A stretch of 63,993 bases of DNA, filler included, from Asterionella formosa (lineage: Eukaryota): the NCBI GenBank assembly GCA_002256025.1. It is 6 parts of 6 records of this genome, joined end to end, with 100 filler letters (N's around TTAATTAATTAA, not from the genome) between each part and the next. Parts side by side here need not be neighbours in the genome. Positions count along the whole stretch, not along the records: positions 10,727 to 21,344 come from NKIB01009303.1; 5 more parts are not named here. One strand, given 5' to 3'. A model generated the notes under the pieces. The model worked only from the letters and a program-made list of their open reading frames with translations. It searched no databases and was not told the DNA's origin. The translations under genes were made by a program, and so were the position numbers. Shown in pieces: positions 1 to 63,993 of this stretch (positions within the stretch are counted from its first letter, which is position 1; every line of letters begins with the position of its first letter).

Positions 1-35
1 ATGATGACGACGACGAGGATGAACCAGACATTTGA
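1..35 (+). CDS. Possible 3' end of an upstream gene (acidic tail ...DDDDEDEPDI*)
   Basis: Frame from base 3 reads DDDDEDEPDI-TGA (33-35), convergent with Rab18; only 35 bp visible. Confidence 0.3.
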   Translation, partial: DDDDEDEPDI

Positions 36-200
36 ATAATTGGGGCGACGAAACTGGCACTAGTTTTAGTATTCTTTGGTGAGAGCGAGCGAAGTGGACA
101 AAAGACCTAAGCAATAAGTACTATTGATCCTTGTGAATTTAATAGGGCACACATACATAGATGCATGTACGTATGAATGCATGCATCCATCTATTAAAAA

Positions 201-960
201 TCAACAGCAGCCTCCATCGTCGTCATTGACGGATGGTTTTCGATCCCTTGTGGGTCGCAACTGCATCGTGGCCGGCTTTTTTCCAGGCACTGTGTTTGCG
301 AGCAATTCCGGATCTTCTAAAATCTTTTGCACAACTTCCATAAAGCATTGTCTAATGCCAAGTTTCGTTTTGGCCGATGCCTCTAAAAAGAGCATTCCTT
401 GAGACCTGGCCCAGGCCTCAGCATCGTCGCGGCTGACCTTGCGCTCCATATCGATCTTGTTGCCCACCAGGAGCTTGACCACGCTTTCGCCGTTATTGGG
501 TGAGTACAGCTGTACTTCCTTGAGCCACTGGTCCAGGTTCTCAAATGTGTCTGTCCTTGTTACGTCGTACACGAAGCATACCCCATGTGCGCCCCGGTAG
601 TAACTGCTGGTCAAGGTACGGAACCGTTCCTGCCCTGCCGTGTCCCAAATCGTCAGCTTGACTCTCTTATTGCTGACATCCAGGTGCTTCACCTTGAAGT
701 CCACGCCGATGGTTGACTGGATGTGTTCGTCGAACGAGTCGTCCGTGAATCGGAGGAGCATGGACGACTGTTGTGGTTGGAGAGAGAGAGTGGGAGAAAC
801 ATGAGCTCTTGTTTTACTAGCTTTGCAGCAGCAGAATTGCTACTTCATTGCTGCGGCTCGTATTGGTTGCACTTACCTTGCCGACGCCGGCATCTCCAAT
901 GATCAGGATCTTGAACAAGTTATCGTAAGGAAACGTTTGGGGAGCCGGAGGGGGAGCCAT
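201..960 (-). CDS. RAB18: Rab18/RabC small GTPase, 2 exons (960-877, 767-201)
   Basis: Exon 1 MAPPPAPQTFPYDNLFKILIIGDAGVGK; GTAAGT...CAG intron 876-768; exon 2 SSMLLRF, STIGVDFK, WDTAGQE, GNKID, EASAK, C-terminal GGCC prenylation motif. Confidence 0.92.
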
Positions 961-1922
961 GGCAGTTCGGGAGTGGTGCTCAGTTTACTTGACTTTACGA
1001 TGAACGAATTATGAATGTGAAATAGAACCCAGGATAGGATAGGATCTTCCTACGGTATTTCGTTTTGCTCTTGTACCTATGTATTACCTGCCTGGAATTC
1101 ATTGCTGGTATCATTTAGATTACCGGTACCTGGTACCTGGTACCAGGTACATTGTTCGGACCACCCCTGAACTCTTGATGCGTCTACCGGTATTCAATTC
1201 TTTTACAATGTCGAATTTATGGATACATGTAGATACATCATGCCATTATTGGCTGTGTACGGTACCACCCACCGTAACAGGTACCAGGGTACCGGTACTC
1301 AATTTCAAATGAAACAATATGTAGTCAAGTTTGAATTTAGATCGACTGCTGAAGTGGATACTAAATGGCTGGTTCCGGCTTCGCTTGCGTCAATGCATGC
1401 ACTGACTCGTCATTACCGTTATTTGCCGGTAAATTCCCTTTCGTACAAGCTCGCTCATCAACAGGTGGTGAATATTGTACATTACATACATTTAGGGGGG
1501 GGGGGGGCGAAATATATTTGTAATGAACACACATGGTATATGTTGTAGCATCGAAATGAAGCAATTCATTTTTTCCCATTTAAATTTTAAAGTACACTAA
1601 AACTAACTAAAAATTGCACTTGTGCCAAGATGACAACCCAACTTTTGATTTTTTGATTATTCACCTGTGTCTGATTCCATGGGTAGGTGCGAACACATTA
1701 TCACTTGAATTGTATTGTTATGATATAAGCAGAAGTACTCAGCTGACAAGAAAATAGGTATTGAATGATCAATTAACATTTCTTTATGATCTAACAGGCC
1801 ACTTCCCTTTTTAATCTTGGCGCGCCAAAAATAACATCGGCTTTTCTCTTATGTCATTGTTTCATTCATTTATTTTAAAGCATCAGCATTTAACTTGACT
1901 CCTATACTACTTCGTCAACATC

Positions 1923-3830
1923 ATGTCCAGTAAAGGGCAGGAACAAATAGTAGCAATAAATTTAAGAGTTGATAAAGAAGTACTGCTGCAACAGTAACCA
2001 GAATGAAAAGACTTGGAAAAAAGCCTTCCTATTCATGTCAAACATAGCAGGCATTTGGTTACTCCTGCAACAAAATTGTCTCATGAGTACAAAGAGTTTG
2101 TAACAAATACAACTGCCCCAACAAAGCAGCGAGATCATCATCAAGATTCAGATTCTGACAATGATGATATTTTGTCAGAACTGACCTCTTCTGGTAACAA
2201 GAAGGTGCCGCCTTTTTATCCACCCATTCAAGGAAGGAGTGACGATTCACCAGTCACTGATAATCCAAACACAAATATTATGGAGTTACATCTCCATAAT
2301 GGCGACAATCTCAAATAAATATCACGGTTCCGCCTTAGTCATGAGACAGTGATTGATCAGAAGCATCATTATCCGTTCTTGTTGTTATATATGGTCAACA
2401 GCTTCATAATAAGATTGCCCGATTGGAACGCAAAATTTCGCTGAATAACTCTTCAATCAGTGGATACCGTGATTTCAGCAGCCTTGCTTGCCACTACTGT
2501 ATATACAAGATGAAGGGATATAGTTGCATCGATAGTTTCCTCCCATGCAACCGAAGTAGTCTAGTTGGTGAAATATTTCATACTGGAAAATTTTGTGACA
2601 CCCAGGTTAATTCATTTACACATCATTTACACATCTAAATCTCCTTGAATCACCTTGGTTTTGATATTGTTAACAACCATTTTTACTTTCATTGTCTTTA
2701 CAGTCTTACAAACATCCTGCTGAAACCTGTGTGCCAAGTATTATTGGAATATCAATTCCAACCAGTCATTTGTTTCCAAGATTGTGTGAAACGTCATCCC
2801 GAAATCGCTCTTGCCATTAAGGGCGATTCCGAATTGGCGGATTGCATCTGGAATGGTGTTGAAGAAATTTATCATGATTTCCTATTGGTACAAAGTGCTA
2901 AGGAAAGGAAAGAGTACTTTGACCATACATTTGGAGGAATGTGCATTAAACATATTCATTACTTCCAATTATCATTGAACCATCATTTCATTTTTCAGTT
3001 TTGAGTAAGTTTATTTGGATTCCTTATTATGTGTTTTTTTGATTTTATTTGTTTGCTTATTCTCTTCCCTTTGTAAGTCGGTGTAACCGAAATCAACTTT
3101 ACGGAGTAGAGTAAATCCGATTTAATTTTTGGCTTATTTCTCTGTACCAGTTTGTTCACCTGGACACTTTGTGATCATTCCTCTAAGTACTACTGGGCTT
3201 ACTTACTGGGTCCGGTAAAATCCTTCAAGAACATGCTCAGTAAGCAACAAGAAAAGTGTCTTATTGATGGCACTCATGTTGATGATTCCATTCATGCCAG
3301 CAGCACAGAGTCCTACGATACTTTCCTGAGTGTTCGCAGTAAATTTTTACGTAACAGCACCCTGAATATGCTTCACTATCTGGATGAAGATACTGATAAT
3401 CCTGAAGAGTTCCTTAACGCCAATACCTAGTATGAGGAAATTTTTTGAATGGAGGATCAGCAAAGGGACTCAATAAACTTAATGGAAACAGTTCATGCCT
3501 AGTCAATGGGTTGACGTTTTGCTGGAACAATGAAACACTGAAGAGAGCTTCTTGTTGATATTGAACAACAGAACGCAATCAAGAAGGAACGAGTATCAAG
3601 CAGCGAGGGTAAGCCTGACATTGAAGGTAGGCAAGACTATTTTCGTTTTGAAGAGCGAGTTTACAACTCATTACTGAGATAATTACAATCAAGAACATTA
3701 CAAATTTTTAAGGAATCATCCCATACCTTTGGATACATCCAAGGTCGTAAATTCTATCAACCTCTTTGATTTTGAAAAGAGGATGTGGAACTTGGCGATA
3801 GTAGTTGGCGGCCATTCAAAAATTTCACTA
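1923..3830 (+). pseudogene. Decayed coding remnant of unknown (possibly transposon-borne) gene
   Basis: ATG at 1923 in frame with ORF 2013-2318 but broken by TAA/TGA; further protein-like fragments at 2423-2638, 2645-3004 and 3152-3430; no recognisable domain. Confidence 0.3.
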
Positions 3831-4324
3831 AATAAAAAGATTTTATCTTATAATTAGCAATTAATAGGCAGCCTTCAAATACATAGAAAACATTGCTTAG
3901 TATCCAAACCTTCAATCAACAATTTCATAAATTAGTCCGCCCATCCTGTTCCGTTGTGTTGCACTACTAAGAACGACGACAACTTTTGCCTACAACCACC
4001 AATTAAATCGTCTGTTTCTATGTTGTTACCTTGCCGTTTCAGTTCGTCAGCAACACTGTGTCCTTTTCTTGGTGTTTTTGATGGCTACAAATCGAAATAC
4101 ATCCGTAAAGCACCATTTCTTTTACTATTATCTTAAGCTCTACCATGAACTACATCCCTGTGCAGGAGGAAGATGAATTTTAATGGTATGGACAATTGTG
4201 TGGCATGTTTTTCTGCAATAAAGTTGTCCCATAGTACATTTAAGCAATTACCCCCTAAAGACAAGGACATTAAAAAATGTCAATTAAATTTTATAGTACA
4301 TTAAAGCTATCCAATAATTGCACT

Positions 4325-4530
4325 AACTCTTGTAGCTTTCCGGAAGGTTGTTGATCATGTGTGCCACATAGGCACCAGCCGAAACGGCAGAGCTTGTATT
4401 GCCCAGTCGTTCCCAGATACAATCCAACTCCACATACCAGCTGTCGGGGTTCGCATTTTCCCTTAGAGTGCACTTGTTCCATTGGTGGGACAAGGCAATG
4501 ACAACAGTTCGCCATGTTCCCTAACTCATA
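4325..4530 (-). mobile_element. Isolated Copia gag fragment (frameshifted)
   Basis: Close nucleotide match to 10876-11077 (gag of the Copia element in the next contig), with a 4-bp insertion (GACAACAGTTCGCC vs GACATTCGCC). Confidence 0.85.
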
Positions 4531-5968
4531 TGAGCATAATGTTGACAACAAAAAGTTAAAATCGGCGCTGGAAGTTGTTTTTGGTCGTCATTTGCTCAGT
4601 TTTGAAGATACGAGCAAAGTAGCGACAGTTTTGAGTCCGTGATGATTAGCGTGATCATTTGACCAGATAAGGTTTTCTATGTTTTGTTGAAATAGATGAG
4701 AAAACTTGAGTGACAGTATTCTCGAAGAGGGAACAACATTTCAAGATGCAACAAATTCCTCTACGTCAGTTTTGTAGTGACTTTCATGTACACACTAATT
4801 GTCGTGGTTCATATTTCTATGGAATCTTGATAAGGTCATTTGACAGCTTACTATGGCGATTGGTGTCGTTGTAAGCCCCCAACATGATGTAGAAGTTGGT
4901 GACTTGAAAAAAATTCAAATAAATCAGATTTGAGTAAGAAGAACGGTTAGCTCAATATCATCGATTTTACGGGATTTTTATTGAAACCATTTCATGAGCC
5001 AAACAAGTGTTATGAAGAATTGTTTGTTCAAATGGAGCGAGGCGAAGCCAAGCTTCATCATTGTTACCTGCAACCTTTGTGGGGTACCAGTCCACTGATT
5101 CCACCCACTGACGTTTTTGATAAAAGTTGTGACACTTGATTAGTACTTCAACAGGAAGAAGAAATAAGGATTTGTCCCTTCCGCCCTCCCCCTCCCACCC
5201 GTGCCCTTGGTCGAATTCATATCGTATCCTACCAGCCTACTGTTGGATGACAAGAAAGTAACTGAAATAATGGCTGGAGGGACTCCCCAATATCATACTG
5301 CCTAACATTAGAATAAAAAGCTATTACTGGTATACTGCTGGCTGAATGCCAAGAAATGGCTCACACTTAAGTGCAGTATAAATCAGTGACCTAGCTATGG
5401 TTTTCACCACAGTCAAAATTTGTAACTGGTTTCATGCTTCTATCATCATAACATGTGTAACAGTATATCAGGCAGCTAAATTTGTATTTATACTCAATTT
5501 TTATTTGGATAGTGTCTGTTGCTATTTATTTTGGTGTCCAATGATGTCACAAAACCTAGCCCTAACCCATAAATTTTGGCGGATTAGGGTTAGGGTTTAA
5601 CAATAACTCTACGACTGTTTTAATTACATCACTAAGCATGATCCACAAAAAACGAAAAGTACATGGAGATATTAAGAGGTTTACCATATAACATTAGCAG
5701 TAAATCTCGCTTTTTTCTATATATACAAACCACTCCTCTGGTAGGTACAAACACCATATGAGTACCTGGTATATACACGTTCTGTCACTATACATAATGC
5801 AAGCACTAACATAACATATCTCTTCCTTAGGCTTAGTCATACCATATGCTTCATGCAGGGCTGGGTGCTATATAGGGATGATGCTTAGAAGTCAAAATCT
5901 CCAGACCCTAAACCTAAAAGTGCTATGTAGGGATGATGCCTAAAAGGCAGAAGCCCCTGACCATATCA

Positions 5969-8900
5969 CTAACAATACCCCTTAGATTGTGTCAGTATGT
6001 GAAGTGCTCTGTGACCTCCTCTTCCGACACAAACATTGGATTTATTATGTTGCAAAGCACATGCAATTGTGACTTTTCCACCAGCTTTGACAATCATCAC
6101 CCTGTTTTTTTCATTATTCTCAGCCAAGCACCTGAGTGCTGCACAACCATATTCTTGGACATTAGCATTGTTTGGATGAGTCCTCATTGCAGACACAATC
6201 CTAGCAATACCTCCTTGATCAGCAATCACCACCTTGTTGTTGTCATTCCCAGCCAACTTCTGAAGTGCTCCACAACCATAGTGTTGGACATAAGCATTGG
6301 ATGAATGATCCTTCATCGCGGACAGAATTGGAGTGATACCGTTTGCGTCAGCAATCGCCTCTGGGTTGATGTCATTCTCAGCCAACTTCTGAAGTGCTGC
6401 ACAACCATATTCTTGGACGTAAGCATTCTTTGGGTGATCCTTCATTGCAGACACAATCCTGGAAATACCTCCTAACTGAGTAATCATCTCCTGGTTGTTG
6501 TCATTATTCACAGCCAAGTTCCCAAGCTCCATGAGCCCATCTACTTGAAAATGAGCATGCTGCTCATTCATTTGCATCTTTGAAACAATTGCAGAAATCC
6601 GAGATGAAATTGAAGTGGCAATAGGCCTTCCTGTTTCAGCATGTGTCACATTGTTGTTGTCATTCCAAGCCAAATTAGCAAGCTTCATGAGACCTTCTTT
6701 TTGAATGTCAGCAATGGGAGACGAAATTGAAGTGGTTGGAATTTCGGTTGGGGTCAACATGCAAAGTGCTCCTTCACCTTTTACTTGCACATTGGCATTG
6801 GATGAGTGATTTCGCATAGCAGACTTAATTGTGTCTATTCCACTAGCATTGGCAATTGCCTCCTTGTTGTTGTCATTATCCTCAGCCAAGTTCCCAAGTG
6901 CTCGACAACCATACTCTTGCACATTAGCAGTGGAGGAATGAGTCTTCATTGCAGACAGAATCATAGTGATACCTCCTTCTTCAGCAATTGTCATCTTGTT
7001 GTTGCAATTACTGTCAGCCAAGTTCACAAGTGCTCGACAACCATACTCTTGAACATTACCAGTGAAAGAATGAGTCTTCATTGCAAACAGAATTGCAGTG
7101 ATACCTTTTGCTTTAGCAATCATCACCTTGTTGTTGTCATTACTGTCAGCCATGTAAGCAAGTGCTGCACAACCATACTCTTGAACATTAGCAGTGCAGG
7201 AATGAGTCTTCATTGCAGACAGAATCGTAGTGATACCTCCTTCTTCAGCAATCGTCACCTTGTTGATGTCATTACTGTCAGCTAAGTAAGCAAGTGCTGC
7301 ACAACCATACTCTTGCACATTACTATTGGATGGATGAGTCTTCATTGCAGACAGAATCGCAGTGATACCTCCTGCAGCATTGATTGTCACACTGAGGCAG
7401 TCATTCATAGCCAACTTCCAAAGTGTTCCACAACCATATTCCTGGACATTATCATTCTTTGGATGCTTCGTCATTGCAGACAGAATCGTGGTGATACCTC
7501 CTCCTGCAACCATTGACACCTTGTTGCTGTCATTCAAAGCCAAGTTGAAAATTACTCCACAACCATAGTGTTGCACATTTGCATTAGATGAATGAGTCTT
7601 CATCGCAGAAAAGATTCTAGCAATACCTCCTTCTTCAGCAATCATCGCCTTGTTGATGTTATTATTTGTAGCCAAGTTCACAAGCTCCATGAGACTTTCT
7701 GTTTGAATGTCAGCATTCTGCTCATTCCTTTGCATCTTTGAAAGAATTGCAGCAATCGAAGGAGAACTTGAGGTGGCAGTGGGCCCTCCTGCTTCCGCAA
7801 TTGTCATATTGATGCTGTCATTCAAAGCGAAGTTTGCAAAAGTGTTAGCATTAGGAGACGAAATTGAAGTGGTCGGAATTTGGTTTGTAGGCAGAGATTG
7901 TGTCAGTATGTGAAGTGCTCTGTGACCTCCTCTTCCGACACAAACATTGGATTTATTATGTTGCAAAGCACATGCAATTGTGACTTTTCCACCAGCTTTG
8001 ACAATCATCACCCTGTTTTTTTCATTATTCTCAGCCAAGCACCTGAGTGCTGCACAACCATATTCTTGGACATTAGCATTGTTTGGATGAGTCCTCATTG
8101 CAGACACAATCCTAGCAATACCTCCTTGATCAGCAATCACCACCTTGTTGTTGTCATTCCCAGCCAACTTCTGAAGTGCTCCACAACCATAGTGTTGGAC
8201 ATTAGCATTGGATGAATGATCCTTCATCGCGGACAGAATTGGAGTGATACCGTTTGCGTCAGCAATCGCCTCTGGGTTGATGTCATTCTCAGCCAAGTTC
8301 TGAAGTGCTGCACAACCATATTCTTGGACGTAAGCATTCTTTGGGTGATCCTTCATTGCAGACACAATCCTGGAAATACCTCCTAACTGAGTAATCATCT
8401 CCTGGTTGTTGTCATTATTCACAGCCAAGTTCCCAAGCTCCATGAGCCCATCTACTTGAAAATGAGCATGCTGCTCATTCATTTGCATCTTTGAAACAAT
8501 TGCAGAAATCCGAGATGAAATTGAAGTGGCAATAGGCCTTCCTGTTTCAGCATGTGTCACATTGTTGTTGTCATTCCAAGCCAAATTAGCAAGCTTCATG
8601 AGACCTTCTTTTTGAATGTCAGCAATGGGAGACGAAATTGAAGTGGTTGGAATTTCGGTTGGGGTCAACATGCAAAGTGCTCCTTCACCTTTTACTTGCA
8701 CATTGGCATTGGATGAGTGATTTCGCATAGCAGACTTAATTGTGTCTATTCCACTAGCATTGGCAATTGCCTCCTTGTTGTTGTCATTATCCTCAGCCAA
8801 GTTCCCAAGTGCTCGACAACCATACTCTTGCACATTAGCAGTGGAGGAATGAGTCTTCATTGCAGACAGAATAATAGTGATACCTCCTTCTTCAGCAATT

Positions 8901-9934
8901 GTCATCTTGTTGTTGCAATTACTGTCAGCCAAGTTCACAAGTGCTCGACAACCATACTCTTGAACATTACCAGTGAAAGAATGAGTCTTCATTGCAAACA
9001 GAATTGCAGTGATACCTTTTGCTTTAGCAATCATCACCTTGTTGTTGTCATTACTGTCAGCCATGTAAGCAAGTGCTGCACAACCATACTCTTGAACATT
9101 AGCAGTGCAGGAATGAGTCTTCATTGCAGACAGAATCGTAGTGATACCTCCTTCTTCAGCAATCGTCACCTTGTAGTTGTCATTACTGTCAGCTAAGTAA
9201 GCAAGTGCTGCACAACCATACTCTTGCACATTACTATTGGATGGATGAGTCTTCATTGCAGACAGAATCGCAGTGATACCTCCTGCAGCATTGATTGTCA
9301 CACTGAGGCAGTCATTCATAGCCAACTTCCAAAGTGTTCCACAACCATATTCCTGGACATTATCATTCTTTGGATGCTTCGTCATTGCAGACAGAATCGT
9401 GGTGATACCTCCTCCTGCAACCATTGACACCTTGTTGCTGTCATTCAAAGCCAAGTTGAAAATTACTCCACAACCATAGTGTTGCACATTTGCATTAGAT
9501 GAATGAGTCTTCATCGCAGAAAAGATTCTAGCAATACCTCCTTCTTCAGCAATCATCGCCTTGTTGATGTTATTATTTGTAGCCAAGTTCACAAGCTCCA
9601 TGAGACTTTCTGTTTGAATGCCAGCATTATGCTCATTCCTTTGCATCTTTGAAAGAATTGCAGCAATCGAAGAAGAACTTGAGGTGGCAGTAGGGCCTTC
9701 ATGATCGCATCTAGGGCAGCTGACTCGCAGAAACCAATTCTTTTTGCGAAGCTGAACGTCTGGATGATGAGGACAGAATCCACTCTTGTGGTACTTTACT
9801 CGTTCGCCATACTCGCTCGTAATTGGAGCATCATGGGTAGGGACGTATGAAACTGCAGGTGAGAGAGTCGCCATGTTTGATTTGTTCTCGTTGATTTGGT
9901 TGCTTGTTTTATCGCATGTGTGATGAAACGCCAT
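5969..9934 (-). CDS. Armadillo-repeat protein with N-terminal Cys/His (Zn-ribbon-like) motif
   Basis: Intronless ORF; first ATG 9934 (alternative 9874; the track's 10006 start is TTG); many 42-43 aa repeats GGITxILSAMKTHxxxxNVQEYGCxALxNLA; N-terminal CPHHPDVQLRKKNWFLRVSCPRC. Confidence 0.85.
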   Translation of the reverse strand: MAFHHTCDKTSNQINENKSNMATLSPAVSYVPTHDAPITSEYGERVKYHKSGFCPHHPDVQLRKKNWFLRVSCPRCDHEGPTATSSSSSIAAILSKMQRNEHNAGIQTESLMELVNLATNNNINKAMIAEEGGIARIFSAMKTHSSNANVQHYGCGVIFNLALNDSNKVSMVAGGGITTILSAMTKHPKNDNVQEYGCGTLWKLAMNDCLSVTINAAGGITAILSAMKTHPSNSNVQEYGCAALAYLADSNDNYKVTIAEEGGITTILSAMKTHSCTANVQEYGCAALAYMADSNDNNKVMIAKAKGITAILFAMKTHSFTGNVQEYGCRALVNLADSNCNNKMTIAEEGGITIILSAMKTHSSTANVQEYGCRALGNLAEDNDNNKEAIANASGIDTIKSAMRNHSSNANVQVKGEGALCMLTPTEIPTTSISSPIADIQKEGLMKLANLAWNDNNNVTHAETGRPIATSISSRISAIVSKMQMNEQHAHFQVDGLMELGNLAVNNDNNQEMITQLGGISRIVSAMKDHPKNAYVQEYGCAALQNLAENDINPEAIADANGITPILSAMKDHSSNANVQHYGCGALQKLAGNDNNKVVIADQGGIARIVSAMRTHPNNANVQEYGCAALRCLAENNEKNRVMIVKAGGKVTIACALQHNKSNVCVGRGGHRALHILTQSLPTNQIPTTSISSPNANTFANFALNDSINMTIAEAGGPTATSSSPSIAAILSKMQRNEQNADIQTESLMELVNLATNNNINKAMIAEEGGIARIFSAMKTHSSNANVQHYGCGVIFNLALNDSNKVSMVAGGGITTILSAMTKHPKNDNVQEYGCGTLWKLAMNDCLSVTINAAGGITAILSAMKTHPSNSNVQEYGCAALAYLADSNDINKVTIAEEGGITTILSAMKTHSCTANVQEYGCAALAYMADSNDNNKVMIAKAKGITAILFAMKTHSFTGNVQEYGCRALVNLADSNCNNKMTIAEEGGITMILSAMKTHSSTANVQEYGCRALGNLAEDNDNNKEAIANASGIDTIKSAMRNHSSNANVQVKGEGALCMLTPTEIPTTSISSPIADIQKEGLMKLANLAWNDNNNVTHAETGRPIATSISSRISAIVSKMQMNEQHAHFQVDGLMELGNLAVNNDNNQEMITQLGGISRIVSAMKDHPKNAYVQEYGCAALQKLAENDINPEAIADANGITPILSAMKDHSSNAYVQHYGCGALQKLAGNDNNKVVIADQGGIARIVSAMRTHPNNANVQEYGCAALRCLAENNEKNRVMIVKAGGKVTIACALQHNKSNVCVGRGGHRALHILTQSKGYC
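5984..9700. repeat. Near-identical direct duplication, period 1911 bp (637 codons): 5984-7789 and 7895-9700
   Basis: AGATTGTGTCAGTATG starts at 5984 and 7895; antisense ORFs repeat at the same offset (6806/8717, 7313/9224). Confidence 0.95.
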
Positions 9935-10626
9935 TTTCGTTGTGGGTCGTGTTTGTAATTCTTCAGTCTCTTCTACCCGGTACCTGTCGTTGAATTCTAC
10001 ATGCAAGCTCCACGTTCATTCAGTCATCATCACAATGCCGGAGTTCCGGGAAAGTCCGAATATTGCGAATATTTGTCCGTATATATATACCGGGTACCGG
10101 TAATCAAACCAGCCAGCCATGTGTGAGCAAACCTTAAAAATGGCTTAACGTGATGTTCATTATGTAGCAGTACGGCGTAGTTGTACCGGTAGGTAACTTT
10201 TGTTCAAATTGTGTACATGCCATCATACTGGGTACCAGGTACCAGTCGCCAGTCACCAGTTACCGGTCGTTAGTTTACATACGTATTCAGTATGCAAGGT
10301 AAAATCACATGATATATTTACTACCGGTAAACAAAAAAAATTTTACTCTGAGGTATCATGATAAAACTTTCACAAAGATCACCACCCCTACCTCCAAACC
10401 AAACCACTAACTGAAGCATGGTCGTATACGTATGAATACGGGGACATATCACGGTCCAAGGTGCCAGGTACAGTATGATGTAGGTAAGATACCGGTAGTC
10501 TACCACTATCTGTTAAATTGCTTATCTATTTATCCATACCACTAAAGGTATATAATATATACATCCCTGCAGCTGACACTGCTACAGTACCGGTACCAGG
10601 TACCAGTTGTGTTGTTACATAGATCA

Positions 10627-10726
10627 NNNNNNNNNNNNNNNNNNNNNNNNNNNNNNNNNNNNNNNNNNNNTTAATTAATTAANNNNNNNNNNNNNNNNNN
10701 NNNNNNNNNNNNNNNNNNNNNNNNNN
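10627..10726. other. Artificial contig linker (N44-TTAATTAATTAA-N44)
   Basis: Identical 100-bp spacer with stop codons in all six frames, repeated five times in the window. Confidence 0.97.
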
Positions 10727-11419
10727 CCCTTTCGTGTAGAAGGCCTGTTCACTCTTGTTCTTGTTAGTCGTTTTGACGTCATCCCGGACATATAGATCGT
10801 AGTAGTCCCGGATGTCTGTCTTAATCTCTTCGACCGTTAGCGTGTTGCGCGCCAGGCCGAACCTTCCTACTACCAAACTCTTGTAGCTTTCAGGTAGGTT
10901 GTTGATCATGTGTGCCACATAGGCACCATCCGAAACGGCGGAGCTCGTATTGCCCAATCGTTCCCGGATTCGATCCAACTCCACATACCAGCTGTCGGGG
11001 TTCTCGTTTTCCCCTAGAGTGCACTTCGTCCATTGGTGGGACAAGGCAATGACATTCGCCATGTTGCCTGACTCATACGTAGAAATGAGCTTGTCCCATG
11101 CTTCTTTAGCATTGCCGTTAGGAAACTCGGCACTTCTTGCATTATTTACGTGTCCGAATGGCCCACTCTGGCATGCCATTATCAGACTTGCGTAAGCAAC
11201 TGTGTTGCTCCTTCGGATGCGTCTCTCGTCAGCATCCGACAACACGATCATATCGCCCTTTAGGTCTTTCTCTCCTCTTGGTAGTTCGTCACCGTTAAGT
11301 ATTCCTTGAAAGTTCTTGTAGCACGCGTATGCGAGAAACTTCGCTTTCCACATGTGCCATTTAGCATCTTGCCCATCGAATGTCGGCAACCTCACTGACG
11401 TGTCTTCGTCACTTCCCAT
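10727..11419 (-). CDS. gag: Copia Gag (UBN2-like), open to contig end
   Basis: LPTFDG...WHMWKAKF, AKEAWDKL, ENPDSWYVELDRIRERL, HMINNLPESY; no stop before the gap. Confidence 0.85.
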
Positions 11420-11463
11420 GGTTCCTGAGTAGCCTGTGGCCTTAAAGTGAACGCTTTAAAGCG

Positions 11464-11842
11464 TGTTGAAAGGTCTCGTACTCCTTCCCGTCTGACGGGT
11501 TCCTCTTACGTAGAACTTACCTGCTATACCACTAGTATTGTTATCTTCTTTCTGCTGCTAGCCTTCGTGCTAGTTTTCGCTATTGACCTTACTCTGTCAA
11601 TTCTCACTGTTTCTTAATTATAAGATTAAACTAAAACTAAGTTTCAATCCCATTCATCACACTTCGAGAACCTGTTCTTCGTGTTCCCTTTTCGTTGATG
11701 TAAACCTTCTTCTGATTGATCTAAGACATCAATCTCGTTAGCAAGCTTCTTGACATGGGAACGCACCATTTGACTCATTGGACTATAGTCGAGTCCACAG
11801 TCCTTGTGACTCATTATAGCCATTGATGCTATATTCTTGACA
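11464..11842 (-). repeat. 5' LTR (379 bp), TGTCAAGAATAT...TTTCAACA
   Basis: TG...CA termini; similarity to 40843-41248 begins at TGTCAAGAATAT and runs through TTTCAACA. Confidence 0.8.
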
Positions 11843-12933
11843 AATATTCGCATGCTTGAAATAATTGCTACTCAATGGAGCATCTCAACCGACTTTGAAC
11901 GCCACTGATTCCATGATGAAAGATCACAGAGACCTGAGCATTTCTATTTAACACCTCATTCTACATTCACATGAGGATTGGCATGCTTGACCCACAAAAT
12001 TCAATTTTACGATCAGCTCAGCATAATCAAAGCAGTCTTGGAGCCAAGATGAAGTGACCCACATAGCTTTGTCTGGCGTTGGATCAACTGCTCATCCTGT
12101 TGTTTTTGATGACAAGCAAGCAGCTCACAAGGACCATAATGATCACCTTTACAATTTTCAACACTCTCCACATGATAGCCTCGACTCCAGCTGACCTAAT
12201 CGAAAAAGCTGACGATGAAATGGGTGGTCGCATCAATCTCAAGCTTGTTGGTCCTCCCTTCCACTATCCGAGTCTTGGTGACACGACCATCAAAACGCTG
12301 GCGCAACTGCTCCTTTCTGACCAACCGAGCGTATACAGAAGTGCAAGTGAACTTGGTGAACTCACGTATCCTCTCGTGGCGAGAACGAGACATGGAGAGA
12401 CCAGTTGTATCAATCCACGGTGTACTTTCTTCATTTTTGTTTATGACTATGCATCCAAACGAGTTCACAAATTCTTGTAATTGGTCTCCACATTGCTTCT
12501 CTTTTTGATGAACTAGCACAAAATGCACACACAAATAGCAAGTACCGGTAGTATCCATACCAGTGCCATGCATTGATAGCTGAGGTAATGAATCGTGATA
12601 CATCGAGAATTGAAAGATGATGCAAGGACAGGTCAAAGGCAAATGCATCAAGCTGAGGTTATGATGCATGTTAAAGTGAGAATGAACGATGATGCTATGA
12701 CAGATCTAAGGGAAATGCATTAAACAGGCAACTTCCGAAACAGTGTTAAGTTATCCTGTGGCACATTTGTGCAATGAAGAACATTCGTTTTTTGTGATTG
12801 CTTCTTAATCATGTGTACATTTTCCCTTCCGTCAACTGATGAGACAGGATAAATCTAGTGAATCAATCACAAGTTAAAAAGTAATATTTGCAACAAGTTT
12901 TTGAAAGAAAATTTCCTCTTTTATGTTGTGCAA

Positions 12934-13527
12934 CTACAGCAATTCATCAGCATCATCAAATTGACCATCGTCCACTTCGAGATGAGGCGGAACTTCTAGC
13001 ATATTATCTAGTCGATCAAGCATAGCTTCCCTTTCGTCCACTGTGTCCTCACCATCTTCAATTTTAGCCGGACACATGAACATCATACCCTCCTCACCGT
13101 CATCAATGTCGTCGTCGTCAATTGGGTGCATTGCCACCAGCTTGGACAGAGCTTCAAAGAAGGCTTGGCACGACGACTCCGTATCTGGTACAAGAGTTAA
13201 TTCCATCGGAGCCGCCAACTCCGCACTCATCTCTTGCAGCTGTAGATATATCGACGGTGGCCCTTGAGCTGTAGCGTGCAGAAGGATGCATTCTGAATCA
13301 ACTGCAACATCGTGTTTCTCTTCTACTTTTGCTACAAACAGGATCCTTTCTGTTGTAACAATAGCTTTTCCAGCCACAGATTCAAAGGCAACGTCATCGT
13401 CGTCCTTCCACGTAGCTTTGACTGTGTCAGAAAACAAAATTGCCTCAGAAGGCGCTGCCATGTCGTTGCGAAGGTCGCTAAGCTGAGCCAAATCCCCTCT
13501 CAAAATTCGAGGATTACGATCCTCCAT
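12934..13527 (-). CDS. CLNS1A: Methylosome subunit pICln (Voldacs domain)
   Basis: GKAIVTTERILF, ILLHA, SIYLQL, ELTLVP, FFEALSKLVAMHP followed by acidic stretch, C-terminal GQFDDADE. Confidence 0.8.
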   Translation of the reverse strand: MEDRNPRILRGDLAQLSDLRNDMAAPSEAILFSDTVKATWKDDDDVAFESVAGKAIVTTERILFVAKVEEKHDVAVDSECILLHATAQGPPSIYLQLQEMSAELAAPMELTLVPDTESSCQAFFEALSKLVAMHPIDDDDIDDGEEGMMFMCPAKIEDGEDTVDEREAMLDRLDNMLEVPPHLEVDDGQFDDADELL

Positions 13528-13984
13528 GACAGTGGCTTACTAAGTATTTTGTAGTGCCTTTTTTAACGCTTTCGACTACAGTTCCCACAAAATCGCAAGA
13601 TGTGGGCAGGGACTCATGTGTTGTTTAGCTCATCACGCTGCATCATGCCGGGTAAATCACCATCAACCGCATGTTTCATTCGATGCAACACGGCGTATTT
13701 GCCTTATCTATATACCGGTAGAGTACCGGTACATACAACATGACTGTTAAGAAGGTTCCTGCATTTCAACCCTAGCTCGAGGTAGGGTTCAAAACATAAA
13801 ATATTGATTCAGAATAATCAAACACTACTTTTCGCACATAAAATGAATATGTATAATGCTCAATGGAGCTTTCACCATTAGACACCATTTCCATATGCTT
13901 TGTAACATTTTCTTGGGTGTTCTCACTGGCATCATATCCACCACCATTGATCATCATTGATCATACCAGGTACTGGTACCAGTA

Positions 13985-14560
13985 GAATTCACATTACTTT
14001 GAAAGAATGGGCAGAGTGCACTCCTTATTCTTTGATGACCATTTTGGCCACAATGTTTGCATGGGCAGATTCCCTTGCTGATTATTTTTTGCTGCTGCCT
14101 CATAATTTTTAGATAAGGCCATTTCAGAACCATAAGTCTTACCTGTTATAATGTCTTGCTTTTCTTGTTTTACAGTTTCAAAACTTGCAGCATGTATTTT
14201 TTGTTTCATTTCTTTCCTTGTCATTTCGATTTGTATCCTGCATTGTCTTTCTTCACATTTCCTTTTTCCTCCAGAATGAATCTTGGTGTATTAACATTGT
14301 TTCAATTGTGTTTTTTGTCACATCTTGTGTGTTTTACCCAGCAAACAATGTCACTCCATGTTAAAGGCCATATCATTTTGATTTTTCCACCACTGGAAAT
14401 CTCATACTTCATCTGCCCCATGCATGCACATCAAGTGCCTGGTTGCCACTGTAGCTGTCAAGTGGAACAGATTTTCGAGGAGACGACATCATCCCAGACC
14501 CTGCACAAAGTCATTTCTACTTCTCTCAATGATTCTTGAGTTTATTTGCGACGTGCATCA
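13985..14560 (-). pseudogene. Frameshifted remnant ending in a CCHC-type knuckle, probably the 3' end of a transposase
   Basis: GKTYGSEMAL..., then after a frameshift ICPCKHCGQNGHQRIRSALCPF (Cx2Cx4Hx7C); upstream frames have stops. Confidence 0.4.
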
Positions 14561-14807
14561 CACCTAGCAGGGAGAAGAAAATCCCGGTTTTGTGCATCCA
14601 TTGTTCTGCACATATTCGTCTAGCAAAAAATTATAATTATCTAGATTAAACAGCTTAAAGTTGTGCTGTTTGTTTATTCAAGGCCCTTATCTACATGCTC
14701 CACCTGTCAGGCAAGTGTATCAAACGTGAATGCAGGAGTGAGCAATGTGGGTATACAATGTCACCACAGAGAGCTGCCATCTACATGGGTGCCTGAATTA
14801 CTGGTGG

Positions 14808-16707
14808 TTAGGTAGCCAGACAAGCATCATAATTGATAGATGCTGTTGCCATTTGACTGCATGACAATGTTCCGTAATCTTTCTCCATCTGTCTCAAAGT
14901 AAAGTCAATCTGTGTGTCTAGTTTCAATTCTGAAACCTCAGCAACAATCCAATTGTAATAGGAAAGCAGGTGGTTGTCATCAATGCGGTTTGAGATAACC
15001 TCCAACTTTGTAGCAACGGCGCTCCGAGGTCGACCTACCGTGCCGCATTTACCAGTGGATAGAAGTGATGACATCTTGGAAAGGGATTCACGGTCACCCC
15101 ATGCCTCGATTTCGGCAAGCGGCATCATTAGCAGTTTCCGCGCTTCTCTACTATCAGGTTTCCTCCCGTCATTTCGGTAAGCGAAGTATTCCAAGCGCGC
15201 TACACTCCCAAGACTATACATAAGCAGTGTAGGGTACCGAAACAAGAGATTATCAAATTCCTCTGGATCTTGCACTCGCTTTCGCCAAGCAATATCCTAT
15301 TAAATTGATGGGTAATGGTTTTAGAAAACATGAATGAAGAGCAGATCAGTATATTAAACAATACACCGTACCTTAGGAACAAGTGACTTCTCCACAGCGT
15401 AAAGCAAAAGACGGGGTTCCTTGCGAGCCATTTGTATACCAACATCATCGCTACCCCGTGCCTTCCTACTGAAATAAGTCTACATTCAAGGACGATGGAT
15501 AGAATGTAAGATAAAGCACCAATTGTGATTATTCCAGCACAGAACGTCCACTTACATTGAGAAAGTGCACCTTTGGTGCTATATTGTTTGTGACATCATA
15601 GAGAAGCAACTCTGGACATCGACGAAGAACACATTCCAATTGACGATTTGTCTCTGGATCAACATCGATTCCAAAGAGCACCACTTTAAGCTCCTGGGAG
15701 CGACGCGTTAGAGTACCTTTTATGTCGCTGACTAGCAGCGTTGGCACTCTGTTTGCAATTGCAATAGTACTTGACTTGACATGCTGTACCTCGTTTCCGA
15801 CAAAAGCATCATTAACATCATGGAGAGAAAGTAAAACATCCAATTCGATCATCTTTCTTGCCAATGTCAATGATTGATATGTCAAGATAGAAGGACATCG
15901 TTTCACAACAGATGCCAATTTTTGTGGAGTGCATTGTAGTAGCAGTGAAAGTTCGATGCATCGCGTTGACAACACGCCATCTGTGACGTGTGCATTGGCT
16001 AATGTTGGCGCCTTTCGTATTAAATGTTCAGCTTGTAGTTTTGAAATTTGCAAGAGCGAAGCTAGATGAGATGCACTTTTTCCTTTTAATTCATTTTCCT
16101 TTGGCCGCACGTGGAAGAAAATATAGGCTTTTGCTTGACGGTCCAATCGTGTCTCGTTCTTGCGGAATGCCACAATGTGATTGGTATCGATGAGTGTATC
16201 ACTTGCATTACCAGGTAGCTCGACAAACCACCTCATTTTTTTGTCCTTTTTGAGTGTCCTCTTCACTGCGGATACCTCGTCAATAGCAATGTGTGCGCTT
16301 ACTGCAATCGGCAAAGAAAACGAAACTCGATCCAATGTGGCGCTTGTAGCAGTACCAGACATTGTGCCTCTTCTCAGATACTCGGTTCTTCCTCCTTCTC
16401 GTTGATTGTCTACTTCTAAGCATTTGAAATTGGCCCGCCGTCTTCGACTTCTTTTTTCTTGGGTAGTTATGGTATCTTTCAATTTTGTGGGATAAGAATA
16501 CAAGGTTGGTGATTCGTCTTCCGAATCGCCATTTTTCAGGGACCAGTCGGCCGAGTGTGGTCCCATCGCCTTCCAAAGGCATGAGTGCTTCTCCCTCAAT
16601 ACATAGTGGTCACTCCTAAGAAAAAATGCTTTCGATATGCTGACCCAGCTGGTCAATGACAGGAAACTGAGTAGTAGCGAACAGATTCTGACTGTCAACA
16701 CAGTCAT
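14808..16707 (-). CDS. mTERF-like protein, probably plastid-targeted; 3 exons (16707-15556, 15479-15372, 15296-14808), ~582 aa
   Basis: Phase-0 GT-AG introns of 76 and 75 bp join the ORFs in frame; mTERF-like motifs KRCPSILTY, RRCPELLLYDVTNNIAPKVHFL, KEPRLLLY, RYPTLLMYSL; signal peptide ending SKA|FF. Confidence 0.7.
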
Positions 16708-17372
16708 AATTCTAGTTCTCGTGCGAATAGAGTTGAGTTGATCAAAAGAGCCCTTCTTGTCTGAATTACATTCCCGTTGACCAAGGCTTTATTGTGATCA
16801 ATATTAGCTCGAAAATAGCATATGTGTGCTAATCTCTATTCATCTTTCGTCGTAGTTGTTTTGTTTGAGGAACATCACTTTGCAGAAAATGTGGTGGGCT
16901 GTCAGCACAGCATCACCACACGGAGACAAAGCAAATCGAGGAATCACCATCAGTCATCATGATCATGGCTAAAATTATCATGGCTGATGGGGGTGCGGAG
17001 AAAGCAAGGACGAGAAACGGTGACGACATCGTGACCACACACGAAAATAAGCAACAATTCTGCAACAATGACGTCCTGACCAAGACCAAGCATCATACTG
17101 TACCTGGTGTACCTGATACCAGGTACATGGTAGACACGGGTATTTCTTATGTATGTCCAACACGTCATCACCGACGAAGATCTCGTCAGTGCCTGCTGGT
17201 ACTCCTCCTACTACCAGGCTAGCATGCCAGGTACTAGCAGGTACAAGGTACCAGGTAAACTGTCCATCGTTTTCTTCGTCACAGCCACTTCAAACGAACC
17301 CTTTCAGAGGGTTTTGTCAAGCAAATATATATTACATGCATACAAAATTTTATTCCTTCCTTTCGCGACAAT

Positions 17373-19729
17373 ATGAAAATCAATCCAATTGCCACTTCTA
17401 GCTTTTTGTTAATGGCAACAACGTCTTCTTGCGCCAGAGCCTTTTCCTCCTTGTTGTCTAGAAGCTTGACTCGTCGCGCAGGGCACTTGACCATGTCGAC
17501 GCTCGCCGAGAACCCACTGCTCCAGCAGGAAGCACTCCCAAAGTTTGCTTCCATCGAGCCTGCTGACCTAACCCCTGCCGTCACCGAACTTCTGACGAAG
17601 ATGGAACAACAATTTTCGGATCTGGAGTCCGTGTTGGGGTCCATTGAATCACCTGATTACGAACAAGTCTTACCTCAAGTCGAGCGCATCCAATTCCCAG
17701 TTGGATACGTGTGGGGTGTTGCCGGGCACCTGAACGGAGTCAAGAACGGAGACGAACTGCGGGCAGCGTACGAAGAGAACCAGCCCAAGGTGGTCGAGAG
17801 TATGACCAAGTTTTCGCAATCGAAGCCCCTCTACAACGCGCTAGAGAGCCTTGCCGAAAAGTTGGAGGGGACTGACTTTGAAATGTCGCAGAAACGCCGT
17901 GCTGTCGACGGGTCGCTCCAGTCCATGAAGTTGGGAGGAGTTGGCTTGGAGGGAGAACAGAAAGAACAGTTCAACGCCATGAAGATGCGACTTGCCGAGT
18001 TGAGTACGACATTCAGCAACAATGTGTTGGACGCTACCAAGGCCTTCAGTCTGACTATTGATGATCCCGCTAAGCTTGAAGGTGTCCCTTCCTCTGCCAA
18101 GACAATGTGGGCAAACGCCCATGTCATGTACCTGCAGTCACAAGCAAAGGAGGGAGAGGAAATCCCTTCTATGGATCCAGAAAAGGGGCCGTATCGTATC
18201 ACTTTGGATGCGCCGTCCTACATTGCAGTCCTGTCTCATTTGCCTGACAGGGCCTTGCGCGAGCAAGTGTACCGGGCGTCTATCACACGAGCCTCAGAGT
18301 CGTCGGACAAGAACAACGTTCCTATCGTGTACGAGATTCTAAAGTTGAAGAACGGCATGGCCAAGATTCTAGGATTCAAGAATTATGCTGAACAGTCGTT
18401 GTCACGCAAGATGGCCCCATCGGTGGAAGCAGTCCGCGAGTTGAGCGACTTGATTGCCGAGAAGGCTCTGCCCGCTGCCATTCGCGAGCTGGCCGAGATA
18501 ACTGACTTGGCTCGTGAAAAGGGAGGTGTTCAATACTCGGAAGCCAATTTGGAAAAGTTGATGCCTTGGGACACCACTTTCTGGAGTGAGAGACTGAAGG
18601 AAAGCAAATTCGACATGACCGCTGAGCAGCTTCGACCTTACTTTGCTTTGCCCAACGTTCTCGATGGTATGTTTGGTCTTGTCAAACGAATCTTCAACAT
18701 TGAAGTTCGTGCTGCCGATGGTGAAGCTGAGGTCTGGAATAAGGATGTTCGTTTCTTCAATGTTTATGACGTTGACTCAAACAAGCACATTGCAAGCTTT
18801 TATTTGGATCCCTATTCACGACCAGAGAACAAGCGAGGTGGTGCCTGGATGGATGTTTGCATTGGAAAGAGTGATGCCGTTAAGCGCGAGATTCCAGTTG
18901 CTTACTTGACTTGCAACGGATCGCCTCCTGTCGGAGAAACGCCAAGTTTGATGACGTTTGCCGAAGTGAGTCAAAATATTGAATTCACGCCGCTGATAAT
19001 TCATTGTTGCCCCTATCCTTGCTGACAAATGTGCTTCCCTTTGTTTAGGTCGAAACTCTTTTCCACGAGTTTGGTCATGGACTTCAGCACATGCTGACCA
19101 CTGCTAATGTTGGAGATGTCGCTGGAATTAACGGCGTTGAATGGGATGCTGTGGAGCTTCCGTCGCAATTTATGGAGAATTGGTGTCTTGACCGTCCCAC
19201 CGTTTACGGTTTTGCTAAGCATTACGAGACTGGAGAACCTTTACCCGAAGATATGTTCCAGAAGCTATGCGACCAAAAGACTTTTAACACTGGTATGATG
19301 TCCTGTCGTCAACTTCTGTTCGGTCAACTTGACATTGAGCTCTACTCCGATTTTGACCCTGATGCTGCTCTGAAGGGAGAAGGCGAGACGATCTTTGAGG
19401 TCCAGCGTCGCATGGCTGCCAAGTACACTCCTTACTCGTTACCACTTGAAGAAGATAGATTCCTTTGTACATTTGGCCATATTTTTGCTGGAGGATATTC
19501 TGCCGGATATTATTCTTACAAGTGGGCTGAAGTGATGAGTGCTGACGCTTTTGGTGCATTTGAAGATGTTGGTCTTGATAATGAAGAGGAGGTTAAGAAA
19601 GTGGGTATGAAGTTTCGTGAAACTGTGCTGTCACTTGGAGGCGGCATACCACCAATGGAAGTGTTTGAACGATTTCGTGGACGCAAGCCCAACCCTGAAG
19701 CTCTCCTTCGACACAACGGCTTGGCATGA
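17373..19729 (+). CDS. Oligopeptidase A (peptidase M3A), organelle-targeted; 2 exons (17373-18965, 19049-19729)
   Basis: Intron GTGAG...TTTAG 18966-19048 restores [53 protein letters not shown]-terminal ARA|FSS presequence. Confidence 0.93.
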
Positions 19730-19944
19730 AGCAAGAAGTTACATATCAGATAAACCGCATTTGTGCTCTTCTTGCTACCGACAGAAGCAATACTCTACAA
19801 TTCCGGAAACTATAGGCTAGATTTGAATTAAAATCAGGGTGTATGTACATATACCTATATTAGCTAGTATTACTCCAAGAAAAAAACCGGTATACCGGTT
19901 ATTGATTTCAATACATATATTGCGGTGCACTGTCCTACTAGTTA

Positions 19945-20247
19945 AAAGTTAGTATGTTTTATAGCCCATTCGTACTCCCCTCTTTCAAGGCAGGTATTCA
20001 ATTGTGCAACCTGCCGACAAGACCTGTGCTTCCCTAGTTTTGTTAGCATAGGTGAGTCACCAACCACCTTTCGCAATAGGTGATTGGTCTTAGGCCGCAG
20101 CATTAGGGTTAACTCCGACCGCCTAGGAAGGCGGCACAAGCTGCTTGGGGGGGGGGGGGGGGGCCCCCCCNNNNNNNNNNCCCCGCGCCCCCCCCCCCCC
20201 CGCCCCCCCCCCCCCCCCGCCCCCCCCCCCCCCCCCCCCCCCCCCCG

Positions 20248-20291
<44 letters not shown>

Positions 20292-20425
20292 CCCACTATT
20301 TCTTGCACACCAGGCAAGACCGTGCGGAACGGTTAGGAGTGTGGGAGTCGACCCTTTGCGGGAATCGAACCTCATAACCTCAGATCAAAGGCAACGTGCT
20401 AAACCACTAAGCCATTCCCTCACTC
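19945..20425 (-). mobile_element. tRNA-derived SINE with 12-bp TSD (TCCTACTAGTTA at 19933-19944 and 20426-20437)
   Basis: Minus-strand head has A box TGGCTTAGTGG and B box GGTTCGATTCC; T-rich end; partial copies at 40260-40331 (head) and 50616-50822 (tail); middle obscured by poly-G/N/poly-C. Confidence 0.8.
20147..20289. other. Poly-G / N10 / poly-C tract, probable sequencing or scaffolding artefact
   Basis: Homopolymer runs flanking a 10-N gap inside the SINE. Confidence 0.8.
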
Positions 20426-21256
20426 TCCTACTAGTTAGTATATCCAAGGATCAAAAAAATTATTGTCGACTAGCATATCATGTGTGTTAGTGGTGTGAGG
20501 ATTATTTTTAGTGAAGGAAAGTTGAAACATGATATGAACAACTGCAGTGCAAATCACGATGAACCCAATCATCGCCAGACACAGAGAAAACATTTACCAA
20601 AGGTTTAATTCTATTAATGTGTGCTCTATAAATTAATTTCATACCCTATTGGTTTTACTGCTGGTAGCAGTTGGCTATCTGCTACAAATCCATAGGTTCA
20701 ACATACATATGCATTGGTCATACATATTGCCACCATACTGTGCCTGTTCACCATTGAATGACTACCAGTATACCAGAGGTATATTGTAATATGTCCCTGC
20801 TAGGCCCCTTCATGCAAGCTGTTAACCAAAGTATGATCAAAAGAGTGTTCACAAGGGTCACAACATTGACGCAGTTAATGATGACTGTGTTGGGACCAGG
20901 GAATCTTGATTCGCTAATAGATGATGATTGAATTTTACCTTTGGCTAACATAGCTGTACCTGCATACAAAGCTACATACCGATAAACCGCCAGTTAGGAG
21001 TGTAAAGCATTTATTGGAATACTGTACAACCTGGTTCCCTGGTACCACCTACCGGTATGTACCTTGGTAATTGGTAACTGCTACCTGGTACCTTGTATAT
21101 GGATTGACAGGCTACAGGTACATACATTTTGTACATACTAGTCCATATACCGGTACCTTTGGTAGCTCACTTTTTGACAGGAAGGCTGTGCACACGGTAA
21201 TGTGGGAAACATCACACACCCAGCATGATTTATTCAAGGGATCGTTCTCAATTAGC

Positions 21257-21344
21257 ATGACCAAACCGATCTTTGCCCTCATAGTTGCATCGTTGCTCTT
21301 TACATTGGCGAATAGTTCACGCGGTTCCACAGAAGGTGAAAAGC
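21257..21344 (+). CDS. 5' end of a putative secreted protein, truncated by contig end
   Basis: MTKPIFALIVASLLFTLANSSRGSTEGEK resembles a signal peptide; open into the gap. Confidence 0.4.
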
Positions 21345-21444
21345 NNNNNNNNNNNNNNNNNNNNNNNNNNNNNNNNNNNNNNNNNNNNTTAATTAATTAA
21401 NNNNNNNNNNNNNNNNNNNNNNNNNNNNNNNNNNNNNNNNNNNN
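21345..21444. other. Artificial contig linker
   Basis: N44-TTAATTAATTAA-N44. Confidence 0.97.
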
Positions 21445-21565
21445 ATGGGACCATGGATTGTTGGTTTCGAGATCAGGGAGGGTGATAAAATATATGGAAT
21501 CCAACGAATCGAGAATCAATATTCTTAGTAGTGATTAGAAACCAAGACCCAAAACATCTCGTCAT

Positions 21566-21744
21566 TTATTGACAAATGACTGGAGATGTTTACTTATTGA
21601 CAAATGACTGGACTGGAGATGTTTACTTATTGACAAATGACTGGAGATGTTACTTATTGACAAGTGAATCAGATGCTCACTTATTGTCAAAAGAATAAGT
21701 GCTGCTCACTTATTGTCAAATGAATATGCTTACTTATTGTCAAA
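21566..21744. repeat. Degenerate tandem repeat, ~7 units of 25-31 bp with core (AC)TTATTG(A/T)CAA
   Basis: TTACTTATTGACAAATGACTGGAGATG and variants in tandem. Confidence 0.8.
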
Positions 21745-21946
21745 GTAAGCAAGATCATTTTGACGGGATCAAGGAAAGTGTGAGAAGTCTTGTTCGGGAT
21801 TACATGAGTAATCAGGCAAGAACAAGACTAGATAGACTATTAACAGAAAGCTCACAATATTACAAAGTGTAAAGTGAAAATACGTTTTCAGCTTTAGAGA
21901 TCTTAAAAGTAAGATCTGTGATATTTCAACTAGACAATTTAACAAA

Positions 21947-22808
21947 AATAATGGTGTCATTTCCTTGACCAAATGTGCATCGCGTCGTGCTGGTATTGCA
22001 TGTGGTTGTTGGCTTATTTTCTTGGGTGTCTTTAGTAAGGTTGCAGGTATCATCACTTCCATCCCTGATGCCGTCCTTGGTGGCATGACCATTTTTTTGT
22101 TTGCCAACGTTCTTGTCTCGGGAATTGCTCTTGCATCTACTCTTGATCTACACAGTCGCCGTAATAAGTAAGTGCTTCGCTCTAGAAATGAATGATTATG
22201 AATCGTGCACTGACAGAACCCCTTTCAGATTCATCATGGCCCTATCTTTGGCCATCGGTGTCGGAGTGACCATGTGGCCATTTGCCTTCCAGGACATGCG
22301 TGCTTCCTACTGTAAGTAATCCATTCAAACTGGATATTCACAGATGGGCTGTTCATTTTTCAGTGTTACTACATGCAGAAACTCATCTTATCAACCTTTT
22401 CAACCTACGATGCTATAGACACTGCAAACTTTTGGCGATGTGCTGACTGTGATGATACAATGAAAGGAGTTCGAGACGGAGTGTCGATCTTCCTATCAAC
22501 AGGGTATTGTAAGTGCCTGCTTTCTGAAGTAGATCGATTGGATTCTGCACTGCAAGTTTCATATTTGCTCATTTCTAGCTTTGTTTGGGTTTTCTGTGCA
22601 TGCAGGCGTTGGAACTGTTGTGGCAATCCTATTGAACCTCATTCTCCCTTCTGATGCTGAGGTGCTCACTATTGGTGATCCGAAAATGATTGATGATAGC
22701 TTGGAGGAAATAGAGGAGGCACCTGGAAAGAGAGACGAAGATGCCATGTACAAGAAGGATGATGACGAGGTAGTCGAAGGTGGTCATGAAGCAGAGTTTG
22801 CTGCTTAG
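21947..22808 (+). CDS. Nucleobase:cation symporter-2 (xanthine/uracil permease), 3' part only; exons 21947-22167, 22229-22311, 22419-22508, 22606-22808
   Basis: NNGVISLTKCASR signature region, IPDAVLGGM, SRRNK|FIMALSLAIGVG, AILLNLILP; three GT-AG introns keep frame; 5' half not found upstream. Confidence 0.8.
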
Positions 22809-23470
22809 GCACATGCCCACATGGACATTTATCATGTTGGCTGCTGATGCTGGTCCCATTTCATGTTCGACAGTCTTCGGACGATTTTTATTGGGCGTTG
22901 GAGCACGTTTCGTGGCATTATTTGCAAACCTGGAGCATTGTCCGTACTCGGAACAGAGTTTGTCACAACTTGTGAACTAAAAATTCCTTACTATTACTGA
23001 CGGTTTATACATTGGATTAAATTTAAAGTACTTACCGGTATGTGAGTTGATATTTACTTGGTGGAGGAGTATACCGGTAGTTAGGCAGAGCGAGTAGATA
23101 ACCCGAGTATAGTACCGGGCGGTACATCAATGATCAACACGCTATAGACTGTCTAAAATGCGTACCGTTGCTCCCTGTTGAGAGATCCCTTGAATAATAA
23201 AATGTGGCATGTGCTATGCAAGGTACTCTTATATCGTACTTTGTACTTATTTTGAAAATAATAGCAGTAGACTACCAGGTAGTCGAGTCTGCTGGTACCT
23301 GGTACCAGGTACTGCAGTCTATGTATGTACCGGTATCTAGGATGCCCTCCCTCGTACTACCAGGTACAGCTACCAGGTAGCATGCAGGAAGACGGAGGAT
23401 CAGCCAAAACACTGCACAACATTGTTCCCGAACAAACAACAACGTGAGCAGGTACCAGGGGTACTGGAAC

Positions 23471-24976
23471 ATGCTGGTATCTGGTGCTCCGACTAGAGGC
23501 AGATATCACAACATCCCTTTTTCATTCACTCCATATATAATACGGGTAGGCGCCAAGGAATTGCCTTCTTTAAATCATCACCAGACCTCCATCATCCCAT
23601 GGCTTCCCGATCCTGACACCTTGTTTGCTCCGAATATGCTCTATCCCGATCTTATCATTCGGATCACGTTGGTCCTGGATGACGACAACTCGGAACTTAC
23701 ACCTTCCATTTGGCGCCGATTTCGTGTCAACGCTGGCATGAGCCTCGAGGCGTTTCAGGACAAAATTTTGCAACCGATTATGGGATGGACGCGCAACTAC
23801 CATTCTTATTACTTCGATAAAGGTGGCCAGAGGTATATTAATGAAGAGTTAACATCGAGAGACGCTGCAACTACTTCGTTGTTGGTGACCCCGTCGGCGT
23901 TGCCGGCTGAAAAGTGCCGACTGAGCGACCTGCTGACCAAAGAAAACGACGAACTTGTCTATGTCTACGATCTTGGTTGCTGTTGGCGGCACATACTTAG
24001 GGTGGAGCAGAGAATAGTCGATGGGGCGCATGGAAAGTGCCTCATTGTCAACGGTGCCATGCGATGCCCAGACGAAGATGGAGGCGGGTGTCGCGTGTAT
24101 CAATCGGAAGTTCTGGATTTGCTCAATCGTACACGCTCAGATCCCACAGATTTGTCGAATATTCGAGAGTTTGCACACAATTGCTTTCGCCGTCATACGC
24201 ACATGAATGTTCGGAACAGATTCGACCCCCAGGAATTTGACCTTGCCGCGACACAGCTTGCTATTCATACTTCGCTTCGTTCGAGAATTTCTGCACGTAA
24301 CGGAGGAGGCAAAATGATTGTGAGCGGGAATGAAGGGATTGATATCGCTCGATTAAAGCGACAAGCAGGTCAGCGGATTGTTAGAACGCAAGTGGAAGAT
24401 GGTTTTCATGAAGTATCTCTTGTCATGACAGAAGTTGTTAACTGGAAACCCGACGATCCAAGTGTTGCCCTGTGTGTTTGTGGGAATCCGAACAATCTGC
24501 GAACGTGTTCTGCATGTCATGTAACTTCGTTTTGTAGCCGTGAATGTCAAAAGAGAGAGTGGCCATTGCACAAGCAAATTTGCAGAGATGAAAAGGCAAA
24601 GGTAGAGTCATTTCAAGAAGAACTTGAGGGGAAATCAGCAGATGCCGCCCAAATTCTCGACAGTAGCCTCCCTGTGAAGGCTTTTGACCCAAGCAATCTG
24701 CGTTTCCGAGTTGGTGATCGAGTGGAGTGCATCATGGGAGAAGAATTGTGGGCAACTGGAAGAATAGTTCAAACTCACTACAAAGAGGACGACATGGAGG
24801 AGATGGCTCCATACCAGGTCAAGCTTGATGCGGCGAGTGCACGAAGGCTGGGAGCACCTTCACGAGATGCAGCTTTGATCTATGCGCCTTTTGACGATGA
24901 CTACTATATCCGAAAGCTTCCTTATCAAAAACCGAAATTTAAACCCAAGAGAATAGAGTATGAGATAGTAGACTAA
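23471..24976 (+). CDS. pRiA4b ORF3-like (MM3350-like) domain + MYND zinc finger + C-terminal SH3-like domain
   Basis: IWRRFRV...L..FQDKILQPIMGW..YHSYYF, YVYDLGCCWRH, GAMRCPDEDGGG, FDPQEFDL; MYND-like C.C...CSACHVTSFCSRECQKREWPLHKQIC; LRFRVGDRVEC...PYQVKLD...IYAPFDDD. First ATG 23471 (track start is GTG). Confidence 0.75.
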   Translation: MLVSGAPTRGRYHNIPFSFTPYIIRVGAKELPSLNHHQTSIIPWLPDPDTLFAPNMLYPDLIIRITLVLDDDNSELTPSIWRRFRVNAGMSLEAFQDKILQPIMGWTRNYHSYYFDKGGQRYINEELTSRDAATTSLLVTPSALPAEKCRLSDLLTKENDELVYVYDLGCCWRHILRVEQRIVDGAHGKCLIVNGAMRCPDEDGGGCRVYQSEVLDLLNRTRSDPTDLSNIREFAHNCFRRHTHMNVRNRFDPQEFDLAATQLAIHTSLRSRISARNGGGKMIVSGNEGIDIARLKRQAGQRIVRTQVEDGFHEVSLVMTEVVNWKPDDPSVALCVCGNPNNLRTCSACHVTSFCSRECQKREWPLHKQICRDEKAKVESFQEELEGKSADAAQILDSSLPVKAFDPSNLRFRVGDRVECIMGEELWATGRIVQTHYKEDDMEEMAPYQVKLDAASARRLGAPSRDAALIYAPFDDDYYIRKLPYQKPKFKPKRIEYEIVD

Positions 24977-24999
24977 GAGACTAGATCGCTTTAGTAAGT

Positions 25000-26751
25000 T
25001 TAAGGAATTGCGACTGGCTGTCGCGCGAGCTCTTGCTGAACCTCGTTGGGTATGTCGTTGGCTAATCGGACTACGTACATCGTCATTGGCGGGGTCGTTT
25101 CTTGTGCGTCGTCCATGGACATATCTTTAGGTCGTTCAGACAGCTTTCTAGGTACCACACAACCAGGGTTCTGATCCCCTTGCAAGCTGCCTTCTGCGAT
25201 AGCCTTCGCAGCTAGTTGTCCGCTCAAAATCGCACCTTCCATACTCGCGAGATAACGTTGTTTGGAAAAATCTCCAGCCATAAAAAAATTAGAAATCGGA
25301 GACTTTTGCGAGGGCCTGTATTGTTCGCAGCCAGGTAAGGTTTCATACACTGACGTTGGTGTTCGGATACATGCAAATTTGGTGACCTTGGCCATTGACT
25401 GGTCAGCTCTAATTTCTTCTGGAAAAAGGATCTCAAGTTCATTTAACGTCGCTTGGAGAATCTCATCATCAGACTTTGTCAGCCAACCGGCAGCTGGAGC
25501 AAAAACAAGCTCCAAAATAGAATGGTCATTGGAGGCATATCCCTTACAGGTTTCACTCATGTCTGCGTAGACAGACAACAATTTGCTACGACTGAAGATT
25601 AGATTGTCAACCGTTGAAAGTTTCCGATCAAGCCACAAGTGCAAGTTCATGACTGGAACACCACGTAAATTTACCAAGTCATCAAAGTATGGTACACCTC
25701 TCCATTCTGATGGACATAGCTTCTTGATGGCTTCTACCGGCATGGCATTTACATAAAAATCCGCAGATACAACCTCATTACCCCTTAGCAATAATCCAGC
25801 CACTGACTTGTCGTCATTCACAAGGATCCGAGTAACGGGAGAGTCTGTGCGGACCAAACCCCCACGAGTTTCAATGTATTCCTTGAGTGGTTCGCACAGT
25901 CGTTCCGTGGGCGATCCGTCCAGAAAAGCTATCTTGCTACCATGGGTTTCCTGCAAAAATCGGTTCAGCGCTATCAAAACACATTGCATGGAAAGTTTGT
26001 CAGGATCGATAAAATTCAGGGCCTTACTCATGGCTATAAATACTTCATTTGTCACACGATCTGGAATGCCTCGTGCTCTCATCCATTCTAAGACTGTCAC
26101 GCCTTCCTGGGCTTCAACATAATCTTGCCCAAAGATATATGCAGGAACGAGCCCAATTCCAAGTTTTATTTTTTCCAGCCACGTCAGCAAATCCGTATTG
26201 GAAAGAATAGCAACTCCAGCGTTTAGAGGCGCAGGCAAGGGAGGAAAGTCAAAAGTGGAGAATTCCCTCTTAGAGCCTCCAGGCTTTGCAAACAACATAG
26301 CGTGCTCCTTCCACTGAAGTCGGTCCGATATTCCTAGCTCGTCAAAGAGAGTTATAGCATTAGGATATGCCCCGAAAAAAACATGAAGTCCAGTCTCCAC
26401 GACATGTGTCCCGTCCGCTGACCTCCAAGCAGCTACCTTACCACCTAGCAAGTCACGCGCTTCTAGAACAATAGGGCAGTGACCGGCATCAACAAGGTGC
26501 TTCGCAGTCGACAAGCCGGCGAGGCCACCTCCCATGACAATGACTTTCTTTGGCTGTTTTGGTCGTGGCAGGCCCTTGAGATCAGCTACATTGCGTCTTG
26601 CTTCCACATGAGTGGGTTCGTTGTCAAATGGAGGACGTGCAATATCGACCATTGAAACCGCAGACAGATATGGTCTGCTGAAGGAAGCACACATGAATCC
26701 CCACGAAGCAGTCACCAAAGACAGCGCTAGGATACAGTGAAGCATCATCAT
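25000..26751 (-). CDS. PDS: 15-cis-phytoene desaturase, plastid-targeted
   Basis: GGGLAGL FAD motif, LGGKVAAW, ETGLHVFFGAYPN, FLQETHGSKIAFLDG, YLASMEGAILSG; signal peptide followed by Phe. Confidence 0.95.
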   Translation of the reverse strand: MMMLHCILALSLVTASWGFMCASFSRPYLSAVSMVDIARPPFDNEPTHVEARRNVADLKGLPRPKQPKKVIVMGGGLAGLSTAKHLVDAGHCPIVLEARDLLGGKVAAWRSADGTHVVETGLHVFFGAYPNAITLFDELGISDRLQWKEHAMLFAKPGGSKREFSTFDFPPLPAPLNAGVAILSNTDLLTWLEKIKLGIGLVPAYIFGQDYVEAQEGVTVLEWMRARGIPDRVTNEVFIAMSKALNFIDPDKLSMQCVLIALNRFLQETHGSKIAFLDGSPTERLCEPLKEYIETRGGLVRTDSPVTRILVNDDKSVAGLLLRGNEVVSADFYVNAMPVEAIKKLCPSEWRGVPYFDDLVNLRGVPVMNLHLWLDRKLSTVDNLIFSRSKLLSVYADMSETCKGYASNDHSILELVFAPAAGWLTKSDDEILQATLNELEILFPEEIRADQSMAKVTKFACIRTPTSVYETLPGCEQYRPSQKSPISNFFMAGDFSKQRYLASMEGAILSGQLAAKAIAEGSLQGDQNPGCVVPRKLSERPKDMSMDDAQETTPPMTMYVVRLANDIPNEVQQELARQPVAIP

Positions 26752-27205
26752 GGTCAGTTTATTACTTTTTCTTTTAGGTAAGTCGAGAATGGGACGAGCG
26801 CGACTACCGGTACCAGGTGTCTACGACCGGTCGTACGCACATATATAAAATTTGATAGCGTCGAGTCGAGGCAGTCGAAGGAGGAGCATGAAGCAAGCAG
26901 AGGGGCCACATCACATAATTCGGCTGGTGGCGGGACCAGAAGGTCCCCTACATACCGGTACTTACTTACCTTTTTGGAGCATACCGAAACCGATTCAAAA
27001 AATATACATAAATATATGAAAGTAATATATTTGAATTGCCGTTTTTAGTACGAACACCGTTTGACTCGCCGGATATCTCCTTGATGCACCCGCGTCCGTC
27101 CCGTCATGAGCAAACCACAGCAATTTTAATTGTTATTACATTTGACTTTGTTCATCGAAACCCACGTTTGTTAATACATCATCCGCAGCCACCACCATTT
27201 CAACT

Positions 27206-30200
27206 ATGGCGCTGTCAACTGGGGGCCAAGGCGCTTTGAGACAGCTTCCGTCTCCATCTGAAAGCCAGACGCAAAGTCTAGCATCGCTCAGTCTTCCTCC
27301 TGCCTTTCGTTCGGAGCGAAAGCTTTTCTCGACGAGCAACAATCTCGGTGTGGACGTTCTCAAGGTTGTGAGGGTAAGAGATTTTTACTGGAGTAGTCTA
27401 CTGCATTTGTTGACATTTGTGTAGTTTTTAGTTGTAAATTTGCATTTTCTATCCTTTCACTGTTTCTAACTCTCTCTCTTTCCAATGACGCTTTCGATGA
27501 AGAATGGTAAACTGCAGCAACGCAGAGTCGCTTTTTCGTCGGACAATCGGACCATTTATGTCACGACTAATCGCATTAGATCTGTCAAACATTTGCTAAA
27601 GACGCTCAACCCGGCACAAAAGAATCCGGTTTCAGCAAAGGGTATCGATGTCAGTACGATTCATTCAATTCAGAGAGGTCAACAGACTAATCGTTTCTTC
27701 ATGGCCAGGTAGGTTACTATTGCGATGTGAAAGTGCGAGCTTTAAACGGAACGAAAGTAAGGTTTCTAACGCAATCTTACCCGTTCTTCCAATATTAGAT
27801 CGATTGACACTTTGCCTCAGCACGCCAGAGACGATCTTCCGGGGGACGATTCGCGCTGTTTAAGTATAATCTATCGAGTCTCGACGGCACAGGCATCAAG
27901 TTATACAGATAACATTAGTGGGACCAAACCTAAAGTTGTCCCTCATCGATTTGATACCCTTGACTTGGTTGTTCCCAAAGCTGCCGACTATCAATCTCTA
28001 GTAACTGCCTTGGAACAGATTGTGGAGCGATATCGACAGGATATCAAGACGTATTCTTCAGAGTTGCTCTTTCTGGAATACCATTGGATTGACTTGGAAA
28101 AGGAAATCTCGCAAGAAATAAATCAAGGAGAGTTTACGACAATGTGTGATCGCATGAACGTTCCCATGAAAAAACCTATATTACAGACATATTTCCAAGA
28201 TTTTTGCCGAGAGCTCGGGGCTGAAGATGAGACAATTAACATTCGCCAAACTTACTCTCTGCTGGAAGTGATAAAGGAAGTATGTATAGATGATGTGGGA
28301 ATCGGCGAACTAGAACATCCATTGCATAAGATTTGGAGCAAAATTTTGGAAACTGATCCTGTGCCTTCCCCAACGTTTGCTGGTGCTGATCCACAAGCGC
28401 AGATAGAGTTGGAACTAAATCCAGTGGAACCTTCCATATCTGCGGTAGCCTTTCTTTCATTTCTTCGATCGCAGCAACGCGAGTATTCTGTCAGCCTTGA
28501 TAATGTTCATGCCTTGGCAGGTGTACTCAATTCGCAGGTGACATTCGAAGATATTTGGCCAGCGGTTGATAGAAAAACTAACCCCATTGAAAAGGAACGA
28601 ATAAATAAGTCTCGATTTCTTTCATTTATGACATCGGATTGGAATGATATTATGGATCCAAAATTGGGTACACCGGGCGCTTGTGACATGACACAACCGC
28701 TATCTCACTACTGGATCAATTCTTCCCATGATACCTACCTCGGACAACTTCCAAATTCGTTCAAGCCGAGGACACCTAGAGAATCGACTCATTCTGCAGT
28801 TGACATTCAGATGTATGTGGCTGCTTTGAACCGAGGGGTTCGATGTCTGGAGGTCGACTGCTGGGATGGCTTGTATGGTGAGCCTGTAGTGGCGCGCCTT
28901 CGACCGACTGACAACACTTGTACAATTCCGTTCTTGGATATCTTGCGACTACTTCGTTCCTTCTTGAAAGAAAACCCAGACTCATTTCCAATTATTCTTT
29001 ACATGGAGAATCATTGTTCTGTATCGAAACAAGAAACAATGGCAAGAGATTTGGAAGATGTTCTTGGAGCCGAAAACATGCTTTACATACCTCCAGAAAC
29101 TATGAAGGAAAAGTCGTCTCTTCCAAGCCCAGATGCTTTGCGAGGCAAGATAGTTGTCAAAAGCAAGCGCCCAAAGATCATCAAAGAAGGGGCAACAATT
29201 TTAGACGATGACTTTGACGACGAGAATACTTTAATGGAAGACGATGAAGACATCGTTTTGGACAGCATTCTGGACGATGACGATATCGAAGAAGACGCTA
29301 AGGGCTGGATCGTTGGTTTCGAAGCAGCTGGTCCAATTCGATCGAAATCGCCAAAGAATGCGAAGCGACATGTGACAGAATTATTAGAAGAAGCAGTCCG
29401 AGAAGCCACCAATGCAAAAGTTGATTTCGAGCGAGCTGAATTGAAAGCAAAAGAATTGTCAATTGATGCTGCGGACACTGAACGTATGGCATCGAGGTTG
29501 GCGTCCGAGTGCGGACTTTCTCTTGGACAAATCAAGGCATTAGCGCTAGAGGAGAAAGCAGCTCTCAATACTGGCTGCGACGCCGACGACGAGGGGACCG
29601 AAGTAAACCTCAACGACTTCACCACCAGTGACACTGGTGAAAATGAACCCTTAAATCAAGGAATTGAGGTCCACGACTTCTTTGGGGAAGCAGTTGAGGG
29701 TGCCCGGGCAACCCATTCGACTGCAGATACTGAAGCATTAAAAGCATCATTGGCGGTAAATGTAGCAAAACATAATTTGGATAAAGCTGAGGAAACCTTA
29801 CGAATTGCAAAGATGGGACTTGAAAACTCTTATAAAGCGGAGAAGGATGCTACCGAGGCATCGCGTAAGGCATCTGCTATAGCAAGGGCGAATAGAGAGC
29901 ACGCTGATACCGCAAGGAGTCGAGTCGACACGGTCAAGGACCTGCTGAAGAAAGTGAAAGACGGCGCATCGAGTGCGGAAACAGTTGCTGTTACAGCAGA
30001 GACCGAAGCCAAGATCAGCGAGCAACGTGCAGCCATGACCGAAGCTAGGGCTTCTCGGGCCCTTGCCACTGCTGATAAGGAGCGCGCAAAGGCAGATCTC
30101 GAAACCAAGAGAGAAGAGCGTCTCGAACAAGAGGCTGCCCAATATCACGAAATCTGTGTCGAAGCAACAAAATTGGCCCGAACGTGCAGAGACAGAATGG

Positions 30201-31987
30201 AAAAAGCAGCAGGAATGCTTGATCGTTGTAATGAACAAATCAAACTGATTGAAAGAAGTTCCCAATATCAACAGGAATTGCGAGAATCAAGCACAAACAG
30301 CGGGGCAGACTCAGATGTAGATGGAGTACCTCGGTATAGCAGCCGGTTCCTTGACAAACACGCTTCAAAGCTGGAAGAGCGCAAGATGTGCTTGCAATTG
30401 ATAAAGGAATCGTCGACAGAGAACTCAGCAGCCGAAGCAAAGAGGAGGCGAGCTCAGTCTGCTTTTGAAGATGCAGCTCACACCTGGAAGGGGCAGGCTG
30501 AAGTTGCTGCTGCGGCTAGGAAGCAAGCTGACCGAAGTTCACAAATCGCCGAGGAATTTGCAGAGCACGCTGAGGAGGAGCGTGAAGCTGCCACGCTACG
30601 GCACATTGCACGCGAGAAAGCCCAGAAAAGTATTTCTCAGACAGATAATAATCGAACAAGTGCTCAGGCCCAGCTCGCTGAGGCAGAACGAGCGTCAGCT
30701 GAAGCCGCCAGTCTTGCTACCGAGAGTCGGCAAAACGCAGAGCGCTTGGCACGAGAAGCTGCTTCTGCAAAAGATCATACACATGCACTTCGTGCAATAG
30801 ACGATGCAGTGTTGGCTCGAGATGCTGCCCAATCCGCTTTCAATTCTGCCCTCAACAACAAACTTGCTGCCGAGTCGAAGGCTGCCAATGCAAAGCGGAT
30901 TTACGATACGTCGGCAGAGGTCTTCTCTAGTGCGAAACGAGAAGCAGCGGCTGAAGCGCATAACTTGACTGCAAGACGACAATGGGAGAAAAATGCTGTG
31001 CTTGCATATAGCAAAGCCCTTATCTTCAGGAAGGAAGCACAGCATGCTCACGAGCTGGCAAAGATTGCGGCTACCACATCTTTTAAAAAGGCTGCTGCGG
31101 AACGGCATGCACGAGACTTTAAGGACAAAATGGACAAAACAACAATGATCTGTCCTGACCTAGCCTCTATGACTGCGTTGCATAGCTGCAAGTTCCGATA
31201 TTGGGAGAAAAGCCATTCACTTCCATTTTTTTACATGCACAGCATCTCGCAGTCTCTGGTTCTGGAAAAACTAGAAACCGACGAAAGAAAGACTCGCGAG
31301 GATTTCGCCAAATTTACAAAAACCCATTTGTGCAGAACTTTTCCATCGTGGAAAGTGACCGAAAAAAGTAGCAACCTCAATTTTGATCCTGTCGTTCAGC
31401 ATTCACTTGGCTGTCAGATTGTTGCGATGAACTTTCACTCTGCTGATGAACCATTGCTAGTCAACGATGGTCGTTTCCGAGCGAATGGATCATCAGGTTA
31501 TGTTCTGAAGCCGCCTCATCTCATCAACGACAAGAGTCCCATAGATCGGGAGCAGCAATGGAAGATTTCTGTTCTTTGCGGGAGTTGTCTTCCCAGGGCA
31601 GAGTCGTACATGTCAAAAAAGAACATTTCTGTTAGCTCGTCGTCGATCCTCTTGAACCCTTTTGTTCGGGTGACACTTTTCGAAGGAAACCCCAATTCTG
31701 GCCCAGTATTAGTTCATTCGACTGCCCCTGCAAAGGGCAATGGCCTGAATCCAGTTTGGGACAGTGAGAAGGACACGTTTGATATGTTTGTGGTAAAACC
31801 ATCCATTGCAATTGTCCTGTTCTCGGTGTATGATGCTAACACGAAAGATTTTATTGCCGGAGCTGCACTTCCGCTTAGTTGCTGCCGAGAAGGGTATCGC
31901 AGCATTGCCCTCTTTGATTCTATGCATATGAGATGTGGTCCGTACGCTTTCGCTTCATTGTTTGTGAAGGTTCAAAAACTGTCCTAA
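27206..31987 (+). CDS. PI-PLC-like protein (PH, EF-hand, X, long coiled-coil linker, Y, C2); probable exons 27206-27373, 27503-27708, 27799-31987
   Basis: DMTQPLSHYWINSSHDTYL, RGVRCLEVDCWDG, ENHCS, LPSPDALRGKIVVK, GCQIVAMNF, GYVLKP, NGLNPVW, GYRSIAL; GT-AG introns keep frame (first acceptor less certain). Confidence 0.85.
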
Positions 31988-32044
31988 AAGTTCGATGATG
32001 ATTAATTACAAAGAGTTGACATATTGCTATCTGCGATTGCACCA

Positions 32045-32144
32045 NNNNNNNNNNNNNNNNNNNNNNNNNNNNNNNNNNNNNNNNNNNNTTAATTAATTAA
32101 NNNNNNNNNNNNNNNNNNNNNNNNNNNNNNNNNNNNNNNNNNNN
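32045..32144. other. Artificial contig linker
   Basis: N44-TTAATTAATTAA-N44. Confidence 0.97.
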
Positions 32145-32150
32145 AGTTTG

Positions 32151-32719
32151 GCGACATGCATTGAATGTTATAATATGCAACAGCTGTTTCTAAACATATT
32201 TACGAATTCAATCGTTGACAGCTGCTCCTCCTCTGCTTTTTTTCTATATTGTACTTGTTAGAGCGAGTTACCGCTCCGAGAAGGAGACGGCCGTTATGCA
32301 TGGCACATCTTAATTTTGACTCACTACCGCGACATGCATTGAATATTAAAATATGCAACAGCTGTTTCTTATCGAATTTACAAACTCAATTGTTGTCAGC
32401 TACTCATCCTTTCCTTCTTTTTCTATATTGTACTTGCTAAAGTTATCGCTGTAGACTATTTGTAGCTGCTCCGAAACGGAGAAGGCCATTACGGCACATC
32501 TCAATTTTGACTCACTACAGCGACATCCAAAGTTAAAATATGCAACAGCTGTTTCTTAACGAATTTACAAATTCAATTGTTGTCAGCTACTCATCCTCTC
32601 CTTCTTTTTCTATATTGTACTTGCTAGAGTTATCGCTGTAGACTATTTGTAGCTGCTCCGAAACGGAGAAGGCCATTGTGGCACATCTCAATTTCGATTC
32701 ACTACGGAGACATGCAATG
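32151..32719. repeat. Tandem repeat, 3+ units of 178-191 bp
   Basis: Units start GCGACAT at 32151, 32329 and 32520, with a partial unit near 32707; shared AATATGCAACAGCTGTTTCT and TTTTTCTATATTGTACTTG. Confidence 0.9.
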
Positions 32720-34004
32720 CTCAATGACGCTCAACGAGTACCAACGGTGCTTTATTTCTAATCTGGCAGGCTACTGTAATCTCTACAATCAAAAATGACT
32801 AAACAATGTGTCTACAACATCAACTACTACGACGTGTACTGAATTCTACTGTGTGAATCTTCCTCTTGCATGTGTTATTCTTTGCCAGTTCAAATCAAAG
32901 AAAGATGTCGGGGTGGGAAAAAATAATAAGTGAATAGGAATTGGCGACTCTTTCGTTCATTATATGGTGAAAGCAGCATAATATTGCGGCAGAGCAGCAT
33001 AATTTCGCTTTTTTTTCTGTCGCGATGGCTAGGTGGTTAACATATAATGTCACGAACACACATAATTATTGGTGTGATCACATAATTATTCCATAAGTGT
33101 AATAATTTTTTTGTTTAACCCGAATAAATTAGGGAAAAGGTTACATAATGTTTTAGAAAAGTAACATAATATTGTAAAAAAGTAGCATAAATACGTCACT
33201 TCAGACATAAATTCGAAAAAGTGCCGTAAACAGCGTCTTAGATGTTGTTGTTAGTTCAAACGTTTTCTAAAAATTTCTATTTTTGATGCACTGGCGAATC
33301 CGAGAATCATGATGGCATCTATACTTATTCCTAGAGTGTTTACTCTTTATAGCTAATCCTACAACAGTATTAATATGCATAGACTCTACCACTTGGATCG
33401 TGATGGATATGAATATATGCCAATCTCATCACTTATATGATTATTCGACCAGAATTGTGGCATGCACGAAATATTTCTGCATCATGAGAAGAGCAGCAGA
33501 CGAAATTATTCTATGAACGCTTCCGGCAAGCCGACAACATCAAGGTCAGCATTGCCTGAGCCTGTAGCATTCTGCGTGTTAATCGCGCCACAACAATCTT
33601 GCAACTTCGACTGTTAAAATAAATCACAGGCCAAGGATGTCGCCATCGCAAGTGTCATTGGCATCGCCCGTGTTGGCGTTGCTTCTTTTTTCAGGATGGT
33701 GACCAGTAAGAATACAATTATAGTATAAATACGTTAACAAATCGCCAGAATACAATAAAATGCTGTTATTTTTTCTGTACATTTGAAATATTTGGGAGTG
33801 TTGCGCCCGATGTACAAAGGGGGGTACTGGTATCTGGGGGATACAAGACACAGGTTTTACGGTAAAGTCATAACCTTCGCTAAACCAATAATTGATCAAA
33901 GAGGAGCAACAGCTTTTGATCAATCAAACAACGTATCAATAGATCAAAACATTTAGTTAGCATATTAGTTTTGATAACTAATATATATGACTTCTATCTA
34001 GCTA

Positions 34005-34295
34005 TGCGTAACCTGACATGTGTGAGAAAATAATCTGACAAACAAATTTGATTGACCACACCAACACGGTCATTGATATATCAAAATTATCATCAACATA
34101 AAAAAAAATTTGATCAATATATCAAGAATGTTGGTTCACCAATTAGATTTGGCAACTAGTATATACGAGTTCTTATATACGCATAACCTGACGTGTGCAT
34201 GCTACTAACCTAATGTACAAATTTGATTGATCATACAGGCACTGCCATTGATATATCAAAATTATCATCAACATGTCAAAATATTTGAATAAATC
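34005..34295. repeat. Imperfect direct repeat (two ~120-bp units, ~175 bp apart)
   Basis: TAACCTGAC, ACAAATTTGATTGA and CATTGATATATCAAAATTATCATCAACAT each occur twice. Confidence 0.75.
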
Positions 34296-34312
34296 AATCA
34301 GTTTTTTAACGT

Positions 34313-35694
34313 ATGCCGAGTAAAACATTAGATCTAATGAAAAATCTATTCACAGACGTTATACCAATCACTAGTCTTTTCAAGATGGGATTCCATAAGA
34401 ATTATCCGAAAGCAGTGGTCTACGGCCCAGTCTTCAAAGGGGGACTCAACATGGTCGATCTCACTATAGAGGATGGAGTGAGGGGAATCACGCACTTCCT
34501 TCATCACATGTATTCAAAAGACTCGATTGCAAAGTTGATTCACATCTCACTTCAGATAATGCAACTAGAGGCAGACAGAGGTCAAGATTTGTTCATGGAT
34601 TCCAGCATTTATATCTCATATGTGACTCCTACATGGATAACTAATCTTCGATCCTTTATGGAGCAGCACAACTTGAGGATTCGGTTAAAGGATCCGTGGA
34701 AATTGACTCTCCAATGCGAAAACGATCAATTCATCATGGAGATGTTCACAGTTAAGAAAATCAGCTCATTCAAGCTATTTCATCTCAATTGCTGTAGAAT
34801 GTATCTAAATGTGTTGACTCTTGCAGACATCACCACTGCCGATGGGCTCAGTATCCGGCAGGATATAGTAGAGTGTAGGCTTCCAAGAGATCGAAAATCA
34901 CCTCTGGTATGGCCAAATCAACCGGAGCCAACCCCACAACAGAAATCGAAATGGAAGGCGGGTCTCCTCTCATGCATGTTGAAATCAGCATCGAGGGAGC
35001 TATTGCAGCTAACAAAGCTACTACTTGGTCAATGGTTGGGCACATTTATGCAAAAGTGGAAATTCAGGTACTCAGTGAGTACTCAGCAACTCTGGGAAAA
35101 AAGAGGACATCGCTGGCTGATCCACGAAAAAGTGTCATCTCACAGAAGATTTGTTCAGTGCATGGAGGTGGGCTACTAAGCAGGTAAATCTCCCCCTCAC
35201 ACAGCTATTCCATGTGATGTAACCAGCGGGTGGAGGTTTACCTTCCATTCTCGCCGAGAACATATAAAGGAAAGGGACCCGATTCGGCTGACATTCCGTT
35301 CCCATATTCAGTTGCTACCGTAGATCTCCCAACGTCTGTTGGGTTCCCTGCATTAACCGATAGCCACCAGCGAAACCCGTTTATGCCGCCATCTCTCCCT
35401 GCGTTTACCATGTTACATTGGAGCGGATAGTTCCCTTCAACAGAGAGCAGCCTCTTTTGCATGGACTATCCACCTATGATCATAATCCTATGATGCATCA
35501 TAGGAATATGATGATTTTTATTTGCAAACGCTGCATCGGGGACATAGGAAGGTCCCTGATGAAATTTCTTTCTGTGCAAGCCCAGTTGATGGGGAAAAGG
35601 TGGGGAATAGCTCTACACGGGCAAAACGTTTTGCTATAGCATCGGTTATCACGTTTATCTCGGAGTTTATTAAGCATTTTCACATTCAAACAGA
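34313..35694 (+). mobile_element. Non-LTR retrotransposon (RNase H-bearing LINE, diatom type): post-RT region and start of RNase H, degenerate
   Basis: KMGF.KNYPKAVVYGP..GGL, TWITNLRSFM, NDQFIM, LNCCRMYLNVLTLADITTADG; RNase H-like SPVDG...SSTRA at 35530-35694. Confidence 0.75.
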
Positions 35695-38470
35695 GTCTGC
35701 AAATAAAAACTATCATATTTCCATGATGCATCATAGGATTGTGATCATCTGATCATAATATTTCGTTATATCATCTAATAATTTTCATGAATGCCTTTGT
35801 AATTTAAATAGTAAACCTTTTGACTACATATATTTAATTATTATATGAATTGTTTCTATTTGATTCCTGTATTCGAATTTCTTGGTAGGATAATGTACCA
35901 GTTCAAGTTATGTAATTTGTCTCATCATTTCCATCCGCTCATCACTCCGATTTTTGCAACAACAACGAAATACTAGCGATGACAAGCGGAATGAATGTTT
36001 GCGATAACGTCTTCAATTTGTTGGTCAAGTGATCATTATATCTTCGAGTAATCGTCATGTGCAGTGAACCTTTGTTCATAATCATTCAATTAAGAGTTTA
36101 CAGGAGAGAAGAAACCATTCGAACTCGTAATGTTTCCGCACACAGTGCACAAAGTATATCCGTTTCGTTCACTTCAGCATGACAATCTCGCCAATCAACC
36201 CGTAAACAAACACATTCTACTTGTTCTCATTGACATTTTCAATTCTCACATGATACTACATCTACTATTGAGATTCAGCATAGAAGGAGATATGAAAATG
36301 TGCGTAACAGACAACTGTCCACATAGCTATAGTTATAGAATGATTCTGATTAGAATTTCATTTTCATATCGCTCGCTCGTTTCTGCATTTGGTATACTGT
36401 ACTTGAATTAACTATTGAACTTGTCCGCATCTTTGAGACCATCAAGCAAGAGAGCGAAAGCAAGTGGCTCTTTTCATTGTTGTTTGCTCGTAGGAAGAAT
36501 TTGATATCTGTATCGTCATTTGCTTGTTGGAATGGTCCGTTGCCTCAAACTTGCTTGGCGTGTGCGTGCACACACTGTCGACTGGTTTTCAATGGTATGT
36601 TGTTCTTGTATTCACTGTTGAGCTTGTCCGCATCTTTGTTACCATCAATAGAGCGACAATAGGGTCTCTTCATTGTTGTTTGCTCCTGGAAAGTCGGTGT
36701 CCGTGTCATCCTCATCAACAGAGAGACAAGTTCTTTTTATCATTGCGGTTTGCCGCTGGAAAATGTGGTACTCCTAGTATCGTCATTCGCTTGTTGGAAC
36801 CACTGTCCTTTGCCTCAAACCTGATTAGCATGTTCAAACCTGATTAGCATGTGTTTATGTGCACTGTCGACTTGTGTACATTACAGGCGGAGTGACTTAG
36901 CTACTAAATTGCGTGATATAATAATATAACCCGTAGCACGATGCAGAATACAGTTCCCAATATCATCTCATCATGATTGATAAGATGATAATGTGATATC
37001 ATGATAGGGTTAGCTATATCGATGCATACATCACCAAAGTATGATGCGTAATATTGAATAAAGTACATCACATAGCTATGATACATTGATCACATTGATC
37101 ATAAAACTATGATGATTTTATAAAATATTTATGATAGAATTTTGATCAAAATATGATTATGTTAAAATATTGCAATGACAATTTTTATTACTATATTCAT
37201 GGCATATATATTTTTGAAATCGTTCTGTCATGTTAACAAACAATGCCTGCTGCTTCATGAAAAGATACATTGTAGTAAAGCACATGACAAGAAAAGAAAG
37301 TTTACGCAATACATAACGAAAAACATTGTGGCTTCGACACATTGCGCATTAGAAGGATGGATGATGTTTAAGGTAATGAAGCCATCAATGTGGTACTTGG
37401 ATGACAATCGTTGGGAGGCAGGCAGGACAACAACAAATTGTCAACTAAACGCACATTTCCTTTTTTCTCAGTTGATTCAACAGCTCGTTTCGCTTGTTGG
37501 GGAGCACCAATGTAAAACAAAACCAAATTGCGTAAGTGCTGTTGTCGCTCGTTGGACCTATTCACTTCTGTTGGAACAAAACTGACAAAACGTTTACCTT
37601 CTCTCAAAGTTAAGTTGACAAAAATGAACCGGTAAGTTTTATTCGACAACATTGGATCCCCGAAACTTACTTATTCAAGAATTTGGCTTACTGACAGGTT
37701 ACTATTACAGACTTATGCATCAGTTGCATTGATTTGTGGTAAGTGAAGCAAGAGGATACGATGGAATTGCGTGTTCTTGTGTCAATGTAACATGACTAGC
37801 TAACAAATCATCCTTCTCATTGTAACTGTAACTGCATGCATAGGACAATAAAACCAATCAAACAACGGAATAGTCGGCGAGTTCAGAGTGACACTAACAG
37901 CAGGAAAAGAGTCGCAACCATTAGTTGGCACTGCCTCACTCATGATTCAGAATAGAGGAAGGAAAGCGCGAGACAGGAACAATATACATTGAGCCAAGTA
38001 GAGAGAGACGTCTGGTCGCTGGCCTGTTAAATCATAGAAAGCAATGCTAAATTTGATAGTTAAATTACGATCCATTTCAATCTATTTTAAACAATGCTTT
38101 TGATTTCTTTTATGATCATGTTTAAGATAGATATACGATGAAACAATTCAAAAGATAGCATATAGTTTAGCTGATTTTAGGATATGTTGTAGTTATAATT
38201 TACATCGGGCAATCACGAGAAGTGAAAATAACATGAGAAGGTTTATGATATTGATGGGAAATGTTGTTGATCAGCGTATATACATTGTGTGATGATAATG
38301 TTCTTATTATCATAATACTTCAAGGTCGGTAAAATATTAATAAATCATCATAGTTACAAGATACCTTGATCATATTTTTGATCCAAAAATTATCATATAT
38401 ACGAAAATCCTGTGCCACTTAGCGTACGATACCCTTGATCCTATATGCATGATACTTTTTATTTGCAGAC
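35695..38470. mobile_element. ~2.8 kb non-autonomous TIR DNA element inserted into the LINE RNase H region
   Basis: TIRs GTCTGCAAATAAAAA(C/G)TATCAT at 35695 and inverted ending 38470; GA dinucleotide on both flanks; AT-rich interior with internal direct repeats (~36415-36870). Confidence 0.75.
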
Positions 38471-39760
38471 GAGGAAGTAAGCTGACTATCTGGACTTGGC
38501 CATATGGGGAAACTCTCTCAGGCCCTGGCACCGGCGGAAAGACCCCCTAACAATGCAGATATAGTGTTGCGCTTGGCTCAATCAATCCACCAACTACCCA
38601 TTTCCACAAAAATTGCATGGGTTCGTTCACATCAAGACAGAAATCCTCGGAATACATGGACAAAAGGTGCAAAGCTTAATATCCTCGCCAACGAGCTTGC
38701 TGACGCTTACTTGAGTAACAATCCTCAAGGAACTTTGGGCCATCCGGAGTCCAACAGTTCTCACTTTCCAACAATGCAAGCTAGCCTCTTGCTGGGCACC
38801 ACACGAATTCATAGCGCCACCTCTAGTTGGATGCCGATCAGTATCCAAAACTACAGGGAATTCTTCATACAGAAACACAGGATTCGTTTCCATCAAACTA
38901 TAAGTACTATATTAATTGGGAGGAGTTTTCTACGGCATTCAGGAAGCAGAAAGGAAAGGGAGCTATGAATGTCCACATTGCAAGGAATACGAGACCACGG
39001 AGAATGTGCTCACCTGCAAATGGCCAAAAATTTGATACAATCGAGATCTCCGCTTATCGCTGCTTGCCTCTCAACTCAGACAAAGAATGCATGCCGGGCG
39101 TCACAATACTCACATTTTTGTTGCCTACATCACTCATCTTTTGCATACACCAATGGACGAGTTTCCAGAACAGTTTTTCCGGCACAAATTCATCAGAAAA
39201 AGCTATTATCAAGGAGGCAAATCAGCAGCAACGCTAGATTGGCCGTGTTCTCACCCTGAGGGGTTATGTATCTGCTAGATTGGGGTCTGCTATAATGGCA
39301 GCATCTGGGGAACACCACCTCCTGACCGCTCACAATTGGACTTCAGAGGCAATTATACAGCTCTGGTCAATGGCAACAAAGGCATGGGACGAGAGGAAGC
39401 AACGAGGTTCTACACAATTCCCTCATCACAAGAACATTTTCCCAATTGGATAGTGACGCCCACATCAGATATTTTTATGCAAATCAACATGAAATTTGTG
39501 TGAGAGATGCTCACTTATTTAAGTATCCACTGATTGATATTCTGAAATCACGCCTGGTCATGAAATGTAGGTTTCTTGAAAAGGCAGAGTTTCTGTTCAA
39601 AGAATCCTCAGAGTTGGCCAAGACAGGCCAGCAATCTATCCACAAATTGTTTACATGAATCCCAGCACCAAATGCACCACCAAGAGAGTCTGCAGGAGCC
39701 CTGAACCTAGCCCGGCCTCCGGCAACTCAAACCAAGTTATCCACTTTCTTTTCAGGTCTG
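38471..39760 (+). mobile_element. Continuation of the LINE: RNase H C-terminal half and downstream region, degenerate
   Basis: KLTIWT just after the TIR; IAWVRSHQD...LNILANELA; INWEEFSTAF; CPHCKEYET..NVLTC; frameshifts and stops. Confidence 0.75.
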
Positions 39761-40259
39761 TAAGACAAGGGAAAGACTGATCAACATTAAGCACCACTGG
39801 CAGCAACAAGCAGCGCCCTTCGTCACCACATCTGTTGGGTTGATTCTTACTTCGGAATCTAGGCTGGCAACGCCATGAAGCGCCACGCGAGCTGCACTAT
39901 TCATAGTTGTGTAGTTTTAAGGCGCTTAAGGTTGCGGCCCCGGCTTAACCCTAGTTTGGAGAAAATATCGCTAGGGTTGTAAAAACGGCGTGGAACAGGG
40001 AGTTTCCTACTATGAATTCCCATGATTCGAGTGTCCATTTGAATATTTGAATTGAATAGGAATCGGCGCCAGACTGATAGAGTTCCATTTTAAACAAACA
40101 AAAATGATATTTAAACGTTGATACTATAGCAACCTTGATGAATGTAGACATGTTCTGCTCAACGCCAAAACACATATATGAATCAGGAGTACGCCAGCAT
40201 GTATGTATGCTCATGGTTCGTGTTATACGTTGTCCACCAACAATTGCTGCTCAAAAAAA

Positions 40260-40331
40260 TTGCGGGAGTCGAACCTCACAACCTCAGATCAAAGTCAACG
40301 TGCTCAACCAACTACCGTAAGCCATTCCTTC
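40260..40331 (-). mobile_element. Isolated tRNA-like head of the SINE family
   Basis: Matches ~20356-20421, with a TACCGTA insertion in the A box. Confidence 0.8.
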
Positions 40332-40842
40332 AAATGGATAAATAACTATATATGCTAACGATAATAATAGCTTCTGTTAGGCTAGTAGCTGTAGTTAGAA
40401 TAGTGGCTTCCATTGAAAGAGCAGCTCTTTGCCATTCCTCCGTTGAAACCATCCAGGTCATCTCAAAAGAGGGGTCTAAAAATCGTGTACGTCAAAACAT
40501 TGTTTACTTTAGAGAAAGACGAACAAGCTACTAGCTACATTTTTATTTTTTCTAAGTATCATTTTTACTACACACTTCAAGTAGGTTCTAGAGCAATATT
40601 CGAGTTTGTACATGTCAAGTGCTCCATGTGATGTTGCCAAATATTGCAACCAAGATTGGCGACACAATCGCTTCTTTTGGTACCAAAATGTTATGCTGAA
40701 CTTACAGGGAAATGGATAGAGTACATCATGTTGACTATACCCAATCGAGTCCCAGAAGCGGCCGCTCAGCTGTTTGTAGACCGGGTACCTGGTACCGACG
40801 CATATACACATAAAATGTTTACCGGTCGTGCACGGTATAAGA

Positions 40843-41248
40843 TGTCAAGAATATTAGCCCAAGTCACAAGGATTGTGGACTCGATTGTAATCGAACGAGT
40901 CGAATGTTGCATTGCCACGTCAATCAGCTGCCTAACGAGATCAAAGATTGAAGATTTCTATGGAAATGTTAAGTGGAAACTCGAAGAGAGTCTGAGAACG
41001 ACTTTGCAGAAAGCAAAGATGCATGGAAAGGAAACATTTAGTTTAGCTTATAATTTAATTTGAGTTTTAGATTATCAACCGAGGAAACAGTGTGTTAATT
41101 GACAGGAAGGTCAATTAGTCTATCTAGCAGGAAGGCTAGAAGCAGAGACAAGAGAGAAAGTAAGTGGTACTAGGTAGTACTGCGATCACGTAAGAGTCTA
41201 CGTGAAGAGAGACCCAGCCCGCGGGAAGGAGTACGGACCATTTCAACA
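40843..41248 (+). repeat. 5' LTR (406 bp), TGTCAAGAATAT...TTTCAACA
   Basis: Same termini and internal blocks as the LTR at 11464-11842. Confidence 0.8.
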
Positions 41249-41290
41249 CGCTTTAAAGCGGATAGGTTTGAAAGGGTGGTACTACTCAAG

Positions 41291-42739
41291 ATGGGAATTG
41301 ACGACGACTCGTCAGGAGTGCGGTTGCCAACATTTGATGGTACTGATGCCAAGTGGCATGTTTGGAAAGCAAAGTTTGTGGCCTACCGGTATGCCTGCTA
41401 CAAAGGTTTTGAAGGAATCCTAAATGGAGACGAAGTATCACCAGGGGAGAGAGATTCAGCTGGAGTGAAGATTGTTCCGAGTGACAACGATGAGAAGCGT
41501 GCGAAACGAAATAATACGGTTGCCTTTGCAAGTTTGATTATGGCATGTCAGAGTGGACCATTTGGATAAGTAAATGGTGCCAGAAGTGAAGAGTTTCCCA
41601 ATGGAAATGCGAAGGAAGCGTGGGACAAGTTAGTGTCTACATACAAGTCAAGTAGGCCTAATATGGCAAATGTGATTGCATTGTCAGGTCAATGGACAAA
41701 ATGCACGATTAACGAGAGTGAGAACCCCGACATTTGGTTTGTGGAGTTGGACAGAATTCGAGAACGATTGAGCTGTACAAGCTCCGCAATTTCGGATGGT
41801 GCCTATGTGGCCCATGTTATCAATAACCTACCGGAAGTCTACAAGAGTTTGGTGGTTGGAAAATTTGGTCTCGCAAGCTCCGAGCTCACGATCCAAGAGG
41901 TCAAGTAGAATGTACGCAACTATTACGATTTGTATGTGCGTGAGGAAACCAAGAGGAATAAGAATGGCGAGCAGGCCTTCCTTTCAAAAAGCAAGTTTAA
42001 GGGAGACTGCAGGAAGTGTGGCAAGTATGACCACAAGGCAGTTGATTGCCGAAGCAAGGGCAATACTACAGGAAAGAGAGAATTAACTCCCGAGCAACGA
42101 AATAAGAGAAAGAATGTGAAGTGTTATAATTGCCAGAAGATGGGGCACTATGCCAGTGAGTGCAACAATCAACAAAATGCACCAATCAAACAGAAGGGAG
42201 AAGACGCCAACACCACTACGCAAGGAATGTTCGTGGTGACGTGTATTGAGGCAAGGTACAACGAAGAGGTAAATCATACGTGCGTGCATAAGGACCCTTG
42301 GCTACTAGATAGTGGCGCTACGGTACATATATGCAATGATGAGCGCATCATGGAGGACAAGCGCGCAGTGCGTGAAACTGTTGTTGTGGGAAACGGCGCA
42401 GCAATTGTTGCGACCGTATCAGGCACGGTGACCCTTACGACGACAGACAAAGGAAAAGTGTTGAAACTCACCAATGTGCTCTATGCACCGGAGTTCAAGC
42501 AGAACATTATCAGCATTTCGAGAGTTATTGACAAGGAAAATAAAGTTATGTTTGACGATGATAAGATGACGATCAGAAACAACAACGGATTTTTGATCTG
42601 CAAACGTGATAAAACGAGGACAATTGGTGCAATGTACCATGTGCAAGGAACGCCTATTCTAAAGGAAACGGTGTTGGAGGTTGAACAAGAAAGCGAGAAG
42701 CCAACACAACAATCTATCGACTATGATACTAAAGAAGAC
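41291..42739 (+). pseudogene. Copia gag-pol with two in-frame stops (TAA 41567, TAG 41906)
   Basis: ORFs 41276, 41633 and 41930 are one frame; CRKCGKYDHKAVDC, CYNCQKMGHYASEC, DSGA. Confidence 0.88.
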
Positions 42740-42839
42740 NNNNNNNNNNNNNNNNNNNNNNNNNNNNNNNNNNNNNNNNNNNNTTAATTAATTAANNNNN
42801 NNNNNNNNNNNNNNNNNNNNNNNNNNNNNNNNNNNNNNN
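42740..42839. other. Artificial contig linker
   Basis: N44-TTAATTAATTAA-N44. Confidence 0.97.
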
Positions 42840-43257
42840 ACGTGCTATAATTCTTTTTGTCCTCGTAGGCACTAGTATGTAATAATTTAGCTACCATTTT
42901 GCGATTCTTTTGTACATACAAAACACAAGAGACGACAGATAGTGGCTGTGAGCAGCTGGAGAATCCTTCATGATGTTATCGCAACCTTGACCATGACGAA
43001 AATACGAATTATCTCCACGAAAATAGAGAACGACGCTTTGCTACTTGCTACCTGTATTAAGAATAACATGGAAAATACAATCGTAAAAGAAGTAAAGTAA
43101 TAACACTAATAATGACAACGAAAATTGAGATCGCCGATAACAACATGAAGTCGCGTTTTTCTTGCGAGGTGAAGAACTCTCTCATTTTTCACAAGACGGA
43201 AATAATTGTCATATTAATACATCTTAGAAAAATGTGCGCTATCCTGTAGAACTAAAG

Positions 43258-43379
43258 AAATTTACTTAGGTCCATTATAAGGGAAATCTCTTCATTGTCC
43301 TGGGCCCCCCTTAAGTAAAATCAGTCAAATTCAGTCACGGCAGTGTACATTGGGGGGTCCAGGACAATGAAGTATACGG
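43258..43379. mobile_element. Terminus of a Tc2/pogo-like DNA transposon (...ATACGG|TA); body probably extends to the contig start
   Basis: Reverse complement of 53300-53420; similarity ends at the flanking TA; internal 21-bp inverted repeat CTTCATTGTCCTGG(A/G)CCCCCC. Confidence 0.7.
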
Positions 43380-44063
43380 TACTTATATTGTTACTCTACC
43401 AGGTACCGCACAGTACGTTTGGACATGAACGATTGGTTAATCGTGAATTCTTTTGACTTCCATATCTGCATGTTACGTCATTATCAATCGCCAGGGTTCC
43501 GATAACTGCGATGCCTGGCACCCATCGTAGTCTCTACAAGGCAACCCATAAGAAGTCATTATGCATCGACTGCTTGTTTTCTCTAGATGTCATTTTTTAT
43601 TCACAGTGCTAGTACTGCACTGTACACAGGGATTTCGGACATGCTACCTGGTACGCAATATGTCAACTGGTAAGCAGGCAGGTATGCATAAATGATAGCA
43701 ATCCGTTCGGTCAAGAAGCAAGGATCATACCGTAGTTACCCGTCGAACCTGCATGTATGTGTAATCCGTTAGGGCAAGTACATAAATTCATACATGAATA
43801 AATGCACGGTTCATTACCTTGTGCACCTCGGCCGCTCTGCTTTCCTTGATCACGCACAGCATCTTGCTCCTGCATGTCATGCCGCCCAGTAACCCTAGTA
43901 CAAACAACCCCAGCTTGAAAAAGCAAGGAAATCGATTAAAAAAATATAGAGAGTAAAAATAAAAAATAAAAAATAAAAAATAAACGATTCCCTTCCTCAA
44001 ATGCATCAGGTCCATTCTTAACAATCTGATACCACTAGCTACTCTTACTAAAGACGAGACAAC

Positions 44064-46538
44064 ATGATTGATTATCCAATCGTTGACGATGCTGCAATGG
44101 AGACACTCGCAATGAATGTGGAAGCAACAAATTGCAATCATCATCGTCATCGTCGTTACTCAGAATCAGAACTTTCTGTTTCAACGACTCTCAGTCTCAG
44201 TTTAACCATGACACAGCTGTCAAACCAAACAAGCAGTTCCTCTTCTTCTGGGGATGAGAATCTTTCGAATGGGGAAAATCTCGTTGGTGCAGGGATGAGC
44301 ATTTGTTTTGACGATGAAGAAGTAGAAGAAGGAGGCGCTACTATTCAAGCTGCAAACAACCATGATGATGATGATGACGAAGAAGCGCAACATCAGCACT
44401 ACACTCGCAGTAGTAGTCATAGGACAGTATCACTCAAAGGTGGGAAGGATGAATCAAAAGGAACCTTTGAACACTACGTGGAATATGAAGAACAAATCGA
44501 CCAAAATCAAGCACGACGTAATAGTAGTAAAAACAAGTACGAATGGTCAGCAGCGAAGGCAAGCCTACAAATGGATGTTGTGCATCAGGAAAAACTGGTG
44601 AATTCTTTGAAGCGAGAGAATTCGACATTAATCTTTGCCGAGAATAACACCATACCGAGGGCCATGGAACCAGAACAAAAATTCGAAGGATCCAGAAGTG
44701 CTGTTTCCATATGGGATGACTCTCTCATGGCAGCTCCTCCCCCTCCTCTCCATCGAGGACGAGAAATTTCTGAAATGTCGACTCCTGGCGCTATTGCCGT
44801 TCCTGGATTCCTTGGCCAGGATAACGTCGCGAATGACGACACCACTGTCACTGTCCATCCTGACGAGGATGGCGAACTAGGAGGCCTTCCGACATATCAC
44901 GCAACTCTAGTCCACGATGAAGAAGTTGTCCTTGCCATTAGTGCCATGGATATAACTGAACAAGAATCAAAGTCTAAACGTCGTCAAAGGATTACATGTA
45001 TCGGAGGAGTAACAATAATTGCAATTCTTGTGACTATAATTGTCGCAGTGATGCTTAACCAGGGACAGGATCAGCCACAGTCACACTCACCATCATCTTC
45101 ACCTTCTTCAGGGCCAACCAACATGCTTGTTGGCTTGAATGAAATTGTAGCTCTGGATGGGGGTTTTCCTGCAGAAACGACTGCGCAATACGAAGCATTG
45201 CAATGGTTGTCGGACAATTCAAATTCAGCGGAATACTCAAAGGAAGAGTTGCGCCAGAGATATTCCCTGGCAACACTGCTATACTCCAATCTGAAATACA
45301 CGAACCAAGCTCCTGATTCCTTATCGAATAAATCTCACTGCACATGGTCCGGAATTGAATGTAGAAACGAAAAGGGAGCAGGCAACATGCAAGTGATTGG
45401 GATCCATGGAACACTGTTGAAACCCACAACGGATTCGGTTCTTACGATTCCACCAGAGCTTGCTCTTCTTTCCAACTCACTGCAATATTTAAAATTTCCA
45501 AATACGACTTTGGAGGGAACATTTCCAAGTGAGTTGGGACGTTTGACAGAATTAAAGCTGCTGGAATTTTCAGCTAATTCTGAACCCACTAAAGGACAGT
45601 TGTTTTCCGAAATTGGTCACTTGCATCAACTTGAGCACTTGTCGCTTCCCAAATGTGGCCTCACTGGAGTATTGCCAACAGAGATTGGACTAATGAAAAA
45701 CCTTGTGTTTCTGGATTTGAGTGGCAACAACTTTGCATCAACCATGCCCACACAGATTGGACTACTGACTCAATTGGAACACTTTAATTTACGAGATAAT
45801 CAATTCTACAACGATTTTCCCCCGCATGTGGGGTTTCTCAAGAATCTGACCTATTTCGATATTTCTAATAACCGGATCGCATCTAGAGATTCCAATGGTT
45901 ATCTACCTTTGGAGCTTACTAATCTCACGAAACTCCAATTTCTCGATGTTTCTGGGAATGGTGTTCACGGATTCCAAAATGTTTTTTTCTGTTTCATGGA
46001 TAGTGCCCTATGTGACCTGAAAATGTCATACCCACTGCCAAGCTTTCCACTCCCATCCAACCTTGGACAACTCACTTCACTTACATGGCTTGATCTAAGT
46101 TCCAATGATATTCATGGTGCATTCCCTGCTAGTGCGATTAGATACCTTACAAATTTGGAGCGATTCGACATTCATACTAACAATTTCGCTGGGGGTGTTC
46201 CTTCAGAGTTGGGGTTGCTCACCAAGCTCACTTATGCTGACTTGAACGAAAATTATTTTACGGGTCCACCTCCGGAGGACTTGTCCAAACTCAATCATTT
46301 GAACTTTTTAAATCTTCAATCGAATTACATAAGAGGAGTGATCAATTGCAGCATGTATTCCATTTCCACCATTTGGGTTGACTGTGAATTACTCGATTGC
46401 AGTGGTGATTGCAAGTGCGTCAACAAAAATATGGATTTGGTAGCAGCAACGCTAATTCAATGTCCTGCGGCGGGCTCGAATTTGACCAATGTAACTACAA
46501 TTCACTCCAAACTCGCTCAGAGAACCCTCACTATATAG
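44064..46538 (+). CDS. Single-pass (type II-like) LRR receptor-like protein, diatom family
   Basis: Disordered N-terminus with PGAIAVPG, TM helix, cap QYEALQWL...QRYSLATL...CTWSGIEC, plant-type LRRs (LPTEIGL, LDLSGNNF); no kinase domain. Confidence 0.88.
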   Translation: MIDYPIVDDAAMETLAMNVEATNCNHHRHRRYSESELSVSTTLSLSLTMTQLSNQTSSSSSSGDENLSNGENLVGAGMSICFDDEEVEEGGATIQAANNHDDDDDEEAQHQHYTRSSSHRTVSLKGGKDESKGTFEHYVEYEEQIDQNQARRNSSKNKYEWSAAKASLQMDVVHQEKLVNSLKRENSTLIFAENNTIPRAMEPEQKFEGSRSAVSIWDDSLMAAPPPPLHRGREISEMSTPGAIAVPGFLGQDNVANDDTTVTVHPDEDGELGGLPTYHATLVHDEEVVLAISAMDITEQESKSKRRQRITCIGGVTIIAILVTIIVAVMLNQGQDQPQSHSPSSSPSSGPTNMLVGLNEIVALDGGFPAETTAQYEALQWLSDNSNSAEYSKEELRQRYSLATLLYSNLKYTNQAPDSLSNKSHCTWSGIECRNEKGAGNMQVIGIHGTLLKPTTDSVLTIPPELALLSNSLQYLKFPNTTLEGTFPSELGRLTELKLLEFSANSEPTKGQLFSEIGHLHQLEHLSLPKCGLTGVLPTEIGLMKNLVFLDLSGNNFASTMPTQIGLLTQLEHFNLRDNQFYNDFPPHVGFLKNLTYFDISNNRIASRDSNGYLPLELTNLTKLQFLDVSGNGVHGFQNVFFCFMDSALCDLKMSYPLPSFPLPSNLGQLTSLTWLDLSSNDIHGAFPASAIRYLTNLERFDIHTNNFAGGVPSELGLLTKLTYADLNENYFTGPPPEDLSKLNHLNFLNLQSNYIRGVINCSMYSISTIWVDCELLDCSGDCKCVNKNMDLVAATLIQCPAAGSNLTNVTTIHSKLAQRTLTI

Positions 46539-46935
46539 ACAATTTCCAGAAAGCCTCATGGCCGTACAGAATGGAATGTATGCATACATTCAGTTTTGGT
46601 CCTGCATGCTATTGTGTGTGTATGGAGTTGATGCAATATCAAACCTGGAAATATGATGCAAACTCTGAGAAGTGTAATAGTTGTCAATGTCACTTGATGT
46701 GTGGAACACGTGGTTCCAACCAATGCTGGAGTGTCCTGAAAACCCAATCTGTGTTGAACGTAATAGTCATGAAACGAATTGAGAAATTATTTAAAGTATG
46801 CTGTAAACTTATACATGGCATATTAGCAACCCCTCTTTTGTTTGAGAAAAATGCAAAAGCTTTCAACAGTTGAATTGAAAGAAAGTCTCATTTTTAAAAA
46901 AGTCTCGTTTTATAAAGCCCGCAGAACTCTTGTGG

Positions 46936-49023
46936 TTACCCATCGGTAGAGTTGGAATAAAATGCCGGGCAGTTAGTCAATAAATTTCCGTCCAAATGGG
47001 AGCAATTGCAATCTCCACTGCACTGTAGTTGGTCGCAGTCAACTTGAAGCGAGATATTGGGATACATGCTACAGTTAATTATTCCTGCAATGTCATTTGA
47101 TTGAAGATTCAGAAAATTCAAAAGAGTTAGTTTGGACAAGTCCTCCGGAGGTGGACCCGTAAAATCATTTTCGCCCAAGTCAGCATGAGTCAGCTTGGTG
47201 AGCAACCCAAATTCAGAAGGAATACTACCGAATAGACTGTTTTCAACGAGAATGAAACTTTCCAAGTTGGTTAATTTTTCAAGCAAACTGACGGGCAGGT
47301 TACTTTGAATTTCATTGTCACTTAGGTCCAGCAAAGTCAGCAATGTGAGCCTTCCAAGGTCGGATGGCAGAGAATAGTCAGGAGGCAAAAGCTGAGAGAA
47401 TTCTCGGCAAGCTTGGTTATTATTCTCATGACATTGAAAGAAATTGACAAATCCTGAAATGCCATTCCCAGCAGCATCGAGATATTGGAGTTTCGTGAGA
47501 TTAGTAAGCTCCAATGGTAGATAACCATTGGAATCTCTCGATACAATCCTGTTATTAGAAATATCGAAATAGGTCAGATTCTTGAGAAACCCCACCTGAG
47601 GGGGAAAGTCGTTGTAGAATTGATTATCTCGTAAATTAAAGTGTTCCAATTGAGTCAGTAGTCCAATCTGTGTAGGAACGGTTGATGCAAAGTTGTTGCC
47701 ACTCAAATCCAGAAACACAAGGCTTGTCATTTGACCAATCTCTGTTGGCAATGCTCCAGTGAGACCACAGTTATGAAGCGATAATTTCTCAAGTTGATGC
47801 AAGCGACCAATTTCGGAAAATAACTGGCCTTGTGTAAAGTCTGGATTTGCTGAAAATTCCAGCAGCTTTAATTCTGTCAAACGTCCCAACTCACTTGGAA
47901 ATGTTCCCTCCAAAGTCGTATTTGGAAATTGTAAATATTGCAGTGAGTTGGAAAGGAGGGCAAGCTCTGGTGGAATCGTAAGAACCGAATCTGTTGTGGG
48001 TTTCAACAGTGTTCGATGGATCCCAATCACTTGCATGTTGCCTGCTCCTTTTTCATTTCTACATTTAATACCGGACCATGAACAGTGAGATACATTCAAC
48101 AAGGAATCAGGAGCTTGGTTCGTGTATTTCAGATTGGAGTATAGCAGTGTTGCCAGGGAATACCTCTGGCGCAACTCGTCCTGTGAGTATTCCCCCGAAA
48201 TTGAATTCTCCGACAACCATTGCAATGCTTCGTATTGCGCAGTCGTTTCTGCAGGAAAATCAGGATTCAGCGCTACAATGGTATACAAACCACCAAGCAC
48301 ATGTGTTGGACTCAACGAAGGTGATATTGACAATTGCTGCTGTTGCTGCTTCGTTTTAGGAGAACGAAGGACCATTGCTGTGACAACAACAGCCACAAGA
48401 CCTGCAATGATTGTTACTGCTCCAATACATGTCGTCATTTGATGACGTTTAGACTTTGCTTCTTGTTCAGTTGTATCCAGGGCACTGGCATGAACAACTT
48501 CTTCATCGTGGACTAGAGTTGCATGATAGGTCGGAAGGCCTCCTCCTTGTTCTTCGTCTTGTTGTTGGTCCTCCTCCTCCTCATTATGATAACTATCATT
48601 ATCATCGTGGACTGTGACGTTAGCGACGTTATTGTCCATGGCTCCAGGAACAGCAATAGCTCCTGGAGATAATGTTTCATACAGTGCTCGTTGTCGCCGG
48701 AGATGAGGGGGAGGAACCGAGTCGTCCAATTGTAAGGCGCTGCCATTGACTGTTTCAGTCTTGTCCCCGCCTTGTTCCATCCTCAGGTCTTTCTTCGTTG
48801 GGTGCATATCCGTGGCTTTATCAAACGAAGGATCCATAAGATTCATTCGACTCTTAATAATTTCTTCCATAAGTGCAGTGACAGTCGATTCATCGTCGTC
48901 AGCGTCAAGTCGTTCCTCTGTGCTTGGACAAGTCCCAGTATTGTCCCTAGGATTGTCCTCATTAGTAGTGTGCTCCTGTCCGTTGATTCGAAAGTGTTCA
49001 CCATTTGATTCTTGTTGTCCCAT
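46936..49023 (-). CDS. Paralogous LRR receptor-like protein, convergent with the first
   Basis: Same architecture; first in-frame ATG 49023 (track start 49044 is GTG); core near-identical to ~45165-45960. Confidence 0.82.
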   Translation of the reverse strand: MGQQESNGEHFRINGQEHTTNEDNPRDNTGTCPSTEERLDADDDESTVTALMEEIIKSRMNLMDPSFDKATDMHPTKKDLRMEQGGDKTETVNGSALQLDDSVPPPHLRRQRALYETLSPGAIAVPGAMDNNVANVTVHDDNDSYHNEEEEDQQQDEEQGGGLPTYHATLVHDEEVVHASALDTTEQEAKSKRHQMTTCIGAVTIIAGLVAVVVTAMVLRSPKTKQQQQQLSISPSLSPTHVLGGLYTIVALNPDFPAETTAQYEALQWLSENSISGEYSQDELRQRYSLATLLYSNLKYTNQAPDSLLNVSHCSWSGIKCRNEKGAGNMQVIGIHRTLLKPTTDSVLTIPPELALLSNSLQYLQFPNTTLEGTFPSELGRLTELKLLEFSANPDFTQGQLFSEIGRLHQLEKLSLHNCGLTGALPTEIGQMTSLVFLDLSGNNFASTVPTQIGLLTQLEHFNLRDNQFYNDFPPQVGFLKNLTYFDISNNRIVSRDSNGYLPLELTNLTKLQYLDAAGNGISGFVNFFQCHENNNQACREFSQLLPPDYSLPSDLGRLTLLTLLDLSDNEIQSNLPVSLLEKLTNLESFILVENSLFGSIPSEFGLLTKLTHADLGENDFTGPPPEDLSKLTLLNFLNLQSNDIAGIINCSMYPNISLQVDCDQLQCSGDCNCSHLDGNLLTNCPAFYSNSTDG

Positions 49024-50615
49024 GTTGCTTGTCCTTGCCTGCACATTTGCTGATGCAGGAACACCAATACCGGAACTAGCACTACAATTTCCAAACGTTT
49101 GTTCTGATGTCCCCTATTGTTGGCGATGATGATTGTTTGTCGCTATGATCAATCATGATGTGTCAATTTAGTGAGAATATAGTAAATATATATGTCTTTA
49201 AATATACAGTCAAATAGCTTAGTGCTTTTGTATTTTTCACATGTATCTTTGTTGTTCTTGTTCGTTTGTTGTTGAGTGTTGAGTGTTGTTGGAGGCCGGA
49301 GAGTGAGAGACGAAAAAAAACCGAATTGTTTGTGTGTAATTTTAATTACGGCATGACAAAAATGCCTGCCGTTGTCCCTATACATGTAATTTGTATTGAA
49401 AAAATATTTGGATGATCGATTGCGAGACGACCAATTCGAACCAACTGTACTACAGGTGTACGAACATACTTCTGTAAGTCGACCGAATGTCCGGAGTCGT
49501 GATCGAGCATTGCTGGAGCAATAGCTCAGGTCGGCTTCTTAAGCCGAAGACGCCAGTCGAAATTATGCACATCCAGTGCCCACTTTCTTGTCATACGCTC
49601 GCGAATTTATGGTCATCAGGTCGCAATGATCCCATTGCGGTCCTGACGTTTCTTTGTGGTTCCTCAAACTCGTTTCTTTCTTTTCCATCCCACCCTCCCT
49701 GCAAGTCCGAGTTTTCGAGCCTCAAAGGCGCGACTAGAAATTTAGCCTGCCTTTGATACTGGCGAGTACTAAGCTAAAGCTTCGTTTCTCCCATACTCAG
49801 ATATAGCTTTGTCTACTCTTATTAGGCAATTTCTACTAGTCTAGTACAAATTACCGTACTGCTCTATACTTTTGTCCCGCGTGTACAAGCGTGAGGATTG
49901 AAGACAATGCATGTGAATTCCCATGAATTCTTATGCATGATTAGAATCTGGGACGATCTCATAATGCCAAGGACTGCCTGTGCTTGTGCTGTACACACAA
50001 TAAATAGAATACTTATGCGTTAGGAAAAATTCTCATGGATCGAACATTATTTTTCAATATATATATATATGTACGTCTATCGTCACTTTTCCCGCTTCCA
50101 CGCAATGGAGGTGGCATGGTATGCCTATTTTAAGTATTGCCCAAATTCGCTGCCACAACCAATGAATATCCAATAACAGTGCCAATATGTTCTTGTCTAC
50201 ATATATATTCTTTAACGTAGTAGACTACTGGATAATTAAAGTTGATAGTGTACTACCAGTAGATACTGGGGTACCGGCACCCGTTGTTCGTAGGTTTTCA
50301 AAAAATTTCCCAGGAACGGCGTACTTTTGGCTCAACGGATCAATGATGCAGGGCCAGCGATTTCTTTTCGCTCTTATTGTCTCGCTCGTTTTCTTCTACA
50401 CCAACGACCTGGTGGGGGGGGGGAGGGAATGGACGGCGGAACGGAACCCTCTGGTCCTGCCTGCTGCTGGCTGTCGTCGATGTTTCCCACCAGCAGATTT
50501 GAAAAGCCGGGTTGCGCATTTGGACGAAGCACGGTACTATACATACCGTTCGTCTAAAAGATAATTTCGAATACATATATATATATATGCAAATATATTA
50601 AATATATCGGTAGTA

Positions 50616-50822
50616 TTGTGCTGCCCTCCTAGGCAGTTAGAGTTTCCTGTAATGCTGCACCCAAGACAATCACTTTTCTCTAAAGATGGTTGGGGACTCA
50701 CCTATGATAAAAAAGCAAACTAGGGAAGCACAGGTCTTGTGGGCAGGTAGCACAGCAATGAAAGCCTTGCCTGTTACTAGAAATAGGGGAGTATGAATGG
50801 GCTATACAACATACTTTCCTTT
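50616..50822 (+). mobile_element. Diverged 3' half of the SINE family
   Basis: Aligns to the reverse complement of 19945-20139 (GACTCACCTATG, AAACTAGGGAAGCACAGGTCTTGT, GAATGGGCTATA.AACATACT). Confidence 0.8.
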
Positions 50823-51583
50823 CATAAAGAAGGACTAACCCCAAATATGGAGTGATTTATCATGCAGAGGGTCCATGCTGAATTTTCGCTCTCATGGAAA
50901 TATGAAGAGGTTAATATAGTATGGCTGGATGCAAGTTCAGGAAACCCTGGGTAGCCTTGTAGGCCTGGATAATAAATTGACTGTAACCCTTAATATTAAA
51001 TATTTTGTGTCTTATTTTGCTCAGTATCCATGGAACTCACAAGTTTTTGCTTTTCTCATGTTGTCCTTCCTCTCACCACCTTCAAGGCACAGTTATTGCA
51101 TTGCAATTGTCCTGGTGAGTAGAAACTTAACCACCACCTCTAAGGGGCTACTGTACGTTAAAGCAATGTTTTAATGTTCATGTCACCCTTGGCATATCTA
51201 CCAAATTTGAAAGTGTTGCTGTCAATTTTCACGGGGATAGCTATTCACCATTTTCGTCATGATCAATGCTGAGACAACATGATGCAGGATTCTCAATCCA
51301 CTCAGCCACAACAACTTCTGGTACACTCTAGCATATTATATATATAAATAAAAGTTGCATATTAAAGCTTATTAAGCATATACCAGTGCAAACATTGGCT
51401 ACATTGGGAACCCTGAATGTGAATCCAGGCATAGACCAATATTAGCATGTGGTATTCCTTCAGTTGTCAGCAGATGTATGTGTATTGATATACATAGTCT
51501 TCAGCAATTTTGAGGATCAACTGTCTATGATTGCTGTTCTGAACAGTGATGCTTCATACATGACAGTTAATTTTTGGAAAGAC

Positions 51584-52762
51584 TTATTTAATGCCCTTCA
51601 ACTTTTCAAAAACAAACACTGGTTGATAATTACTTGACACCTCAGTCAACTCAGTAACATTATGTAAATGACTGTCAACCTGTATCCAGTTTGCAGCTAC
51701 AAGGGGCCATCGGAATTTACCATAAACGCGGTGTGCATTCATCATTACTCTGTCCTTTCCTGTTGGGAGGCCTAAGACAAGAGCTCCTCCACGTCTTGTT
51801 ACACACCAACTTCGTGCAACTGCCAATAGGTCTCCCCATGGGTTTAATGCATCTCCGTAGCGACCCAATCCGGAATGCTCAAGAGACGAAAATGAAACTA
51901 TAGTATCAAAAAGCCCCAAACTCTTGGCCATGTATTCTTTTCTGAATTCAGATGGAGTCAATGTTTTGATCTTGGGGTGAGTGGACACAATTTTTCCATA
52001 TTCTAAAGTCACAACTTCCTTTGCTCCGAGGAGCAGGCAGATGGCTTCTAGCCACGGTCTTTCAGAGCCAATGACCAGGACTCGGCTACCAAGGATCTTT
52101 CTTGTAACATTTAGATGATGGAGGATGCTGTTGGTTGTTTTAATGCCATAAGTTCCTAAATGAACACCATCTTTCAGCTCATACAGTATGTCACTGATTT
52201 TCTCCTCAGTCCAGTTAGTTGATTTCCCCTCTTGTCCTAAATATATATTTGTATATCGTTTCCAATCAATAATGTCCACTAATCCATTCAAAGAATACAA
52301 AGAATGAAGCTCGGAAGGCAATGGATATGGAACAGAATTCTCACTTGCATCAATATCTTCTGATTTCAAGATCGCTAAACAGTCCACTGGCGCCCGAACC
52401 GATGAAAGCATGGTTTCTTTGTCCCTTCGCTTGTTTCGCTTTACTGTGAGGGCAGCAAGTTTTGTTGCAGAATCAACTTCGCAAAGTGGTCCACAGATCT
52501 TTCGGATACGCTCAAGGCGAGGTAAGATCTCATTCTCAAGCAATTCTGTCATTTCAGGAGAGCTCCTGTTGACTACGCTGTTCACATTCTTTTCAGGACT
52601 CTCTTGTCCTTTTGTAGGAATAATGACACTGTTGTCACCGGCGGTAGGAGTGACCGTTGTGTCTATATTAGAGACGGACAGAAAGTTTTTAAAGAGCAGG
52701 TGAGAAGCAACTATGATGAGAGCTCCAATAGCCCAGAATCGCTTCGATGCAACCCAAGACAT
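51584..52762 (-). CDS. DUF268-family putative SAM-dependent methyltransferase with N-terminal anchor
   Basis: VLVIGSERPWLEAI, VVTLEYG, FSSLEHSGLGRYGDALNPWGDL, NAHRVYG; N-terminal TM. Confidence 0.82.
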   Translation of the reverse strand: MSWVASKRFWAIGALIIVASHLLFKNFLSVSNIDTTVTPTAGDNSVIIPTKGQESPEKNVNSVVNRSSPEMTELLENEILPRLERIRKICGPLCEVDSATKLAALTVKRNKRRDKETMLSSVRAPVDCLAILKSEDIDASENSVPYPLPSELHSLYSLNGLVDIIDWKRYTNIYLGQEGKSTNWTEEKISDILYELKDGVHLGTYGIKTTNSILHHLNVTRKILGSRVLVIGSERPWLEAICLLLGAKEVVTLEYGKIVSTHPKIKTLTPSEFRKEYMAKSLGLFDTIVSFSSLEHSGLGRYGDALNPWGDLLAVARSWCVTRRGGALVLGLPTGKDRVMMNAHRVYGKFRWPLVAANWIQVDSHLHNVTELTEVSSNYQPVFVFEKLKGIK

Positions 52763-53299
52763 TGTCGACGATGGTGTGCAGCAGCTGCTTAATGACCAGA
52801 TTTTTATTGCATGCGTTGAGGTTCGCTGCCGTATAGTAGCTACGGGTGGTATGTAGAGCTACTGTTGAAAAAATCCTCCTTTAGCTGTTTATAAAAATTG
52901 AATTACTGTACTAAAAAATGGTTCCTGTATTTCAACCCTAGTAAGGCAAAAATTAAAATACTGTATTGCTTATGTGGTACCGTAGGGTTGCCAAAATTCT
53001 CTGGAACTAAGAATTTATACAGTACTGTATGAGCGATTTTTGAATGACTTGATTCCATTTGAAATATTGAAATCAGTGGAAATCTGTGCGTAAGTACATA
53101 GATTCCTTTTTCGAACTCATTACATTTATTTATATTAACATTCTACATCGCTTAATGCGTATATATATCGAAGATTATGGTTCAAATACCGGTATACTAA
53201 CCCTAACCCTAACACTAATGGCAAATATTTGAAAGTGCACTCAAGTGAGTGGTGTGCATATGATGTCCAATGATGATCATCTACTGGTTTGCCCGTATA

Positions 53300-53424
53300 C
53301 CGTATACTTCATTGTCCTGGACCCCCCAATGTACACTGCCGTGACTGAATTTGACTGATTTTACTTAAGGGGGGTCCAGGACAATGAAGAGATTTCCCTT
53401 ATACTAGTCCTAAGTTAATTTTAT
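53300..53424. mobile_element. Terminus of the same Tc2/pogo-like element (TA|CCGTATACTTC...), cut by contig end
   Basis: TA at 53298-53299 then CCGTA; reverse complement of 43258-43379. Confidence 0.7.
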
Positions 53425-53524
53425 NNNNNNNNNNNNNNNNNNNNNNNNNNNNNNNNNNNNNNNNNNNNTTAATTAATTAANNNNNNNNNNNNNNNNNNNN
53501 NNNNNNNNNNNNNNNNNNNNNNNN
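53425..53524. other. Artificial contig linker
   Basis: N44-TTAATTAATTAA-N44. Confidence 0.97.
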
Positions 53525-53882
53525 AGGATTGATCCTGGAATGAAAAGAACTTCAAGGCAAGTGAGCATGATTGGTTGGGCATTGGTAAACCGTTCTATCA
53601 TCCCTTGTGCTTACTTGTTGCAATTGTATAAACCAAGATGATGGCGAAAACACCCATCCAGGGGTTAACCTCTACCCATTCCAAAAAATGAACCGATTCT
53701 GCCTTGATTTTATGAGACGTCATTGAGTCGACAATGACAAAGATCAGGAATCCGACCAAAGTTACACCCAAACAGATGCGGAGAAGTCTCATCCTCTGCT
53801 GTTCTTGTAACCGTCGCTCATGCGAATCAGGTGGATATGAAAATATCCCGCTGCGTCCATTGTCAATATTCATTGTGCTCAT
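53525..53882 (-). CDS. TVP38/TMEM64 (DedA/VTT) membrane protein, 5' part; exons 53882-53615, 53549-53525
   Basis: FLEWVEVNPWMGVFAIILVYTIAT|ILFIPGSIL across a 65-bp GT-AG intron; truncated by linker. Confidence 0.75.
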
Positions 53883-55099
53883 TGGAATGTCAACCCTGGG
53901 CAACTATCCGTCGGCTATGTTCGGAAGCGTCTTGTTCTGTGGCTTCAATTGAGTAAATTGAGACAAGGGTCATATGAAGGAACGAACTACGTGATTTGGC
54001 AGTCGGCGACTTCGACATCGCTGTTCTAAATAATGCGTCTCTCATGCATGTAGGGCCCAACACAAGGGACCAATATTTACCTCATGGGGTGCGCTTGATC
54101 TTAATGGTACAATTTCCTACGTCAAATGAGCTTTTTGGGATTACCATAAAGGCTTAGTCATAATTCATCCCCCAATAATGTAAAATACCCCGCGAATTAA
54201 CTAAAAAGTGCGTAAGGTAGGCATTTCTTATGTGATATCCGGGTTCGGAAATGCCTATTTACCGTTAACTTGATTCTCAAGAAATTATTGTTTCTTGGTA
54301 CCCCTAATGTGCATTGACATTATCGGGTTAGACACCGGAATACATTTTTAACATTGTTGTCCAATAGTAATGTCATGTAACCATAGCTATGTTATAATCT
54401 CCAGGTCGGTTTATATCTCCTAGAATGATGCCAATAAAGATGTATGACCTGACCACAAGAATGCCCAATTAGTTCACATGACATAAACTTACTACTCTTG
54501 ATGCTGCTGGCACAGCTACTACCTGTAGGATATTATTGTCTTTAAAATTCAAAGCAATTTTATTTAGATGGATATATTTCAATATCTGTCTGTTGCATAA
54601 ATGACAATAGTTTAAGTGGATCAGCATGCTATATATATGACATAGAACAGATGCATGTACGAATTGATGATTGTGAGTAGTATACATTGCCAGCCAGTCC
54701 TGTGAATGCGGCCACACAGATGTAGCTTTACATAGGGTTGTCTACCTGTACATGTGGTACTAGGCTCAGCTTTTGACCTACATGAAATCACATAGGCTAT
54801 CATCATGCCTGCTGTTAGAAAATACGGAAGCGGACTCATCAGACTAAAATGAAGATACTGGATGGATTAGTGTGACCTAAAAGAAACAGAATAAGTCCAT
54901 GTTGTTGGTCAGTGAAGCATCACCAACAAAGGTGTCAAAATAGGTATATATAATACATGAGCTGTGCTCATTCTTTATAATTATCTGGTTTACATCGATA
55001 AAACTTCCCTTTGTCTTCTGGACGTTGTTGTCTTATTGACACAACTTAATTCAAGTCACACCTGCACAACTGCCGATGATGGTTGTGCAAGCGGAACTG

Positions 55100-55990
55100 C
55101 AACCCAAAAGGAATACAAGGAAATACAAGGGGGAAGGAAGAAGCCACCCTTCCGGCCTACTAGGAATACATATCAGAAAATCACTGTGCCAAGGCACACA
55201 AACTTTGAAGGAAAATGCGACGAAATCAATGGTCACATTAAAGACTATTCAGATGGCTGCTCAACAATCAGATCTGTTTGTGAAGACCACCAAGGAGGTT
55301 GCTTGCTGAGTATGAGCTACCCTCTATCAGTGAGCCATCAGACCCACCAGCTGGCGCAACTAGGACCCAGGAGCGCATCTGGGCGAAACAAGTAGATGAA
55401 TATGTCAAGCGGAGTACTTATCTCAAGGAAAACATGATAGAGACCCTCTATTCATTGGTATGGGGGCAATGAACTGACATAATGCGTCAAAATAACGAGG
55501 CACTACTTGACTTCAATGGAATGTCAACTGAAGGTGATGGTCTATCTCTTCTCAAGGCCATAAAGAACATGGCTTTTAACTTCCATAGCCAGAAATACTT
55601 GAGACATTCAATGTACGAATCAATGAAATGCTTCTATTCCATGATGCAAGGAAAATAGAAGACCAAACAGGTGTGGTATTTGAACCTGGACTAGAAAAAC
55701 TGATTATGACTGAGCTCGACATCAACCCCGAACTGGCCACCCACAATGATAGGCTAAAAGTGAAGAAAAGAAGCACAAAGAAGGTTCTTGGCTGTGGCAT
55801 TTATTCTTGGTGCCGACACAAGGCGTTTTGGCCAACTAATTGAGAATCTGGAGAATGACTACTTACAAGGACAAACAATTAACAAACAAAATTGACAGGA
55901 GCTTACAATTTATTGATCGAATGGAAGCAGGACCCGCGAAAATTGCTTAAGACAATTGGCCCTGTGAATGATGGAGTGTCCTTCACTAGT
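55100..55990 (+). mobile_element. Degenerate gag of a second, CoDi-type Copia lineage
   Basis: Across frameshifts: FEGKCDEINGH, DLFVKTTKEVA, LYSLVWGQ, DGLSLLKAIK, AVAFILGAD..RFGQLIENLENDYLQG, AYNLLIEW, GVSF. Confidence 0.7.
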
Positions 55991-56814
55991 GTCGAAGGTG
56001 CTGTGAGGCAAAACAATGACATTAGAAACTTTTATATCTCAAGAAATATTGACTTCACCCAAGTTATAATTAGATCTAGTAGTGTCTGAGAGGACGAGCT
56101 ACAATAATCATCGTACTTGCTTCAACATTACCATGCAATCGGACTAAAATAATTTGAGTCATAACATAGGGTAAAATAAGGATGACTCTCGGTTTTTTAG
56201 GGTGGAACCAGGTACTGGAACTCCGAGTACCAGATACAGGCTTTTCGGATATACTGTATACGCGTGTTTCGATCGTGCACACAGTTGTGAATTTTTGAGT
56301 TCAATCATGCACGCGCATCAGATCTTCAATATACGGTTACTGTATGAAGCAGGTTATTGTATGAATGTAACATGAAGCAATATTATTTGGAAATAAGGTG
56401 TACCGGAATGAAAACCGGCATACATGCATACATCTAGGATTGAAAGGTCATCAAACTGTGATGGATGGTGGTAAACTTATTGTCACGAGAATTCAAAAAA
56501 GTGAGACAAATGTAGGGTCTCCTCATGATGTAGCCAAGAATAGCAAGGAGAATGTTGTATTCTTGTACTGGCAAGTGCACGATATGGCAAAGTGGTAAAC
56601 ATTGCTGACTCTTACATCCCCCTCACTACATACTACTTGGAGTACTAGTAGTCTAGTCTGTCAACGGTTTTGTAAAGCCTGTAAAACTCAAGCTGTACAC
56701 ATACATATGTGGGATGGAGAGTAGAACTGCACTACCGAGTACTTGGGCAGAAGTCGAAGTCCTTTTCCGTATAGTGACGTAAATAAAGCTTGCACGAGAT
56801 TCGAGAAGATATAC

Positions 56815-58330
56815 TCACCTTTTCCTACCAAAGCCCCATTCAGCCAATGCATTACTGTTTACTTCCAAGAGTTTGTCCTTCAAGAGCTTCTCCACTTGAC
56901 GAGCAGATGCTCGTCCTACAGCATTTTGATTGTGACAAAGTCTCATTGCTTCTTTCAAAATGTGAAATATGGTGTCGTTCACTAGCCGTAAATCAATCGG
57001 AATTTCTGGTCTCATTCCTTCCATAACCAACTGTTGGGCAGCTTTTTCTGTGATATTTTCGAATGGCCAAAGCTCTGTCAACAGCGTGTAAAATATGTTT
57101 CCCATGGAGTAAACATCAACCTTGATATTCAGAATAGAATGTTAGAGAAATTCTGGAGCAATGTGTGATTGCAAAGGCCATTATTACACTTACTTTTTCT
57201 GATTGCTCATCATAAAGATATTCCTCAGGTGAGCGACTCTTGCCCGGATTCTTTCCAATATAATAGCCGCATGGCTTGTTATGATTTGCAGACCATCTTA
57301 TGAACCTTGCCCGGTTGAAATCATTCAGTTTGTACACACCGTCGACCAAAATGAATTGTGATGGCGTTATGTCAGTGTGAGCAATCGATGCTTGCCCCTC
57401 CTTGTCGAAATTATGTAAATCTGCCACTGCCATGGCGACTTGTGTAGCTATTTCAAGCTTCTCCAATAAAGACATGTTGTTGTGCTCTTGTTCTCTAGGC
57501 CATACCCTGTCGAGAATGTCTCCACCTGTGCCATATTGAAACAATCCAGAGTTGCCACAGTAGCCATAAATGTCAACAACGTGAGGTGACTGTGTCATCC
57601 GTTCCATTGCCAATGCATCTCTTCTGTGCCTTTCGTAGTTAATGCCCGTGTAGTCGTGTTGGTATCGAAGAGTCTTCAAAACTCGTTCTGATCCATTAAA
57701 TTCTTTGACTATCCAAACATCTCTCCAGAATCCATTAGCGATCAAAGTGGATCGCATGGTAGTCTGTTCTTCTGAGTAGACAGCAGTCATATCAAATTCA
57801 AAGATAAAGTTGCACGTTGGAAACTGCATGAGCTGCCATGGATACTGCGCTTTGCATCCTGACGTCTCAAATACTTCAGCTCGCCTGTGATTGTAGTCTT
57901 TGGAGTTGTTTAAATGTTCTTGCCGCGCTCGATCATGTCTCGCGACAAGAAGTGTTCGTTTTGAAGGATAGATATCCATGTTCAAATCAAGTGCCCGAAC
58001 GTCAACTCCATGCTCTGATTCGTTAATCAAATGTCGAAGGTATCGTGGATAGGCGAACGTCTTCACCGGAGCGCGTACGGACACAGAAGAGTGCATGCCA
58101 CACTCAGAGTGTGCAGCGGATCCCAAAAGGAAGGCAGACACCACGAGGAGTCCGATCGAGGTCACCACGATAGCGTTCTTCGATTTGAGATGGAGGACCA
58201 TCCTTCTACATGCAGTATAAATTGATTGTTCATGAATTTTTCTGTCCTCGTTGCTGCCATGAATCATTTTGAAGTCCCCTTTCTGTCGAGCATCATGTCG
58301 ATGTCTGGACGTTGGAGGTTGCCGTTTCAT
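56815..58330 (-). CDS. Membrane-anchored protein kinase (PKDCC/POMK-like branch); exons 58330-57194, 57120-56815
   Basis: TM AIVVTSIGLLVVSAFLLG; ANGFWRDVW, VLKTL, HTDITPSQF, KLNDFNRA, RSPEEY, EK|VDVYSMGNIFYTLLT over a 73-bp intron. Confidence 0.82.
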
Positions 58331-60699
58331 GTTCCTTGGTCCTGTCCCATTCTCCGACTTTCTTGCTATATGTGTCGATCCGAAGCGATCAGACTACTTC
58401 TCGAAGCTAATCCCGTTCCCTGATAATAACCTGGACTCGACCTCAAAACCCCGCAATCAAATCCTTGTGTCCTGCTAAATCAAAGAAAACAAATGGTTCA
58501 GATGCCAATGCCGGTACTTGGCGCGCTTCAAAGTCAAAAATATATATATTACATCATGTGTGTTTTAACATATATTACTGTACTCATAACCCCAAAATTT
58601 GTGTTTGTGTTGACCAAATTTGGAAAAACACAAACACTAATTTTTTTACAGTTAGAAATAACAGTGCATTGTGGAAAATTATGTTTATTCATGATGACTC
58701 CATATAATTTGCCAGAATATTTTCACTTTGGGGAACTCGGATACAATTGTTTTGTCATTACAACTCTCTATCACACAAGGCACAGATTTCTTTTATTTTA
58801 TGTCAGATAAGTAATTTAAAATAATAAGAATATCACAGCGCAACGACGATATTATACATCAAATCACGAAGTAATTTTTGTGATATTAATTTTGTCACAA
58901 ATTAATTTGGTATTTCGAAGCGCGCCCACTAACTGTTGGAAAATGGCAACCTCATGGCCGTGGGACTGAAAATCCGGGTGCCGACGTTGACACATTGGTA
59001 ACTAGGAGAGAAGATTCAACAGCAACCTGGTCTGAGGTGATGCATGGAGGCAAAAACTATCAAGCAGAAGTAGATGAAAATGTTTTGAGATCATTATCTT
59101 GAAACAATCCAGTTAGTAAGAACGAAGTTTAATTTGACTTCCTTTTTGCTACCAACATTATCAACTACACCTGTTCAGTGGCTGGGGTACCAGGTTCAGA
59201 GCCTATGGTACGTTGGGGAGAGTATTTTGGGGGGCAACGAACAGAAAAAGGAGCAGCTTTGTCTTCTTTTCATGCACCGGCACAATGTACACATACTGGT
59301 ACTACCTGGTACCTGGGTGGTACAGGAGAAGCACATTCGACTGTGGAAGGTCCGGTAATCGGGATATTTAGCTTTTTTTCTTTTCATATGTGAAAAAGGG
59401 TTTTGCCAGACCTTCCTTGGGGTAAATAAATGAGTTTGACATTATTAATAAAGGTGACCTACAATAATATGATTATATTCTATTGCTGTAATTGTGGCAT
59501 GATTGTTGGTGTACAAACATATACCTAATCTGGTGGCTACACTGGTACCGGCCCCAGGCCATGCTGTGCTTGTGTGATGGTGCGCCATATTCCGATATTG
59601 ACACGCGCTCACAACCAGCCAGATTCAAGGAAAAAAATTTACAGCAGCACATCTGCAACGCCGATTATTGGTACAGCGAACAGAAAAAACGCAAGTCAAA
59701 TATGATCACCCAAATTAATTATTTGGGAGGCCGAATGTTATGAATTTGGCTACATACATAATTTAAGGGGATGACATCATTCCATATAAAATGTGATGCA
59801 TCCACATAATATATATGAAAAATTGAACTAAAATAGTTTCGAAACTTACATAATTATTTTGGAGACCCACATAATTTTTTGGGCCAACTAACAACATTTT
59901 TGCATGTCTGATCACATAATTTCTGGATCAACGACCACAATTTTTGTTCACAGCAATCAATTATAATTTCTGTGAATGAGCAAACTAAAGTGGAACATTT
60001 TTTTTGTTTCTAACAGAACTATATTTACACTACATGAGTAGCTAGGGCTTCTACTAATAGTGGTAGTTGCATAAATCACTGAACAGCAGCCCATGCTGAT
60101 AGAAATCACTGCTACTTTGCTTGCTTGCATGGGAGACCTTCCAATTTTCTGGTACAAATCACCAAAAACCTTCTATCAAAAGGAGACAGTATTAGCTGCT
60201 GTATTACTAGCATCTGGCTGATTGTAGTTGGCTGATTGAAGATTGGCTGAGAAGCAAAGATTCCTGAAAATAGGGGTGAGATAAAAGCAATATGTTAGTG
60301 TGACTTAATTGATAAACGATGGCAACACGCAAAACTATATTGGTCATTCTTACCTCGTTTTATATCTCAGCTTTCACGAAAAATTTAATTTTCTCGATAA
60401 CAAGGTAGATTACTTGTGTTAGTTTTGGCAAGAGTAAGCAAAAGGCAAGACAACAAATAAGATAACAAGAAAACATACAACAAGAAAAAGCTTCATAATC
60501 GGTTGGATCCAGTACAAAAGCTCCTCGGTTTCTGCTGCAAAGTGGAGCAAAAATCAAGGAGCCAATATCCATCATATCCTTGACAGTTGGCGGGTTCATA
60601 ACATTGCGGTCAATGACACAGCGCCACTTGGGCTTCGTTGTTGCCTCCATCACTGCTTCTTGATCGAATCTTGTTGCTTTTGTCATGTTAGTTTATAAC

Positions 60700-61340
60700 A
60701 ACCTAATTTTAAGAACGACCTCCTTTCATAATTAAATCTTGAAAATTCTTTCATGATAGGCTTTGATTTATTTGATTTAACAAGAAGGAAGGGATTTGAG
60801 AAGAAGCAGCTCCATGACCATGATGGCCACGACTTCTACTTCTTAGTAGTAGCCTCTTCAATGGAACACATTTCTTTTCCCATTCAGATGAATTACCACA
60901 TGTAGGAAGCTTAGAAACCGCTGATACTGTCTTTCACATAATGTTAATAAATCTTTGCCTACTTTTTCCCATCGTTTGATACTCATGTCGAAATACCATC
61001 ACCTTCTTGCCTGTAGCAATTGTGACCTCATATGGCTCCAAAGATTGATTTGGAAAAACCTTATTGAGATACCTTATTAATTTATTAGTATTACATTGTA
61101 TTTTATCGCCGATAGAGTAATTTTCGTGAAGATATTCCCTGAATTGATCAACCAGCAACAAAACACCATGAATTCAGAGTTGCTGATGACAGCCATAACA
61201 GATATTGTTGATTACCTTTTGAATATCATTTGTCAAGTGATTCCCCAAAAGCATTTCACTCATGACCATATGAATGATTCTAAATGCATTTGGGGAATCA
61301 ATTTTGCACAAGAAATGGCGGCAATATTGAGGTATCCAAG
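60700..61340 (-). pseudogene. Decayed transposase-like remnant (possibly Plavaka/CMC-type N-terminus)
   Basis: Fragment KLIRYLNKVFPNQSLEPYEVTIATGKKVMVFRHEYQTM; AT-rich surroundings with CATAAT repeats; family assignment from memory only. Confidence 0.3.
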
Positions 61341-62179
61341 GTAGCCCTTGTAGACGATAGTACATAATTATTTAGCTTAGATTTTGTGATTTGTTTCTAC
61401 CGGTTTATATAAAACGCTACAGTGTAGTACTTATGAGCGGCTGAAGAATCCTGCATCATGCTGTCTCCACATTGACCATGATGAAAATGGCAAATTCTCC
61501 ACAAAAAACGAGAATGATGCTTTGCTATTGGGTACATTATATCTGACATGACATAGCTAGATAATACAATCGCAAAAAAATAGCTACACTAATATTCACA
61601 ACGAAAATTGATGGCGCATTTCTTCATGTAGTTTAGACAATGAGCAACTCAAAAGAACAAAGTTATGACAAGATTTAACACTTTCACAGTATACACCACT
61701 CTACATTATGGCAATCTGGCTGTAGTTCAAACCAAATTTTGTTTGATCCTCTATTTAACCATATCAACTAACAGTCCATTGATATTTTTTAAATGATTCT
61801 TTTGTTTATGATGACTGATCCAGTTGGTGATTACATATGACTAAAAATCTGCTGACAACAACTAGATGTAACAGATTGGTGAATTCCATTAGTAAACTGT
61901 CTTCCAGTTGCTGAATTACCAATACCAGTAGGAGTTGCTGGTGAAAACAATTTCAATGATCAGAGCATGACTAGGATTTAATGATTGATAATTTAACATT
62001 ATAGAAATTTACTTAAAGCATTTGGAGTGGAAAGCCAGCCTATTTGTCCAGTAGGCATGGGACAAGTTATTGGGAGTGAGTTGAAATTGAATAAGTACCT
62101 TTTATTCAAAGCTTCAGGCTTTGCTTATAAGCCTTGATGATAGCAATCAATGGCATAACACAATTTATTATAGATCTAA

Positions 62180-63993
62180 CTATATCCCCCCTTCTACATT
62201 TGCTCCGTAAAGCTTATTTTGTGTTTGACGCCGTCTATCATCCATGAGTTGTTGCTGCTGTCGCCTTCTCCTGTTCTTTTCTCGGATTCGATCGCAAAAT
62301 GGTAGAGGGCACGTGGCACGAATGGTGCAAAGTCGAGCATGCATAGATAAAAGAGTTAGGGTACGTGTGCAAATCTTGCAGGATTTCTTTGGTGTAACAT
62401 CGCATTCCCTTAAGTGCTCAAATAACTTCTTCATTCTCTGACAGTTGTTCAACAAGCAAGCGGGAGGCCCCAAACAACTACCGGCATGTGCAAGGAGCTC
62501 GAGGTGAACCTTGATGGTTCGCGCCCTCTCTTCTCGATTCTTTTGTTCGTTGTTGGAGAGCTCTGCATCTATTGGCGAGAACGTATGAACAGAGTCATGA
62601 AAAAACCGAGTATGTTGCTGAGCAAACCTCCCTGTTATGACTGGTTCATAGCAATCTTCGCAGAGGTTGAAATTTGAGCACTCATTGCAATGATAACGAA
62701 TACCATGGGTTATCTCACGGGAACATGCCGCACAATTTTCGAGAAACTTTGGAGCATTGGGGTTGTGGAGCTGGAAAAGTACCATCATGGTTGTATGTTT
62801 CGCTCGTCGTAACTCATCAAACTGAAAGTGATTTGTTTGGCAATAGTTCAAGAACTGTTGCCTGGACTCAAACATCTCGAATTCTTGTGGCTCATCTTCG
62901 TCTATCGTCGAGCCAATAGGTTTGCTAGCAGCCTGCAAATCAGCAAAGTGCTTCGCAATGGCCGCTCCCATCTCCTCGAAGCCCCTCTTTACTCCTACGC
63001 CACCATTATGACCTTCCTTCTTGAAATCGGCGTCCACATTTTTTACTGACGACTGCGTCAGTGAGACATGCTCTACAAATTCACTTGTCTGGAACTGATC
63101 TGGTACAAAAGCTAACTCATCTTGATTTTCAATTGTCTGGCCAACACTTTCATCATTCCTATTATTGTCACCAATTACTCCTTTGAACAGTTTTGGTTCA
63201 CTTTCAGCATCGCTAATATCGTCATCATGTTCTTCCATCACTATTTCGCCACTGGCTTTTGGATCAAGTGATATATCCCTTTTATTTTCACGCCCTTTGA
63301 TCATGATAATTTCGTCAGTAGGTTCAGCACCAACATTTTCTTCACCATCTTCACCCATTAAAACACCGGGATTTGATTCAGTATCAGCAATGGCACTAAA
63401 AACTGGGCTTTCACCGAATGCATTTACGGAATTGTCGTCTCGGTGATCTAGGGGAACCGCTTCAGCGCCCAACGAACGTGAATTATAGTCTTTGGAATCA
63501 TCGACTCCGGAAGTAACGATCCCTTCACCACCACTCGAAGATTTTGGTATAGAAGTCGATACTACTTCGAGGATCAAACTTGGTTGTTTGCCTACATTCG
63601 CTGAAGAATGTGTTCCGATACCAGTTCCCGCAATGTCGTTATTTGTGAATGATGCAGCTTTATCCAATTTGGGCGCTTCGTCTGTCTCTTTTGGGGGTTT
63701 TTCAAAAAAGGAAACATTTACTCGCTTAGTGTCACCGACGGTTTCTTCTTTCACGATTGAATGCTGAAGCGGATGATCTAAGACACTTGAATCCTTCCCG
63801 CGAATTTTGGGGCGTTTGCTGATTAGTTGATCATCGTTGTCTTCCCTCCAATTTGAGACATCGCCACCTGCTTCGACTGCAGAGGCGAAATCTCTACTTC
63901 GTAGCTCGGCAATGAGGAAGTTCTGCTTCATGTTGCCGATGGCCAAACCAAGTCTCAACATAACTTTGTCTTGACCCAAAGGTACCATATTTC
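62180..63993 (-). CDS. CBP/p300-like histone acetyltransferase, 3' part (end of HAT with long acidic insert, ZZ, TAZ2)
   Basis: ESRQQFLNYCQTNHFQFDELRRAKHTTMMVLFQLHNP; ZZ CAAC...YHCNEC.NFNLCEDCY; TAZ HAGSC...NCQRMK.LFEH...CKIC...HARLC...CPLPFC; open at window edge. Confidence 0.88.
   Translation of the reverse strand, partial: NMVPLGQDKVMLRLGLAIGNMKQNFLIAELRSRDFASAVEAGGDVSNWREDNDDQLISKRPKIRGKDSSVLDHPLQHSIVKEETVGDTKRVNVSFFEKPPKETDEAPKLDKAASFTNNDIAGTGIGTHSSANVGKQPSLILEVVSTSIPKSSSGGEGIVTSGVDDSKDYNSRSLGAEAVPLDHRDDNSVNAFGESPVFSAIADTESNPGVLMGEDGEENVGAEPTDEIIMIKGRENKRDISLDPKASGEIVMEEHDDDISDAESEPKLFKGVIGDNNRNDESVGQTIENQDELAFVPDQFQTSEFVEHVSLTQSSVKNVDADFKKEGHNGGVGVKRGFEEMGAAIAKHFADLQAASKPIGSTIDEDEPQEFEMFESRQQFLNYCQTNHFQFDELRRAKHTTMMVLFQLHNPNAPKFLENCAACSREITHGIRYHCNECSNFNLCEDCYEPVITGRFAQQHTRFFHDSVHTFSPIDAELSNNEQKNREERARTIKVHLELLAHAGSCLGPPACLLNNCQRMKKLFEHLRECDVTPKKSCKICTRTLTLLSMHARLCTIRATCPLPFCDRIREKNRRRRQQQQLMDDRRRQTQNKLYGANVEGGI

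Follow-up and report, generated by a model that had tools for sequence, protein, structure and literature searches.

A perfect palindrome at the primer-binding position of a diatom Copia family, a candidate tRNA-independent start site for reverse transcription

A Ty1/copia retrotransposon family that is represented twice in a 63,993-nucleotide stretch of DNA from the Asterionella formosa assembly GCA_002256025.1 (hereafter, the window) carries a perfect 12-nt palindrome, CGCTTTAAAGCG, directly after its 5' LTR, at the position of the primer-binding site (PBS). Its sequence and pattern of conservation suggest that the palindrome may be a tRNA-independent initiation site for minus-strand synthesis that acts via self-complementarity and that replaced an ancestral anticodon-arm PBS, a reading to which we assign a probability of roughly 0.5. 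The site is a variant of a phenomenon already published for fungal GalEa elements, with a different sequence and in a freshwater diatom host. The novelty raised in the initial annotation is lowered by this fungal precedent, as far as the consulted portions of that report describe it (PMC5445492); no description of a palindromic PBS in diatom Copia was found in the literature consulted, including a term search of PMC2806351 without its supplements.

The window consists of six pieces of about 10.6 kb that are concatenated via N44-TTAATTAATTAA-N44 spacers. Because the pieces end at these joins, copies A and B of the element are both cut and lack a 3' LTR in the window, and self-comparison of the window revealed none. 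Copy A lies on the minus strand and is truncated by the join at 10727, and copy B lies on the plus strand and is truncated by the join at about 42739-42740 (Table 1). The coding region of copy B contains two in-frame stops, at 41567-41569 and 41906-41908.

Table 1. Positions of element features in the window.
Feature	Position	Strand	Basis or remark
5' LTR, copy A, 379 bp, TGTCAAG...TTTCAACA on the element strand	11464..11842	-	flank breakpoints, L001 junction, similarity to copy B
12-nt perfect palindrome CGCTTTAAAGCG, copy A	11452..11463	-	adjoins mapped LTR end
Degenerate palindrome copy CACTTTAAGGCC, copy A, 9/12 identical	11438..11449	-	can pair with palindrome over 9 bp
CCCGTCAGACGGG hairpin motif in U5, copy A, followed by AAGGAGTACG	11487..11499	-	
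gag, copy A, 231 aa, open, cut at 10727	10727..11419	-	Pfam Retrotran_gag_2; 99% identical to L001 gag
5' LTR, copy B, 406 bp	40843..41248	+	TGTCAAGAATAT at 40843; end set by homology with copy A
12-nt perfect palindrome CGCTTTAAAGCG, copy B	41249..41260	+	adjoins LTR end
Degenerate palindrome copy GGTTTGAAAGGG, copy B, 8/12 identical	41265..41276	+	alternative pairings predicted
CCCAGCCCGCGGG motif in U5, copy B, followed by AAGGAGTACG	41213..41225	+	
gag, zinc knuckles and protease barrel, copy B, cut at join	41291..42739	+	domain search

The location of the LTR end, which is not provable from the window alone, was confirmed by outside contigs. Public contigs aligned to copy A switch to unrelated flanks exactly at 11464 and 11842 in 4/4 runs, with 20, 7, 13, and 6 breakpoint records at 11464 and 40, 11, 3, and 3 at 11842. 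The consensus flank at 11842 in run X1 is the polypurine tract of the full-length relative L001, where the tract, GAGGAGGA, is followed by TGTCAAG and the junction of tract and TGTCAAGAATAT is visible. Similarity between copies A and B likewise starts at TGTCAAGAATAT, and their LTRs are 62% identical in a global alignment. The LTR ends of copy A and L001 together show direct LTRs of the TG...CA type with a polypurine tract before the 3' LTR. The ends of the copy A LTR are fixed at 11464 and 11842, and the palindrome adjoins the former. Since the LTR ends at 11464, minus-strand DNA must begin at the base beside the palindrome.

Placement of the family within Ty1/copia (Pseudoviridae) follows from its domain order, in which integrase precedes reverse transcriptase (RT)/RNase H. 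A protein from L001 (P0003) contains Retrotran_gag_2 (56-203), zf-CCHC (273-290), Pol_BBD (337-416), rve (572-668), and RVT_2 (982-1196) domains, along with the motifs KARLVV, DVEAAF, YVDD, DSPDC, DSDWA, and ADILTK. Two CCHC knuckles are present in the palindrome-bearing family. The closest named relative is a protein of the diatom Fistulifera solaris (36% identity over 1502 aligned positions). Together with the diatom host, this relative lends indirect support to a possible place among the CoDi1-7 groups of diatom Copia (Maumus et al. 2009). The initial annotation had assigned the element to Copia and the host to the diatoms; the order of gag, zinc knuckle, protease, integrase, and RT agrees with the former, and a neighbouring phytoene desaturase, with named matches that are diatoms in 4/4 cases, agrees with the latter.

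The palindrome occurs exactly twice in the window, as compared to 0.05 occurrences expected by chance, and two or more occurrences were obtained in 0/100 shuffles. Both occurrences directly follow the LTR end, as first reported, and both are immediately preceded on the element strand by TTTCAACA. The palindrome extends to 14 nt in copy A (ACGCTTTAAAGCGT, 11451-11464) and stays at 12 nt in copy B. An identical 12-mer is present in 6/6 copies of the family, namely copies A and B and L001-L004, which come from four other assemblies. The longest exact block that is common to the LTR-plus-leader sequences of copies A and B, TTTCAACACGCTTTAAAGCG, comprises 20 nt, and the next longest comprises 14 nt.

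A more distant relative, L020, shares 41.8% identity with the family in pol (886 aa) and 27.6% in gag (290 aa), and its LTR is essentially unalignable (36-44% identity in global alignments). Nevertheless, L020 carries TTTCAACA followed by CGTTTTAAAACG, such that 18 of the 20 positions are kept. The two differences, C3>T and G10>A, are mirror partners; because of this, L020 retains a 12-nt palindrome (14 nt with its flanks), with one pair changed on both sides and five pairs invariant. Given two substitutions, only 1/33 of second hits restores a perfect palindrome by arithmetic, and this covariation represents a single event in a single relative. A shuffle control reached the observed value in 97/500 shuffles and is uninformative because it included only five rows. 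The 14-nt form that incorporates the final A of the LTR is found in copy A, L001, and L020, while B-type copies have 12 nt adjoining the LTR. From the LTR end to the gag ATG, nothing other than the palindrome is conserved across the three lineages (A, B, and L020). Covariation had been put forward in the initial annotation as a way to check the palindrome, and L020 changes only as a compensating pair, as self-pairing predicts.

Twelve-nt palindromes are not rare, with 43 in the window including five spacers and AT-repeat runs, and copies A and B are related; it might therefore be asked whether the palindrome arose by chance and was inherited by common descent without function. We consider this very improbable, given that the site and the LTR end are kept in L020 while the rest of its LTR is at 36-44% identity and that its only two changes compensate each other. 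A symmetric site at the DNA level that is bound by a dimeric protein of the host or the element, with a regulatory role and none in priming, would account for the perfect inverted repeat and for the same change in both half-sites of L020, as co-evolution with a homodimer would require. Such a site would leave the element with no primer site and would give no reason for the exact abutment to the LTR in three lineages and in an unrelated fungal clade, and we regard this explanation as quite improbable.

Public contigs were screened for additional copies of the conserved block. The exact 20-mer had one match among genome contigs (L019), which lies in a bacterial coding region with no LTR similarity and was taken as a chance match rather than a family member, and no matches among viral contigs. 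A degenerate 20-mer (N at positions 3 and 10) identified 37 loci in genome contigs. Among the 36 that were screened (L019 left out), a Copia relative is encoded by only one (L054), which shares its contig with L020; all others are bacterial background, in which 11 of the 16 letter combinations are present. The same query identified three loci in viral contigs, none with a Copia match. Protein-anchored scans detected no relatives in viral contigs and, in genome contigs, recovered L020 together with two loci, L066 and L067, that lack the region upstream of gag. A further locus, L026, is a different Copia for which the LTR end is not definable, and additional relatives at 40-49% RT identity exist.

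No TGG-type site follows the palindrome in copy A or copy B. Distant Copia loci, in contrast to the palindrome-bearing family, have GGTTATGAGCCC-type sites at the LTR end in all six cases with definable LTR ends, and the palindrome is therefore a replacement. We take these GGTTATGAGCCC-type sites to be of the initiator-tRNA anticodon-arm type. By sequence reasoning, no register of the 12-mer combines U33, a standard sense anticodon, and paired positions 31-39 and 30-40; where U33 and a standard sense anticodon do coincide, in a single register, two stem pairs would be mismatched. The palindrome thus does not appear to be a half-tRNA PBS of the Hemivirus type, and the initial annotation's statements that a TGG-type PBS is missing and that an anticodon arm cannot be fitted both hold. 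No tRNA genes were detected in the window. In run X9, a loose-end consensus before 11464 (...ACCACCA) was considered as a tRNA 3' end joined to cDNA and was rejected: agreement was 0.48, a similar pattern was present in the DNA run X3, and the upstream sequence is A-rich and without a T-arm. The contigs contained no strand switch and no junction of primer and cDNA, features that this kind of data could hardly reveal.

These observations bear on whether the palindrome might be an ordinary PBS for a host RNA, such as an unusual or organellar tRNA, a class II variable arm, or a small hairpin RNA, with the palindrome mirroring the stem-loop of the primer. Internal segments of several tRNAs are used by Copia elements, as described in the consulted parts of two reports (PMC10886601; PMC1181622), and an even palindrome would fit a class II variable arm with a 4-bp stem and a 4-nt loop. 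A sharp 12-nt edge of conservation would be expected if the site were copied from a fixed primer, and mirror-image changes would likewise follow from covariation within the stem of a host RNA. Against this, no anticodon-arm register fits, a T loop would call for C56 at a place where the palindrome carries U, a D loop would need GG, which the palindrome does not contain, and the site does not start with TGG and hence does not match a tRNA 3' end. Moreover, both variants have a self-complementary centre, a property that a loop does not require, and the fungal precedent is likewise without a tRNA match in the portions of the report consulted (PMC5445492). Collectively, these considerations make a host-RNA primer unlikely.

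Priming from within the element, as in Tf1, was evaluated by searching for repeats of the palindrome. Neither the LTR nor the leader of L001, L002, or L003 contains another match of at least 7 nt, in line with the earlier observation that the LTR holds no complement; elsewhere in the three near-complete relatives there is no repeat of at least 7 nt except for lone TTTAAAG 7-mers in the pol of two. The site is not complementary to the 5' end of the transcript, and Tf1-type priming is excluded because the element is without a second palindrome copy. Across the whole RNA, the best pairing partner for the palindrome is the palindrome itself (-21 kcal/mol, versus -13.6 kcal/mol for the next site).

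Computed energies of the homoduplex (-20.0, -19.8, and -15.2 kcal/mol) can be compared to those of the hairpin (-4.2, -4.1, and -1.8 kcal/mol). The self-complementary centre in both variants favours a duplex, because a small hairpin does not need such a centre. Local folds near the site are unexceptional (z of -1.4 to -1.8), the stability of 96-nt stretches at the site does not exceed that of shuffles (z = 0.11 and -0.15), and folding of the R-U5 region gave z = -1.08 for copy A and -2.35 for copy B. A scan of 11350-11900 against Rfam returned only SNORD105 (E = 0.16, far under the gathering score) and no ribozyme or known RNA.

The initial annotation described sequences that diverge immediately after the palindrome and, upstream, CCC...GGG motifs followed by AAGGAGTACG in both LTRs. 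The motifs were found in both U5 regions, and the divergence is not complete, as a degenerate second copy of the palindrome lies 2-4 nt downstream in copies A and B (Table 1). In copy A, the predicted duplex between palindrome and leader has an energy of -10.3 kcal/mol, a value matched by 1.8% of 2000 dinucleotide shuffles (shuffle fraction 0.018-0.019 in A). Two alternative pairings are predicted for the degenerate copy in B, one with the palindrome, of 8 bp and including A.G and G.G mismatches, and one with TTTCAA at the end of U5; their shuffle fractions are 0.086 and 0.080 in the window and 0.03-0.05 in other B-type copies. Palindrome-leader pairing is weak in B (0.029-0.086, with a mismatch at nt 7) and is absent in L020 (0.857). 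Conversely, pairing between U5 and leader has shuffle fractions of 0.026-0.080 in B and 0.029 in L020 and is missing in A (0.68-0.83). No downstream pairing scheme is common to the three lineages.

A stable predicted homoduplex would also be expected of a signal for RNA dimerisation or packaging only, with priming by something without a conserved sequence, such as a protein-held primer. U5-leader pairing in B and L020 would put the palindrome atop a stem, as in a dimer initiation hairpin, and palindromes near the Ty1 5' region are listed in PMC3592414. However, known signals of this kind come in addition to a PBS and do not replace it, as also argued in the consulted portions of the GalEa report (PMC5445492), and nothing else is conserved from the LTR end to the gag ATG in the three lineages. 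In addition, the position of the LTR end requires the 3' end of the primer to lie on the palindrome's first base. A role in dimerisation or packaging alone is accordingly improbable in our assessment.

Returning to initiation through self-complementarity, we infer each of the priming steps, namely pairing in trans, the cut, and the enzyme responsible. A duplex of 12-14 bp would form between the palindromes of two RNAs of the element, or between that of one such RNA and that of a fragment containing the same site. One strand would then be cut endonucleolytically where the palindrome ends on its 3' side, with the RNase H of the element as the probable enzyme, by analogy with Tf1. The resulting 3'-OH, base-paired with the first nucleotide that follows U5, could be extended by reverse transcriptase through U5 and R. 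The degenerate copy and U5-leader pairing might modulate access to the site, acting as a switch between monomer hairpin and dimer. A more specific version, in which the palindrome is both a pairing and a cutting site, edge cuts free either a self-complementary RNA primer or a 5' fragment ending in the palindrome, and the capped R-U5 leftover constitutes the high-depth RNA over 11455-11622, is doubtful.

The family is abundant and transcribed. In run X1, the LTR has a summed contig depth that exceeds the depth of flanking unique DNA by a factor of hundreds, and the family was found in 20 public runs from 13 studies. An RNA contig (record 17) spans 10727-11483, indicating that the palindrome is transcribed in one piece with gag. 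Two lake metatranscriptomes from a single study have summed depths of ~1e5-7e5 over 11455-11622, of ~16-520 over the palindrome-proximal leader and gag, and of ~80-2100 over U3; contig depths cannot rank gene parts, and this profile is a lead rather than evidence. As the family is abundant, transcribed through the site, and present in many public runs, the primer could be mapped directly in existing or easily obtained material.

The start of reverse transcription in LTR elements has two accepted answers, a tRNA or a Tf1-type fold-back of the RNA 5' end. Half-tRNA priming is characteristic of Hemivirus-type Copia elements (copia, Ty5, 1731, and Osser). These belong to the same superfamily as the diatom family, and their primer site also adjoins the LTR; they differ in that the 12-mer described here has no anticodon-arm register and in that its changes preserve the palindrome. 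Tf1, Tf2, and their relatives (Ty3/gypsy) use no tRNA, and their primer derives from the element's own RNA, freed when an RNA duplex is cut at its edge. The mechanism proposed here would resemble theirs in being tRNA-free, in using a primer from the element's own RNA, and in the cut at the duplex edge. Unlike in Tf1, there is no second copy of at least 7 nt in the LTR, meaning that the partner can only be the palindrome itself. In the consulted portions of the GalEa report, the Tf1 PBS is described as non-palindromic and complementary to the start of the transcript (PMC5445492). The retroviral dimer initiation site and Ty1 PAL share with the diatom site a self-complementary 5' leader sequence able to join two genomic RNAs, and a U5-leader stem could present the palindrome in B and L020; those signals accompany a tRNA PBS, whereas here the palindrome occupies the PBS position and there is no PBS.

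The closest parallel is the palindromic 'Conserved Hairpin Site' at the PBS position of fungal GalEa Copia, here summarized from the consulted portions of the report (Donnart 2017; PMC5445492). GalEa sites read CTGATCAGT or CTAATTAGT, variants separated by a compensating pair (G3/C6 to A3/T6), and the final A of the LTR forms part of the palindrome; a second sequence, CHSeq2, lies 2-41 nt downstream and is inverse-complementary to the first with one fixed mismatch at nt 7 (PMC5445492). Both systems lack a tRNA-type PBS and have a short palindrome directly after the 5' LTR that includes the final LTR A (here in copy A, L001, and L020), a compensating pair (here C3/G10 to T3/A10), LTRs of the form TGT...CA, and a single ORF. 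A possible counterpart of CHSeq2 is the imperfect inverted copy that lies 2-4 nt downstream in copies A and B, where the mismatch in copy B falls at nt 7 of the palindrome, as in GalEa. In contrast, the palindrome is 12-14 nt here and 9-10 nt in GalEa, the sequences are unrelated, the host is a diatom rather than a filamentous ascomycete, and the downstream copy is absent in L020 and hence not a feature of all lineages. The motifs DVEAAF/DSPDC/DSDWA match neither DVKAAY/TRPDI/SDAS of metazoan GalEa nor DITQAY/CQPEA/TDGS of fungal GalEa (consulted portions of PMC5445492); judged by these signature motifs alone, the diatom family would fall outside the GalEa clade. The GalEa site had suggested a third answer, which has stayed without an explanation and limited to a single clade. 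In the diatom lineage, the corresponding position holds another palindrome, with a compensatory change that preserves it and with relatives that have a tRNA-type site; this indicates a recurring, selected solution rather than a fungal oddity. If dimer pairing and cutting do take place, a third general route into reverse transcription would be common to diatom Copia elements and the GalEa elements of fungi.

The 12-mer CGCTTTAAAGCG occurs exactly twice in the window (0.05 matches expected; two matches reached in none of 100 shuffles of the window), once in each of two cut Copia elements, denoted copies A and B. Read on the element strand, both are arranged as GGGAAGGAGTACG, 5 nt, TTTCAACA, the palindrome, a leader of 30-32 nt and the gag ATG, and their open frames encode a Copia gag, zinc knuckles and a protease barrel. 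The placement of the palindrome directly after the LTR end in both elements, as described in the initial annotation, was confirmed. Self-comparison of the window identified no 3' LTR. The window comprises six pieces of ~10.6 kb each joined by spacers, and the spacers at the joins therefore truncate both elements, A at 10727 and B at 42739; these ends are join artefacts rather than biology. ORF lists of the window read through the N runs. A 206-nt piece of copy A's gag (90% identical to 10876-11077) lies isolated in a different piece of the window.

Positions of features along the joined stretch
Feature	Position	Strand	Remark
LTR, copy A	11464-11842	minus	379 bp, TGT...CA; contig breakpoints and L001 junction
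Palindrome, copy A	11452-11463		after TTTCAACA
gag ATG, copy A	11419	minus
LTR, copy B	40843-41248	plus	by homology
Palindrome, copy B	41249-41260		after TTTCAACA
gag ATG, copy B	41291	plus
Hairpins upstream of U5	11560-11610; 41095-41140		both subfamilies
Isolated gag piece	4325-4530
Armadillo-repeat gene	5969-10015	minus	1348 codons stop to stop
Phytoene desaturase gene	25000-26751
Leucine-rich-repeat gene	44052-46538	plus
Leucine-rich-repeat gene	46936-49113	minus
Spacers N44-TTAATTAATTAA-N44	10627-10726, 21345-21444, 32045-32144, 42740-42839, 53425-53524
N10	20171-20180

To map the LTR ends, contigs from DNA runs X1 and X3 and from RNA runs X6 and X9, the latter two belonging to one study, were aligned to 10727-12400 at 80% likeness; the stretch was found in 20 public runs from 13 studies of freshwater, lake, estuary or algal samples, eight of the runs being RNA. 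Contig records turn into mutually unlike sequence (agreement 0.41-0.48) exactly before 11464 (20, 7, 13 and 6 records in the four runs), and a second pile-up of records leaves the alignment behind 11842 (40, 11, 3 and 3 records). When reverse-complemented, the X1 consensus behind 11842 gives the pol end and the GAGGAGGA polypurine tract, which also precede TGTCAAGAATAT in the near-complete relative L001. Together, the breakpoints and the L001 junction delimit the LTR of copy A, and the palindrome thus begins at the very next base. The initial annotation had inferred this LTR end only from the similarity of copies A and B; the breakpoints now establish it and refute a true LTR end elsewhere with a normal tRNA primer-binding site (PBS).

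The polyprotein frame enters the 3' LTR for ~195 nt (L001 4700-4896; window 11647-11842, minus), and thereby includes the polypurine tract and the initial TGTCAAG of the LTR as codons (..EEDVKNIA..). A conserved REDVK terminates the alignment of 12 relatives, and, judging from sequence, a coding LTR start seems common to the whole clade. Just upstream of U5, two small hairpins are kept in both subfamilies (arms ATTGAC...GTCAAT and CTAGC...GCTAG), with purine-rich loops that differ between subfamilies; L001 has lost the 5' arm of the second through a 12-nt deletion.

A gag-anchored metagenome scan returned 18 loci, four close (64-99% identity) and 14 distant. The identical 12-mer directly follows TTTCAACA in 4/4 close loci and in 0/14 distant loci, and it is therefore present in 6/6 family copies (A, B and L001-L004), among which there are only two subfamilies. 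Copies A and B are 62% identical in their LTRs and 76% identical in gag. L001, a contig collapsed LTR to LTR, encodes an intact 1547-aa polyprotein (P0003) with the domain order gag, knuckle, protease, integrase and RT, which is the Copia order and identifies the element as Copia. A database comparison of the RT/RNase H part of P0003 gave 845 relatives; beyond the family itself the closest reach 40-49% identity, and among named organisms the diatom Fistulifera solaris supplies the closest relative (36% across 1502 aligned positions). That the host is a diatom is indicated by its phytoene desaturase gene, for which 4/4 organism-named matches are diatoms (69-72% identity). Summed contig depth in X1, which is not a copy number, was 1.0-1.7 million over the LTR, 0.5-1.0 million over gag and ~840-2800 over the flank, and points to a very abundant family.

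Other features of the window include an armadillo-repeat gene with an internal 1.8-kb tandem duplication (5984-7791 versus 7895-9703, 99.4% identity) and older ~130-nt repeats. Two leucine-rich-repeat genes lie tail to tail and are 82% identical over 1.5 kb; the initial annotation may have mistaken this pair for the rest of the element. GGTACC-centred 12-nt palindromes at 1136, 13972, 23298, 40676 and near 10595 (CCTGGTACCAGG twice, ACTGGTACCAGT, TTTGGTACCAAA) may be part of a short dispersed repeat.

An RNA contig (930 nt, 2 mismatches) spans gag through the palindrome to 11483, and the site is thus transcribed in one piece with gag. In the two lake metatranscriptomes, summed contig depth was 1e5-7e5 over 11455-11622, the R-U5 of copy A (starting ~30 nt past a TATA-like TATAATTAAG and reaching the LTR end), versus ~16-520 over leader and gag and ~80-2100 over U3 of the same LTR; contig depth cannot rank parts of a gene, and this contrast is a lead, not evidence. 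The DNA runs have no such contrast between R-U5 and its neighbours, and genomic DNA contamination was rejected as the source because U3 has the same copy number. The lead points to a short, highly abundant LTR RNA whose end lies close to the junction of LTR and palindrome; promoter-proximal 3'-end formation could confine it to the LTR, or it could be a stable 5' fragment remaining after cleavage at that junction.

LTR ends could be fixed in 6/14 distant loci, from LTR pairs in five and by inspection in L006. A GGTTATGAGCCC-type sequence stands at the LTR end in each of the six (L006, L007, L009, L010, L013 and L016); we take it to be the initiator-tRNA anticodon-arm site known from Ty5 and copia, and these loci form a handy control set for the normal state of the PBS position. 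Passages in PMC1181622 and PMC10886601 describe priming by a tRNA anticodon-arm segment for Copia.

A diverged relative, L020, was identified on a contig in a bacterial bin contaminated with algal DNA; it contains pol, one collapsed LTR, leader and gag, circularly permuted. Protein identity to P0003 is 41.8% for pol (886 aa) and 27.6% for gag (290 aa), and the L020 LTR is near random relative to those of A and B (36-44% aligned identity). Its LTR end ATTTCAACA is followed by CGTTTTAAAACG, with 18/20 positions as in the family. The palindrome changes, C->T at position 3 and G->A at position 10, fall on pairing partners, and this C:G to U:A exchange keeps both the 12-nt palindrome and a 14-nt one with the flanking A and T. 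By count, only 1 of 33 possible second substitutions restores a perfect palindrome; a covariation shuffle control, with the observed value reached in 97/500, is uninformative at only five rows. A degenerate pattern search able to pick up uncompensated variants returned only bacterial background besides L020's contig. The comparison of family members proposed in the initial annotation yielded conservation in the six copies and compensation in L020. Diatom-type Copia contigs occur inside public bacterial genome bins (L020, which is G001:C176, L023-L026, L066 and L067), labeled Janthinobacterium and Bacteroidota, and one Copia protein carries the bacterial annotation 'Ty1/Copia family ribonuclease HI'.

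Several primer types were considered. A tRNA 3' end would need a site beginning with TGG, and the palindrome does not begin so, as the initial annotation had stated. Its failure to fit an anticodon arm was reproduced on the palindrome sequence alone in four half-tRNA registers: 27-38 is without U33; 28-39 gives anticodon AAA; 30-41 gives UUA, which would read stop codon UAA, with two mismatched stem pairs; and 29-40, the sole register with U33 and a standard sense anticodon (UAA), leaves 31-39 and 30-40 mismatched in both variants. A T loop would require C56 and a D loop GG, and the palindrome fits neither. Tf1-type self-priming requires a complement at the transcript 5' end, and no second palindrome copy of at least 7 nt is present in the LTR or leader of L001-L003. 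Rfam returned no known RNA family at the palindrome. A host RNA, such as a non-standard host primer, is a possible alternative and among the main rivals.

The best pairing partner of the palindrome in the whole element RNA is the palindrome itself. Copies A and B have a degenerate second copy downstream in the same register (9/12 and 8/12 identical). Pairing of this second copy with the palindrome spans 9 bp in A (shuffle fractions 0.018 and 0.019) and, interrupted by A.G and G.G mismatches, 8 bp in B (0.029-0.086); for 51-53-nt stretches the resulting hairpins come out as both the minimum-energy and the centroid fold (z = -1.8 and -1.4). L020 has no palindrome-to-leader pairing (0.857), and its U5 end UAUUUCAA pairs instead with the leader UUGAAGUA (0.029), a pairing formable in B (0.026-0.080) and not in A (0.68-0.83). 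The palindrome is all that these three lineages share. Its self-complementarity extends through the center, which a small hairpin would not need, and the predicted homoduplex is -15 to -20 kcal/mol versus -2 to -4 for the hairpins.

A pure dimerization signal, also among the main rivals, would draw on the same homoduplex. However, a primer's 3' end must sit at the base after the LTR, and self-pairing is the only conserved, selected property of the sequence found there; together these favor initiation without a tRNA. Beyond the observed position, conservation, compensation and transcription of the palindrome, such initiation would proceed by pairing of two palindromes in trans, after which cleavage of one of them at its 3' edge would supply a 3'-OH; by analogy with Tf1, the cutting enzyme may be the element's RNase H. 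We consider this reading to have about an even chance of being correct.

Literature searches on diatom, CoDi, Copia and PBS turned up no paper that describes a primer site for diatom Copia, and a term search of the main text of Maumus et al. (2009; PMC2806351) revealed no discussion of it; among the papers searched, the phrase 'Conserved Hairpin Site' was found beyond GalEa only in work on bivalve TRIMs. That name was given to the site of fungal GalEa Copia elements, which, in the relevant sections of Donnart et al. (2017; PMC5445492), have no PBS and carry CTGATCAGT or CTAATTAGT directly after the LTR. There, the final A of the LTR forms part of the palindrome, and 2-41 nt further on lies an imperfect inverse copy that is always mismatched at position 7. 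The two main variants differ by a compensating pair, and the authors could fit no known priming model. As far as those sections describe GalEa, the diatom site resembles it in position and compensating variation, in including the LTR's final A (A and L020), and in having a nearby imperfect copy (A and B), with the mismatch in B also at position 7. Length, sequence and host are different, and the second copy is not constant in the diatom lineage; by motif comparison only, P0003 falls outside both GalEa sets described, fungal and metazoan. Collectively, a palindrome of this kind is already known from fungal GalEa, where its mechanism is unsolved, and the diatom site is a variant new to the literature searched.

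Follow-up and report, generated by a model that had tools for sequence, protein, structure and literature searches.

Two 6-base insertions in the gag region of a copia-type retrotransposon (copy B), TA-CCGG-TA and TA-GGCC-TA, are derived and private to that copy; in each, a self-complementary 4-mer lies between two copies of a TA that is single in the empty state. Together with a third private insertion of the same copy, they are probably members of a single genome-wide class of palindromic, TA-bounded micro-insertions that most likely includes TA-CCGG-TA and TA-CC(A/T)GG-TA and probably also TA-C(C/G)G-TA and TA-C(A/T)G-TA. The process producing them is still ongoing. The copy B insertions and the recurrent words are likely to represent canonical excision footprints of TA-duplicating cut-and-paste transposons of the Tc1/mariner/pogo type. 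This kind of mark is already known, and it is the density and uniformity of the marks that are unusual here.

The window, that is, the whole stretch of DNA analysed (63,993 bases), consists of six pieces of about 10.6 kb each joined by spacers of the form N44-TTAATTAATTAA-N44 (Table 1). It is gene-dense eukaryotic DNA with long ORFs, among them Ras, an ARM-repeat protein, an M3 peptidase, an amine oxidase, a PI-PLC, LRR proteins and kinases, and the sequencing runs containing its DNA are labelled algae, freshwater or lake metagenomes.

Table 1. Features discussed in the text, with positions counted along the window.
Feature	Position	Strand	Remarks
Chain of four units with shared TAs	1121-1149		One CCGG, two CCTGG, one CCAGG
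Spacers	10627-10726, 21345-21444, 32045-32144, 42740-42839, 53425-53524		Features on different pieces need not be genomic neighbours
Copy A, gag of a second copia subfamily	10727-11419	-	'Empty' comparator of the original prediction; 97% identical to L003
TACCGGTA in unique intergenic DNA, polymorphic	23033-23040		Only TA in three other runs
Extra bases in run X10	23098-23101		1 behind 23098 T and 12 behind 23100; depth 11.8 of 11.8
TA-CCG-TA in tRNA-like repeat head (40260-40332)	40313-40319		Possible 5-base scar; TACSGTA class enriched
Copy B, copia-type retrotransposon	40862-42739	+	LTR, leader, gag, start of pol; truncated at piece end
Third private 6-base insertion of copy B	41277-41284 (inserted bases 41278-41283)		Reads TG-GTAC-TA
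TA-CCGG-TA = TACCGGTA	41384-41391		6-base insertion at TA; adds Tyr-Arg (or Arg-Tyr) to copy B gag frame
TA-GGCC-TA = TAGGCCTA	41653-41660		6-base insertion at TA; adds Arg-Pro
Repeat end	43258-43381	+	Second copy at 53298-53421 (-); 96% over 124 bases

Six-base insertions in a copia pseudogene

The host of the insertions is a retrotransposon of the Ty1/copia type, in which gag, with its zinc knuckle, comes before protease, integrase and RT, arranged in copia order. A Pfam scan found zf-CCHC and Pol_BBD in 41930-42739 of copy B, and a close relative, the protein P0001, carries PF14223, PF00098, PF22936, PF25597 and PF07727. Copy B, whose frame is interrupted by stops at 41567-41569 and 41906-41908 (residues 93 and 206), is a pseudogene, and no working protein gains a dipeptide.

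Both insertions lie exactly at the positions given by the original prediction, and both are 6-base gaps relative to the gag of copy A (10727-11419, minus strand). With only about 71% identity over 926 bases and many other indels between them, copies A and B as a pair give no polarity; the indels between these two copia subfamilies are ordinary and without TA-X-TA form. A short third gag fragment, 90% identical to copy A (10876-11077), is also present at 4325-4530 on piece 1.

Polarity was obtained from closer relatives. A search with the copy A gag protein yielded P0001, an intact copia polyprotein of 1196 aa, and ten shorter relatives, and copy B was translated with X at its two stops for alignment with them. 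Copy B was the only aligned sequence with the extra YR and RP, reading FVAYRYACY and YKSSRPNMANV where P0001 reads FVA--YACY and YESS--NMANV. The dipeptide at site 1 (41384-41391) is absent from P0001, P0003, P0004 and P0008, and that at site 2 (41653-41660) from P0001, P0003, P0004, P0005, P0007 and P0009. P0001 is otherwise very near copy B in the protein alignment, and L001, the contig encoding it, has 96% DNA identity to copy B.

The same result was obtained with DNA. A metagenome scan using P0001 returned five loci, among which L001, L002 and L004 are 94-96% identical to copy B DNA; from 40862 onward, copy B shows 95-96% identity to L002 and L001. At site 1, copy B reads GCC-TA-CCGG-TA-TGCC, whereas L001, L002 and L004 read GCC-TA-TGCC. 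At site 2, AAG-TA-GGCC-TA-ATATGG in copy B stands against AAG-TA-ATATGG in L001 and L002, and L004, which diverges just before the site, is likewise without the insertion. Since close homologues and near-identical contigs show empty TA sites, both gag insertions are derived. The predicted gain of 6 bp at a duplicated TA is thus borne out against P0001, L001, L002 and L004, and the longer state, which would have been ancestral had the prediction failed, is the derived one in these closer alignments.

The third private insertion precedes the gag ATG (41291) by 8 bases. Its empty form in L001, L002 and L004 is GGG-TA-CTC, and the filled form in copy B is GGG-TG-GTAC-TA-CTC, which fits TA-palindrome-TA with one mismatch, only if one base changed afterwards. 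Over 1.8 kb, copy B and L001 differ by exactly three indels of at least 2 bases, all of them 6-base insertions. In the 3.9-kb comparison of L001 with L002, the sole indel of at least 2 bases is a 3-base one, TA-C-TA versus TA, which separates L001 and copy B from L002. Therefore, all four indels of at least 2 bases among copy B, L001, L002 and L004 lie at a TA, with the cores CCGG, GGCC, C and an imperfect GTAC. The TA-C-TA indel (L001 at about 1790 versus L002 at about 2160, in copies 97.8% identical) corresponds to one Thr codon gained or lost.

The copy B insertions are in frame because they consist of 2 + 4 bases. The suggestion that such scars could add dipeptides to proteins therefore holds formally, but the host here is a copia gag pseudogene, and none of the 20 TACCGGTA sites of the window lies inside the 15 counted ORFs. 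The protein effect is theoretical in this DNA, as the only in-frame cases lie in a dead retrotransposon gene, where the scars are neutral marks.

Recurrence, placement and polymorphism of the words

The word of site 1 is strongly over-represented in the window. TACCGGTA was observed 20 times (0.18 expected), TACCWGGTA 20 times (0.23 expected) and TACWGTA 17 times (5.3 expected, an enrichment of about 3-fold), and for each of these three words 0 of 100 shuffles reached the observed number; TACSGTA was observed 11 times against 2.49 expected, a number reached by 1 of 100 shuffles. After homopolymers, TACCGGTA is the top over-represented 8-mer and TACCAGGTA the top 9-mer of the window. Among the CC-N-GG units, 20 have A or T as the central base and 2 have C or G, a predominance to be expected from the resolution of an A:A or T:T mismatch. 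The window holds no copy of TAGTACTA (the GTAC core), and none of TACCATGGTA, the full-retention form, or of TACCGCGGTA. Moreover, TAGGCCTA is not enriched (1 observed, 0.42 expected, reached by 33 of 100 shuffles), which makes the GGCC core a singleton, and the second transposon family with GGC ends that had been proposed from it is a conjecture from a single event.

The CCGG and CCWGG sites, with a density of about 0.6 per kb, are placed far from randomly. Within 800 bases upstream of ORF starts, a zone making up 13.9% of the window, lie 31 of the 40 sites (p = 2e-19), while a single site falls inside an ORF, although the 15 counted ORFs make up 40.7% of the window (p = 3e-8). This TACCWGGTA, at 16209-16217, belongs to an mTERF-like ORF (15529-16707, minus strand); a 7-base insertion cannot be in frame, so that it is either native sequence or lies inside an unrecognised intron. 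In 8 of the 40 sites, the TA is common to a neighbouring unit, and one chain comprises four units (Table 1). In an independent assembly, the 300-base flank of the copia element in L002 holds two TACCGGTA and one TACCWGGTA, and the copia interiors of L001 and L003 contain no words of the CCGG or CCWGG type. A short interstitial telomere-like run of CCCTAA-type units at 53195-53215 directly adjoins a TACCGGTA near the piece end. Literature searches on TACCGGTA and on TACCAGGTA/TACCTGGTA returned primers and barcodes only, with no mention in algae found, and a search on excision footprints of diatom transposons found nothing relevant.

Comparison between sequencing runs showed that the class includes recent events. 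Contigs of four runs (X2, X7, X8 and X10) were placed on 21445-32044; the polarity of the gag sites rests on the proteins and metagenome contigs described above. The 6 bases at 23033 are absent from X2 (depth 98 of 98), X8 (3.8 of 3.8) and X10 (11.8 of 11.8), and X7 gives no cover there, so that all three covering runs show the short state. These three runs differ from one another, with base differences by far most numerous in X10, and the insertion at 23033 is therefore derived in the lineage of the window. By comparison, at least one other run also carries each of the sites at 23072, 23273, 23328, 23358, 23371, 26805 and 26953. With some sites found in other runs and 23033 absent from them, the class comprises both old and very recent events.

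In addition, X10 carries 13 extra bases at 23098-23100, which include TACCAGGTA; from this we infer a 6-base unit (with one mismatch) and a 7-base unit stacked at one TA. The only other multi-base indel among 12 of the 13 indel rows, those that were listed, is a 3-base deletion at 26780. The contigs of X2 and X10 break beside motif sites (23281/23326, 26815 and 26945/26961), which hints at further variation and proves nothing, and X8 shows a joint from 23312 to 26826. An element-occupied allele was not seen in 21445-32044 in any of the covering runs. The same piece holds a very high-copy repeat at 21483-21944, which contains tandem units of about 27-30 bases. Its summed X2 depth is about 56,600, against roughly 100-150 for most of the unique DNA nearby, and loose ends accumulate at 21482/21483 and 21944-21946.

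Probable excision footprints and competing explanations

Excision would produce such marks in the following way. A cut-and-paste element would insert at a TA and duplicate it, and upon excision the non-transferred strand would be cut a few bases inside each inverted end, leaving the same short 3' overhang on both flanks. As the ends are inverted copies of each other, these overhangs would be self-complementary (CCGG, GGCC, GTAC), or nearly so around a central mismatch (CCAGG versus CCTGG), and after annealing and ligation a TA, the end bases and a second TA would remain. A self-complementary overhang such as CCGG could anneal perfectly and yield one invariant product, while an odd-length overhang such as CCAGG would give the A/T ambiguity seen in the window. 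The former presence of a transposon at these sites, its family and the length of the stagger are the inferred parts of this scheme. The longer state is derived at the gag sites and at 23033, and the TA is single in the empty and double in the filled state at both gag sites and at 23033, as well as, with one mismatch, at 41278-41283.

Known elements leave comparable marks. The footprint of Minos, a member of the Tc1 family, is 6 bases long, consisting of four end bases plus TA, and would match the 6 extra bases (TA + 4) at 41384, 41653 and 23033, which would make it the nearest counterpart in length. The end 4-mer of Minos is not known to be self-complementary and would give two alternative footprints, whereas the cores found here are perfect palindromes that would ligate without mismatch repair. 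In general, Tc1/mariner footprints are described as the first or last 2-4 end bases enclosed between two TAs through end joining, and Sleeping Beauty leaves TACAGTA or TACTGTA (PMC6943129; footprints also in PMC8151067 and PMC2874221). The words of the window resemble them in the duplicated TA and in the few bases between the TAs, palindromic or nearly so around an ambiguous central base. CCWGG is ambiguous between A and T at its centre just as the Sleeping Beauty footprint C(A/T)G is. The cores of the window words, CCGG and CCWGG, are 4-5 bases long, whereas that of Sleeping Beauty has 3. For the density of about 0.6 per kb, the chains and the upstream concentration, no Tc1/mariner counterpart was found in the available parts of these three papers (PMC6943129, PMC8151067, PMC2874221).

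A further comparison is offered by rice, where, according to the portion of the study available, only 8 of 94 excisions counted as 'perfect', with the target site duplication remaining in exactly two copies; the others showed deletions (18 bases on average) or filler (13 bases on average), and 74 of 160 gene-associated polymorphisms lay in upstream regions (Roffler and Wicker 2015, PMC4423477). As in rice, the comparison of close genomes points to excision as one origin of small indels close to genes, but the products are uniform words here and, as far as that text goes, mostly messy in rice (PMC4423477); the uniform words would thus need unusually stereotyped repair.

The original excision-scar proposal is supported in part, by the derived state, the duplicated TA, the recurrence of CCGG and the polymorphism, but neither a matching TIR element nor a transposase was found in the window. 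Two TIR scans of the 64 kb revealed no TA-flanked element with CC...GG, CCG...CGG or GGC...GCC ends, so that the TIR families with matching termini that were looked for are missing from this DNA; the hits obtained were the motif itself or the inverted LRR gene duplication, and one scan gave 5 hits on the real sequence and 4 on the reversed-sequence control. Pfam scans of 59 window ORFs (14 + 45) detected no transposase domain. In addition, the three different cores (GTAC, CCGG and GGCC) that copy B carries within 380 bases would call for three families of elements, which is awkward for the footprint model, and the 5-base core of CCWGG exceeds the 2-4 bases described for known elements, which counts against it.

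Three other explanations were considered. An origin by double-strand-break repair without any transposon is unlikely. In this reading, a break by a TA would receive a few untemplated bases, and snap-back of the polymerase-theta type would then copy these bases and the TA into a palindrome. Templated insertions of the snap-back kind are typical of theta-mediated end joining, and such repair would account for palindromes with arbitrary, non-recurrent cores (GGCC, GTAC) and requires no missing element; yet it predicts neither a preference for TA in the arms nor a fixed core, while 20 + 20 copies carry CCGG or CCWGG and all clean events lie at a TA. Less likely again, the CCWGG units might be made or used by a PIF/Harbinger-like family duplicating CWG, with the GGTACCW arrays as its preferred target and not as Tc1/mariner scars. 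The 5-base core, a misfit to the 2-4 bases given for known Tc1/mariner footprints in the available part of PMC6943129, would speak for such a family, but the window contains no such element, and the 6-base TA-CCGG-TA events, with their plain TA empty sites in unrelated contexts, would be left unexplained. The least likely explanation is that the words are selected promoter elements, binding sites of a dimeric factor spread by slippage and selection with the gag cases as unrelated accidents, since for all their palindromic form, homotypic clusters and upstream position (31 of 40), a dead gag and an isolated TA (23033) have newly acquired these very 6 bases, a core of 4 or 5 bases and the sharing of TAs are more readily explained by insertion than by a binding site, and slippage cannot create a first unit. 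Each of the three accounts for some of the observations but not for the recurrence at plain TA sites.

If the words are excision footprints, their consequences may reach further. It is conceivable, as a tentative proposal, that most multi-base indels of this alga are scars left by a single very active TA-targeting family, or by a few such families, in a self-feeding process that builds promoter GGTACC tracts and occasionally yields dipeptides. Each scar would add two new TAs in the favoured GGTACC context and the process would thereby feed itself, building GGTACC-rich tracts before genes, while in coding DNA a 6-base product might now and then be tolerated by selection as an inserted dipeptide. 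In that event, the departure of transposons, more than their arrival, would write promoter sequence and some variation in protein length. Moreover, were the scars what they seem, this genome would preserve past cut-and-paste transposition in an unusually clean and dense form, with about 0.6 stereotyped scars per kb in the window, mostly upstream of genes. Such a record could serve to measure, in a wild alga, how often excision occurs, which targets are chosen and how faithfully the breaks are repaired, and to test whether scars alter promoters.

Other repeats and duplications of the window

The original prediction had pointed to a TA-flanked element with CCG...CGG ends at 43379 and 53300 as a possible source of the scars. 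Only one end of this repeat was found, with no second end in the window. At 43381/53298 it reads TA|CCG..., beside a hairpin whose perfect 21-bp stem is separated from the homology boundary by 9 bases (-23.5 kcal/mol, z = -7.5, with 0 of 200 shuffles folding as well). The repeat at 43258-43381 therefore has, a short way in from one terminus, the kind of stable hairpin known from Helitron/Helentron-type ends, and by its shape this terminus resembles a Helitron-type end more closely than a TIR end.

In the third case of the original prediction, in the A box of a putative SINE, the difference comprises TACCG plus one further base and is not a clean 5-base insertion. The comparison involves two copies only, 40260-40332 and 20356-20422, which are 84% identical over 73 bases with a 6-base gap and a T-arm-like stretch. 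In the tRNA-like head at 40260-40332, ARAGORN found 0 genes and Rfam 0 matches. The case fits the enriched TACSGTA class as a possible scar, not an established one.

At 35474-35750 the window also contains a MITE-like element, about 270 bases in length, whose terminal inverted repeats are long. The TA-flanked span that a TIR scan had proposed here, 35489-35735, was rejected, as its inverted-repeat similarity runs further outward on both sides and the TAs are probably internal. As well, the ORF of 1345 aa encoding the ARM-repeat protein holds a tandem duplication of 1.8 kb, 99.4% identical between 5984-7791 and 7895-9703, which sits atop older repeats of about 130 bases. Two LRR genes, at 44879-46418 and 47002-48544, form an inverted duplication, arranged tail to tail and 82% identical over 1.5 kb.
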